Below are positions 1 through 64,000 of a DNA stretch of 64,000 nucleotides, piece by piece. The notes beneath the pieces are model-generated. The model did not search any database, was not told the DNA's origin, and saw only the letters and a list, made by a program, of their open reading frames with translations. The stretch is taken from the NCBI GenBank assembly GCA_038087875.1, contig CM075991.1, positions 8,248,001 to 8,312,000 on the forward strand, in the 5' to 3' direction. Each line of letters opens with the position of its first letter. The first letter of the stretch is position 1. The stretch comes from Malacoraja senta (lineage: Eukaryota). A program made the translations under genes and the position numbers.

Positions 1-175
1 CTTCCCTCTCTCCCCTCTTCCCTCTCTCCCCTCTTCCCTCTCTCCCCTCTTCTCTCTCTCCCCTCTTCTCTCTCTCCCCCCTTCCCTCTCTCCCCTCTTC
101 CCTCTCTCCCCTCTTCTCTCTCTCCCCTCTTCTCTCTCTCCCCTCCTTCCCTCTCTCCCCTCCTCACCCTCTCCC
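1..175. repeat. CT-rich polypyrimidine minisatellite (copy at 12335-12596)
   Basis: Repeating CTCTCTCCCCTCTT-like units. Confidence 0.9.
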
Positions 176-914
176 CGGATCCCAGTGTGTAACTCCCTCG
201 ATTAAATCTGTCTGTTGCAGGATCCCACCCCACCTCGGCACGCTCTTTGTATTTTTGCATTGAACTAACTGCAGGCAACTGAGGGTGGTGGTTTGAATCT
301 TATTTCCCTTTGCAAGCAGTGGGTGGGTGTGGGGGGTGGGGGTGGGTGTGGGTGGTGGGGATGGCTGTGGGTGTGGGGGGTGGGGGTGGGGGGGGGTCAG
401 AACAGCACTGAAGACCAACGATTCCGAATAACAGCAGGAAACAGTCCCGACAACACGAGGAGGGAAATACTATTTAAAGCAGAACTGCTCCGGGTGCCAT
501 GATCACCATCATCAAGATGTCTGCTTTTATATATATATAATTTTTTTTTTAAACATGCAAACAAGGATTACATTGACCAGGGAGAGAATAACAAAGAGCT
601 TTCACATTGGGGCTCCCACGTTGGTGTAGTTTGGGCCAAATCAATGACTGAATTAACTGGTCTCGCCCATCGCTCGCTTTCATTGTCTCGAATCCAATGA
701 AGAAATCGGCTAGAATTCACTTTAATTCAATTAAATCAACGTGTCCGGGGCTGGAGGGGGGTGGAGGGGTGGAGGGGTGGAGGGGTGAGGAGAGGAGGCA
801 GCAATCTGTAAATCCACCACACATATCAACACACTAACACAATGAAGGGTTGCTTGTCCCTACACAAGGACCCATCCGGAATTAGCACGACATGGACATT
901 TAAAGGCTACTCAC

Positions 915-995
915 CGATGGCCTCGTCCCAGTCCGGCTCCAGTCGCTCTGTATCTTGTCAAACTTCCTCGCACAGATGTCCAGAGGGAAGCCCGG
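915..995 (-). CDS. Candidate 81-nt internal exon of an unidentified gene (PGFPLDICARKFDKIQSDWSRTGTRPS in phase 0, or RASLWTSVRGSLTRYRATGAGLGRGH in phase 2)
   Basis: On the minus strand a pyrimidine tract and acceptor (tttctctcctccctctcgctattttgcag) precede 81 nt of non-repetitive sequence and a gtgagt donor. Two frames are open. I do not recognise a homologue. Confidence 0.4.
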
Positions 996-1315
996 CTGCA
1001 AAATAGCGAGAGGGAGGAGAGAAAGGAAATGCTACATTGGGAGCCTGTCAGCTTGGCGGTGAGGTTGACCAGATGGTCGCTGCTGGATCCAACAAGTCTC
1101 CAGTCTATTAGTTTCTTTCCTCTCTTTACCCCCCTCTTTCTCTCTCTCACTCTCTCCCTAAAAGGGGGCAATGGGCAGAGCAGACCGGCCGCTGTTGGGG
1201 GTGTCACAGCAGAAGCTTTTCCTCCAACACTCGCTCTCCTTTAGAGCAACTTGTTCCATTCCCCGCGCAGCCTCTGATCCAGCCCAGATATTGCCCGCCC
1301 CGTCACAGGCGGCGT

Positions 1316-6290
<4,975 letters not shown>

Positions 6291-6384
6291 AGATTGCACT
6301 CCAACTGTATAAATACTAATTCACAGACTAATGTTACAACACTAGGAGGGACTCCACGGCGTGGAAAATCGCTCAGGTTCGTTA

Positions 6385-6525
6385 TGTTCATAAATTCATG
6401 TTCTAGGTGCAGAATTAGGCCATTCGGCCCATCAAGTCTACTTTGCCATTCAATCATGGCTGATCTATCTCTCCCTCCTAACCCCATTCCCCTGCCTTCT
6501 CCCCTGACACCCGTACTAATCAAAA
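6385..6525 (-). mobile_element. CR1/HER1-type LINE 3' end fragment
   Basis: Reverse complement of the conserved tail GATCAGCCATGATTGAATGGC...GGGCCGAATGGCCTAATTCT. Confidence 0.8.
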
Positions 6526-6529
6526 ACGT

Positions 6530-6720
6530 TTTTCCTCATCTCCATTCTGTCTTTCATTTGTTTGTTCTATATCTCTCTATAGTATCACTGTCTATATCTT
6601 TTTCCCTCTCCCCTTGACTCATCATTCTGAGGAAGGGTCTCGACCCTAAACGTCACCTATTCCTTCTCTCCACAGATGCTGCCTGTCCCGCTGAGTTACT
6701 CCAGCTTTTCGTGTCTGTCT
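6530..6720 (+). mobile_element. Penelope pLTR fragment with a degenerate hammerhead core
   Basis: CTGAGGAAGGGTCTCGACCCTAAACGTC followed by ...GATGCTGCCTGTCCCGCTGAGTTACTCCAGC. Confidence 0.7.
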
Positions 6721-6920
6721 NNNNNNNNNNNNNNNNNNNNNNNNNNNNNNNNNNNNNNNNNNNNNNNNNNNNNNNNNNNNNNNNNNNNNNNNNNNNNNNN
6801 NNNNNNNNNNNNNNNNNNNNNNNNNNNNNNNNNNNNNNNNNNNNNNNNNNNNNNNNNNNNNNNNNNNNNNNNNNNNNNNNNNNNNNNNNNNNNNNNNNNN
6901 NNNNNNNNNNNNNNNNNNNN
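6721..6920. other. Assembly gap (200 N)
   Basis: Run of N. Confidence 1.
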
Positions 6921-7084
6921 GTCTCCTGCGGAAGGGTGGGACACTTCCACCAGGCAGCCTGCACTGTTGGCAGGTGATTCCACACTCTAGTTTAGTTTAA
7001 TTTTCCCCACATCTGACATTAGTGACGCAAATACAAAAAAAAAACACAGAGCATGTACAACACAATGCTGGAAGAAGGTCATTG

Positions 7085-7475
7085 GTGATAGGAGCAGAAT
7101 TAGGCCATTTGGTCAATAGACAATAGACAATAGGTGCAGGAGTAGGCCATTCGGCCCTTCGAGCCAATGCTACATCAAGTCTACTCCGTCATTCAATCAT
7201 GGCTGATCTATTCTCCTGCCTTCTCCCCATAACCTCTGACACCTGCACTAATCGAGAACCTATCTATCTCTGCCTTAAAAATATCCACTGACTTGGCCTC
7301 CACAGCCTTCTGTGGCAAAGAATTCCGCAGATTCACCACCCTCTGACTAAAGGAATTCCTTCTCATCTCCTTCCTAAAGGAACGTCCTTTAATTCTGAGG
7401 CTGTGACCTCTAGTTCTAGAATCTCCCACTAGTGGAAACATCCTCTCCACATCCACTCTATCCAAGCCTTTCGCT
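7085..7475 (-). mobile_element. CR1/HER1 LINE 3' fragment (ORF2 C-terminus plus 3' UTR)
   Basis: ORF 7208-7495 contains RTRGHSLRIKGRSFRKEMRRNSFSQRVVNLRNSLP, the CR1 ORF2 C-terminal motif. Confidence 0.9.
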
Positions 7476-7579
7476 ATTTGTGGGTCAGGCAGCATCTGTG
7501 GAGGGAATTGACAGATGACATTTGGACCTCTCGTTGGACTGATCAGTTATCTGTCCATTCCCAGCTTGACTCGCTGACT

Positions 7580-7870
7580 TTAGATTTTATAGATACAGCG
7601 TGGAAACAGGCCCTTAGTTCGGCCCAACAAGGCCGTGTCGACCAGCGACCACTATCCTACACACTAGGGACAATTTACAATTTTACAGAAGGCAAATTAA
7701 CCTACAAACCTGTACATCTTTGGAGTGTGGGTGGGAAACCGGTGCGCCCGTAGAAAATCCACGTGGTCACGGGGAGGACGTACAAACTCCGTACAGGCAG
7801 CACCCGTAGTCAGAATCGAACCTGGGTCTCTGGTGCTGTGAGGCAGCTGCGCCACCTTGCTGCCCTCCGG
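7580..7870 (-). mobile_element. HE1-like V-SINE
   Basis: tRNA-like head (GGTTCGATTC box B), V-domain-like core and CR1-derived tail. Confidence 0.8.
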
Positions 7871-8614
7871 TACGCTGTGTGTTGCTCAAGATTCCAGCAC
7901 CTGCAGTTCCTTGCGTCTGCACGGCTTTGAAACCAGTGTGAAGAAAGCAACGAGGGGCCCAGCAGTAATTCAAGTCTTTTATTTGTTTTCCATTAACTGT
8001 GGTCAGGACAAGCCATGTTGAATCCGTTCTGTGCAGCCCCCAAATTGAACAAGTCTCAAGATGAATTCTGACTGAGCGAATACTATAACCGTGTTCAGTG
8101 GGCATGGTGTCAGAGTGGAAGGGGAGAGGCGGGGGGGGGACGCAGGGAACTAGTGTATATCAGGACAAGTTACCAGCTGAACTGCACGGGCCGTCAATAA
8201 AAGGCCGAGACTGTCACACTGAGGCTCCTGGTTCATTCATAAACAATGATCACGCGAGTTAGGCAGGAGGGAGACAGGAGGAGGTTTGTCTCTGCTGCTG
8301 TAACGATATTCCTGCAGGTTCCAATGTATTCAACAAGCAGGCTAAGGTTAGTGAGGGCAAGGATAACTTCAAGCAGAGTCACTCACGGGCAGAGTCAAAC
8401 TACTACTGCTGTTCATTTATAGAAACATTCCTAGCTGAGAAATAAAAGCATTGCAAAGCTCAGCACTGACACACCAGACATCTATTCAAAGCCAAATTCC
8501 AAACTTATGTTAGGAGAGGTAAAGGGTATTGTGTACTCTTTACTAAAAGTTCTCCTTTCACATATACAATCATCTACTTCACTGTAGCATTATATCTACA
8601 AATTGGACTTAGGA

Positions 8615-8852
8615 GTGATAGAGTTGCTGCCTTACAGCGCCAGGTTCGATCCTGACTACGGGTGCTTGTCCGTGCGGAGTTTGTACGTTATCCCCGCTGG
8701 AGGTTTTCTCCGGGTGCTCCAGTTCCTCACGCATTCCAAAGACGTACGGAGTTTGTACGTTCTCACCGTGATCGCTGTGGACCATGTTGGTCGGCGCGGA
8801 CCCGGTGGGCCCAGGGCCCCGTTTACGCGCTGTATCTCCGAACTAAACTAAC
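8615..8852 (+). mobile_element. Degenerate HE1-like V-SINE
   Basis: GAGTTGCTGCCTTACAGCGCCAGGTTCGATCCTGACTACGGG head; AACTAAACTAA tail. Confidence 0.7.
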
Positions 8853-9416
8853 CTGCTACCCAAAGGATCCAGCCACCCAGTCCCAACCCTAACATCCCAT
8901 GATGCAATCCCGAGACCCAGTGGATCTCTTCAAGGTGTTTCAGTTTCCTGCCACATAGGTTAATTGGCCACTGCAAATGGCCATTAATATGCAGGTAAAT
9001 TATAGAATCTGGGGAGAGATGGTGAGAAATGGGGTCAATAAAAAGTGGGATCAGTGTCAGCATAGACTAGATGGGCCAAAGGGCCCATTTCTGTCAGGCA
9101 TAACAGTCCCAAAGTGCCGGAGTAACTCAGCGGGTCAGGTGGCATCTCTGGAGAAAAAAGATGGGTGATGTTTCGGGCTGGGACCCACCTTCAGACTGAG
9201 AGTAGAGGGGTGGAAACTGGAGATCTGGGGAGAAGAAAAAAGATCTGTCTGGTATGACCCATGGAAACATAGAAAATAGGTGCAGGAGTAGGTCATTCGG
9301 CCCTTCGATCTTCGAGCCCATTCAATATGATCATGGCCGATCATCCAAAAGCAGTACCCAGGTCCTGCTTTTTCTCTCATATCCCTTGATTCCATTAGCC
9401 CGAAGAGCTTATCTAA

Positions 9417-9714
9417 AGGGCCTGTCCCACTGTACGAGCTAATTCAAGAGTTCTCCCGAGTTTCCCTTGATTTGAACTCGGAGAATTACGGTAATAGCCG
9501 CTCGTAGGTACTCGGGGCTCTCGTGGACATTTTTCAACATGTTGAAAAATCTTCACGAGCTTACCGCGTTTCCCGAGTACCTGACGTTAGCGTTACGAGC
9601 CGCTAAGAGACGTCCCCGAGCTCCGACGTACCCGCTACGTACTTACCACGAGTTTTTTTGTTTTTTTTAACTTGGGAGAGCTCTTGGGTAAACTCGTATA
9701 GTGGGGACAGGACT
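9417..9714. mobile_element. MITE, Harbinger-like family subtype A, inserted in a CR1 tail
   Basis: TIRs AGGGCCTGTCCCACTGTACGAG and CTCGTATAGTGGGGACAGGACT, flanked by TAA and TTA. The host CR1 sequence resumes on the other side. Confidence 0.85.
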
Positions 9715-9924
9715 TTACTCTCTTGAAAACATCCAGTGAATTGGCCTCCACTGCCTTCTGTTAAAATAACCATCAACTGAGACAGAGATAGAAAGCAGTC
9801 CGACACTCCACTCAGAAGGAAAACTGCAGTTGCTGCCTGCATTTATTGCATGTATCGGGCTCTCACAGGCAGCCAGTGTATAATCGAGTGCCAACACTGC
9901 ATAGGTCAACACTTGATGGATTGA

Positions 9925-10203
9925 AAGATACAGCTTGGATACAGGCCCTTCAGTCCCCGCTGACCATCGATCGCACGTTTGCACTAGTTCTATGTTATCC
10001 CATTTTTCTCATCCACTCCCAGCACAATGGGAGAAATTTGCAGAAGACCCAACGAACCGACAAACCTCCACGTCATTGGGAAACCCGCGCGGTCACAGGG
10101 GGAAGGTGCAAACTCCGTATGCAGACAGCACCCGAGGTCAGGATCGAACCCGGGTCTCTGGTGCTGTGAGGCAGCAACTCTACCGCTGCGCCACCGTGCC
10201 GGC
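9925..10203 (-). mobile_element. HE1-like V-SINE
   Basis: Reverse complement of GGCACGGTGGCGCAGCGGTAGAGTTGCTGCCTCACAGC...GGGTTCGATCC. Confidence 0.85.
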
Positions 10204-10802
10204 CCAGTTTCTTCCTTCACATTTAGTCCCTTGCACCCTTAAACCCAAGATGAAGCGGCAAATGGTCCAATGTTAGCACTGGGTACCGCAAATAGCTTGA
10301 TAACACATACGGCCATCACACAAGAACACCATCACACTGAAGAAGGGTCCCAGCCCGAAACGTCACCCATCCGCATTCTCCAGAGATGCTGCCCGACCGC
10401 CCGAGTTACTCCTGCACTTTGCGTCTTTAGTTGTAAACAGGCATCTGCAGTTCCTCGTTTCTGCAGCTTCTTCCCTGCTGTAATCAGACCATTAAGGCCA
10501 TCAGGGGTTATGGGGAGAAGGGCAGGAGAATGGGCTTGAGAGGGAAAGATAGATCAGCCATGATTGAACGGCGGAGTAGACTTGATGGGTCGAATGCTCA
10601 TGTAACTTACGGACGTGGACAGAGACTGGTCAGAAGCCAAGTATGATCCCCCCTCACACTGCGGCCCTTAAGACTTCATTTAAACATATAACTTTGTGCT
10701 ACAGTAACACGGCAACACTGCACTCTGCTATATTCCTCTTTGTATTTCCTGTTGTACCTGCGTACGGCCTGATTATACTAAGTTATGGTCCGATTTGTAA
10801 TA

Positions 10803-11020
10803 GAAAGGAACTGCAGATGCTGGTTTAACCCAAAGATAGACACAAATGCTGGAGTAACTCAGCGGGTCAGGCAGCATCTCTGGAGAACATGGATAGGTGA
10901 CGATTCTAGTTGGGACCCCTTCTTCAGAGTGAAGAAGGCCCCGACCCGAAACCTCACCTATTGATTGCCTCCACAGATGCTTCCTGAACCCACTGAGTTA
11001 CTCCAGCATTTTGTGTCTAT
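10803..11020. mobile_element. Inverted pair of Penelope pLTR fragments
   Basis: AGGAACTGCAGATGCTGG...CTTCTTCAGA followed by its reverse complement ending GAGTTACTCCAGCATTTTGTGTCTAT. Confidence 0.75.
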
Positions 11021-11149
11021 ATAATTTAATTGTGTAGCGTGCAAAGCGGACATTTTTCACTACTAATACCAATAATATTATGACAATAATAGACCAATCT
11101 CAAAGAGCAGCTATTAACCATCACTTGTAGGTTAACCCATGATGAGCTT

Positions 11150-11575
11150 TTATCAGCACTGGGCCTGTACTCGGTGGAGTTTAGAAAAATGAGGGGGGAC
11201 CTCATTGAAACGTACAGAATAGTGAAAGTCTCGGATAGAGTGGATGTGGAGAGGATGTTTCTACTAGTGGGAGAGTCTCGACTGGAGGTCACAGCCTCAG
11301 AATTAAAGGACATTCTTTTAGGAAGGAGATGAGGAGAATTTCTTTAGTCAGAGGGTGGTGAATCTGTGGAATTCTTTGCCACAGACGGCTGTGGAGGCCA
11401 AGTCAGTGGATATTTTTAAGGCAGAGATAGATAGATTCTCGATTAGTACGGGTGTCAGAGGTTATGGGGAGAAGGCAGGAGAATGGGGTTAGGAGGGAGA
11501 GATAGATCAGCCATGATTGAATGGCGGAGTAGAGTTGATGGGCCGAATGGCCTAATTCTACCCCCTATTCCTTAA
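11150..11575 (+). mobile_element. CR1/HER1 LINE 3' fragment
   Basis: Encodes LGLYSVEFRKMRGDLIETYRIV... and is followed by the conserved 3' UTR. Confidence 0.9.
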
Positions 11576-11664
11576 TACGTTATGACTTCCCCATGATCAA
11601 CAATTAAAAATTAAACTCACCTGCCCCTTAGATGTCCCCTACATGAACCCCAGATACTGCTGTC

Positions 11665-11897
11665 GTAATGCTGATTTAAACCGAAGGTAGACTCAAAAAG
11701 CTGGAGTAACTCAGCAGGACAGGCAGCATCTCTGGAGAGAAGGAATGGGTGACGTTTTCGGTCGAGACCCGAAACGTCACCCTTCTTGACAAGACCCTTC
11801 TTCTGAGGAAGGGTCTCGACCCGAAACGTCACCCATTCCTTCTCTCCAGAGATGCTGCCTGTCCTGCTGAGTTACTCCAGCTGTTCGTGTCTATCTT
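11665..11897. mobile_element. Inverted pair of Penelope pLTR fragments with hammerhead cores
   Basis: Long inverted repeat containing CTGAGGAAGGGTCTCGACCCGAAACGTC. Confidence 0.75.
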
Positions 11898-13343
11898 ATA
11901 TACACAAAGGATAGGTACAGACTCGATGGGCCGCATGGCCTCTCTCTGTGCAAGGAGGGGAAGGGACTGTGCCTTTAAACCAAATTACGTCATGCACAGT
12001 TTGAACAAAATAGGCAATGAAGTTACACATCCCATTGCCTGAAGTCCCATTACAGCACAATCACCTTCATAGCCCTTAATATTTCAGGGGTGGAAAATGC
12101 CCTTCACATTTAGAAAAGCTGATCATTAAAAAATTTGAGGCATGGGGAAATCCCACAAAGAGCTAACGTGGGAATTAGTTTTTAAAAGACCCGTTGCTCG
12201 GGCTGTCTGTGTCTCAATCTGGAGATTCACAAATATTATGCAGATCAGTCTTAGGTGGGTCACCAGGGCGGGAGTTGAAGGCGGGGGTTAGTCTTGCTAG
12301 TTTATGAGGGGAGAAGACACCCTATCTCTCCACTACCTCCTTCTCTCTCTCCCTCCTTCTCTCTCCTCCCCTCCTTCTCTCTCTCCCCTCCTTCTCTCTC
12401 TCCCCTCTTCTCTCTCTCCCCTCTTCCCTCTCTCCCTCTTCCCTCTCTCCCTCTTCCTCTCTCCCCTCTTCTCTCTCTCCCCTCTTCTCTCTCTCCCCCC
12501 TTCCCTCTCTCCCCTCTTCCCTCTCTCCCCTCTTCTCTCTCTCCCCTCTTCTCTCTCTCCCCTCCTTCCCTCTCTCCCCTCCTCACCCCTCTCCCCGGAT
12601 CCCAGTGTGTAACTCCCTCGATTAAATCTGTTCTGTTGCAGGATCCCACCCCACCTCGGCACGCTCTTTGTATTTTTGCATTGAACTAACTGCAGGCAAC
12701 TGAGGGTGGTGGTTTGAATCTTATTTCCCTTTGCAAGCAGTGGGTGGGTGTGGGGGTGGGGGTGGGTGTGGGTGGTGGGGATGGCTGTGGGTGGTGGGGG
12801 GGTGGGGGGTGGGGGGGGGGTCAGAACAGCACTGAAGACCAACGATTCCGAATAACAGCAGGAAACAGTCCCGACAACACGAGGAGGGAAAATACTATTT
12901 AAAGCAGAACTGCTCCGGGTGCCATGATCACCATCATCAAGATGTCTGCTTTTATATATATATAATTTTTTTTTTTAAACATGCAAACAAGGATTACATT
13001 GACCAGGGAGAGAATAACAAAGAGCTTTCAACATTGGGGCTCCCACGTTGGTGTAGTTTGGGCCAAATCAATGACTGAATTAACTGGTCTCGCCCATCGC
13101 TCGCTTTCATTGTCTCGAATCCAATGAAGAAATCGGCTAGAATTCACTTTAATTCAATTAAATCAACGTGTCCGGGGCTGGGAGGGGGGTGGGAGGGGTG
13201 GAGGGGTGGAGGGGTGAGGAGAGGAGGCAGCAATCTGTAAATCCACCACACATATCAACACACTAACACAATGAAGGGTTGCTTGTCCCTACACAAGGAC
13301 CCATCCGGAATTAGCACGACATGGACATTTAAAGGCTACTCAC

Positions 13344-13425
13344 ACGATGGCCTCGTCCCAGTCCGGCTCCAGTCGCTCTGTATCTTGTCAAACTTCCTCG
13401 CACAGATGTCCAGAGGGAAGCCCGG
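13344..13425 (-). CDS. Second copy of the candidate exon (82 nt here because of a 1-bp insertion next to the donor)
   Basis: Same acceptor and donor context as 915-995. Confidence 0.35.
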
Positions 13426-13745
13426 CTGCAAAATAGCGAGAGGGAGGAGAGAAAGGAAATGCTACATTGGAGCCTGTCAGCTTGGCGGTGAGGTTGACCA
13501 GATGGTCGCTGCTGGATCCAACAAGTCTCCAGTCTATTAGTTTTCTTTCCTCTCTTTACCCCCCTCTTTCTCTCTCTCACTCTCTCCCTAAAAGGGGGCA
13601 ATGGGCAGAGCAGACCGGCCGCTGTTGGGGGTGTCACAGCAGAAGCTTTTCCTCCAACACTCGCTCTCCTTTAGAGCAACTTGTTCCATTCCCCGCGCAG
13701 CCTCTGATCCAGCCCAGATATTGCCCGCCCCGTCACAGGCGGCGT

Positions 13746-18736
<4,991 letters not shown>

Positions 18737-19446
18737 AGATTGCACTCCAACTGTATAAATACTAATTCACAGACTAATGTTACAACACTAGGAGGGACTC
18801 CACGGCGTGGAAATCGCTCAGGTTCGTTATGTTCATAAATTCATGTTCTAGGTGCAGAATTAGGCCATTCGGGCCCATCAAGTCTACTTTGCCATTCAAT
18901 CATGGCTGATCTATCTCTCCCTCCTAACCCCATTCCCCTGCCTTCTCCCCCTGACACCCGTACTAATCAAAAACGTTTTCCTCATCTCCATTCTGTCTTT
19001 CATTTGTTTGTTCTATATCTCTCTATAGTATCACTGTCTATATCTTTTCCCTCTCCCCTTGACTCTCATTCTGAGGAAGGGTCTCGACCCTAAACGTCAC
19101 CTATTCCTTCTCTCCACAGATGCTGCCTGTCCCGCTGAGTTACTCCAGCTTTTCGTGTTCTGTCTTCGGTTTACACCAGCATGGGCAGTTCCTTCCTACG
19201 CAGGATCAAATATGTAGATGAACATACAATGCTCTCCAGTGATGGATGGACACACAGTGATACATAAGCAGAGCGATGCATGTGCAGCAAAGCCATTTCC
19301 TTTGTGCCAAGTGAAAGAAAGCATTTTTCCAAAATCATCTAATCTAGAAAGTATGCCACAAATGACGACAAATAAAATACCATAAATGCACACTCACCAA
19401 TGTGATGACATAATGTGTATAGGTTGCTGCATAGAATGCCAGGCTT

Positions 19447-19695
19447 TTAGACAATAGACAATAGATGCAGGAGTAGGCCATTCGGCCCTTCGAGCCAGCA
19501 CCGCCATTCAATGTGATCATGGCTGATCATCCCCAATCAGTACCCCGTTCCTGCCTTCTCCCCATATCCCCTGACTCCGCTATCTTTAAGAGCCCTATCT
19601 AGCTCTCTTGAAAGTATCCAGAGAACCGGCCTCCACCGGCCTCCACCACCCTCTGAGGCAGAGAATTCCACAGACTCACAACTCTCGGTGAGAAA
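19447..19695 (-). mobile_element. CR1 LINE 3' end with (CTATTGT)n tail
   Basis: Conserved 3' UTR; AGACAAT repeats on the plus strand. Confidence 0.85.
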
Positions 19696-19704
19696 AGAAA
19701 CACG

Positions 19705-19862
19705 GAGGGACAATTAATCTACAAACCCGCACGACTTTGGCGTGTGGGAGGAAACCGGAACACCCGGGGGTAAAAAAATCACGCGGTCCACAGGGGAGAA
19801 AGTGCACCCGAGGCCAGGATCGAACCCGGGACTCTGGCGCTGTGAGGCAGCAACTCTACCAG
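19705..19862 (-). mobile_element. HE1-like V-SINE fragment
   Basis: tRNA-like head and V-domain-like core on the minus strand. Confidence 0.75.
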
Positions 19863-20199
19863 TTTCCTTTTGGTCATTAGGCTCTGATAACTTGTAGATA
19901 CTGGTAGCATAGGTGGTGAGAGGGGTTGTTCTGGGTCGCCAGAACTAATTGTTGAGTCTTTCCGAGGTGTCGTGGGCCAAACTCAACGAAGCACCAGTGA
20001 AGGAAGGTGCCCACTTGCTAATTATGTATGTGCTTGTTGACATGTAGGTAGTTGATTGTTGCGTATGGAGCTCGGTATTGTCCTTAGCCTAAGTTTGTAC
20101 AATCAGATTAGATAATACTTTGGCTTTGGGCTTGGTTTTCTTGGTTGGGTGCTTATCCTGGTGGGTTATAGCACAAGTACTCTGTGTTTTAATTGCTAT

Positions 20200-20466
20200 T
20201 TAAGTATGTAAGTAAGTAAGTTTATTGGCCAAGTATTCACATACAAGGAATTTGCCTTGGTGCTCCGCCCACAAGTAACAACATGACATACAGTGACAGT
20301 TACGAATGACTCAGAAAACACTAAACATTAATAAAACAAAACATTAATGATAAAACAACATTGATCAAGCATGTGAACCAACAAAATACCAGATCACAGG
20401 GAGGCTACAGATTTTTGGCTGTTGAGTAAATTACTCGTGGATAAAAACTGTTTTTATGTCTGGCTT
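20200..20466 (-). mobile_element. Rex1/Babar-type LINE 3' end
   Basis: Remnant peptide ARHKNSFYPRVI, AATAAA and an (ACTT)n tail. Confidence 0.65.
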
Positions 20467-20566
20467 TAGAAACAAGGAACTGCAGATGCTGGTTTACCAA
20501 GGAAAAGCACAACATGCTGGAGGAGGTCGGGGAGGACCGCATACAACACGGTGAGCCTGATGGCAG

Positions 20567-20985
20567 GTACACAAAAATGCTGGAGAAACTCAGCGGGTGC
20601 AGCAGCATCTATGGAGCGAAGGAAACAGGCAACGTTTCGGGCCGAAATACTTCTTCAGACTGATAGGGGGTGGGGAGAAGAAAGAAAAAAGGCGGAGGAG
20701 GAGCCCGAGGGCTGTGGGAGGGGAGGAGACAACCAGAGGGCTGATGAAAGGGGTGGGGACAGCAAGGGCTAGCAGGAAGTAGACTGCCCAAGCGGAATAT
20801 GAGGTGCATTTCCTCCAATTTCCGGTGTTGCTCGCTGTGGACATGGAGGAGACCCAGGACAGAGAGGTCAGATGGGAGGGAGGGGGAGTTGAAGTGCTGA
20901 GCCACCGGGAGGTCAGGTTGGTTATTGCGGACCGACCGGAGGTGTTCGGCGAAAAGATTGCCAAGCCTCCGCTTGGTCTCACCGG
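20567..20985 (-). mobile_element. Penelope-like element 3' fragment (GIY-YIG C-terminal remnant plus pLTR), internally deleted
   Basis: ORF 20609-20905 (AQHFNSPS..DLSVLGLLHVHSEQHRKLEEMHLIFRLGSL); closely matches 61655-62110. Confidence 0.9.
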
Positions 20986-22329
20986 TGGCATGCCTGGCTC
21001 ACCAGCCACGGAACCGCAAGAGGTCATAAAGTCAAAATGGTTAGGGGTAGAATGAGGCCATTTGGCCCATCAAGTCTACTCCGCCGTTCAATCATGGCTG
21101 ATCGATCTCTCGCCTCCTTATTAACTCCCCCCTAACCCATTGAGAGGGAAGATGTCGGGTCCGTCCCCCGCTTGCCCTGAAGACCGGGGACTGGAGAGGA
21201 GGAGGAGAGAGTCGGCGGCTGCAGTGGACACTGGACAAGGGAGGGTAGGAAGAACCAAGGGGGTCTTACCTTCCGCACCGGGTTGAAGATGGCCGGGCAC
21301 GGAGTTGATTGGTACGGGGGCCAGAGGTTATGGGGAGAAGGCAGGAGAATGGGGTTAGGAGGGAGGGATAGATCAGCCATGATTGAATGGCGGGAGTAGA
21401 CTTGATGGGCTGAATGGCCTAATTCTACCCCTATTCCTTAATGCTTTATGACTTCCCCTAGATCAACAATTAAAAATTAAACTCACCTGCCCCTTAGATG
21501 TCCCCTTCCTTAAGACCTTATGACGATGGTTATGGCCAGTTGGGAATGTGAAACGGCCTCAAAACCGGGCGACATTTGCATACAGACGCTGTGGGCTGAT
21601 TCTGTGTATTATCTACTGACTGGGGATTGTACCTTATGGATGGTATTAATCTATGGGTACTGATCTATTTGCATAAAACAAATCCCACTCTAGGTAGACA
21701 CAAAGAGCTGGAGTAACTCAGGCAGCTTCTCTGGAGAGAAAGAATGGGTGACGTTTCGGGTCGAGACCCTTCTTCAGACAATCTCACTGTACCTTGGTAC
21801 ATGTGATAAAAAAAGGAGCCATTAAACCATTGAGAAACTCAGCGGTCCAGACTGCTCTCCTGCAGAACATGGATAGGTGACGTTTCGGGTCAGGACCCTG
21901 CTTTAGACTGATGAAAACGTCACCCATCCATGTTTTGTTTAAGAAGGAACTGCAGATGCTGGAAAATCGAAGGTAGACAAAAGTGCTGGAGAAACTCAGC
22001 GGGTGCAGCAGCATCTATGGAGCGAAGGAAATAGGCAACGTTTCGGGCCGAAACCCTTCTTCAGACCTATCCATGTTTTCCAGGGACATTTGCCAGACCA
22101 GCGTTTTATGTCTTGGCTCTGATAACTTCATTTGTGATTCAGCGTCAAGTTTTAATTGCAGATGCTCCTGTGAAGCAGCTTGGGATGTTTTATTGTGTTG
22201 AAGTGCCCTACAATTACAGATTGAAGCATGAATGGGAAGAGATTCGTGTAGAATACAACTATCTGCACAGCCGAGTTGAATTGAATGTCACGTTCTAATC
22301 ACAGAACTAGGTGCCACACCGTGAGTTTC

Positions 22330-22633
22330 ACATGATACAGCATGGAAACAGGCCCTTTGGCCCAACTTGCCCACACCGACCAACATGCCCCATCTACACT
22401 AGTCCCACCTGCCACCCCTTGGCCCATATCCCTCTGAACCTCCCCCATCCATGTACATGTCCAATTGTTTCTGAAGCATTTGTAATAGCCCCTGCCTCAA
22501 CTACCTCCTCTGGCAACTCGTTCCACATGCCCGCTACCCCTTGTGTGAAAAAGTTACTCCTCAGATCCCGATTAAATCCTTCCCCCTTCACCTTCAACCT
22601 ATGTCCTCTGGTTCTCGATTCCTCTACTCTGGG
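22330..22633 (-). mobile_element. CR1 LINE 3' end, second subfamily
   Basis: ORF 22394-22636 contains RTRGHRLKVKGEGFNRDLRSNFFTQGVAGMWNELP. Confidence 0.85.
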
Positions 22634-23204
22634 CATAGGGGATGATCAGCCATGATCACATTGAATGGCGGTGCTGGCTCGAAGGGCCAAATGGCCTACT
22701 CCTGCACCTATTGTCTATTGTCTAAAAGCTTTTCACTGTACCTCGGTACATGTGACGATAAACTGAACTATAAGCTGTAGATAGACAAAAATGCTGGAGA
22801 AACTCAACGGGTGAGGCAGCATTTTCTTCGCTCCATAGATGCTGCCTCACCCGCTGAGTTTCTCCAGCATTTTTGTCTACCTTCGGTTTTCCAGCATCTG
22901 CAGTTCCTTCTTGAACGTTCGATGTGATCATGGCTGATCATCCACAATCAGTAACCCGTGCCTGCCTTCTCCCCATATTCTTCTGATTCCGCTAGCCCCT
23001 AGAGCTCTATCTAACTCTCTTTTAAATTCTTAAACACGTAAGCTGCAGATGCTGATTGTCCCATTGAGTTCCCACGGCTCAAGATTCCAGCATCAGCGGT
23101 TCCTTCTGTTTCCACGGTTTTGGGACTCGGTGGACAGCATGGAGATGGTGGGCCGAAGGGCCGTGCGGGAGATTAATGAGGTGGAAACTGGCGTGTGCTG
23201 TTTA

Positions 23205-23628
23205 TTGCACACGCCAGATCCTCCTTTACGTCTACAAAGCCCTCAATGGGCTTGCCCCCACCTACATTAAAAGTCTGCTCACCCACCACTCCACCTCCAG
23301 GTCCCTCAGATCGGCCAACTTGGGGTTGCTGAATATCCCGCGGTCTAGGCATAAGCTCAGGGGCGACCGCGCCTTTGCGGTTGTTGCTCCTAGACTGTGG
23401 AACAGCATCCCTCTTCCCATCAGAACTGCCCCCCCCCCCCATCGACTCCTTTAAGTCGAGACTAAAAACTCATCTGTACTCCCAAGCCTTTCTTGACGTC
23501 CTCTGAGCGAGGGCTATATGTATGTAGTTTGTTTGTGTATATTATTCTTATACCAATGTGAAGCACTTTGGCCAGCGAGAGTTGTTTTTTAAATGTGCTG
23601 TATAAATAAATGTGACTTGACTTGACTT
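23205..23628 (+). mobile_element. L2-clade LINE 3' end
   Basis: Peptide LLYVYKALNGLAPTYIKSLL...SRSLRS...GDRAFAVVAPRLWNSIP is a typical L2 ORF2 C-terminus; ATAAA and a (GACTT)n tail follow. Confidence 0.85.
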
Positions 23629-24379
23629 ATTGCTGCTCGCCAGCATCTCGTCCTGACATCTTGTCCTTCGAGAGCATTGATTTCTGCCCATTAACGCTGA
23701 AGACATTCAGAATGACTCGCTGTTTCCACTGCACGGTGACCTCGCCCGTAATTAAGTTTGAACGCTGGGAAACTGGCCGATCAATCTGCGCACGGCAAGA
23801 TCCCACAGAAGAGCAACGCGATTATGGACAAACAAATAGATTTAGCCACGCTAACGATCGGTGATTAACCCACGAACATCGCTCCAGCAATGACCCAGCC
23901 TACGGTAGCTTGCCGACAACTGCTCCTCATCTGTCTTGGGAGTCTGGCGTCTCTTTGATCACACAGTGCTCGCTCGTTGCAAAACTGTGTTCCTCTCCCA
24001 TTATGAGTGAATATATTTATTTTGAAAGTGGCGACAGCAGAAATGGGAACATCCTTTGATGGTCTCCAAGGCAACGGTGCATTTTTACATATTTGACAGC
24101 TCATTACGAAACGCTGCGTACTGAAAAGGTCTCAGTGCAAATCTGCTCTTCACCCCATCGCACACTGCCGGGTGTTCTCATTTCCATTTGTGCTTCGAAT
24201 ATTCTTCTGTGCTTCCCGAAAATAGGGATTGCCAGTGCAGAGTGTCGGTCCCAGCAGTGGCATCAAAAACCACTGCCTGACCAGCTGCAGGTCAGGTTCA
24301 ACGCAAACCCAACACCCTTGACAATACCCTCCCGACCTGATAACACAAACTGTGTTAGATGGAGAGAAAATCTCCAGAT

Positions 24380-24710
24380 ATAGACACAAAAAGTCAGAGT
24401 AACTCAGCGTGACAGGCAGCATCTCTGGAGAAAAGGAATAGGTGACGTTTTGGGTTGAGACCCTTCAGGGTAGACACAAAAAGCTGGAGTAACTCAGCGG
24501 GACAGGCAGCATCTCTGGAGAGAAGGAAAGGGTGACGTTTCGACCCGAAACGTCACCCATTCCTTCTCTCCAGAGGTGCTGCCTGTCCCGGTCTCGACCC
24601 GAAACGTCACCCATTCCTTCTCTCCAGAGATGCTGCCTGTCCCGCTGAGTTACTCCAGCTTTTTGTGTCTATCTTCAGTTTAAACCAGCACCTGCAGTTC
24701 CTTCCTACAA
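24380..24710. mobile_element. Cluster of direct and inverted Penelope pLTR fragments
   Basis: Two minus-strand copies followed by two plus-strand copies of the pLTR motif. Confidence 0.75.
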
Positions 24711-24889
24711 ATCTCCATGTATACAGTCCTGCCAATCACTCAGGCCTTGCTTTTGATGCTTGGTAATCTAGTTTTCTGCCTTCGGGCAAGAGTTATAGAA
24801 GCGGGAAAATGCGCATTTCCAGATTCGGGGACAGTTTCTTCCCAGCTGTTGTCAGGCGACTGAACCATCCTACCAACAACTAGAGGAAG

Positions 24890-25200
24890 AGGAATACTTT
24901 ATTGTCACATGTGACTAGGCACAGTGAGATTCTTTGCTTGCATACACAACGTATACAAATAGCAGCCACCTAGGTTACAAGGTAGACAAGGAAACAAAGC
25001 ACGCCGGCTCCCCCTTTTGTTCCCCCTCCCCCCCCCACCCACGGCGGTCCCCCAAGCCGGGTCCTCCATTGTTCTTCCCCCTCCCCCCTCATGGTGGTTC
25101 TCCACCCTCTCATCGTCCGTCGGCCGCGGGTCGACCCGGGAGGTATCGCCGCCGTCGTGATGTTTCACCACCGCCGAGGCCCCATCGTCACGAGGCTTCA
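24890..25200 (-). mobile_element. Non-coding retroposon with a GC-rich head and a Rex1-like 3' tail
   Basis: Minus-strand tail GCAAAGAATCTCACTGTGCCTAGTCACATGTGACAATAAAG; sits within another Rex1 tail. Confidence 0.5.
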
Positions 25201-25439
25201 CCAAGAGCAGGCCCGAGCTCCTATCTACCTCATTGGAGACCCTCGGACAATCTTTGATCGGGCTTTCCTGGACTTTATCTTGCACGAGACATTAAACACG
25301 TTACTCCCTTTGTCATGCATCTGCACACTGCGGATGGGTTAATTCTGATCATGTATTGTCACTCCGCTGACTGGTTAGAATGCAAACAAAAGCTTTGCAC
25401 TGTACCTTGGTACACGTGGCAATGTACTAAACTAACTAA

Positions 25440-25744
25440 AGGGCCTGTCCCACTTAGACGGATATTTAGGCGACTGCCGGCACTGGCGACAACCTACGTC
25501 ACCTGGCGACAACCTACGTCACCTGGCGACAACCTACGACAGCACCAACGTCGGGAGAAGGCAGGCTACGACAAGCCCACAGTCGCCGACTGTCGGCGAA
25601 AAGTTTTGAAATCCAGCGGCGTCCAGAAAAACGCTACGACTCTTTGGTCGACTGAGGAGACGACTCACGTCCATGCAGGCGACACCCCGGCAACCATGTG
25701 GCGACAGCCTTGTCGCCTGTAGTCGCCTAAGTGGGACAGGCCCA
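25440..25744. mobile_element. MITE, Harbinger-like family subtype B
   Basis: TIRs AGGGCCTGTCCCACTTAG and CTAAGTGGGACAGGCCCA, flanked by TAA and TTA; internal repeats of CTGGCGACAACCTACGTCAC. Confidence 0.85.
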
Positions 25745-26069
25745 TTACGAACTTTATGCCTAATAAGGTAGTTACAACTAACTATAACTAACTTTATTAA
25801 TTTACTTATTTATTTTATCTTTATTATTTATTTTCACTTTATTTACTGGCAAACTAATTCTTACTGGGTCAGCCAACATCCTTCCTCAGTGTGTCCAGTA
25901 ATTGTATTTGGATGTTTGTCTATGTAAGATGGAGCCAGCCTGTTGGTACAACTCCTCCTGTCCTCTCACTCCCTAAAGACGTGCGGGTAAGTGGGTTGGC
26001 GGGGCGGAGCATGCTTCCTTTAGGTTATTATTGCCACTTTTAACATGGGATACAGTGACAAACATTTTA

Positions 26070-26362
26070 GACTTTAGAGATACAGCACGGAAAGAGGCCC
26101 TTCGGCCCACCGAGACCGCACCGACCAGCGATCTCCCTGCACACTAACACCATCCTTCACGCAGGGGATAATGTACAATTGTACCAAAGCCAATCGATCT
26201 GCAAACCTGTACGTCTTTGGAGTGTGGGAGGAAGCCAGAGCACCAGGTGGAAACCCACGCGGTCACGGGGAGGACGTACAATCTCCGGACAGACAGCGCC
26301 CGTAGTCAGGATCGAACCTGAGTCTCTCGTGCTGTAAGGCAGCAACTCTACCACTGCGCCAT
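26070..26362 (-). mobile_element. HE1-like V-SINE
   Basis: Head, core and tail as in the other copies. Confidence 0.85.
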
Positions 26363-26367
26363 TGTTG

Positions 26368-26682
26368 AAACATAGGAAACTAGGTGCAGGAGTAGACCAT
26401 TCGGCCCTTCGAGCCAGCACCGCCATTCAATATGATCATGGCTGATCATCTAAAATCAGTACCCCGTTCCTGCTTTTTCCCAATAACCCTTGATTCCTTT
26501 AGCCCTAAGAGCTAAATCTAACTCTATCTTGAAAACATCCAGTGAATTGGCCTCCACTGCCTTCTGTGGCAGAGAATTCCACAGATTCACAACTCTCTGG
26601 GTCAAGAAGGTTTTCCTAAATGGCCTACCCTTGATTCTTAAACTATGGCCCCTGGTTCTGGACTCCCCCAACATCGGGAACA
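26368..26682 (-). mobile_element. CR1 LINE 3' end
   Basis: ORF 26456-26674 contains RTRGHSLRIKGRPFRKTFLTQRVVNLWNSLP. Confidence 0.85.
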
Positions 26683-27154
26683 GGAGAGTGTTAACGTGCG
26701 GGGAAGGCAGGTCGGCATGGACTCGGTGGGCCGAAGGGCCTGTTTCCCCGCTGTATCTCTAAACTAAACGAAACTAATGTGATCTAGCTCCGGTGCAACG
26801 TGCTCGGAGGTTGTATCTCTGACATTCACCGCAATAAGCTCACACCGGAAGAATAGCTACTTGGATGACGTCCCAGTGAGAAGAAGAGCCTGATGAAGAG
26901 GACCTCCGTGCAGGTCAAGACCCTCAGTAGAGGAAGGCAGGTGACAGGAGAATAAACATGCTCCTGATGGAGATATAATCCATCCTTGCTCAGCGGCAGT
27001 CAATGTCAAAGCTCCACTAAAGGTTCTCTCACAAGGTGCCTCCTATATGCCCACTATGCCATTCTTTGCCAAGCCACTTGCTACAGGTCTTTCCAGATGA
27101 AATGAAACAGAAAGTGCTGGTCAGGGAGGATCTGCTGAAGTTGTACAGAGTTAA

Positions 27155-27471
27155 AGCCCTGTCCCACTGTACGAACTAATTCAAGAGTTCTCCAGAGTTT
27201 GCCCTGATTCGAACTCGGAGATTTACAGTAATGGCCGCTCGTCGGTACTCGGGGCTCTCGTGGACATTTTTCAACATGTTGAAAAATCTTCACGAGTCTT
27301 CCCGAGCTTACCGCGTTTCCCGAGTACCTGCCATTAGCGTTACGAGCCGCTAAGAGACGTCCCGAAGCTCCGGCGTACCCCCTACGTACATTCTACGTGC
27401 TTACCACGAGGTTGATTTTTTTTTAAACTCAGGAGAGCTCTTGAATTACCTCGTACAGTGGGACAGGGCCT
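27155..27471. mobile_element. MITE, Harbinger-like family subtype A (second copy)
   Basis: TIRs AGCCCTGTCCCACTGTACGA and TCGTACAGTGGGACAGGGCCT between TTAA sites; interior matches 9417-9714. Confidence 0.9.
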
Positions 27472-29475
27472 TTAACATTTCAGGTTGGAGACATCCGGTA
27501 CAAAAGAGAAATTTATTCCGAGTGCAGAATATAGTGTTACAGCTGCACAGAAAAGTGCAGATAATAAAAAGTGCCATAGCGAGGTAGATTGGGAGATCGT
27601 GACTTTGTCCTTTGCATTGGAGAGGTCAATGCGTTACAATGCTGAGAGCTATATTCTGCAGTCTGTATCTTCCCCTTTGCTCTATCAATTGTACTTGAGT
27701 TTGACCTGATTGGATCTAGGTTTGGTACATCTGGTCGGTTTGGATAGCATGCAAAACAAATTTTTTCACTGTACAGCATGTCTGGAGAAATAGATGAAGT
27801 TTCAGTCCGAGACCCTTCCGCAGACTAATTAAACTGAATCATCACCCATCCACTTTCAACGGAGATGCTGCCTGACACACTGAGTTACTCCAGCACTTTG
27901 TATCTTTTTTTGTAAATCAACATCTGCAGTTCCTTCCTACACATTTCGTCTGCTCCATTGCAAAATCTCCTCAAGCAATGTCTACTTCGAAGAAGTTCTT
28001 CTCTCTCTGACGAGAGTCCTGCAACACCCTCTCTCACTGACATCATCATATATCTCTCGGGCTCCTCCTCTTCCTTTTTCCTTTTTCCTTTCTTCTCCCC
28101 ATCCCCCCCCACCCCCACCCTACATCAGTCTGAAGAAGGGTTTCGGCCCGAAACGTTGCCTATTTCCTTCGCTCCTTAGATGCTGCTGCACCCTCTGAGT
28201 TTCTCCAGCACTTTTGTCTACCTTCGATTTTCCAGCATCTGCAGTTCCTTCTTAAACATCATATATCTCTCGTTTCCCTAATCCCTAACCAGAAGTGTCT
28301 CGACCCGAAACGTCGCCCATTCCTTCTCTCCGGAGATGCTGCCTGCCTGAGTTACTCCAGCTTTCTGTGTCTATCTTCGGTTTAAACCAGCATTTGTGCA
28401 GTTCCTTCCTACACGTTTCATCTGCAGTTCCTTGTGTCTTTAGCTTCTAACTAAGGGCTGCAGGATATTAGATAATGCTCCATCAAGCACCTTCGGATGT
28501 TGGGCACCATTTAAAAGTCATTATACAAACAGAAGGTTTTGTTTTCCAAAGTGTTTCAACACAACTGCGCATGATGGAGAAGGGCGTGTAAATGGGGATG
28601 GAGTGACTGTCGGCCTGAAAAATAACGACCTTCAACACATTAGTTTGTTGCCCATTCAGCTCGGTGACCCTGGAGCCATGATAAGCAGTGGATCCATTGT
28701 TTTGACCTGCCAGTCTCCACTGCTGATAGTCACTGACTTTTGTTCGGTTGCCTGCCCTGTGAATGTTCCATTACAACCCGCTTCACAAAGGCCTCACACA
28801 GTGTCGATGGCCTGCTCATTAAGAGGGGGGAAATGAGCAAATGACAAGCTTGCTTAAGGCAATTCAGTTCCTCAAGACTGCTGCCAGCCGCCTGAAAAGA
28901 AGGTCTCCTTTTGTTGTCATGCTCTGGGAGGAGTGGGCCTCTTTGGTGGAGTTGACATCGCCACAACAAATGGGCCTGTGATGATGGTGTTGAGCCACCA
29001 TTTTAAACCACAGGTTACATATAACTGAGGGGTCTGTTTTATATGTTGGTGGTTTTGATAACATTCCTGCCTTTCTTACCCCTTTATGCAGCGTAGTTGT
29101 TTAATTTATTTAACAGATGCTGGAAAATCGAAGGTAGGCAAAAGCGCTGGAGAAACTCAGCGGGTGCAGCAGCATCTATGGAGCGAAGGAAATAGGCAAC
29201 GTTTTGGCCCGAAACCCGGAAGGGTTTCGGCCCGAAACGTTGCCTATTTCCTTCAGTCTGAAGAAGGGTTTCGGCCTTAAACGTTGCCTATTTCCTTCGC
29301 TCCATAGATGCTGCTGCTCCCGCTGAGTTTCTCCAGCACTTTTGTCTACCAGTTGTTTAATTTAGTTCAGTTTAGTTTAGTTTCATTTAGTTTAGTGAAA
29401 CAGCATGCAAACAGGCCCTTCGGCCCACCGAGTCCATGCCAACCATCGATCACCCGTTCATACTAGCCCTATGTA

Positions 29476-29816
29476 ATGCTGCTTTTTCATCCACCCCGGG
29501 CCGCGGAGTTTGAACCGGCCCGTCGCGGACGGAGCACGGATTCAGCCGCGGGACTGACTTACCATCGCCCGGTGGGGTCACAACGTCAGAAGCCTGGATC
29601 GCCTCAGCGCAGAGGGAGAACAAAGAGGGAAGAGACAGAGACTTTAAGACTTTTGCCTCCATCAGTGAGGAGGTGCCTGGTGAACTCACTGTGGTGGATG
29701 TTAATTTGTGTTTATTGTGTGTTTTGTTATTTATTATTATATGTATGACTGCAGGCAACGAAATTTCGTTCAGACCAAAAGGTCTGAATGACAATAAAGG
29801 AATCTAAGTCTAAGTC
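29476..29816 (+). mobile_element. Non-coding retroposon with a GC-rich head and a Rex1-like tail, inserted in a V-SINE
   Basis: Ends AAATTTCG...TGACAATAAAGGAATCTAAGTCTAAGT and splits the V-SINE at 29380-30012. Confidence 0.55.
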
Positions 29817-31059
29817 CCTACGCTCTGGGGACATTTTGCAAATTAACCTACAAACCTGCGCGTCTTTGAGATGTGGGGGAAACCGGAGCACCCGGAGAAC
29901 GTGCAAACTCCACACAGACAGCGCCCGAGGTCAGAATCGAACCGGGGTCTCGGTCGAACACGGGTCTCCAGCGCTGTGAGGCAGCAGCACTACTATCTAC
30001 ACCACTGTGCCGCTCTGATTTTGCTGTAGAAAATAGGCCTTGATTTTCCTTTTGCTTTTTAGCTGATAAAAGAAAAATGAAACAAAAGTCCCGAAGGCCA
30101 ACTTGCAAGAAAACCTTTTTTTCCCTCTTTCAGATAAAACCACGTTGGCAATAAACGTCAACCTTGCAGGATTTACGCTTTCATCTTATTTTTGCTTTCA
30201 AAATGCCGCGGGTAATTTTAAAAGGTGGCTTATAGTAAGGGTATAAAATGATGAGGGACTTTGATAAGGTAAATAAAATGACACGTTTCCCTTACCAGAG
30301 GGATGTTGCAAATCAGAAGTAAAAGTAGAACGTGCTGGAAATATTCTAAGGTTTGCCAGCACTGGGAGGCGGGAAGCGATTTTACAACTGAATTGACCGG
30401 TCAAAGATTTGTACAGCATTGAAACAGGCCCTTCGGCCCGATTCATCCATACTGACCTGAATGGCACGGACTTGAAGGGCCGAGATGGCCTGTTTCCGTG
30501 CTGTTATGGTTATATGGTTATATGGTTATATGAATGCCCCCACAGAAACATAGAAAATAGCTGCAGGAGGAGGCCATTTGGCCCTTCGAGCCAACACCGC
30601 CATTCATTTTTACACAAAGCATGGTAGGTATATGCAACGAGCTGTCGGAGGAGGTAGTTGAGGCAGGTACTATCACAATGTGTAAGAAACATTTGAACAG
30701 TACATGGATAGGATAGGTTCAGAGGGATATGGGCCAAACGCAGGCAGGTGGGACTAGTGTACATGGGGCATGTTGGTTGGCGTGGGCAAGTTGGGCCGAA
30801 GGGCCTGTTTCCATGCTGTGTGACTCTATGACTCTATCCCCCTCATGATTTTATATGTCTCTCTGAGGTAACCCCTCAGCCTCTTGCGCTCCAAGGAATA
30901 AAGTCTGAATCCATGCTAACTCTCCCTTTAGCTCAGGCCCTCGAGTCCTGGCAGCATCTCAGAACCACGATCGAATGGCGGAGTAGAATTGATGGGCCGA
31001 ATGGCCTAATTCTGCTCTTACCCCTTCAGAACTCATGAACATCCACTGGTGTGGAAGAA

Positions 31060-31530
31060 CGGAAGCAGGGGATATTCCTAAAGGCAGCAAGACCAATAAA
31101 TAGTTAAAAAATGGCTTCCCACGTCAGCCATGGCAGTAAATATCAGAGCAGGTTGGTTATGCTACAGTTGTATACACTGCTTGTCAGGCCCCAGCTTGAG
31201 AAGTGTATACAGTTCTGCTCACAGAATTACAGGAAAGATGGGATGGGTGTGGAGGAGATATATGCGCAGGCTACAGTGACTGGAAAATATTAGCTCTGAG
31301 GGAAGACTCAATGGGCTGGGGAAGTTTTCTTTGTAATGCAGGAGGCTGCGGAAAAACGAATTCATGCTCCAGCCTGCTACTACTACTACTTATGGTAAAG
31401 GTATCAAATTATGAAGGATCTTGGTAACATAAATAGAAAGGACAGATTTCCCTTAGCAGAGGGATCAAAGGCCAGGGCACAGTTTGAAAGTAACCAGTGA
31501 TATTAAATCAGAAATTCTAGAGGGGAGACG
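31060..31530 (+). mobile_element. Old, degenerate CR1 ORF2 fragment
   Basis: SKYQSRLVMLQLYTLLVRPQLEKCIQFCS resembles the CR1 sequence LQLYRVLVRPHLEYCVQFWS. Confidence 0.7.
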
Positions 31531-32059
31531 AGGAAAAGTACAAGAGATACAAGGAACTGCAGATGCTGGTTTGCAAAAAAGACACAAAGCGCTGGAGTAA
31601 CTCAACGGGTCCGGCAGCATCCCTAGAGAACATGGGAAGGGTGACGTTTCGAGTCGGGATCCTTCATCCGACTGACTGAGGTGGGTGGGGGAAGGGGAGG
31701 GGGGGGGAAGCGGGAAAAGATGTGAGGGCAGGACAAAGCCTGATGGGTGATAGGTGGATCCAGGGCTGAGGTGGGAGGAGGGGCTGAGGGTTGGGGGGGG
31801 GGGAGGGGGAGGGGGTGATAGGCGGATGGTTGGACAAAGGCCAGAGATGAAAAGACAAACATTGTGAGGTAAGGATAGAAGAGGTGAGAATTGTGAAGCC
31901 AGAGGAAGGAATTAAAGGTGGAAGGGGGATCTGTGCAAGAGTGTACACACCAAAACAATCTGTGTCTGTGCGGGAGATATCCAACACAGTCTATACATTG
32001 GGGAGTTACCCAGTACAATGGGCAGAAGTGCAAAAGTGTAGACACCCAACACAATCAAA

Positions 32060-32300
32060 AAGTCAGCCAGCATCATCAGAGACCCACACCACCCTGGCCA
32101 CACACCCATCTCACCCCTGCCATCGGGAAGAAGGTACAGGAGCCTGTAAACTGTAACGTCCAGGTTCAGGAACAGCTTCTTCCCTACAGCCATCAGGCTA
32201 TTAAACACTACAACCTCCAAATAAGCTCTGAACTGCACAGACTTGGGGGCATTGGTTTTGTGTTTTTGTGCTGTTATTGTTTGCTTGTTTGCTATATATG
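32060..32300 (+). mobile_element. Rex1/Babar 3' fragment
   Basis: CCATCGGGAAGAAGGTACAGGAGCCTG...AGGTTCAGGAACAGCTTCTTCCC. Confidence 0.8.
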
Positions 32301-32458
32301 TGTATGGACATAAAAAGCTGGAGTTACTCAGTGGGTCAGGCAGCATTTCTGGAGAGAAGGAATAGGTGACGATTCTGGTCGAGACCCTTCTTCAGACCTG
32401 GCTTCAGACTTCTCGACCCAAAACGTCACCTACAGGTATCCCTTCTCTCCAGAGATGC

Positions 32459-32510
<52 letters not shown>

Positions 32511-33090
32511 CCGCTGAGTTACTCCAGCCTTTTGTGTCCATCTTCAGTTTAAACCAGCATCTGCAGTTCTTTCCTACATGTATGTATGTATGTATGTATG
32601 TATGTATGTCTGTATGTATGTATGTATGTATGTATGTATGTATGTATATGTGTGTGTGAAGTTGTGTATGTACGTATGTATGTGTGTATGTGTATGTATG
32701 TATGCATGTGTATGTATGTATATGTGTGTATGTATGTGTGTATGTGTATGTATGTATGCATGTGTATGTATGTATATGTGTGTATGTATGTGTGTATGTA
32801 TATATTTGTGTGAAGTTGTGTCTGCATGTGTGTGAATGTGTGTGTATGTGTGTGTGTGCATGTATGCGTATGTGCATGTATGTGTGTGTGTGTATGTATA
32901 TATGTGTGTGAAGTTGTGTATGCGTGTGAGTGTGTGTGTGTGCATGTATGCATGTGTGCATGTGTGTATATGTGCATGTGTGTGTGCATGTATATGTGTG
33001 TATGTATGTGTGTGTGTGTGCATGTATGCTTGTGTGTATATGTGTGTGTGTGTGTATGCGTGTGTGTATATGTGTGTATGTATGTGTGTG
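32459..33090. repeat. (TCTG)n tract and compound (TATG)/(TG)n microsatellite
   Basis: Seen directly at 32459-32506 and 32578-33090. Confidence 0.95.
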
Positions 33091-33724
33091 GAGGTCATAG
33101 ACAGGTGACGTTTCAGGTCAGAACACATCTTCAGACTCACTCACCACATGCTTAAGTTCATAAGCTGTAGGAGCTGAATTAGGCCACTCGGCCCATCAAG
33201 CCTACTCCGCCATTCAATCATGGCTGATCAATCTTTCTATCTCAACCCCATTCTCCTGCCTTCTCCGCACATCCCCTGACACCCGTACTAATCAAAGCAG
33301 CATATGACTTGTTATTGCAGTTACAGTCCTTGTGTAACTGGTCTGGTTGCATTTCTGTTCAGTGGTAACCTCCTGAGTTACCGGCAGAGGAAAGTGATAC
33401 GAGCCAAGATAGGCACAAAGTGCTGGAGTAACTCAACGGGTCAGGCAGCATCTCTGGAGAAAAAGGATGGGTGACGTTTCGAGACGGATGTCAAAGTGTG
33501 GATACTCTTTCCAGACAAGGATTTACTATCATACAATACAATCGCCCCACTCTTTAATCTCTATCATACCTTTAAATCTAACACCATGTTGAAATATTCT
33601 AATAATATTTTCTCATATTCTGCACTCTGTATCTTCCGCTTGGCTCTACCTATTGTTCGTGAGTTGGACTTGATTGTACTTATGTTTAGTAATATCTGAA
33701 CTGATTGGAGAGCGTGCAGAGTAA

Positions 33725-34100
33725 AGGCCCTGTCCCACTTTCACGACCTAATTCACAACCTTTTTTACTCGTGGACATTTTTTTTCTTCTTGCATATGGC
33801 GTGCACAGCCTAAAGTTGTAGGACAACTTGTTCTATTCGATCTTATTTGATTGTGCACGCCAGGTTGATTGCATTCGTCGAAACAGGGTGGACCACGTGA
33901 AGGTTGCAATCTCCCACCCCAGTGGACATTTTTCATCAAGCTAGAAAAACGCCCCGACCTACTTGATGCCACGAGTACCTACAACTAGCATCACGGCCTG
34001 CTATGACCTGCCTACGACTTCCTACCACCTCGTGACGACCATGCTGCGAGTGTGAGTCAAGGGCAAACTCGGCAGAGGTCGTGAAAGTGGGACAGGCCCT
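33725..34100. mobile_element. MITE, Harbinger-like family subtype C, containing a nested retroposon
   Basis: TIRs AGGCCCTGTCCCACTTTCACGACC and GGTCGTGAAAGTGGGACAGGCCCT. Confidence 0.85.
33783..33921 (-). mobile_element. 5'-truncated non-LTR retroposon end (Vingi/RTE-like tail) with a 12-bp TSD
   Basis: GTGGACATTTTT is duplicated at 33771-33782 and 33922-33933; the minus strand ends GCCATATGCAAGAAGAAAAA. Confidence 0.65.
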
Positions 34101-34484
34101 TGAAGCTTTTCACTGTACCTCGGTACACGTGACAATAATGGGCCTAAACGTAAACCCAGATCTCAATCTAAGTTACCGTTGAACTGTAGCAACGAGGAAC
34201 TGCAGATGATGGTTTGCAAAAGAAAAAGACACAAAGTGCTGGAGTAACCCAACGGGTCAGGCAGCATCTCTGGAGAGAAAGGATGGGTGACGTTTCGGGT
34301 CGGAACCCTTCTTCAGAAAAACCCTTCCTGTCTGAAGAAAAGTTCTGACCCGAGACGTCACCTGTCCTTTTTCTCCAGAGACGCTGAGTTACTGAGTTAC
34401 TCCAACACTTTGTGTCTATCTTCTAAATGTCCAAACAGATAGTTTATCTTGACACGCAGAACTGCAGATGCTGGAATCTTGGGT

Positions 34485-35192
34485 CAAGTCAAGTCAAGTG
34501 AGTTTATTGTCATGTGTCCCTGGTAGGACAATGAAATTCTTGCTTTGCTTGAGCACAACAGAACATAGTAGGCATTTACTACAAGGCATTCTATAAATAT
34601 ATACACAATGGTCAATATACTGATAAAGTGCAAATAACAGTATTGGCTAGTAAAGTTCAGTGTTATGTCCGAGCCAGGTTTAATAGCCTGATGGCTGTGG
34701 GGAAGTAGCTATTCCTGAACCTGGTCGTTGCAGTCTTCAGGCTCCTGTACCTTCTACCTGAAGGTAGTAGGGAGATGAGTGTGTGGCCAGGATGGTGTGG
34801 GTCCTTGATGATGCTGCCAGCCTTTTTGAGGCAGCGACTGTGGTAGATCCCCTCGATGGAAGGGAGGTCAGAGCCGATGATGGACTGGGCAGTGTTTACT
34901 ACTTTTTGTAGTCTTTTCCTCTCCAGGGCACTCAAGTTGCCGAACCAAGCCACGATGCAACCGGTCAGCATGCTCTCTACTGTGCACCTGTAGAAGTTAG
35001 AGAGAGTCCTCCTTGACAAACCGACTCTCCGTAATCTTCTCAGGAAGTAGAGGCGCTGATGTGCTTTCTTAATAATGGCATAATTGTTCTCGGACCAGGA
35101 AAGATCTTCAGAGATGTGCACGCCCAGGAATTTGAAGCTCTTGACCCTTTCAACCATCGACCCGTTGATATAAACGGGACTGTGGGTCCCCA
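34485..35192 (-). mobile_element. Rex1/Babar LINE 3' part (ORF C-terminus, UTR and (ACTTG)n tail)
   Basis: VERVKSFKFLGVHISEDLSWS..KKAHQRLYFLRRLRR...LLPSGRRYRSLKTATTRFRNSYFPTAIRLLN. Confidence 0.92.
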
Positions 35193-35479
35193 TCCTACTT
35201 CGGGTCTGGACCTTCCCACCCGAACCATCATCTATCCATGTTCTCCGAGGATGCTGCCCGACACATTGATTTACTCCAGAAATGTGTGTCCTTTTTTTTA
35301 CCATTGAACAGACCAGGTTGACCACCCATTTGTTCAATGGTTCTTCCATTGTGACGGTATTATTGCAACAACAACTGCTGAAGGTGTAGAACCACATATT
35401 AACCAGATCAAGTAAGGATGGCAGATATCCTTGATGGTAGATGGAAGTATCTCTGGATACTTTCAAGAGAGAGCTTGAT

Positions 35480-36240
35480 ACCCCACAATTAAAATGTGGA
35501 TTACGGACATGACTGAGACCTTGCATTTGGAAAAAAATAAGATTTGTCTTAATTGACAAACCAGAATTATTTGTTAGAATAATTTGGTCTCCATTTATTG
35601 AATTCTTAAAAATAGTTCTGAGCTAACGTCATTTCAAAGATGTTTCCTTAATTATGGTTTGATAATGGCAAAAATACTTATAATTAAATTCTGGAAAAAC
35701 GCACCTATCCCAACGTTTAAAATGTGGATTACAAATATGTTGGAAATGTTACATCTCGAGGAAATGAAACTTGTTCTAGCAGGAAAACCAGAACAATTCT
35801 TTAAGATGTGGTCGCCTTATAATGATTTATTACAAGTATAATATGGTGCAACATAACCCTGGAAAGTAACCATTTCAGAACTAGGTGAGGGGTGTGTAAC
35901 GTTACGAATTAGGCACAGTCACTTTTTTTTTCTCTGTTTAGTTATACTTTTAATGCATTTTCTTCTTATTTCCTTTATTTTCTTAAGGCCCTTTTATTTT
36001 GGGGGCCTTTCGGCTTTTTTGTGGGGTTTTTCCTTCTACACTTCTTTTTTTTAATTTTTTTAATTTTTTATTTATTAGAAGTACATTACATTACAACCAC
36101 ATACATTAGTACTCTACACTTCTAAGGACACAGTCTAATTATCTAATTATCAATCATTAACCGTTAATTATTGCGCCCAACACATCACTACTATCCTCAA
36201 GCTTTTCTTTTTTTCTTTTTCTTTTCTATCAAAAGTATGT
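35480..36240 (+). mobile_element. Two L1-clade ORF2 C-terminal fragments and T-rich 3' UTR sequence
   Basis: AKILIIKFWKNAPIPTFKMWITNMLEMLHLEEMK...FFKMWSPY, with a related copy at ~35480-35610. Confidence 0.7.
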
Positions 36241-37529
36241 ATTATGCTATATACCAGGATTATTATGTATGTAGGTAGACAAAAATGCTGGAGAAACTCA
36301 GCGGGTGCAGCAGCATCTATGGAGCGGAGGAAATAGGCAACGTTTCGGGCCGAAACCCTTCTTCAGACTTGCAACGTTTCGGGCCGATACCCTTCTTCAG
36401 AACATAGATACATAGATACATAGAAAATAGGTGCAGGAGTAGGCCATTCGGCCCTTCGAGCCTGCACCGCCATTCAATATGATCATGGCTGATCATCCAA
36501 CTCAGTATCCCGTACCTGCCTTCTCTCCATACCCCCTGATCCCCTTAGCCACAAGGGCCACATCTAACTCCCTCTTCAATATAGCCAATGAACTGGCCTC
36601 TCTAACACTCCACTGCAAAATCTCCTCAAGGTATGCCTACTTTGAAGAAGTTCTCCTCCTCTCTCCGGAGACAGTTCCACAACCACCTCTCTAACCATAG
36701 ATGCTGCTGCACCCGCTGAGTTTCTCCAGCATTTTTGTGTACCTTCGATTTTCCAGCATCTGCAGTTCCTTCTTAAACACTTATTATGTATGTACATTGC
36801 TTCTAATAAAAATAAAATTAAAAAAATAAAAATAAAAATAAATCAAGTGAATTGGTTTAACACCAAATCAGGGTTGAAACTTGAGTTTGGGATTGGATGA
36901 ATACGTATACTTAATATCTCCTGGATCTATCTCCACAATCTTGTTATTTGTAATCTCTTTTTTCGTCTTCTTTTTCTCTCTATTAGTTTAGAGTTTCTCT
37001 TATCTTTTTCTCTCTTTCTCTTTATTCTTAAAAAAAAAAATTAAAATTGAAGCTATGTAAGAAATCTGTAATTAAATTGTCGCTCACTACTAATTGTAAA
37101 CATGCTTCTAATAAAAATATTTACAAACAAAAAAAAGAGAGAGCTAGATAGGGCTCTTAAAAATAGCGGAGTCAGGGGATATGGGGAGAAGGCAGGAACG
37201 GGGTACTGATTGGGGATGATCAGCCATGATCACATTGAATGGTGGTGCTGGCTCGAAGGGCCGAATGGCCTACTCCTGCACCTATTGTCTATTGTCTATT
37301 GTCTATTTGTCTTTGTGACAATCTGGCAGTTTCATGGTTACTTTTACAGAATGTCATTCTGCTCGATTTAATTCATTGAGTTTGAACTCCTGTCCCTTTC
37401 TTTTACTGGTAACACAAACCAAACTACACGGACCCGGAGATGATACAAATAGATGAAAAATCCATCCCTCTGATGAACTGGAAAATTCCAAATTCATGTT
37501 GGCTTCAATGGAAAATATATTGGGATTGT

Positions 37530-37970
37530 GCGTTTGATGGCACTGGGCCTGTACTCGCTGGAGTTTGGAAGGATGAGGGGAGACCTCATTGAAACATACC
37601 GAACAATGGAAAGGCCTGGATTGAGTGGATGTGGAGAGGATGCTTCCGCTAGTGGGAGAGTCTAGGACAAGAGGCCACGGCTTCAGAATAAAAGGACGTA
37701 CGTACCTTCAGGAAGGAGATGAGGAGGAATTTCTTTAGTCAGAGGGTGGTGAATCTGTGGAATTCATTGCCACAGAAAGCTGTGGAGGCCGTCAATGGAT
37801 ATTTTTAACGACGGAGATTGATAGATTCTTACCCTTAGTAATGGTGTCAGGGGTTACGTGGAGAAGGCAGGAGAATGGGGTTCAGAGGGAAAGATAGATC
37901 AGCCATGATTGAATGGCGGAGTAGACCTGATGGGCCGAATGGCCTCATTCCGATCTAAGAACTTATGAAC
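37530..37970 (+). mobile_element. CR1/HER1 LINE 3' fragment
   Basis: LGLYSLEFGRMRGDLIETY... followed by the 3' UTR. Confidence 0.85.
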
Positions 37971-38717
37971 ATTATCAGGCATCATGGCCAAGGTTTGCTC
38001 TCCCAGTCTGTGTTGATGGTCAAAGGGAGATACAGCATGGAAACAGGCCCTTCAGTCTACCATGTCCACATCGATTGTCAAGCACCCATTTATCCTAAAC
38101 TTATATTAACACTTTAAAAAAAAATCTCCAGACAAATTCTCCCACTCACCTGCACGCTGATGCCTATTTGTAGTTGTCAATTAAGCTGCCAATCCACACA
38201 TTTTTGGCTGATGGGAGGAAACTGAAGCCCCCAGAAGAAACCAATATAATCTCAGGGAGACTGTACAAACTCAGGAGGAGGGAGGGAGGGGGGGGGTGCA
38301 CGTTGGTGCAGCGGTAGAGTTGTTGCCTTACAGCACCAGGGACCCGGGTTCGATCCTGACTACGGGTGCTGTCTGTATGGACTGTGTGACCTGCGTGGGT
38401 TTTCTCCAGGTGCTCCTGTTTCCTCCCACACTCCGAAGACGTGCAGATTGTGGAAGCCTAGTTTTTGGGCGTTTCTAAAGTGCAGATTGATAGGTTCTTG
38501 GTCAGTAGGGCCATGAACGGTTAGGGGCAGAAGGCAGCGGTTTGAGGTGGGAAAATAGATCAGTCGTGATTGAATGGATGTGCAGATTCGATGGGCCGAA
38601 TGGCCTAATTCTGCCGCATAGTCTTACGATAAACAGACTCCTGCAACACATTCTCCAAGGGAATGTAGAGTGATTAGGTCATCCAGAGCTCAGGACTATG
38701 ATCCCCAGTTGGAGTCT

Positions 38718-39005
38718 AGGCGGCACAGTGGCACAGCGGTAGAGTTGCTGCCTTACAGTGCCAGAGACCCGGGTTCGATCCTGTCTCTACGAAGTTTGTA
38801 CGTTCTCCCCGTGACCTGCGTGGGTTTTCTCCGGGTGCCTCCCACGCTCCAAAGACGTGCAGGTTCGTAGGTTAATTGGTTACAATTTTACCTAGCGTGT
38901 GTGTAGGATAGTGTAAGTGTGCGGGGACCGCTGGTCGGCGCTGACACGGCGGGCCGAAGGGCCTGTTTCCGCGCTGTATCTATAAACGAAACTAAAACTA
39001 AACTT
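38718..39005 (+). mobile_element. HE1-like V-SINE
   Basis: GGCGGCACAGTGGCACAGCGGTAGAG head and AAACT-type tail. Confidence 0.85.
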
Positions 39006-39541
39006 AGAGTCAGAAGAAGAAGTTTATTTTCAGAAAGAATACATTTTAGAATGACCCTAACAACTGCTGAAAACCGATGGCACCCATTCCTTCTGTCCAG
39101 AGATGCTGCCTGTCCTGTTGAGTCGATCTTCTGCTGAAAAGTTGAGTTGGGAACAGAATACTCTCCCATCCCCCACTCCACCCTGAGGAGTTGCAGCATA
39201 CACCTTGGTAATTAGTAATGATAGGGCTGTATATCCTGTACATTGTGCACTGTTGCCTGCCTCGGCTGTGATCTGAGCCCTGGTGTAACAGAGACCCTTT
39301 CATTGATAAATGTAATGGAGCTCGCCCATTAATGTTTCAAAGAGATGCTGGCCTGCTGTTTTTGCCATGGACGTATTTTGCTATATATATATATGGAAGA
39401 TAGACACTCAGCGGGTGTCTGAAGAAGGGTCTCGACCCGAAACGTCACCCATTCCATCTCTCCAGAGATGCTGCCTGTCCCGCTGAGTTATTTGTGGCTA
39501 TCTTCGATTTAAAACCAGCATCTGCTGTTTTTTCCTATATA

Positions 39542-41146
39542 CAGTGGCTTGCAAAAGTTTTCATACCCCTTGAACTTTTCCACATTTTGTCACGTTACAA
39601 CCACAAACGTAAATGTATTTTATTGGGATTTTATGTGATAGACCAACACAAAGTGGTGCTTAATTGTGAAGCGGAAGGAAAATGATACATGGTTTTCAAA
39701 TTCGTTTACAAATAAAAAACGGAAAAGTGTCGCGTGCAAAAGTATTCAGCCCCCCTGTCAATACTTTGTAGAACCACCTTTCGCTGCAATTACAGCTGCA
39801 AGTCTTTTGGGGTATGTCTCTACCAGCTTTGCACATCTAGAGACTGAAATTTTTTCCCATTCTTCTTTGCAAAATAGCTCAAGCTCAGTCAGATTGGATG
39901 GAGAGCATCTGTGAACAGCAATTTTCACGTCTTGCCAGAGATTCTCAATTGGATTTAGGTCTGGACTTTGACTGGGCCATTCTAACACATGAATATGCTT
40001 TGATCTAAACCATTCCATTGTAGCTCTGACTGTATGTTTAGGGTCGTTGTCCTGCTGGAAGGTGAACCTCCGCCCCAGTCTCGTCTTTTGCAGACTCTAA
40101 CAGGTTTTCTTCCAAGATTGCCCTGTATTTGGCTCCATCCATCTTCCCATCAACTCTGACCAGCTTCCCTGTCCCTGCTGAAGAAAAGCATCCCCACAGC
40201 ATGATGCTGCCACCACCATGTTTCACAGTGGGGATGGTGTGTTCAGGGTGATGTGCAGTGTTAGGTTTCCGCCACACATAGCGTTTTGCATTTAGGCCAA
40301 AAACTTCAATTTTGGTCTCATCTGACCAGAGCACCTTCCTCCACATGTTTGCTGTGTCCCCCACATGGCTTGTGGCAAACTGCAAACGGGACTTTTTTTT
40401 TCAACAATGGCTTTCTTCTTGCCACTCTTCCATAAAGGCCCGATTTGTGGAGTGCACGACTAATACGTGTCCTGTGGACAGATTCTCCCACCTGAGCTGT
40501 GGATCTCTGCAGCTCCTCCAGAGTTACCATGGGCCTCTTGGCTGCTTCTCTGATCAATGCTCTCCTTGCCCGGCCTGTCAGTTTAGGTGGACGGCCATGT
40601 CTTGGTAGGTTTGCAGTTGTGCCATACTCTTTCCATTTTCGGATAATGGATTGAACAGTGCTCCGTGAGATGTTCAAAGCTTGGGATATTTGTTTATAAC
40701 CTAACCCTGCTTTAAACTTCTCCACAACTTTATCCCTGACCTGTCTGGTGTGTTCCTAGGGCTTCATGATGCTGTTTGTTCACTAATGTTCTCTAACAAA
40801 CCTCTGAGGCCTTCACAGAACAGCTGTATTTATACTGAGTTTTGATTACACACAAGTGGACTCTATTTACTAATTAGGTGACTTCTGAAGGCAATTGGTT
40901 GCATTGGATTTTATTTAGGGGTATCAGAGTAAAGGGGGCTGAATACTTTTGCACGCGACACTTTTCAGTTTTTTATTTGTAAAAAAATTTGAAAACCATG
41001 TATCATTTTCCTTCCACTTCACAATTATGCGCCACTTTGTGTTGGTCTATCACATAAAATCCCAATAAAATACATTTACGTTTGTGGTTGTAATGTGACA
41101 AAATGTGGAAAAGTTCAAGGGGTATGAATACTTTTGCAAGCCACTG
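39542..41146 (-). mobile_element. Full-length Tc1 DNA transposon (IR/DR type), 1605 bp
   Basis: TIRs of ~213 bp beginning CAGTGGCTTGCAAAAG, TA on both sides, and a GCAAAAGTATTCA direct repeat at the outer and inner TIR ends. Confidence 0.97.
39758..40767 (-). pseudogene. Tc1 DD34E transposase, disrupted by a TAG at codon 4 and two frameshifts (~40390, ~40080)
   Basis: Paired-like HTH region (GLGYKQISQALNISRSTVQSIIRKWKEYG..GRPPKL), [15 protein letters not shown] and SPDLNPIE, with 34 residues between the second D and the E. Confidence 0.95.
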
Positions 41147-41196
<50 letters not shown>

Positions 41197-41954
41197 CACA
41201 CACACACAAAATGCTCAGCTGGACAGGCAGCATCTCGGGATAGGAATTTCTTTCTGGATTGAAGGATTGCGTGACGTTTCGGGTCGAGACCCTTCTTCAG
41301 ACTGGAAGTTTTAGTTTAAGAAGGAACTGCAGATGCTGGAAAATCGAAGGTAGACAAAAATGCTGGAGAAACTCAGCGGGTGGAGCAGCATCTATGGAGC
41401 GAAGGAAATAGGCAACGTTTCGGGCCGAAACCCTTCTTCAGACTGGAGGAAATAGGCAACGTTTCGGGCCGAAACCCTTCCGGGTTTCGGGCCGAAACGT
41501 TGCCTATTTCCTTCGCTCCATAGATGCTGCTGCACCCGCTGAGTTTCTCCAGCATTTTGTCTACCTTGGAAATTTGAGTTCCATTGTCGGTGTAACTCAT
41601 TATCACCTCGTCCACATCCAACAATGGACCATTTCCTTGATCACTTGATTACTTTTTTTTGCATGTCTTTCATTCTTTTGTTCCACTTTTCTCTACATCA
41701 CCGTCTATATCTCTCGTTTCCCTTTCCCCTGACTCTCAGTCTGAGGAAGGGTCTCGACCTGACCCGCAATGTCACCAGTGATGCTCTCTGACCTGCTTAG
41801 TTACTCCATCACTTTGATGTCTATCTTTGGCGTACACATTACAACTTGTGGTTCCCACATGACAATGCGGCCTGCATTTCTGCACTAGTTCACCGGTTGT
41901 ATGAAAATGTGGGTGTTCAGAGTCGATGTCAGGCATTACTTAAATCCTTAATTT

Positions 41955-42858
41955 TGTGAGGAGGATGCTAGGAGACTGCAAGGTGACTTGGATAGGCTGG
42001 GTGAGTGGGCAAATGTTTGGCAGATGCAGTATAATGTGGATAAATGTGAGGTTATCCATTTTGGTGGCAAAAACAGGAAAGCAGACTATTTTCTAAATGG
42101 TGGCCGACTAGGAAAAGGGGAGATGCAGCGAGACCTGGGTGTCATGCTACACCAGTCATTGAAAGTAGGCATGCAGGTGCAGCAGGCAGTGAAGAAAGCG
42201 AATGGTATGTTAGCTTTCATAGCAAAAGGATTTGAGTATAGGAGCAGGGAGGTTCTACTGCAGTTGTACAGGGTCTTGGTGAGACCACACCTGGAGTATT
42301 GCGTACAGTTTTGGTCTCCAAATCTGAGGAAGGACATTATTGCCATAGAGGGAGTGCAGAGAAGGTTCACCAGACTGATTCCTGGGATGTCAGGACTGTC
42401 TTATGAAGAAAGACTGGATAGACTTGGTTTATACTCTCTAGAATTTAGGAGATTGAGAGGGGATCTTATAGAAACTTACAAAATTCTTAAGGGGTTGGAC
42501 AGGCTAGATGCAGGGAAGATTGCTCCCGATGTTGGGGAAGTCCAGGACAAGGGGGTCACAGCTTAAGGATAAGGGGGAAATCCTTTAAAACCGAGATGAG
42601 AAGAACTTTTTTCACACAGAGAGTGGTGAATCTCTGGAACTCTCTGCCACAGAGGGTAGTCGAGGCCAGTTCATTGGCTATATTTAAGAGGGAGTTAGAT
42701 GTGGCCCTTGTGGCTAAAGGGATCAGAGTGTATGGAGAGAAGGCAGGTACGGGATACTGAGTTGGATGATCAGCCATGATCATATTGAATGGCGGTGCAG
42801 GCTCGAAGGGCCGAATGGCCCACTCCTGCACCTAATTTCTATGTTTCTATGTTTCTAT
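41955..42858 (+). mobile_element. CR1/HER1 LINE, 5'-truncated, with (TTTCTATG)n tail
   Basis: ORF 41988-42566 (LQLYRVLVRPHLEYCVQFWSP...RRLRGDLIETYKIL), a frameshift near 42520 and the 3' UTR. Confidence 0.95.
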
Positions 42859-43187
42859 GTACATGTTTATGATTACATTGAAGGCAGCCATTGCAAGTTC
42901 TTTGTACAGATATAATGGCATCATTTAAGAGGCGTTTAGGCAGCCTCATGAACAGGCAGGGACTAGAGAGATAGAGAGATAGAGAGACCACACAGGCAAA
43001 TGGGACTAGTGTAGGAAGGAACAGCAGATGCTGGTTTAAATCGAAGACAGACACAAAAAGCTGGAGTAACTCTGCGGGTCAGACAGCATCTCTGGAGAAA
43101 AGGAATAGGTGACGTTTCAGGTCGAGACTCTTCTTCAGACTCAGGGGGAAGGGAAATGAGATATAGATGTTAATACAGGGAGACATC

Positions 43188-43222
43188 AGTCTGAAGAAGG
43201 GTCTCGACCCGAAACGTCACCT
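43188..43222 (+). ncRNA. Minimal type I hammerhead-ribozyme core in a Penelope pLTR (representative of many copies)
   Basis: CTGAAGA (43191-97), A, GGGT-ctcg-ACCC, GAAA, CG, TC. Stem III is reduced to the palindrome ACGT, and stem I has only ~2 bp. Confidence 0.6.
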
Positions 43223-43705
43223 ATTCCTTCACTCCATAGATGCTGCCTCACCCGCTGAGTTTCTCCAACATTTCTGTCTACCTGTGATTGTGATACAGCT
43301 TGGTTTGTGAACAGCTCTGCCAAAGACCACAAGAAATTGCAGAGTCAGATATCACCGGGTTCCACTGTTGACTACATCTGCACTTCACGCCTAATCAACA
43401 TGATCAAAGACTAGTCCCATCCTGGTCATTCCTTCTTCTCCCTGCTACCATCTGGGAGAAGGTACAGAAGCTTCAAAACAAAGATCATCGAGTGGATCTT
43501 TGCTTCAAAATAGAAAACCACCAGTGTCGGGAACGGCTTCTCCCCCTCTGTTATCAGGCTTCTGAACGGTCCTTCCATGAGCTAGGGTACTGTCCGATTC
43601 ACCTCTACCCCACTGTGGACATTGGACATTGTCTATGGGACTGATGCGCTACAATGCTGAGAACTATATTCCGCATGGTGAATATATCTTTGGTCTGTCT
43701 ATGGT

Positions 43706-44337
43706 TGAATGAATGAAGGAATGAATGAAGGAAGGAAGGAATGAAGGAAGGAAGGAATGAATGAAGGAAGGAAGGAATGAGTGAAGGAATGAATGAATGA
43801 CGGAAGGAAGGAAGGAAGGAATGAAGGAATGAAGGAATGAGTGAAGGAATGAATGAATGACGGAAGGAAGGAAGGAAGGAATGAAGGAATGAATGAATGA
43901 AGGAATGAATGAATGAATGAAGGAATGAAGGAAGGAAGGAATGAATGAAGGAAGGAAGGAATGAGTGAAGGAATGAATGAATGACGGAAGGAAGGAAGGA
44001 AGGAATGAAGGAATGAATGAATGAAGGAATGAATGAATGAATGAAGGAATGAAGGAAGGAAGGAATGAATGAAGGAAGGAATGAATGAAGGAATGAATGA
44101 ATGAATGAAGGAAGGAAGGAAGGAAGGAATGAAGGAATGAATGAAGGAATGAAGGGATGAATGAAGGAAGGAAGGAATGAATGAAGGAAGGAATGAATGA
44201 ATGAATGAATGAAGGAAGGAAGGAAGGAAGGACTGAATGAATGAATGAAGGAATGAATGAAGGAAGGAATGAATGAATGAATGAATGAAGGAAGGAAGGA
44301 AGGAAGGACTGAATGAAGGAAGGAAGGAATGAATGAA
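43706..44337. repeat. Compound (GAAT)/(GAAG)n microsatellite
   Basis: Seen directly. Confidence 0.97.
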
Positions 44338-45157
44338 AACTAGACTTGAATATATTTATCGAAGGTAAAGGAAGGAACTGCAGATGCCGGTTTAAACCGA
44401 AGACCGTCACAAAAAAGCAGGAGTAACTCAGCGGGACAGGCAGCATCACTGGAGAGAAGGAACGGGTGACGTTTCGGGTCGAGACCCTTCTTCAGACTAG
44501 TTAGGGAAAAGGGAATCGAGTGGTGTCAAGAGATAAGGAACAATGAATGAAAGATAGGCAAAAAAAGTAACGATGATGAACGAAAGCGGCCATTGTGAAC
44601 GGCTTATGTAAGGTCCATCTGATTTTTTTGGAAAGCATGCAAAAACAAAGTGTTTCACTGTACCTCGGTACACGTGACAATAATAAACCTAAACACGGGA
44701 GAAGGTCATGTGGTGATTGTATTTACTGTGCAGGTAGAGGTATCATCAATAATAGTCAAATATATATTTGAATATAGATGAGCTTTGGCGCAAGAATCAC
44801 TTCTCTGACCTTGGAGAATAAGTCAGAGGTGGTTTTTTTTTTTACAATGGTTCACAGTTTTACTGACAAGTATATTACAATGTCTCTTGACACTGGCTGC
44901 AACGTCAGGAAATGGCTCCTGGAAGTGGTTGAGGTTTCTATTGACTAGTACTGGGGAGCATTCACACCTCTTTTGTGCTGACGACCACTCTGTGAATGCA
45001 TTTCCCAGCTAACCGGAAGCCGCTGTTTCCTGTGGGTGAAGTCGCCGTTCAGCTGAAATCCCTGAGGATTTTCACAAATTCACAAGTTATTTGGGGGGGA
45101 GGATAAATCGAAGACAGACACAAAAAAACTGGAGTAACTCAGCGGGACAGGCAGCAT

Positions 45158-45560
45158 CAAAGATCCTATAGCGAGCAAGGAAGACCACTCGACGAAAAAG
45201 ACGTAGTACGGCCATGGGCAGATTCATGGGTAATTTTCGGCCCCATTTCCGTAACCGGCTTCCGTCTCCGCACCAAAGATCCCCATAGCGGAGCAAAGAT
45301 AACTAGTGCGGAGACGGAAGCCGGTTACGGAAACATCCTCGTAAAAATCAAAGTTCTTTGGTAAAAATCTTCTCATTTTCAGAATTATAATTGATTAACG
45401 CAAACTGTTCCCCCGCAACGTTGATTACACTGCGAGTCGGGTCGGGTTGGGTTAAGGAAATGGATGAAAAAAAGGCCCAGGTTCCGCTCCGTTGCGTACT
45501 ACACGTCAGCCCATTGCATTTAGCAGGAGTGGTCTATCTTGGTCCGCTATAGGATCTTAG
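45158..45560. mobile_element. 403-bp MITE with an 8-bp TSD (P-like or hAT), inserted in a Penelope pLTR
   Basis: TSD GGCAGCAT at 45150-57 and 45561-68; imperfect TIRs of ~33 bp, CAAAGATCCTATAGCG... and ...CGCTATAGGATCTTAG. Confidence 0.9.
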
Positions 45561-45904
45561 GGCAGCATCTCTGGAGGGAAGGAATGGGTGACGTTTCGGG
45601 TCGAGACCCTTCTTCAGACTGATCGTGTGTGGTGAGGGGGGGGGGGGGGGGCTCATCTGGGGACCTTCTGATAAACCTGAAACATTAACTGTGTTTTACC
45701 TACCACAGATGCTGGCCCCATAACAGAAGCGTCCACGTCACGGGGGCTGGACACTGGAGGTATCCCCAGCTAATTCTGCTACCACCATCAACTATTGCAA
45801 CAAGTGATGGCTCCCACTGATTGTCGCCGGAAGCCTGCGTCCTTTTCATAGGCCTGAAACCTTCCACAGCTCCACAACCCTCCCATCTTCCTCTTGAGTC
45901 AACT

Positions 45905-46157
45905 GTCTTTTTCTCACAGAGCGTGGTGAGTCTGTGGAATTCTCTGCCTCAGAGGGCGGTGGAGGCAGGTTCTCTGGATGCTTTCAAGAGAGAGCTGGAT
46001 AGGGCTCTTAAAAATAGCGGAGTCAGGGGATATGGGGAGAAGGGCAGGAACGGGTTACTGATTGGGAATGATCAGCCATGATCACATTGAATGGCGGTGC
46101 TGGCTCGAAGGGCCGAATGACCTACTCCTCCACCTATTGTCTGTTGTCTATTGTCTG
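45905..46157 (+). mobile_element. CR1 3' end with (CTATTGT)n tail
   Basis: FFSQSVVSLWNSLPQRAVEAGSLDAFKRELD. Confidence 0.85.
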
Positions 46158-46370
46158 TTGGCACTGACATGAATCCGTCCCCCATTTTGTAATTCACACT
46201 TATACTGCTAAAGCTCCTAGCTCCCTGTCTAACTCTCTCTGTCTCTTTACCTCTCTCTCCTTTTTAAAGCCACTACATTTAGTTTGGCCAATCATTTGAT
46301 CCTCTAATTTAATGTCCATGTTTTGATTTGACTAACGATAGTCCTATAGATTCAGATTCAGGTTCGATTA

Positions 46371-46690
46371 GGGCGGTACGGTGACGCAGCGGTAGAGCTG
46401 CTGCCTTACAACGCTTTGCAGCACCAGAGATCCGGGTTCGATCCCGCCTACAGGTGCTTGTCTCTACGGAGTTTGTACGTTTCCCCCCCCGTGACCGCGT
46501 GGGTTTTCTCTGAGATATTCGGTTTCCTCCCACACTCCAAAGACGAAAGGGGTTTTGTTGGTTAATTGGCCTGGTGTCATTGTAAAATTGTCCCTGGTGT
46601 GTGTAGGATAGTGCTAGTGTACGGGGATCGCTGGTCGGTGTGGACTAGGTGGGCCAAAGGGCCTATTTCCGTGCTGTATCTCTAAACTAG
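46371..46690 (+). mobile_element. HE1-like V-SINE, full length
   Basis: GGGCGGTACGGTGACGCAGCGGTAGAG head, V-domain-like core and CR1-derived tail. Confidence 0.85.
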
Positions 46691-47116
46691 GTTGCAGAAG
46701 TTCAAAGTGTAAAGAATATAAATGGGAAACACAACAATAAATGCTGCGGTGATTTCAAAGCAGAATGGTACCAGATTGTGGCACAAATTAAAAGTAGGGC
46801 CTAAAGTATACTGTAATTAAATAACTGAATGCGGTAGTGTTGTGAGTTAGAGTACCTAGCAACACCTCTGGGGAGGGGAAGTAAAAGAGGTGATTAGTTC
46901 TGGAATCTGATAGCAATAAAGAAAAGCTGTTTTAGGTTCTTTCAAGCTCCTGTTTCATCTCAATGATTCAATGGTTTCAATGGTTGAAGTGCCAGCGCAC
47001 AATGAAATTATTTTCTTACAAACAGTGCAGTCGAGTATTGCCATGCCCAAGCACATCCCTGATTAGTAAGTCTGCGGAAATAGTCTATTGATTCCATTCG
47101 CAAGAAGTGCCATGTT

Positions 47117-47540
47117 ATAGACAATAGACAATAGGTGCAGGAGTAGGCCATTTGGCCCTTCGAGCCAGCGCCGCCATTCAATGTGATCATGGCTGATCAT
47201 CCCCAATCAGTACCCGGTTCCGGCCTTCTCCCCATATCCACTTAAAAATGGGAGGTGCTCCTTTTTTGGGTATACCCAAGACTGTCTGAGGTTTGAACCT
47301 GAGACTCCGCTATCTTTAAGAGCCCTATCTAGCTCTCTCTTGAAAGCATCCAGAGAACCTGCCTCCACCGCCCTCTGAGGCAGAGAATTCCACAGACTCG
47401 CCACTCTCTGTGAGAAAAAGTGTTTCCTCGTCTCCGTTCTAAATGGCCTACACCTTATTCTTAAAGTGTGGCCCCTGGTTCTGGACCACCCCAACATCGG
47501 GAACATGTTTCCTGCCTCTAGCGTGTCCAAGCCCTTAACA
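47117..47540 (-). mobile_element. CR1 3' fragment
   Basis: ORF 47207-47530. Confidence 0.85.
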
Positions 47541-47572
47541 ATCTATGTTTATGTTTTATTTTGCTACAGTAA

Positions 47573-47883
47573 AGGGCCTGTTCCACTTACGCGATATTTT
47601 TCGGCGACTTGCCGGCACCCGTCAAGCAGGTTCCCGAATATTTTCAACATGTTGAAAATCCAGCGGCCACCAGAAAAAGGTACGGCTCTTTGGGCGACTA
47701 CTCACGACCATACAGGTGTCACGTGTCGATATGTCGCGGGGTGACGCCTGTATGGTCGTGAGTAGTCGCCTAAAGAGTCGTACCTTTTTCTGTTGGCCGC
47801 TGGATTTTCAACATGTTGAAAGATTTCGGGCGACCTGCTGTGACTGTGACACCGAAAAAAATCGCGTAAGTGGGACAGGCCCT
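47573..47883. mobile_element. MITE, Harbinger-like family subtype D, almost entirely palindromic
   Basis: TIRs AGGGCCTGTTCCACTTACGCGA and TCGCGTAAGTGGGACAGGCCCT; the internal arms are also complementary. Confidence 0.88.
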
Positions 47884-47907
47884 TCAAGATACTACCTGAA
47901 AAACTAG

Positions 47908-48107
47908 NNNNNNNNNNNNNNNNNNNNNNNNNNNNNNNNNNNNNNNNNNNNNNNNNNNNNNNNNNNNNNNNNNNNNNNNNNNNNNNNNNNNNNNNNNNNN
48001 NNNNNNNNNNNNNNNNNNNNNNNNNNNNNNNNNNNNNNNNNNNNNNNNNNNNNNNNNNNNNNNNNNNNNNNNNNNNNNNNNNNNNNNNNNNNNNNNNNNN
48101 NNNNNNN
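47908..48107. other. Assembly gap (200 N)
   Basis: Run of N. Confidence 1.
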
Positions 48108-48574
48108 GTGCAAACATCCTCTCCACATCCACTCTATCCAGGCCTTTCACTATTCTGTACGTTTCAATGAGGTCCCCCCCCCCCCCCCTCGTTCTTCTAA
48201 ACTCCAGCGAGTACAGGCCCAGTGCCGTCAAACGCTCTGTCCGTCGGGGAATGTTACCGACTGCAGGAGTGCCCATTGAAGCTCGGTGCAGCCAACGCCA
48301 AGGCTCTGTGGGGGAGGACCACAGTCTAAGCCCCCTTCCGCAGCAGGACATGGGGGGCAGGGTATGGTGGATACGCCCCTCAAATGAGGAGAGAGATATC
48401 ACCCCAGGGATCCACAAGAGAGGCAAGGATGTCGGATGAAATTTGTAAACACTGCGTTCCTCCGAGAGTGTCGGAAGAATATTTATCACACTACCTGTTT
48501 TTTTAAAAACTCTGAATAAGGTTTATTTTTGAATTTTTGAAAAATACATCGGAAGGAATTGCAGATGCTGGTTT

Positions 48575-48950
48575 CAAGTCAAGTCAAGACAAGTTTTTTT
48601 TGTCACGTGCACATAAAGGGCAGTGAAATGAATTTGCCAGCAGCGGTACAATAATAAAGAACACACAATACACAATAAAAAATGTAACACAGACATCCCC
48701 CACAGCATTCATCACTGTGATGGAAGGCACAATGTTTGGCCAGTCCTCCTCCATTTTCCCACATCGGGACCACAAACCTCTGCAGTCGCCGCTGCTGCGG
48801 GCGTCCAGATGTGCAGACAAGGTAAGTCCAGGTAAGTCCTGAATCGGTGCCTCCCCTCCGGAGACCACGGCTTCAAGATGGTGTAGGCCGCAGGCCGACG
48901 ATCGAAGATCTAAAGTCCCCTGCTGTGCCGCAGCCAGAAGCACTGCAGGC
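48575..48950 (-). mobile_element. Non-coding retroposon with a GC-rich head and a Rex1-like (ACTTG)n tail
   Basis: Shares TGCCT(T)CCATCA..GTGA...CTGTGG.GGATGT and the tail layout with 29476-29816. Confidence 0.55.
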
Positions 48951-49449
48951 TCCAGAGAGCTTTATTTAACTCTACCCATTTTTTACACCAAAGTGCAAAT
49001 CAATGTTTTAATTGTTCTCTTGATGCACTAATTCTAAACTCATGCTGAAGTGTGGAGAAAGGTGCAGGTTTTAACTACCAGTCAGTGGTCAGTCAGATGT
49101 AGATGCAAGGAACCGCAGTCCTCCAAAAAAAGACACAAAGTGCTGGAGTAACCGGTTTTGTAGGTTGTGTGCGGGAAGGAACTGCAGATGCTGGTTTACA
49201 TCGAAGATAGACACAAAATGCTGGAGTAACTCAGCGGGACAGGCTGCATCTCTGGAGAGGAGGAATGGGTGACGTTTCGGGTCGAGACCCTTCTTCAGAC
49301 AGTCTCGACCCGAAACGCCACCCATTCCTTCTCTCCAGAGATGCTGCCAGACCCGCTGAGTTACTCCAGCGTTTTGTGTTTCAAAAAGTGTCGCTGTGCT
49401 GAGGGTGTGAACCTCCTCCCGACCTCTGACGCCACCCACTGCAGACGTT

Positions 49450-49735
49450 TTTTTTAAACCAAAAATAAAAATGTAATCAATTATTTCCAAGCATAATATG
49501 TACAAGACAAAACACAACCAACAACCCCACCACCACGGTACAACGCAGAATAAATATTCTTAAATGTCAAATATGCTGAGTATTAAACAACTATTTCACA
49601 TTCCACCCCCCGCGATCCCGGAAATCCCCCAGGGCGCCTGTGGACAGCGCGTAGTCCCTCTCCAGCACCACCCGGGCGCGGACGTAACCCCGGGAAAGGG
49701 GCGCACTGCAGCGTGGGGTCACCGCGGACTGGGGT
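49450..49735 (-). mobile_element. L1/Tx1-type ORF2 C-terminus and 3' UTR
   Basis: PLSRGYVRARVVLERDYALSTGALGDFRDR, followed by a T-rich UTR and an A-tail. Confidence 0.7.
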
Positions 49736-50194
49736 CGTGTGGCAGTGACCAGCATTGAGCACTGCGCCGTCACTTGGTCAGTACAGGCATCAGGGGTTAA
49801 GGGGAGGAGGCAGGAGAATGGGGTTAGGAGAGGTAGATCAGCCACGATTGAATGGCGGGGTAGACTAGATGGGCCGAATGGCCTAATTCTACACACGCTG
49901 GGGTTGAACTCGAGGTATGGATTCGGTCCAGCCATAAAGAACCTGGTTCAATGGTTCAACGATACTTTATTGGCAAATATTCCTCGGTACAGTGAAGTTC
50001 TTTGTTTTTGTATACAACTCGGTAAAATCATATAGCAGACCTGGGCCTGGCAGTAGAGCTACTGCCTTCCAGCGCCAGAGACCCGGGATCGATCCCGACT
50101 ACGGGTGCTTGTCTGCACGTGATATTGTACGTTCTCCCCATGACCTGCATGTTTTTTTTTCCAGGTGCTCCGGTTTCCTCCCGCACTGTTAAGT

Positions 50195-50568
50195 GTTCAG
50201 ATTGTTAAGGGTTTGGACACGCACGAGGCACGAAACATGTTCCCGATGTTGGGGAGTCCAGAACCAGGGGCCACAGTTTAAGAATAAGGAGTAAGCCATT
50301 TAGAACGGAGATGAGGAAACACATTTTCTCACAGAGAGTGGTGAGTCTGTGGAATACTCTGCCTCAGAGGGCGGTGGAGGCAGGTTCTCCGGATGCTTTC
50401 AAGAGAGAGCTAGATAGGGCTCTTAAAAATAGCGGAGTCAGGGGATTTGGGGAGAAGGCAGGAATGGGTTACTGATTGGGGATGATCAGCCATGATCACA
50501 TTGAATGGCGGTGCTGGCTCGAAGGGCTGAATGGCCTACTCCTGCACCTATTGTCTATTGTCTATTGT
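50195..50568 (+). mobile_element. CR1 3' fragment inserted in a V-SINE (50050-50730)
   Basis: CR1 motifs and a (CTATTGT)n tail; the SINE core resumes at CTCCAAAGACGTACAGG. Confidence 0.85.
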
Positions 50569-51334
50569 CGCTCCAAAGACGTACAGGTTTATAGGTTAAT
50601 TGGCTTTGGTATAAATGTAAAAATGTCCCTAGTGTGTTGTAGGTAGTGTTAGTGTGCGGGGATCGCTGGTCGGCACGGACTCGGTGGGCCGAAGGGCCTG
50701 TTTCCGCACTGTATCTCTAAACTAAGCTAAGCCTCACCTCGGCAGTACACAAATCGTCGCCACCTTTCTGGGGACGACAAAGTTACAAAAAGTTCATCGA
50801 CCGGCTTTAACTTCCGCTGACAGCGGCGAGCGAACCAGGCCTGACGCTGCACGTGGCATTAACTCCAGCATTGAACTCACGTTCATAACCTGCCGGAGTA
50901 CAATTAGACCATTCGGCCCATCGGGTCTACTCCGCCATTCAATCATGGCTGATTTACCTTTCCCTCCCAACCCCATGCTCCTGCCTTCTCCCTGCAAACC
51001 TTTGAAGCCCTTCCTAATCAAGAACTTGGCTTCCACAGCCAAAGATCAGTATGTACTGATCAGTAATCAGTACTAATGATCAGTCTGGACTTGATGGGCT
51101 GAAGGGCCTGGTTCTGTGCTACGTAAAACTTGGATTTATCAGTTGCAAGGTTTAGAACAAAGAAAATGGTGCTTGTATCGGGGACCTGATTCTCAGTATA
51201 TCTTTCTCTGCTCCCCAGCTAACATTAGAGTTAGTTGTTGAGTATTATCTGTCTCTGTCTCGACTGGGTTTATGCTGAAGAACAGTAGCAAGGCTTGGGT
51301 CAATATTTAGTCCTCAATCAACGTCAATGAAATA

Positions 51335-51695
51335 GTTGGGCAACGTACACCCCAGTATGAATAGCGATTTCTCTAATGTCGAGTAACCCTTGCATTCCCT
51401 CTCTCTCCGTCTCTCCCCCACCACAGTCACCCTGCTAGTTTCCCCGGTTCACATCTATATGATCCCTTCGTAATCACCTCTTCCACTGCCAACAACGGAC
51501 CATTGTGGGCTCCACCTTTCCTTGGTCATCGGTGCCGGCTCTGATCTGTTCTGACCCGTTTCATATCTCTAGTTTCCCTCTCCCCTGACGCTCAGTCTGA
51601 AGAAGGGTCTCACCCGGGGATGCTGCCTGACCTGCTGAGCTACTCCTGCATTTTGTGTCTATCTTCGGTGTAAACCAGCGTACGCAGTTCCTGTA
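51335..51695 (+). mobile_element. Penelope 3' end (last ORF codons plus pLTR)
   Basis: ATGAATAGCGATTTCTCTAAT..TAACCCTTGC matches the ORF end at 58172, then CAGTCTGAAGAAGGGTCTC follows. Confidence 0.75.
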
Positions 51696-51735
51696 AGATT
51701 GGATCTGCTCACATTGCTCTGCATTTTCTTTCCCA

Positions 51736-52352
51736 GGGCGGTACGGTGCGCAGCGGTAGAGTTGCTGCCTTACAGCGCCAGAGACCCGGGTTCGATCCTG
51801 ACTACGGGTGCCGTCTGTACGGAGTTTGTACCTTCTCCCCGTGACTGCATGGATTTTCTCCGGGTGCTCCGGTTTTCTCCCACACTCCACAGACGTACAG
51901 ATTTGTAGACAATTTGGCTTGGTACAGTTGTTATTTGTCCCTAGTGTGCGTAGGATAGTGTTAGTTTAGTTTAGATTAGTTTAGAGATACAAGGCAGAAA
52001 CAGGCCCTTCTGCCCACTGAGTCCACGTTGACCAGCTATCTCCGCACATTAACATTATCCTACACCAGGGACAATTTACACTTATACCAAAGCCAATTAA
52101 CCTACAAACCCGCACGTCTTTTGGAGTGTGGGAGGACACCGAAGATCTCGTAGAAAACCCACGCAGGTCACGGGGAGAAGGTACAAACTCCGTACAGTCA
52201 GCGCCCGTAGTCGGGATCGAACCCGTGTCTCTGGCTCTGTAAGGCAGCAACTCTACCGCTGCGCCACCGTGCCGCCCAAAGTGTGCGGGGATCGGTGGTC
52301 GGCGCGGACTTGGTGGGCCGATGGGGCCTGTTTCCGCACTGTGTCTCTAAAC
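51736..52352. mobile_element. Plus-strand V-SINE interrupted by an antiparallel V-SINE (~51963-52277)
   Basis: The host tail resumes at GTGTGCGGGGATCGG (~52281). Confidence 0.85.
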
Positions 52353-52659
52353 CGAGCGTCCTTGCGGCATGAATTCAGTTTTCTCCACATGCCAGGAAAG
52401 CGGCGATGTTTATTTTCAGCTTGCCGCTGCATTATGAAGTGGGGAAGATCGGCCAGGCTTCCTGCACTATCCAGTGACTCGTGCCAGGAAGTGCATATGT
52501 GTGGTTGTCAAAAAACCTGCTCACATCAACCGCTGACAGTCAAGGCAGGAAACGTTGCCATTTAACAGATGGCTGGCCATGGTTCCCGTAACCCTGGCAA
52601 CAGACGGGAGGAAAAAATCAGGACCTCCGGGGGCAGACGACGCGGGTTTAGATTTTCGT

Positions 52660-52968
52660 TCAGAGATACAGCGTGGAAACAGGCCCTTCGGCCCGCCGGG
52701 TCCATGCCGTCCAGCGATCCTCGCACGCTAACACAATCCTACACACACCAGCGATCATTTACATTTATACCAAGCCAATTAACCTGCAAACCTGCACGTC
52801 TCCGGATGAGCGGGAGGAAACCGAAGATCTCGGTTGAAAACCAAGGCAGGTCACGGGGAGAGGGTACAAACTCCGTGCAGACAGCAGCACCCGTAGTCGG
52901 GATCGAACCCGGGTCTCTGGCGCTGTAAGGCAGCAACTCAACGACTCTAACGCTGCGCCACCATGCCA
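52660..52968 (-). mobile_element. HE1-like V-SINE
   Basis: Head, core and tail motifs. Confidence 0.85.
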
Positions 52969-53187
52969 CAAGGTACAGGAGCCTGAGAACCGTGACCTCC
53001 ATCTTTAAGAACAGCTTCTTGCCATCAACCATCAGTCCGATGAACCACCCTGCACAAGCCTAACCACAGCCCAACCTCAGCACCAAACCAATACAGACTT
53101 TGCCTGCCTGGGTTCTGCTGCGTACTCTGATTTTGCACTGTTGTGGTCTGGTTTACTGGAATAACAGATAATCTATTGTATTTGTCT

Positions 53188-53665
53188 CAGAGTGATACAG
53201 TGTGGAAACAGGCCCTTCAGCCCAACTTGCCCACACCGGCCAACTTGTCCCAGCTACACTAGTCCCACCTGCCCGCGTTTGGTCCAATTCCCTCCAAACC
53301 TGTCCTATCCATGTAACTGTCTAGCTGTTTCTTAAATGTTGGGATAGTCCCTGCATCAACTACCTCCTCTGGCAGCTCGTTCCATACACCCACCACCCTT
53401 TGTGTGGAAAAAGTTACCCCTCAGATTCCTATTCAATCTTTTCCCCCTCACCTTAAACCTATGTTCTCTAGTCTTCGATTCACCAACTCTGGGCAAGAGA
53501 CTCTATGCGTCTTCCCGATCTATTCCTCTCATAATCTTATACACTTCTATGAGGTTTTCCCAATCATCCCCCTGCGCTCCAGAGAAGAGTCCCAACCTGC
53601 TCAACCTCTCCCTATAGCTCAGGCCCTCTAGCCTTGGCAACATCCTTGTAAGTCTTTTCTCTACC
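53188..53665 (-). mobile_element. CR1 3' fragment, second subfamily
   Basis: RMLPRLEGLSYRERLSRLGLFS...NLIEVYKIMRGIDR. Confidence 0.85.
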
Positions 53666-54364
53666 CTTGTGTCGGTGGCAATTTCTTCATTTGGATTGAA
53701 CGAATCTCTCCCTTCATCAAGGCCTGAAGACTGCAACATCCAGGTTCAGAAACAGCTTCTTCCCCACAGCCACCAGGCTAATGAACTCAACTCAAAAAAA
53801 ACTCTGAACATTAATAGCCCAATATCTGTTTATTTGCACTTTATCTGTTTTATTTATTCATGTGTGTATACATTTATATAATGGTATATGGACACACTGA
53901 TCTGCTCTGTATTCATGTCTACTATGTTCTGTTGTGCTGAAGCAAAGCAAGAATTTCATTGTCCTATCTGGGACACATGACAATAAACTCTCTTGAGTAT
54001 CTTGGTCCTTGGCTTCAAGGATTCGTCTTCCCGATCTATTCCTCTCAAGATATTATACACCCCTGTCAGATCACCCCTCATCCTCCTGCGCTCCGTGGAA
54101 TAGAGTCCTAGCCTGCTCAACCTCTTGCCTGTAGCTCAGACCTGAACCGCTGAGTTAGTTACCCCAATACTCCAGTCCTGGCAACATCCCCGCAAATCTT
54201 CTCTGTCCCCCTACTCTCCAGCTTGACGACATCTGGACTTTATGTTTACGAAGGAACCGCAGATGCTGGAAAAGCGAAGGTAGACAAAAGTGCTGGAGAA
54301 ACTCAGCGGGTGCGGCAGCATCGGTGGAGCGAAGGAAATAGGCAACGTTTCGGCACGAAACCCG

Positions 54365-54615
54365 GAAGGGTTTCGGCCCGAAACGTTGCCTATTTCCTCC
54401 AGTCTGAAGAAGGGTTTCGGCCCGAAATGTTGCCTATTTCCTCCAGTCTGAAGAAGGGTTCGGCCCAAAATGTTGCCTATTTCCTCCAGTCTGAAGAAGG
54501 GTTTCGGCCCGAAACGTTGCCTATTTCCTCCAGTCTGAAGAAGGGTTCGGCCCGAAACGTTGCCTATTTCCTCCAGTCTGAAGAAGGGTTTCGGCCCGAA
54601 ACGTTGCTATTTCCT
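54365..54615 (+). repeat. Tandem array of five full and one partial 43-44-nt hammerhead-core units within a Penelope pLTR
   Basis: Unit CAGTCTGAAGAAGGGTTTCGGCCCGAAACGTTGCCTATTTCCTC begins at 54400, 54444, 54487, 54531 and 54574. Confidence 0.9.
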
Positions 54616-57107
54616 TCGCTCCATAGATGCTGCTGCACCCGCTGAGTTTCCCCCAGCACTTTTGTCTACCTCTTGACCCTTTTTTGTGTCTAATGAGTGC
54701 CCGTAAAGTTACAGCAAGTAATAATTTCATTGTTCCGGTTCATCTCAGCTCCACTTGTAACCAATAAACACTCTGGAACTCTTGACTAAATCAGGATGGT
54801 GTTCGGTTAAGTGGACAATGACTGCCCCATTCCTCCGCTATTCCCCCATAACTTAGACAATAGACAATAGGTGCAGGAGTAGGCCATTCGGCCCTCCGAG
54901 CCAGCACCAACTTATTCGATCTCACGTACAAATGAACGCTCCCCACCTCTGATTTTTTTTGCCCCCCCCCCCGCCTGCACCAGGGGCAAATGCACGCCTC
55001 GTTGTCACCTTCCCCTCAGCTAACAATGAACCATTCTACATTTCTTTGATCATCGTCCCCTTTGATCTGTGTTTTCACACCATACCCCTTCCATCTCTCT
55101 TTGCCTCCCTCTCCCCTGACTCTCAGTCCGAAGAAGGGTCTCGTCCCGAAACGCCACCCATTCCCACCTGGTCCCCAGAGATTCCTCACGAAACCAGGCC
55201 CTTCAGCCCATCGAGTCCAGACTGATCGTTCGTACTGATCACTGATCAGGGGGTATGGAGAGAAGGCAGGTACAGGATACTGAGTTGGATGATCAGCCAT
55301 TATCACATTGAATGGCGGTGCAGGCTCGAAGGGCCGAATGGCCTACTCCTGCACCTATTTTCTATGTTTCTATGTTTCTATGTTTCTATGATCAGTACAT
55401 ACTTACTATTTAAGAAAGAACTGCAGATGCCGTGAAAAATCGAAAGGTAGACAAAAATGCTGGAGAAACTCAGCGGGTGAGGCAGCATCTATGGAGCGAA
55501 GGAAATAGGCGACGTTTCGGGTTGAGACCCTTCTTCAGACTGATTACTTGTCTATCGCTAAGTAATAGTTCATTTGAAGAAACGGACCAACATTCTCAGA
55601 GCTGAGAATGAGAGGGGAAATTGGAGACACCTCACGACCACTGAGGAGGTCCAAGCAGAGTTAAATGTCTCCAAATGCTTTTGAAATAGTAAAGTGTAGT
55701 CACTGCCGAAATGTAGGGAGTGTGGCAGCCAATATACATGTAATTAAGTGACCACATAACGTATTCCTTCGCTCCATAGATGCTGCCTCACCCACTGAGT
55801 TTCTCCAGCATTTTTGTCTACCTTCAGTACATACTTACTGATCACTGATCTTTGCCACAGCTGGCTGTGGAAGACACGTTTTGGGGTATTTTTAATGTAG
55901 AGATTGATAGGTTCTTGATTAGGAAGGGCTTCAAAGGTTTGCGGGGAGAAGGGAGGAGAACGGGGCTGGGAGGGAAAGATAGATCAGCCATGATTGAATG
56001 GCGGAGTAGACTCGATGGGCCAAATGGCCAAATTGTTCTCCGTGAAGTTATGAACGTGAGTTCAATGCCGGAGTTAATGCAGGCCTGGTTCGCCGCTGTC
56101 AGCAGAAGATGAAGCCGGTCGATGAACTTTTTTTTACCTTTGTCGACCCCAGAAATGTGGCAACGTCTTGTGTACTGCCGAGGTGAGGCTTAGTTTAGTT
56201 TAGAGGAAGCAGGCCCTTCGGCCCACCCAGCCCGTACCGACCTGCGATTCCCCACACATTAACACCACCTACAACACACTAGGGACAATTTACTCCGGCA
56301 TTTTGTGTCCATCTTCGGTGTAAACCAGCATCTGCAGTTCCTTCGCACACACGCAAAAAAACCCGGTGTCGGATGTGATGCCCTCCCAGGGACATAAACA
56401 GTTAGACGCGCACAAAACCAGAAAGGACACAACAGCCCCTCTATCACGAGCACTGAACGTTGAGCTAAAAAAGTCCGCATTTTTCAGAAGAAAGGGAAAT
56501 ATTTGGTGGTGGGCGGGCGGCTGCAAGGGAGAACTTGATATTTAAAAATAAAGGTTCAACTTGAAATCTCTGAATTGTAAGCTGGAGGAAGCCAAGATAA
56601 AGAAGGCTCGGAAATGTGGCCGGCTGCATTGCTATTTCCACAAGAATGTCTGTCCAAATCTCTCTGCAACCAGCCTGTCAATGAGGCACATTTAATCTTT
56701 GCAATTAATATGGTAAAGAATTCTGACTCCCTGTTTAGGCATTAGGCTGTAAATATTTCCCGGGAGTGATTTCAGCATCTTTAGTAGGCGCGGTGTCAGA
56801 AGTCGCCGTGACAAGTAAATTGCGCTCTTTGTACGACTGACACGGGATCTTGGGTCTTGAAGAGCGAAGGAATGCAGCTGCTTCTCTGCCCCCTAATGAA
56901 CCCTCTGTCTCCGGCATCCAGGGAGGCTAATTAAACATAATGGCAATGGGCCGCGTGCATTTGCATCTGCTTAGCTCTGCTCGCTAACTCACCTCGCAGT
57001 GCCTGGTGAGGGGGGAAGCAAAGACACTTGCCATCGCTGTTTCCGCGCTGTATCTCTGAACGAAAATCTAAACCCGCATCGTCTGCCCCTGGAGGTCCTG
57101 ACACAAC

Positions 57108-57210
57108 GCTGGAGGGACTCAGAGGGACGGGCAGCATCTCTGGAGGGACTCAGCGGGACGGGCAGCATCTCTGGAGGGACTCAGCGGGACGGGCAGCATC
57201 TCTGGAGGGA
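57108..57210 (+). repeat. Three 31-nt tandem copies of a pLTR segment
   Basis: CTGGAGGGACTCAGCGGGACGGGCAGCATCT three times. Confidence 0.85.
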
Positions 57211-57437
57211 AGGAACGGGCGACGTTTCGGCTCGGTCTGAGAGTCGGGGGAGAGGTAGACACAGAGATAAGGAAGGGTAAGGCGTGAAAACGACAGATCA
57301 AAGCGGACGATGCTCAAGGAAAGGTAGAATGGTTCATTGCTGGGTTGGGGAGATGGTGACCACGAGGCACACCATCAGAAAAATGAATCAGGAGGACAGT
57401 GAAATTAGTTGGAGAACGAGGAGGGGGAGGGACGGAG

Positions 57438-58135
57438 AGTCAAGTCAAGAGAGGTTATTGTCATGTGTCCCAGATAGGACAATGAAATTCTTGCTTTGCT
57501 TCAGCACAACAGAATATAGTAGACATGAATACAGAACAGATCAGTGTGTCCATATACCATTGAATATATATACACACACATATATAAATAAACAGATAAA
57601 GTGCATTGGGCTATTAAAGTTCAGAGTTTTGTTTGAGTTGAGTTTAATAGCCTGATGGCTGTGGGGAAGCAGCTATTCCTGAACCTGGATGTTGCAGATT
57701 TCAGGCTCCTGTACCTTCTACCTGAAGGTAGCGGGGAGATGAGTGAGTGGCCAGGATGGTGTGGGTCCTTGATGATACTGCCAGCCTTTTTGAGGCAGCG
57801 CCTGTGATAGATCCCCTCGATGGTGGGGAGGTCAGAGCCGATGATGGACTGGGCAGTGGTTACAACTTTTTGCAGCCTTTTCCGCTCCTGGACGCTCAGG
57901 TTACCGAACCAAGCCACGATGCAACCGGTCAGCATGCTCTCTACTGTGCACCTGTATAAGTTCGAGAGAGTCCTCCTTGACAAACCGACTCTCCGTAATC
58001 TTCCCTGGAAGTAGAGGCGCTGATGTGCTTTCTTTATGATTGCATCAATGTTCTGGGACCAGGAGAGATCTTCGGAAATATGCGCGCCCAGGAATTTGAA
58101 GCTCTTGACCTTCCACCATCGACCCGTTAATATAA
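57438..58135 (-). mobile_element. Rex1/Babar LINE 3' part
   Basis: ORF 57621-57983 is nearly identical to the corresponding part of the 34663-35559 ORF. Confidence 0.92.
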
Positions 58136-58144
58136 GTCTCTCGA

Positions 58145-58420
58145 CCCATTGAGAGAGAGGGAAAGCAAGGGTTACTTGAAGTTAGAGAAATCAATATTCA
58201 TACCGCTGGGGTGGAAACTGCCCATGAGGTGCAGAAATATGAGGTGCTGTTCCTCCAATTTGCACTGGGCCTCACTCTGACAACGGAGGAGGCCCAGAAC
58301 AGAAAGGGCAGTGTGGGAATGGGAGCGGCAATTAAAGTGTTTAGCAACCGGGAGATTGTGTAGGAACGAGCGGCGGTGTTCAGCGAAACGATGGCCGACC
58401 CTGCGCTTGTTCTCGCCAAG
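58145..58420 (-). mobile_element. Penelope GIY-YIG C-terminal fragment (second subfamily)
   Basis: GENKRRVGHRFAEHRRS..PVAKHFN..LSVLGLL..KLEEQHLIF..MNIDFSNFK. Confidence 0.85.
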
Positions 58421-59183
58421 GTTTTGGGGAGAAGGCAGGAGAATGGGGTTTGGAGGGAGAGATAGATCAGCCATGAAAGGACCGAAAGTCTGAAGAAGTG
58501 TCTCGACCCCATTCCTTCTATCCAAAGATGCTGCCTGTCCCGCTGAGTCACTCCAGTACTTTGTGTCTGTCTCCGTTTTAAAGCAGCATCTGCAGTTCCT
58601 CCCAGCACACTCTGTATTCCTCCCATAGTTGAACACCAGATGCCTGTCAGCTTTCCTCCAACATTTGAATAACCTTCATGAATAACTCAGGATTCGCCAC
58701 ATAGATGAATAGTTCACCACACAAGGAACGGGTCTCAAAACGTCGCCCATTCCTTCTCTCCAGAGATGCTGCCTGCCCCTCCTGAATTACCCCAGCATTT
58801 TGCATATCTTATTCCTAATCATACTTTATTAGCCAAGTATGTTTTGCAACATACGAGGAATTTGATTTGCCATACACTCATACCAATAAAAAGCAACAGA
58901 ACACACAAAATATATTTTAACATGCAAAAAAAAAATGGAGTTCCTCTTGAGTTTAGCCAGTTCCAGTATGTCCTTTGGTTTACTGCTCTCTCGTTCACCT
59001 ACTGACCAGTCAACCCCAATATTCCTATGTCACAGGACAGCCTTGGGCTGCAGCTAATCACACACATCCTCTCTGTTCTTTCTACCCATGTCCTCTGTGT
59101 AACTCGAAACAAGAGGCAAGATTGTTTCATTGTCATCTGTTCCAACAAAGAAACAATGAAACTCCTGCTTGCCGCAGAGTAAA

Positions 59184-59723
59184 AGGCCTGTCTCACGAGT
59201 CTGCGGTCATTGGCGGCGAAACAGGAAGAATCTACCGCTCCTGGGCCGCCATAGACCGCGCACTCGGTCAAACGCACAATTCCGGGGCCGTGCGGCGTTG
59301 TTCCCAACACTGCACGGTGCTAAAATAAAACCAACACTGTTCAAAAATATGTTCCTACCGCACAGCTGCCGCCAGTGTGGCACGAGAGCCGTGCGTCGAA
59401 CTTGCACCGCCACAGCCTCCGCCAGTGAGGCACGCGATCAGCACGGCCGTCGCCACAGCCTCCGCCAGTGAGGCACGCGATCAGCACGACCGCAGCCACA
59501 GCCCCGCAGATCCGAAATGACGTAATTGCAGTCGGCCAACCCTTTTTTTTTACTTACCGCAAGCTCGTGGGACCAGCCGTACTTAAATCACTCGGCCCCC
59601 GCGCAGCACCCGTGCGGCGCTCCCGTGGCATAGGCTCGGCGCTCTCGCCGTTGCCGTGCGGTCCCCTCTACAGGCGAAGCCGCGCTTCACCGCCGATGAC
59701 CGCAACACCGTGAAACAGAGCCT
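59184..59723. mobile_element. GC-rich MITE with Harbinger-like TIRs (subtype E)
   Basis: AGGCCTGTCTCACGAGTCTGCGGTCATTGGCGGCGAA pairs with TTCACCGCCGATGACCGCAACACCGTGAAACAGAGCCT; internal tandem duplication of ~42 nt. Confidence 0.75.
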
Positions 59724-59726
59724 GAA

Positions 59727-60105
59727 TGCCCCTGTCCCACTTAGGCGATTTTTTAGGCGACTACAGGCGACCAGGCTGTCGCCTGTATGGTCGTGAGTCG
59801 TCTCACCAGTGGCCCAAAGAATCGTAGCGTTTATCTGGTTGCTGCTGGATTTTGAAATGTTCAAAACTTTTCGGCGCCAATTGGCTTGTCGTAGGTTGTC
59901 GCCAGGCGACGTAGGTTGTCGCTGGTGCTGACTTCGGTGAATTCCATTGGCGACTACCTACGTCAAACTACGTCAACCGGTGACAGGTACCGGCGACTGA
60001 TTTGTCTTCAGTTGTCCCCGACAGGGTCCTACCTTGCCGTAGCTTGTCGCGGGTGGACGTAGGTGTGGTCGTAGGTGGACGTCCTAATGGGTCGCCGGTT
60101 GTCGG
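59727..60105. mobile_element. Subtype B MITE in reverse orientation, with one end lost
   Basis: Starts GCCCCTGTCCCACTTAGGCGA and is the reverse complement of the 25440-25744 interior. Confidence 0.75.
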
Positions 60106-60109
60106 TCGC

Positions 60110-60444
60110 CACGTCCGGCAGCCCATCCAACTCATGAACCGATGATCGGCCATGAGAAGGAGGGGTGGTGGTGTCGGCGGTGAGCGAAGGTCCGAATGTT
60201 GGACAGCTGGCCGGGCTGCCGACCGACCGACGGGGCCACTGGCGAGGCGCTGCTGCTGCACTCCATGGGCTGCACTACGTCGGGACGGGTGAGGCGGGGG
60301 CCGGACGTGGCGCTCTGACCCGACAGTCCCCTCGACCCCAGTAGCAGCAGTCAAATACGGGACAAGGGCGGTCCCGTACGGGACAAACCAGTTTAGCCCA
60401 ATATACGGGATGTCCAGGCTAATACGGGACAGTTGGCAACCCTA
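60110..60444. mobile_element. hAT (Blackjack-like) non-autonomous element end
   Basis: Terminus reads TAGGGTTGCCAACTGTCCCGTATT on the minus strand, with repeated subterminal CGGGAC motifs; the other end was not found. Confidence 0.6.
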
Positions 60445-61654
60445 CTCTCGGTCCACGATATCTGTGCCGAACATGGTGCCAAGCTCAGCCTGCACGAGAT
60501 TCCCTGCGCATCCACGTGCCTGTGCAGAAGCCTCTTAAAGGCCACTATCATCCCTGAAGATTACGCAGGTGCCTAGGACCATCGTGGTTCCTCATTAACA
60601 TTGGTCGAAAGTAAAAACTAAACTAAACTAACAAAAAAGTGCTTTGCACACCTCAGCTAAATCACCCCTCAGGTCTACATTCAGAAGGTGAACCTGTAGA
60701 ACCTCTCATAAAAGATAGACACAAAATGCTGGAGTAATTCAGCAGGACGGGCAGCATCTCTGGAGAGAAGTAATAGGTGAAGCTTTGGGTCGAGATCCTT
60801 CTTCAGATGTAGAAAGGTCTCGACCCGAAACGTCACCCATTCCTTCTCTCCAGAGATGCTGCCTGTCCCGCTGAGTTACTCCAGCTTCTTGTGTCTATCT
60901 TCGGTTTAAAGCAGCATCTGCAGTTCCTTCCTACACATCACTCCTCACGCTTCTGTTTAATGGTCAGATGGTCAGTGTGTGTCTGTCCGCAGCTGGCTAG
61001 CCGCATGTAGCAGGTGCTGCCTTGATGTGGCTGAAGGCTATCAGGCCAGGCGTGGATCACGTGGCCCCACTCACAAACCCAGGCATTATACAAGCAACCG
61101 GAGCACTAGTGTGCCAGCTGCAGCTGTGTTGGCACCGTGCCGGAAGGTTGTGAGTTCAAGACCCAGCATCGCCAGCAAGGAGCGAAGGACAAAGTGCTGG
61201 GGGAACACAGCGGGTCAGGCAGCTGCCTCTGGGATTATTTCTCTGGCATGGACTCCTCAGTGACTCAGTGGGGAGAAGGCAGGCTCGGGTTATTGATTGG
61301 GGACGATCAGCCATGATCACAATGAATGGCGGTGCTGGCTCGTAAGGGCCGAATGGCCTCCTCCTGCACCTATTTTCCATGTTTCTATGTTTCTATGTAA
61401 CAACCTCTTTTCCCGTCTCCAACCTCTCCCCTTCTCCTCATGGATTCCCCTTCCCCGGCCTCCTGCCCTCTCTGGACCTCTTCATTTACAACTGCTGCCG
61501 TGACAACCATTCCCAACATCCCCCTCCCCACCCCGATCTCACCCCCACCCCAATCCCACCCCCACTGAACACTCAGCCCCCCGCTCACTCAGTAACAATC
61601 TCAACACAGTATCCACAGACGCTGCCTGGCCGGCTGAGTTGAGTTTAGTTTAGG

Positions 61655-62430
61655 GAACACAAAAATGCTGGAGAAACTCAGCGGGTGCAGCAACATCTAT
61701 GGAGCGAAGGAAATAGGCAACGTTTCGGGCCAAAACCCTTCTTCAGACTGATAGGGGGTGGGGAGAAGAAAGGAAAAAAGGCGGAGGAGGAGCCCGAGGG
61801 CTGGGGGAGGGGAGGAGACAACCAGAGGGCTGATGAAGGGGAGGGGACAGCAAGGGCTAGCAGAATTGGGAGAATTCAATGTTCAAGCCCCCAGGATGTA
61901 GACTGCCCAAGCAGAATATGAGGTGCATTTCTTCCAATTTCCGGTGTTGCTCGCTGTGGCCATGGAGGAGACCCAGGACAGAGAGGTCAGATACGGAATG
62001 GGAGGGGGAGTTGAAGTGCTGAGCCACCAGGAGGTCGGGTTGGTTATTGCGGACCGACCGGAGGTGTTCGGCGAAACGATCGCCAAGCCTCCGCTTGGTC
62101 TCACCGATGTAGATCAGCTGGCATCTAGAGCAGCGGATGCAATAGATGAGGTTGGAGGAGATGCAGGTGAACCTCTGTTGCACCTGGAACGACTGCTTGG
62201 GTCCTTGAATGGAGTAGAGGGGGGAGGTGAAGGGACAAGTGTTGCATCTCTTGCGGTTGCGAGGGAAAGTACCCGGGGAGGGGGTGGTATGGGAGGGAAG
62301 GGAAGAATTGACAAGGGAGTTGCGGAGGGAGCGGTCTTTGCGGAAGGCAGACATGGGGGGCGATGGGAAGATGTGGCGAGTGGTGGGGTCATGTTGGAGG
62401 TGGCGAAACTGACGGAGGATCACTTGTTGT
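61655..62430 (-). mobile_element. Penelope-like (Neptune-type) retroelement 3' part: Cys-rich linker, GIY-YIG endonuclease and pLTR with hammerhead core
   Basis: ORF 61857-62423 (RKRCNTC..FTCISSNLIYCIRCSRCQLIYIGETKRRLGDRFAEHLRS..VAQHFN..GLN); hammerhead core at ~61718-61748 on the minus strand. Confidence 0.93.
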
Positions 62431-62537
62431 ATGTAGTTTAGTTTAAGATAGACGCATAAAGCTGTAGAAACTCAGCGGGACAGGCAGCATCTCTGGAGAA
62501 AAGGAATGGGTCGAGACCCTTCTTCAGATTAGGGCTT

Positions 62538-62833
62538 TAGTTTAGTTTAGTTTAGCGTGGAATGTGGAAACAGGCCCTTCAGCCCACCGAGTCCGTGCCG
62601 ACCAGCGATCCCCATACACTAGCATTATCCCACACACTAGGGACAATTTACAGAAGGCAAATAACCTACAAACCTGCACGTCTTTGGAGAGTGGGAGGAA
62701 TCCGGAGCTCCCGGGGAAAACCCACATGGGGAGAGCGTACAAACTCCGTACAGACAGCACCCGTAGTCAGGATCGAACCGCGATCTCCAGCACCGCAAGG
62801 CAATGGCTCTACCGCTGCGTCACCATGCCGCCC
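62538..62833 (-). mobile_element. HE1-like V-SINE with (ACTAA)n tail
   Basis: Head, core and tail motifs. Confidence 0.85.
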
Positions 62834-63309
62834 TTGTTCCTCCGGCACTCGGTGTTTTGTTCAAGATTCCAGCTTTGCCTTCCCTTGTGTCTCCGCCATG
62901 GAAGTTAGAACAGTGCAAAAAAAATGCTGGAGTAACTCAGCGGGTCAGGCAGCATCTCTGGAGAAAAGGAATAGGTGACGTCTCGGGTTGGAACCCTTCT
63001 TCAGACTGTCGGGGGGAGTGAGAGAGGGTCTCACTTTGTGGCCTCATTTGGCGAAACATTTGATCTGATTTGAAAGGTTATCCACCTGGGGCACCACTTG
63101 CTCGGTAGATCACAGTTTGAAGCGTTTAAGTGCCCATTACAGCCTCAGCCTCAGGGACAAAGATGCTGCTAGCTGTGACCAGCAACACTAATGCATGCTA
63201 AATATGAAAGCCTCATTTTCCACCGAAGACCTATTTATTTTTTAACACAGTTAGAAACACTATTCATAACTATACACGAATGATTCACATAATAAAAACA
63301 TCTTTTAAA

Positions 63310-63650
63310 TATGTATATATATATATATATATATAGAAATAGATAGAAAGAAATAAAAACATGCACACGATATTTTTATTTTATACATTAAAAATATATA
63401 CATACGTGCATATACACGCACACACAAATATATATATGTTTGTGTCTATGTATGTATATATATATGTATATATTTATATATATATATACACACACACACA
63501 CACGTATATATACGCACTCATATACACACACACGTATATGTACACACACATATATACACACACACGTATATATATGTATATATATATATACGCACTCATA
63601 TACACACATTATATATATGTATATATATACATGCACACATACACACGATA
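63310..63650. repeat. (TA)/(CA) low-complexity microsatellite
   Basis: Seen directly. Confidence 0.9.
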
Positions 63651-64000
63651 CATCGCCATGACGGCACTGAGCCATGTTCTGCAGAGATGCTGCCGGACAC
63701 GCTGAGTTACTCCAGCACTTTGTGTCTTTTTTTGGCAAACCAGCATCTGCAGTTCCTTGTGTCTCCAGCTTAGGTCTTTCTTTCCTATTAGTGTTGATTT
63801 GGATTCAGTGTTTAGCCATTCACATTAGCAAGGCCACAAATGGGGCAGCTTGAAATTACCTTCTTGTCCCAGATATTCTGTAGTGTGCATCATTACTTGT
63901 GTATATATGTCTATATAAATATGCATGACTCCAGTAACGCAGTCAAGTGCCCGGGCAAGATGTAGTTCAGTTTAGTTTATTGTTGCATGATAACAAACTA

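What the first reader, a model, noticed from the sequence alone, without database searches (positions are those of the whole stretch)
61655..62430. The most abundant short repeat in the window is a hammerhead-bearing Penelope pLTR
Seen: dozens of 100-200-bp fragments contain CTGAAGA-A-GGGT(ctcg)ACCC-GAAA-CG-TC or the variant GGG(tttcgg)CCC-GAAACGTT. Examples are ~10337, 28130, 39419 and 43191 on the plus strand and ~21750, 41273, 44468, 45590, 49270 and 55510 on the minus strand. At this locus the motif lies directly downstream of a GIY-YIG ORF, which ties it to a Penelope-like element. The two variants appear to track two ORF subfamilies (61857 versus 58172/51335). Established: CUGANGA-stem II-GAAA-stem III-UH is the hammerhead catalytic core, and Penelope pLTRs carry minimal type I hammerheads whose palindromic stem III is thought to work through dimers. 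Inference: these ORF-less pieces may spread as a non-autonomous, retrozyme-like family and scatter potential self-cleavage sites on both strands of any host transcript. Caveats: stem I has only ~2 bp (GT/AC), and one subfamily has U at the cleavage position, so activity is uncertain.
Basis: partly seen in the sequence, partly recalled or inferred. Interest (0 to 1): 0.7.

Follow-up and report, generated by a model that had tools for sequence, protein, structure and literature searches.

The report
Penelope retrotransposon ends carrying minimal hammerheads
This very common short repeat is the end piece of a Penelope-type jumping gene and carries a conserved minimal hammerhead ribozyme motif, a pairing already known in animals; the scattered pieces likely arise as short reverse-transcription products rather than by self-cutting, and one palindromic version was likely copied around the genome as a unit.

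Summary
Observation confirmed. The motif is at every cited coordinate: 22 strict matches against 0 in each of 10 shuffles, about 85 pieces at about 48 loci, on both strands. At 61.7 kb it lies 111 nt behind a GIY-YIG frame whose long homologues carry RT plus endonuclease and a Neptune/Nematis-type linker. A relative with only 39-62% protein identity has the same hammerhead behind its frame, with compensatory pairs in stems I and II. This is a new member of the known PLE minimal hammerheads. The retrozyme reading is not supported for most copies. Their 5' ends pile up just before CUGA (27 of 67), not at the cleavage site (2 of 67). Their 3' ends fall at two sites (the PLE 'tail'), and 13 pairs are head-to-head. 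Poly(A) RNA of a related species shows no pile-up of ends. One new detail: three unlinked loci share one palindromic composite, one with 5.8 tandem 44-nt hammerhead units. Cleavage was not tested.

The parts
61857..62432 (-). 5'-truncated 3' end of a PLE open reading frame: RT-EN linker plus GIY-YIG endonuclease with CCHH residues; the first cysteine of the linker motif reads R in this copy
   Evidence: Pfam GIY-YIG E 1.8e-4; tblastn to residues 653-848 of the RT-bearing P0042, E 5e-45; homologues
61750..61856 (-). pyrimidine-rich 3' UTR / pLTR part of subfamily A, ending in TCAG just before the hammerhead
   Evidence: shared with the copy at 20.6-21.0 kb, 88% identical over 454 nt including frame and hammerhead; sequence
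61716..61749 (-). minimal type I hammerhead motif, variant A: C3 at 61746, bulged A, 4-bp stem II, GAAA, palindromic ACGU stem III, U17 at 61719 (predicted cut 61719/61718), 2-bp stem I
61655..61715 (-). pLTR segment behind the hammerhead, ending at the first of two recurrent 3' ends (about +90 from C3), next to an AT-rich simple repeat
62445..62532 (-). B-type pLTR piece in direct orientation 5' of the truncated frame, with a 12-nt deletion that removes GAAACGUC
20565..20987 (-). second copy of subfamily A: endonuclease fragment, UTR and hammerhead with a damaged stem II
   Evidence: tblastn 86% identity
51330..51692 (+). last codons of a B-type endonuclease frame, about 250 nt of UTR, and an internally deleted B-type hammerhead with tail
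58159..58603 (.). B-type endonuclease fragment (-, 58159-58420) with an inverted B-type pLTR piece upstream (+, 58487-58603)
54242..54671 (+). palindromic composite: inverted arm, shared junction, 5.8 tandem 43-44-nt hammerhead units (54365-54615), then a forward arm
29114..29350 (+). same composite with one internal duplication; a 14-nt direct repeat of flank lies on both sides (29095 and 29351)
41314..41570 (-). same composite, third locus, with unrelated flanks
21936..22066 (-). solo A-type short copy (-2 to +129 from C3) with an 11-nt flanking direct repeat, consistent with a primary insertion

Best explanation
The repeat is the 3' part of the pseudo-LTR of a Penelope-like retrotransposon (likely Neptune-type, likely in a cartilaginous fish) and carries a conserved minimal type I hammerhead motif, and most ORF-less pieces are likely short cDNAs made by the element's own reverse transcriptase rather than self-cleaved retrozyme monomers. 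Shown: the pLTR position, the motif, the covariation and the end distribution. Inferred: the protein primes inside the RNA at one of two sites about 90 and 125-130 nt behind C3, which gives the optional tail. It then copies back and usually stops at or just before the hammerhead. That stop probably marks an RNA 5' end at the initiator-like TCAGT. Extension from both strands of the cut would give the head-to-head pairs. The hammerhead is kept by selection in the source elements and decays in most inserted copies. If it cuts at all, it would cut slowly, as a dimer or with protein help. One palindromic composite was likely remobilised in trans as a unit.
For: Position and architecture. Linker C-x4-C-x2-C in 14 of 15 printed homologues; this motif marks Neptune/Nematis and is absent from Penelope/Poseidon (PMC8557442 passages). 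Hammerhead behind the frame in 31 of 65 evaluable related loci, against 0 antisense and 0-1 in 20 shuffles. Stem II is paired in 100% of cells, with double-sided changes at 10.4-11.4 (U-A/C-G) and at 2.2-1.2 of stem I (G-C/C-G); covariation was reached by 0 of 500 shuffles. Subfamilies A and B differ at 0 of 11 core positions, and their four hammerhead differences are all compatible with the fold. Non-CpG core mismatches are 2/124 and 18/291, against 60/893 and 244/2253 downstream (p 0.025 and 0.014). 3' ends: 25 of 80 at +80-99, 27 at >=120, 4 between, 24 shorter. Adjacent pairs: 13 head-to-head, 1 tail-to-tail, 18 direct; random placement gives a mean of 1.4 and a maximum of 6 head-to-head. 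5' ends without the composite pieces: 27 of 67 at -12..+1, 2 of 67 at the cleavage site, 10 extend further into the UTR. In contigs of two related organisms the loose ends before the repeat share TCAGTCTGA and then lose agreement (0.41). Internal priming at two sites that explains the tail, extension of both strands, and protein-assisted cleavage that is not needed for insertion were shown for an anole Poseidon element (PMC11167929).
Against: No full-length element is in the window, so it is not shown that the hammerhead also sits at the RNA 5' end here. The RNA-5'-end explanation is an inference, and the initiator consensus is recalled. No transcription start was seen (no pile-up of ends at all). 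In the distant relative the inverted copies do not pile up at CUGA (1 of 21 at -2; 10 of 21 run to the end of my query), although those copies were picked for lying beside a frame. Some apparent 5' ends may be UTRs of subfamilies missing from my references. The core-versus-flank test is weak: alignment edges favour the core, and pooled sub-lineages inflate flank variation. 77 of the 80 related loci come from one data set, so the covariation is effectively one independent comparison. Only 2 of 14 loci examined gave a clear flanking duplication; 3 more matches were short or simple-repeat. The in vitro precedent is a Poseidon element, not a Neptune one.
Confidence: 0.7

Rival explanations
1. The short copies are a dedicated non-autonomous SINE-like family: one or a few master loci of about 95-135 nt that begin at TCAGT are transcribed and inserted by the PLE protein.
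For: Sharp 5' boundary. Short ends outnumber frame sequence: depth about 4,000 per mate direction on the A end against 45-555 on frame bins in poly(A) RNA of a relative. The composite shows that ORF-less units can be copied. Non-autonomous PLE derivatives are known (PMC8557442 passage).
Against: The same boundary occurs in subfamilies A, B and the mosaics, each with its own UTR-bearing copies. Several masters would all have to start at the same place. The 5' ends scatter over about 12 nt.
Confidence: 0.15
2. One reading: hammerhead cleavage of multimeric RNA releases monomers, possibly circular, that are reverse-transcribed and reinserted.
For: Tandem hammerhead units exist at 54365-54615 and 36273-36402. 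Animal non-LTR retrozymes are reported to derive from pLTRs, including in one chondrichthyan (bioRxiv 10.64898/2026.07.22.740005).
Against: 2 of 67 5' ends lie at the cleavage site. The one long tandem has a 44-nt unit, below the 51-972 nt consensus range of that preprint and the 150-450 nt of classical retrozymes. No end pile-up in RNA; the one strong 'goes-back' joint starts at G12, lacks CUGA and also exists in DNA contigs. Predicted minimum-energy folds are not the hammerhead. Only 1 of 9 predicted Xenopus dimers cleaved in that preprint.
Confidence: 0.08
3. The copies are random 5' truncations and later deletions of ordinary PLE insertions, and the motif is a non-functional relic.
For: 5' truncation is typical of PLEs. 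59 of 79 pieces have lost the intact motif. 28 of 67 5' ends lie at +2..+25 or beyond +30.
Against: The 5' ends are concentrated in a 14-nt window (27 of 67). The motif and its pairing are kept across proteins about 50% identical.
Confidence: 0.07

Closest known systems
Minimal hammerheads (min-HHR) of metazoan PLE pLTRs (Cervera & de la Pena 2014, PMC4209133; parts 1-2 of 4 read)
   Same: Type I topology, an extra nucleotide between 9 and 10.1, G10.1-C11.1, palindromic 15.2-16.2 with no loop 3, location in the pLTR, mostly dispersed single motifs from truncated elements; reported in Xena, Poseidon and Neptune elements of fishes. The D. virilis variant also has a 2-bp helix I.
   Different: Stem II has 4 bp here against 7-8 bp in Schistosoma. 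One subfamily has U17. Cartilaginous fishes are not named in the parts I read.
Neptune/Nematis-type EN+ Penelope-like elements (Craig et al. 2021, PMC8557442; passages)
   Same: C-terminal GIY-YIG with CCHH residues, CX2-5CxxC linker in homologues, pLTR with hammerhead, inverted 5'-truncated copies, 30-40-nt optional tail, insertion beside simple repeats.
   Different: No RT in the window. Neptune and Nematis were not separated, because no tree against reference elements was built.
Poseidon element PAc of Anolis (Frangieh et al. 2024, PMC11167929; parts 1-2 of 4 read)
   Same: Two 3' ends a little over 100 nt behind the hammerhead; no RNA-seq ends at the cleavage site.
   Different: Different clade. 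PAc's frame starts inside the hammerhead, which could not be tested here.
Animal non-LTR retrozymes (Cervera & de la Pena 2020, PMC7229834, passages; Li et al. 2026 preprint, parts 1-3 of 5 read)
   Same: ORF-less, pLTR-related, type I hammerhead. The 54.4 kb array is formally a tandem of hammerhead units.
   Different: Most copies are solo or head-to-head, not head-to-tail monomers of 150-450 nt. The hammerhead is minimal, not canonical. The tandem unit is 44 nt and sits inside a palindrome.

Membership tests
EN+ Penelope-like element | C-terminal GIY-YIG endonuclease with CCHH residues | tested here: met
   Pfam GIY-YIG E 1.8e-4, just below cut-off; CxxC between the two motifs and two histidines in the translation
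EN+ Penelope-like element | RT upstream of the endonuclease in one frame | tested here: inconclusive
   No RT piece in the window; homologues P0039, P0043 and P0002 carry RVT_1
EN+ Penelope-like element | pLTR structure: direct and inverted 5'-truncated copies, optional 30-40-nt tail | tested here: met
   Two 3' end clusters about 35 nt apart; 13 head-to-head pairs against a mean of 1.4 at random
Neptune/Nematis clade | CX2-5CxxC linker before the endonuclease | tested here: met
   14 of 15 printed homologues; the window copy has R for the first C
Neptune/Nematis clade | RT phylogeny with reference elements | not testable with these tools
   No reference PLE library and no RT in the window
Minimal type I hammerhead | Core C3-A9, G12-A14, A15.1-U16.1, H17 | tested here: met
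   Invariant in alignment A1; 0 of 11 differences between subfamilies; H17 is C (B) or U (A)
Minimal type I hammerhead | Stem II with G10.1-C11.1 and an extra nucleotide after A9 | tested here: met
   100% of cells paired, 2 of 4 pairs with double-sided change
Minimal type I hammerhead | Stem I | tested here: inconclusive
   2 bp here, 3 bp in the relative, one double-sided change; 70.6% of cells paired over three pairs; predicted pairing probability near 0
Minimal type I hammerhead | Palindromic stem III allowing a dimer | tested here: met
   ACGU self-duplex predicted, -3.1 to -5.7 kcal/mol; the dimer hammerhead is not the cofold minimum
Minimal type I hammerhead | Self-cleavage at H17 | not testable with these tools
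   Needs an assay; no end pile-up in two poly(A) libraries of a relative, a weak test
Rfam hammerhead families | Match to a covariance model | tested here: not met
   No hammerhead among 61 matches at E<=5
Non-LTR retrozyme | Head-to-tail tandem monomers, each with a hammerhead | tested here: not met
   Not met by the bulk of copies; formally met only by the 44-nt array at 54365-54615 and a two-unit case at 36.3 kb
Non-LTR retrozyme | Linear and circular monomer RNAs produced by cleavage | not testable with these tools
   Only poly(A) and single-cell raw RNA of a related species was offered

The most novel reading that the evidence does not exclude
A palindromic, ORF-less Penelope derivative (inverted arm + expandable array of 44-nt hammerhead units + forward arm) is a self-propagating family, present three times in 64 kb. 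Its two arms pair into a long hairpin that would loop out the array and supply the cis dimer partners that minimal hammerheads need, so it would be an active, MITE-shaped retro-element that cleaves the transcripts it sits in. The bulk of short copies would mark the element's RNA 5' end, a 'strong-stop'-like by-product of internal priming.
Probability: 0.2. Interest if true: 0.6.

Novelty: new member of a known kind. Interest (0 to 1): 0.33.

Why it matters
The pairing of hammerhead and pLTR has been in print since 2014, so the main finding is an annotation, not a discovery. Its value lies in scale and in natural controls. About 12% of this window is pLTR-derived, with GUC and GUU subfamilies, solo copies, inverted pairs and a natural tandem array side by side. 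That makes a good test set for an open question: what PLE hammerheads do, and whether they cut at all in vivo. The clustered ends also give a genomic readout of where PLE reverse transcription starts and stops.

Tried and rejected
Whole-genome analysis: no genome is held for this window, so all counts are for 64 kb. Rfam gave no hammerhead hit. Viral contigs held no relative of the protein. The search of 1.84 billion proteins gave 7,539 unnamed hits and added nothing beyond. One search listed no RNA run on record as holding the stretch; I laid two raw poly(A) runs of a related species instead. The composite junction could not be counted in reads, because only 15 of about 2,000 joints are shown. 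Spliced-RNA template: the pyrimidine tract plus AG before the hammerhead looks like an acceptor, and the D. virilis intron ends at helix I. Rejected as the cause of the 5' boundary, because short copies share no upstream exon sequence. A structure behind the hammerhead (an 8-bp long-range stem closed by the tail plus a small hairpin) is 94.7% paired but shows no covariation above shuffles (87-127 of 500), with folding z from -2.4 to +0.2; kept as a lead only. The count of 63 of 65 proteins with a linker pattern was dropped, because the pattern also hits the endonuclease CxxC. No excess of A>G changes in RNA over DNA contigs relative to other transitions, so editing is not claimed. Earlier findings of this scan: three look-ups, all empty. 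Lunse et al. 2016/17 on PLE hammerhead dimers could not be read and is known to me only from a reference list. Literature searches showed no paper on this palindromic composite. Repbase, Dfam, subscription papers and the preprint's supplements were not seen and may hold it.

Full report
The observation. A strict core pattern matches 22 times, against 0 in each of 10 shuffles. A profile built from the window's own copies gives 80 hits against 0. BLAST with seven window references finds 85 pieces (43 +, 42 -) covering 11.8% of the window. These merge into 48 loci, more than the four other interspersed families I probed (31, 29, 24 and 6 loci, not an exhaustive census). Rfam has no hammerhead match among 61 hits at E<=5.

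The element. The frame at 61857-62432 hits GIY-YIG (E 1.8e-4, just below the cut-off) and stops 111 nt before C3. Among the named longer homologues, those with the highest identity are from cartilaginous fishes (54-66%), which suggests the host group by inference. Long homologues carry RT in front of the endonuclease, and the window frame aligns to their last 200 residues or so. No RT piece lies in the window. 14 of 15 printed homologues have a C-x4-C-x2-C linker. Craig et al. 2021 (PMC8557442, passages) give this motif for Neptune and Nematis and state that it is absent from Penelope/Poseidon. So this is an EN+ PLE, likely Neptune-type; no tree was built.

The hammerhead. The motif is CUGANGA, one bulged A, a 4-bp stem II opened by G10.1-C11.1, GAAA, the palindrome ACGU with no loop, then C or U at position 17. 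These are the traits listed for metazoan PLE minimal hammerheads by Cervera and de la Pena 2014 (PMC4209133, parts 1-2 of 4). Subfamilies A and B differ at 0 of 11 core positions and at four hammerhead positions, all compatible with the fold: a loop base, U-A/U-G in stem II, C17/U17, and U-A/U-G in stem I. They differ at 8 of 57 downstream positions. Core mismatches are lower than downstream ones (2/124 vs 60/893, p 0.025; 18/291 vs 244/2253, p 0.014), but alignment edges and pooled sub-lineages bias this test. The stronger test is external. Of 80 metagenome loci encoding a relative (39-62% identity), 65 had enough downstream sequence, and 31 of these carry the same architecture about 100-290 nt behind the match, against 0 antisense and 0-1 in 20 shuffles. 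On an alignment of 10 window copies and 8 of those loci, stem II is paired in all cells. There are double-sided changes in stem II (U-A/C-G) and stem I (G-C/C-G), and 0 of 500 shuffles reach the covariation score. 77 of the 80 loci come from one data set, so this counts as one independent comparison. Against activity: stem I is 2 bp here, predicted minimum-energy folds are alternative hairpins, and only 20 of 79 pieces keep core and stem II.

Subfamilies and frames. The A variant follows the 61.9 kb-type frame at both loci that have one. The B variant is tied to the other frame type only at 51.3 kb, where its hammerhead is deleted internally. The 58172 frame resembles the 51.3 kb one but has only an inverted B copy upstream. 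Mosaic and further variants exist.

How the short copies are built. Among 80 pieces, 3' ends fall at +80-99 (25) and at >=+120 (27), with 4 between and 24 shorter. This is the optional 30-40-nt PLE tail. The distant relative also has one cluster at +86-99 (32 of 85 pieces) and a second group running to about +140-149, where my query ends. Of 32 adjacent pairs, 13 are head-to-head, 1 tail-to-tail and 18 direct; random placement gives 1.4 head-to-head on average (maximum 6 in 2,000 trials). Head-to-head is the usual PLE arrangement (PMC3846280, passages). After dropping 13 composite pieces, 27 of 67 5' ends lie at -12..+1 from C3, 2 at the cleavage site, 10 further into the UTR and 28 elsewhere downstream. 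Cleavage therefore does not set the unit ends. One solo copy (21936-22066) has an 11-nt flanking repeat, as expected of a primary insertion. In contigs of two related organisms, the loose ends before a B copy share TCAGTCTGA and are otherwise heterogeneous (agreement 0.41), consistent with the same boundary genome-wide. In the distant relative, inverted copies beside frames do not show this pile-up (1 of 21).

Mechanism. Frangieh et al. 2024 (PMC11167929, parts 1-2 of 4) showed for an anole Poseidon element that RT starts inside the RNA at two sites that define the tail, that both DNA strands are cut and extended, that the hammerhead cuts only with protein, and that cutting is not needed for insertion. 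Applied here by inference, priming at +90 or +125-130 and run-off to a nearby RNA 5' end gives 95-135-nt copies, and priming on both strands gives head-to-head pairs. TCAGT just before C3 resembles an initiator (consensus recalled; an Inr-like site is noted in rotifer pLTRs, and an internal promoter in D. virilis Penelope, PMC2377424 passages). This step is not shown.

RNA. Two poly(A) runs of a related species were laid on 60790-62440 at 85% likeness. About 0.7% of reads were laid, including reads on an unrelated repeat at 61.2-61.4 kb, and 96% of them run on into unlike sequence, as expected of copies embedded in host transcripts. Depth per mate direction is about 17,000 on the B end, 4,000 on the A end and 45-555 on the frame. 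Both directions are about equal, and library strandedness is unknown. No place showed a pile-up of molecule ends. This is weak evidence: another species, fragmented libraries and pooled copies. The strongest 'goes-back' joint (530 and 705 reads) begins at G12, lacks CUGA and is also in DNA contigs, so it is not a hammerhead circle.

The composite. Loci 29114-29350 (+), 41314-41570 (-) and 54242-54671 (+) have unrelated flanks but share one inverted junction, one base change in the inverted arm and one 44-nt duplication junction. The 54 kb copy has 5.8 units, some of them damaged, and folds as a long hairpin around the array (-220 kcal/mol, z -14). The 29 kb copy has a 14-nt flanking repeat. 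Common descent and copying as a unit is the simplest reading, from n = 3. It partly rescues the non-autonomous idea, but as a palindrome rather than a classical retrozyme (150-450-nt tandem monomers; PMC7229834 passages). A 2026 preprint (10.64898/2026.07.22.740005, parts 1-3 of 5) already derives animal retrozymes from pLTRs, includes one chondrichthyan, and found cleavage in 1 of 9 predicted dimers; its supplements were not seen and may list this family. Six literature searches showed no description of the composite, but repeat libraries were not available.

Verdict. This is a real, abundant, conserved minimal hammerhead in a PLE pLTR: a new member of a known kind. The retrozyme and mass-cleavage inferences are not supported for the bulk of copies. 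Interest 0.33, carried mainly by the end-clustering and the palindromic composite.

Noticed in passing
window 1-6720 and about 12300-19200: A near-identical duplicated block with a 5-kb (CA)n-like array in each copy, the first ending at an N gap; a segmental duplication or an assembly artefact.
   Followed up: no
window 45702-45780 (+): Weak Rfam match to the CPEB3 (HDV-like) ribozyme, 26.9 bits against a gathering score of 35, E 0.006.
   Followed up: no
window 39761-40755 (-): Broken Tc1/mariner-type transposase: DDE_3 and Sleeping Beauty-type HTH hits.
   Followed up: no
window 34666-35622 (-) and 57624-58181 (-): Two related frames hitting Pfam ALKBH8_N (E 8e-12 and 5e-8), likely 3' ends of a LINE family; one interrupts the B-type PLE UTR at 58.2 kb.
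   Followed up: no
window copies with tail, e.g. 41314-41401 (-); L007 and L028 downstream of the hammerhead: An 8-bp long-range stem closed by the tail plus a small hairpin just before the first 3' end is predicted in window copies; a similar arrangement with different sequence is predicted in some copies of the distant relative, and both end in a T-rich GT motif. No covariation support within the window.
   Followed up: partly
window 60827-60885 (reads of runs X23, X24): A tandem joint of about 66 nt, starting at G12 of a B-type copy, is abundant in poly(A) RNA of a related species and rare in DNA contigs; likely one highly expressed locus.
   Followed up: partly
window 57101-57234 (-): A B-type pLTR piece with a 31-nt internal tandem repeat.
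   Followed up: no
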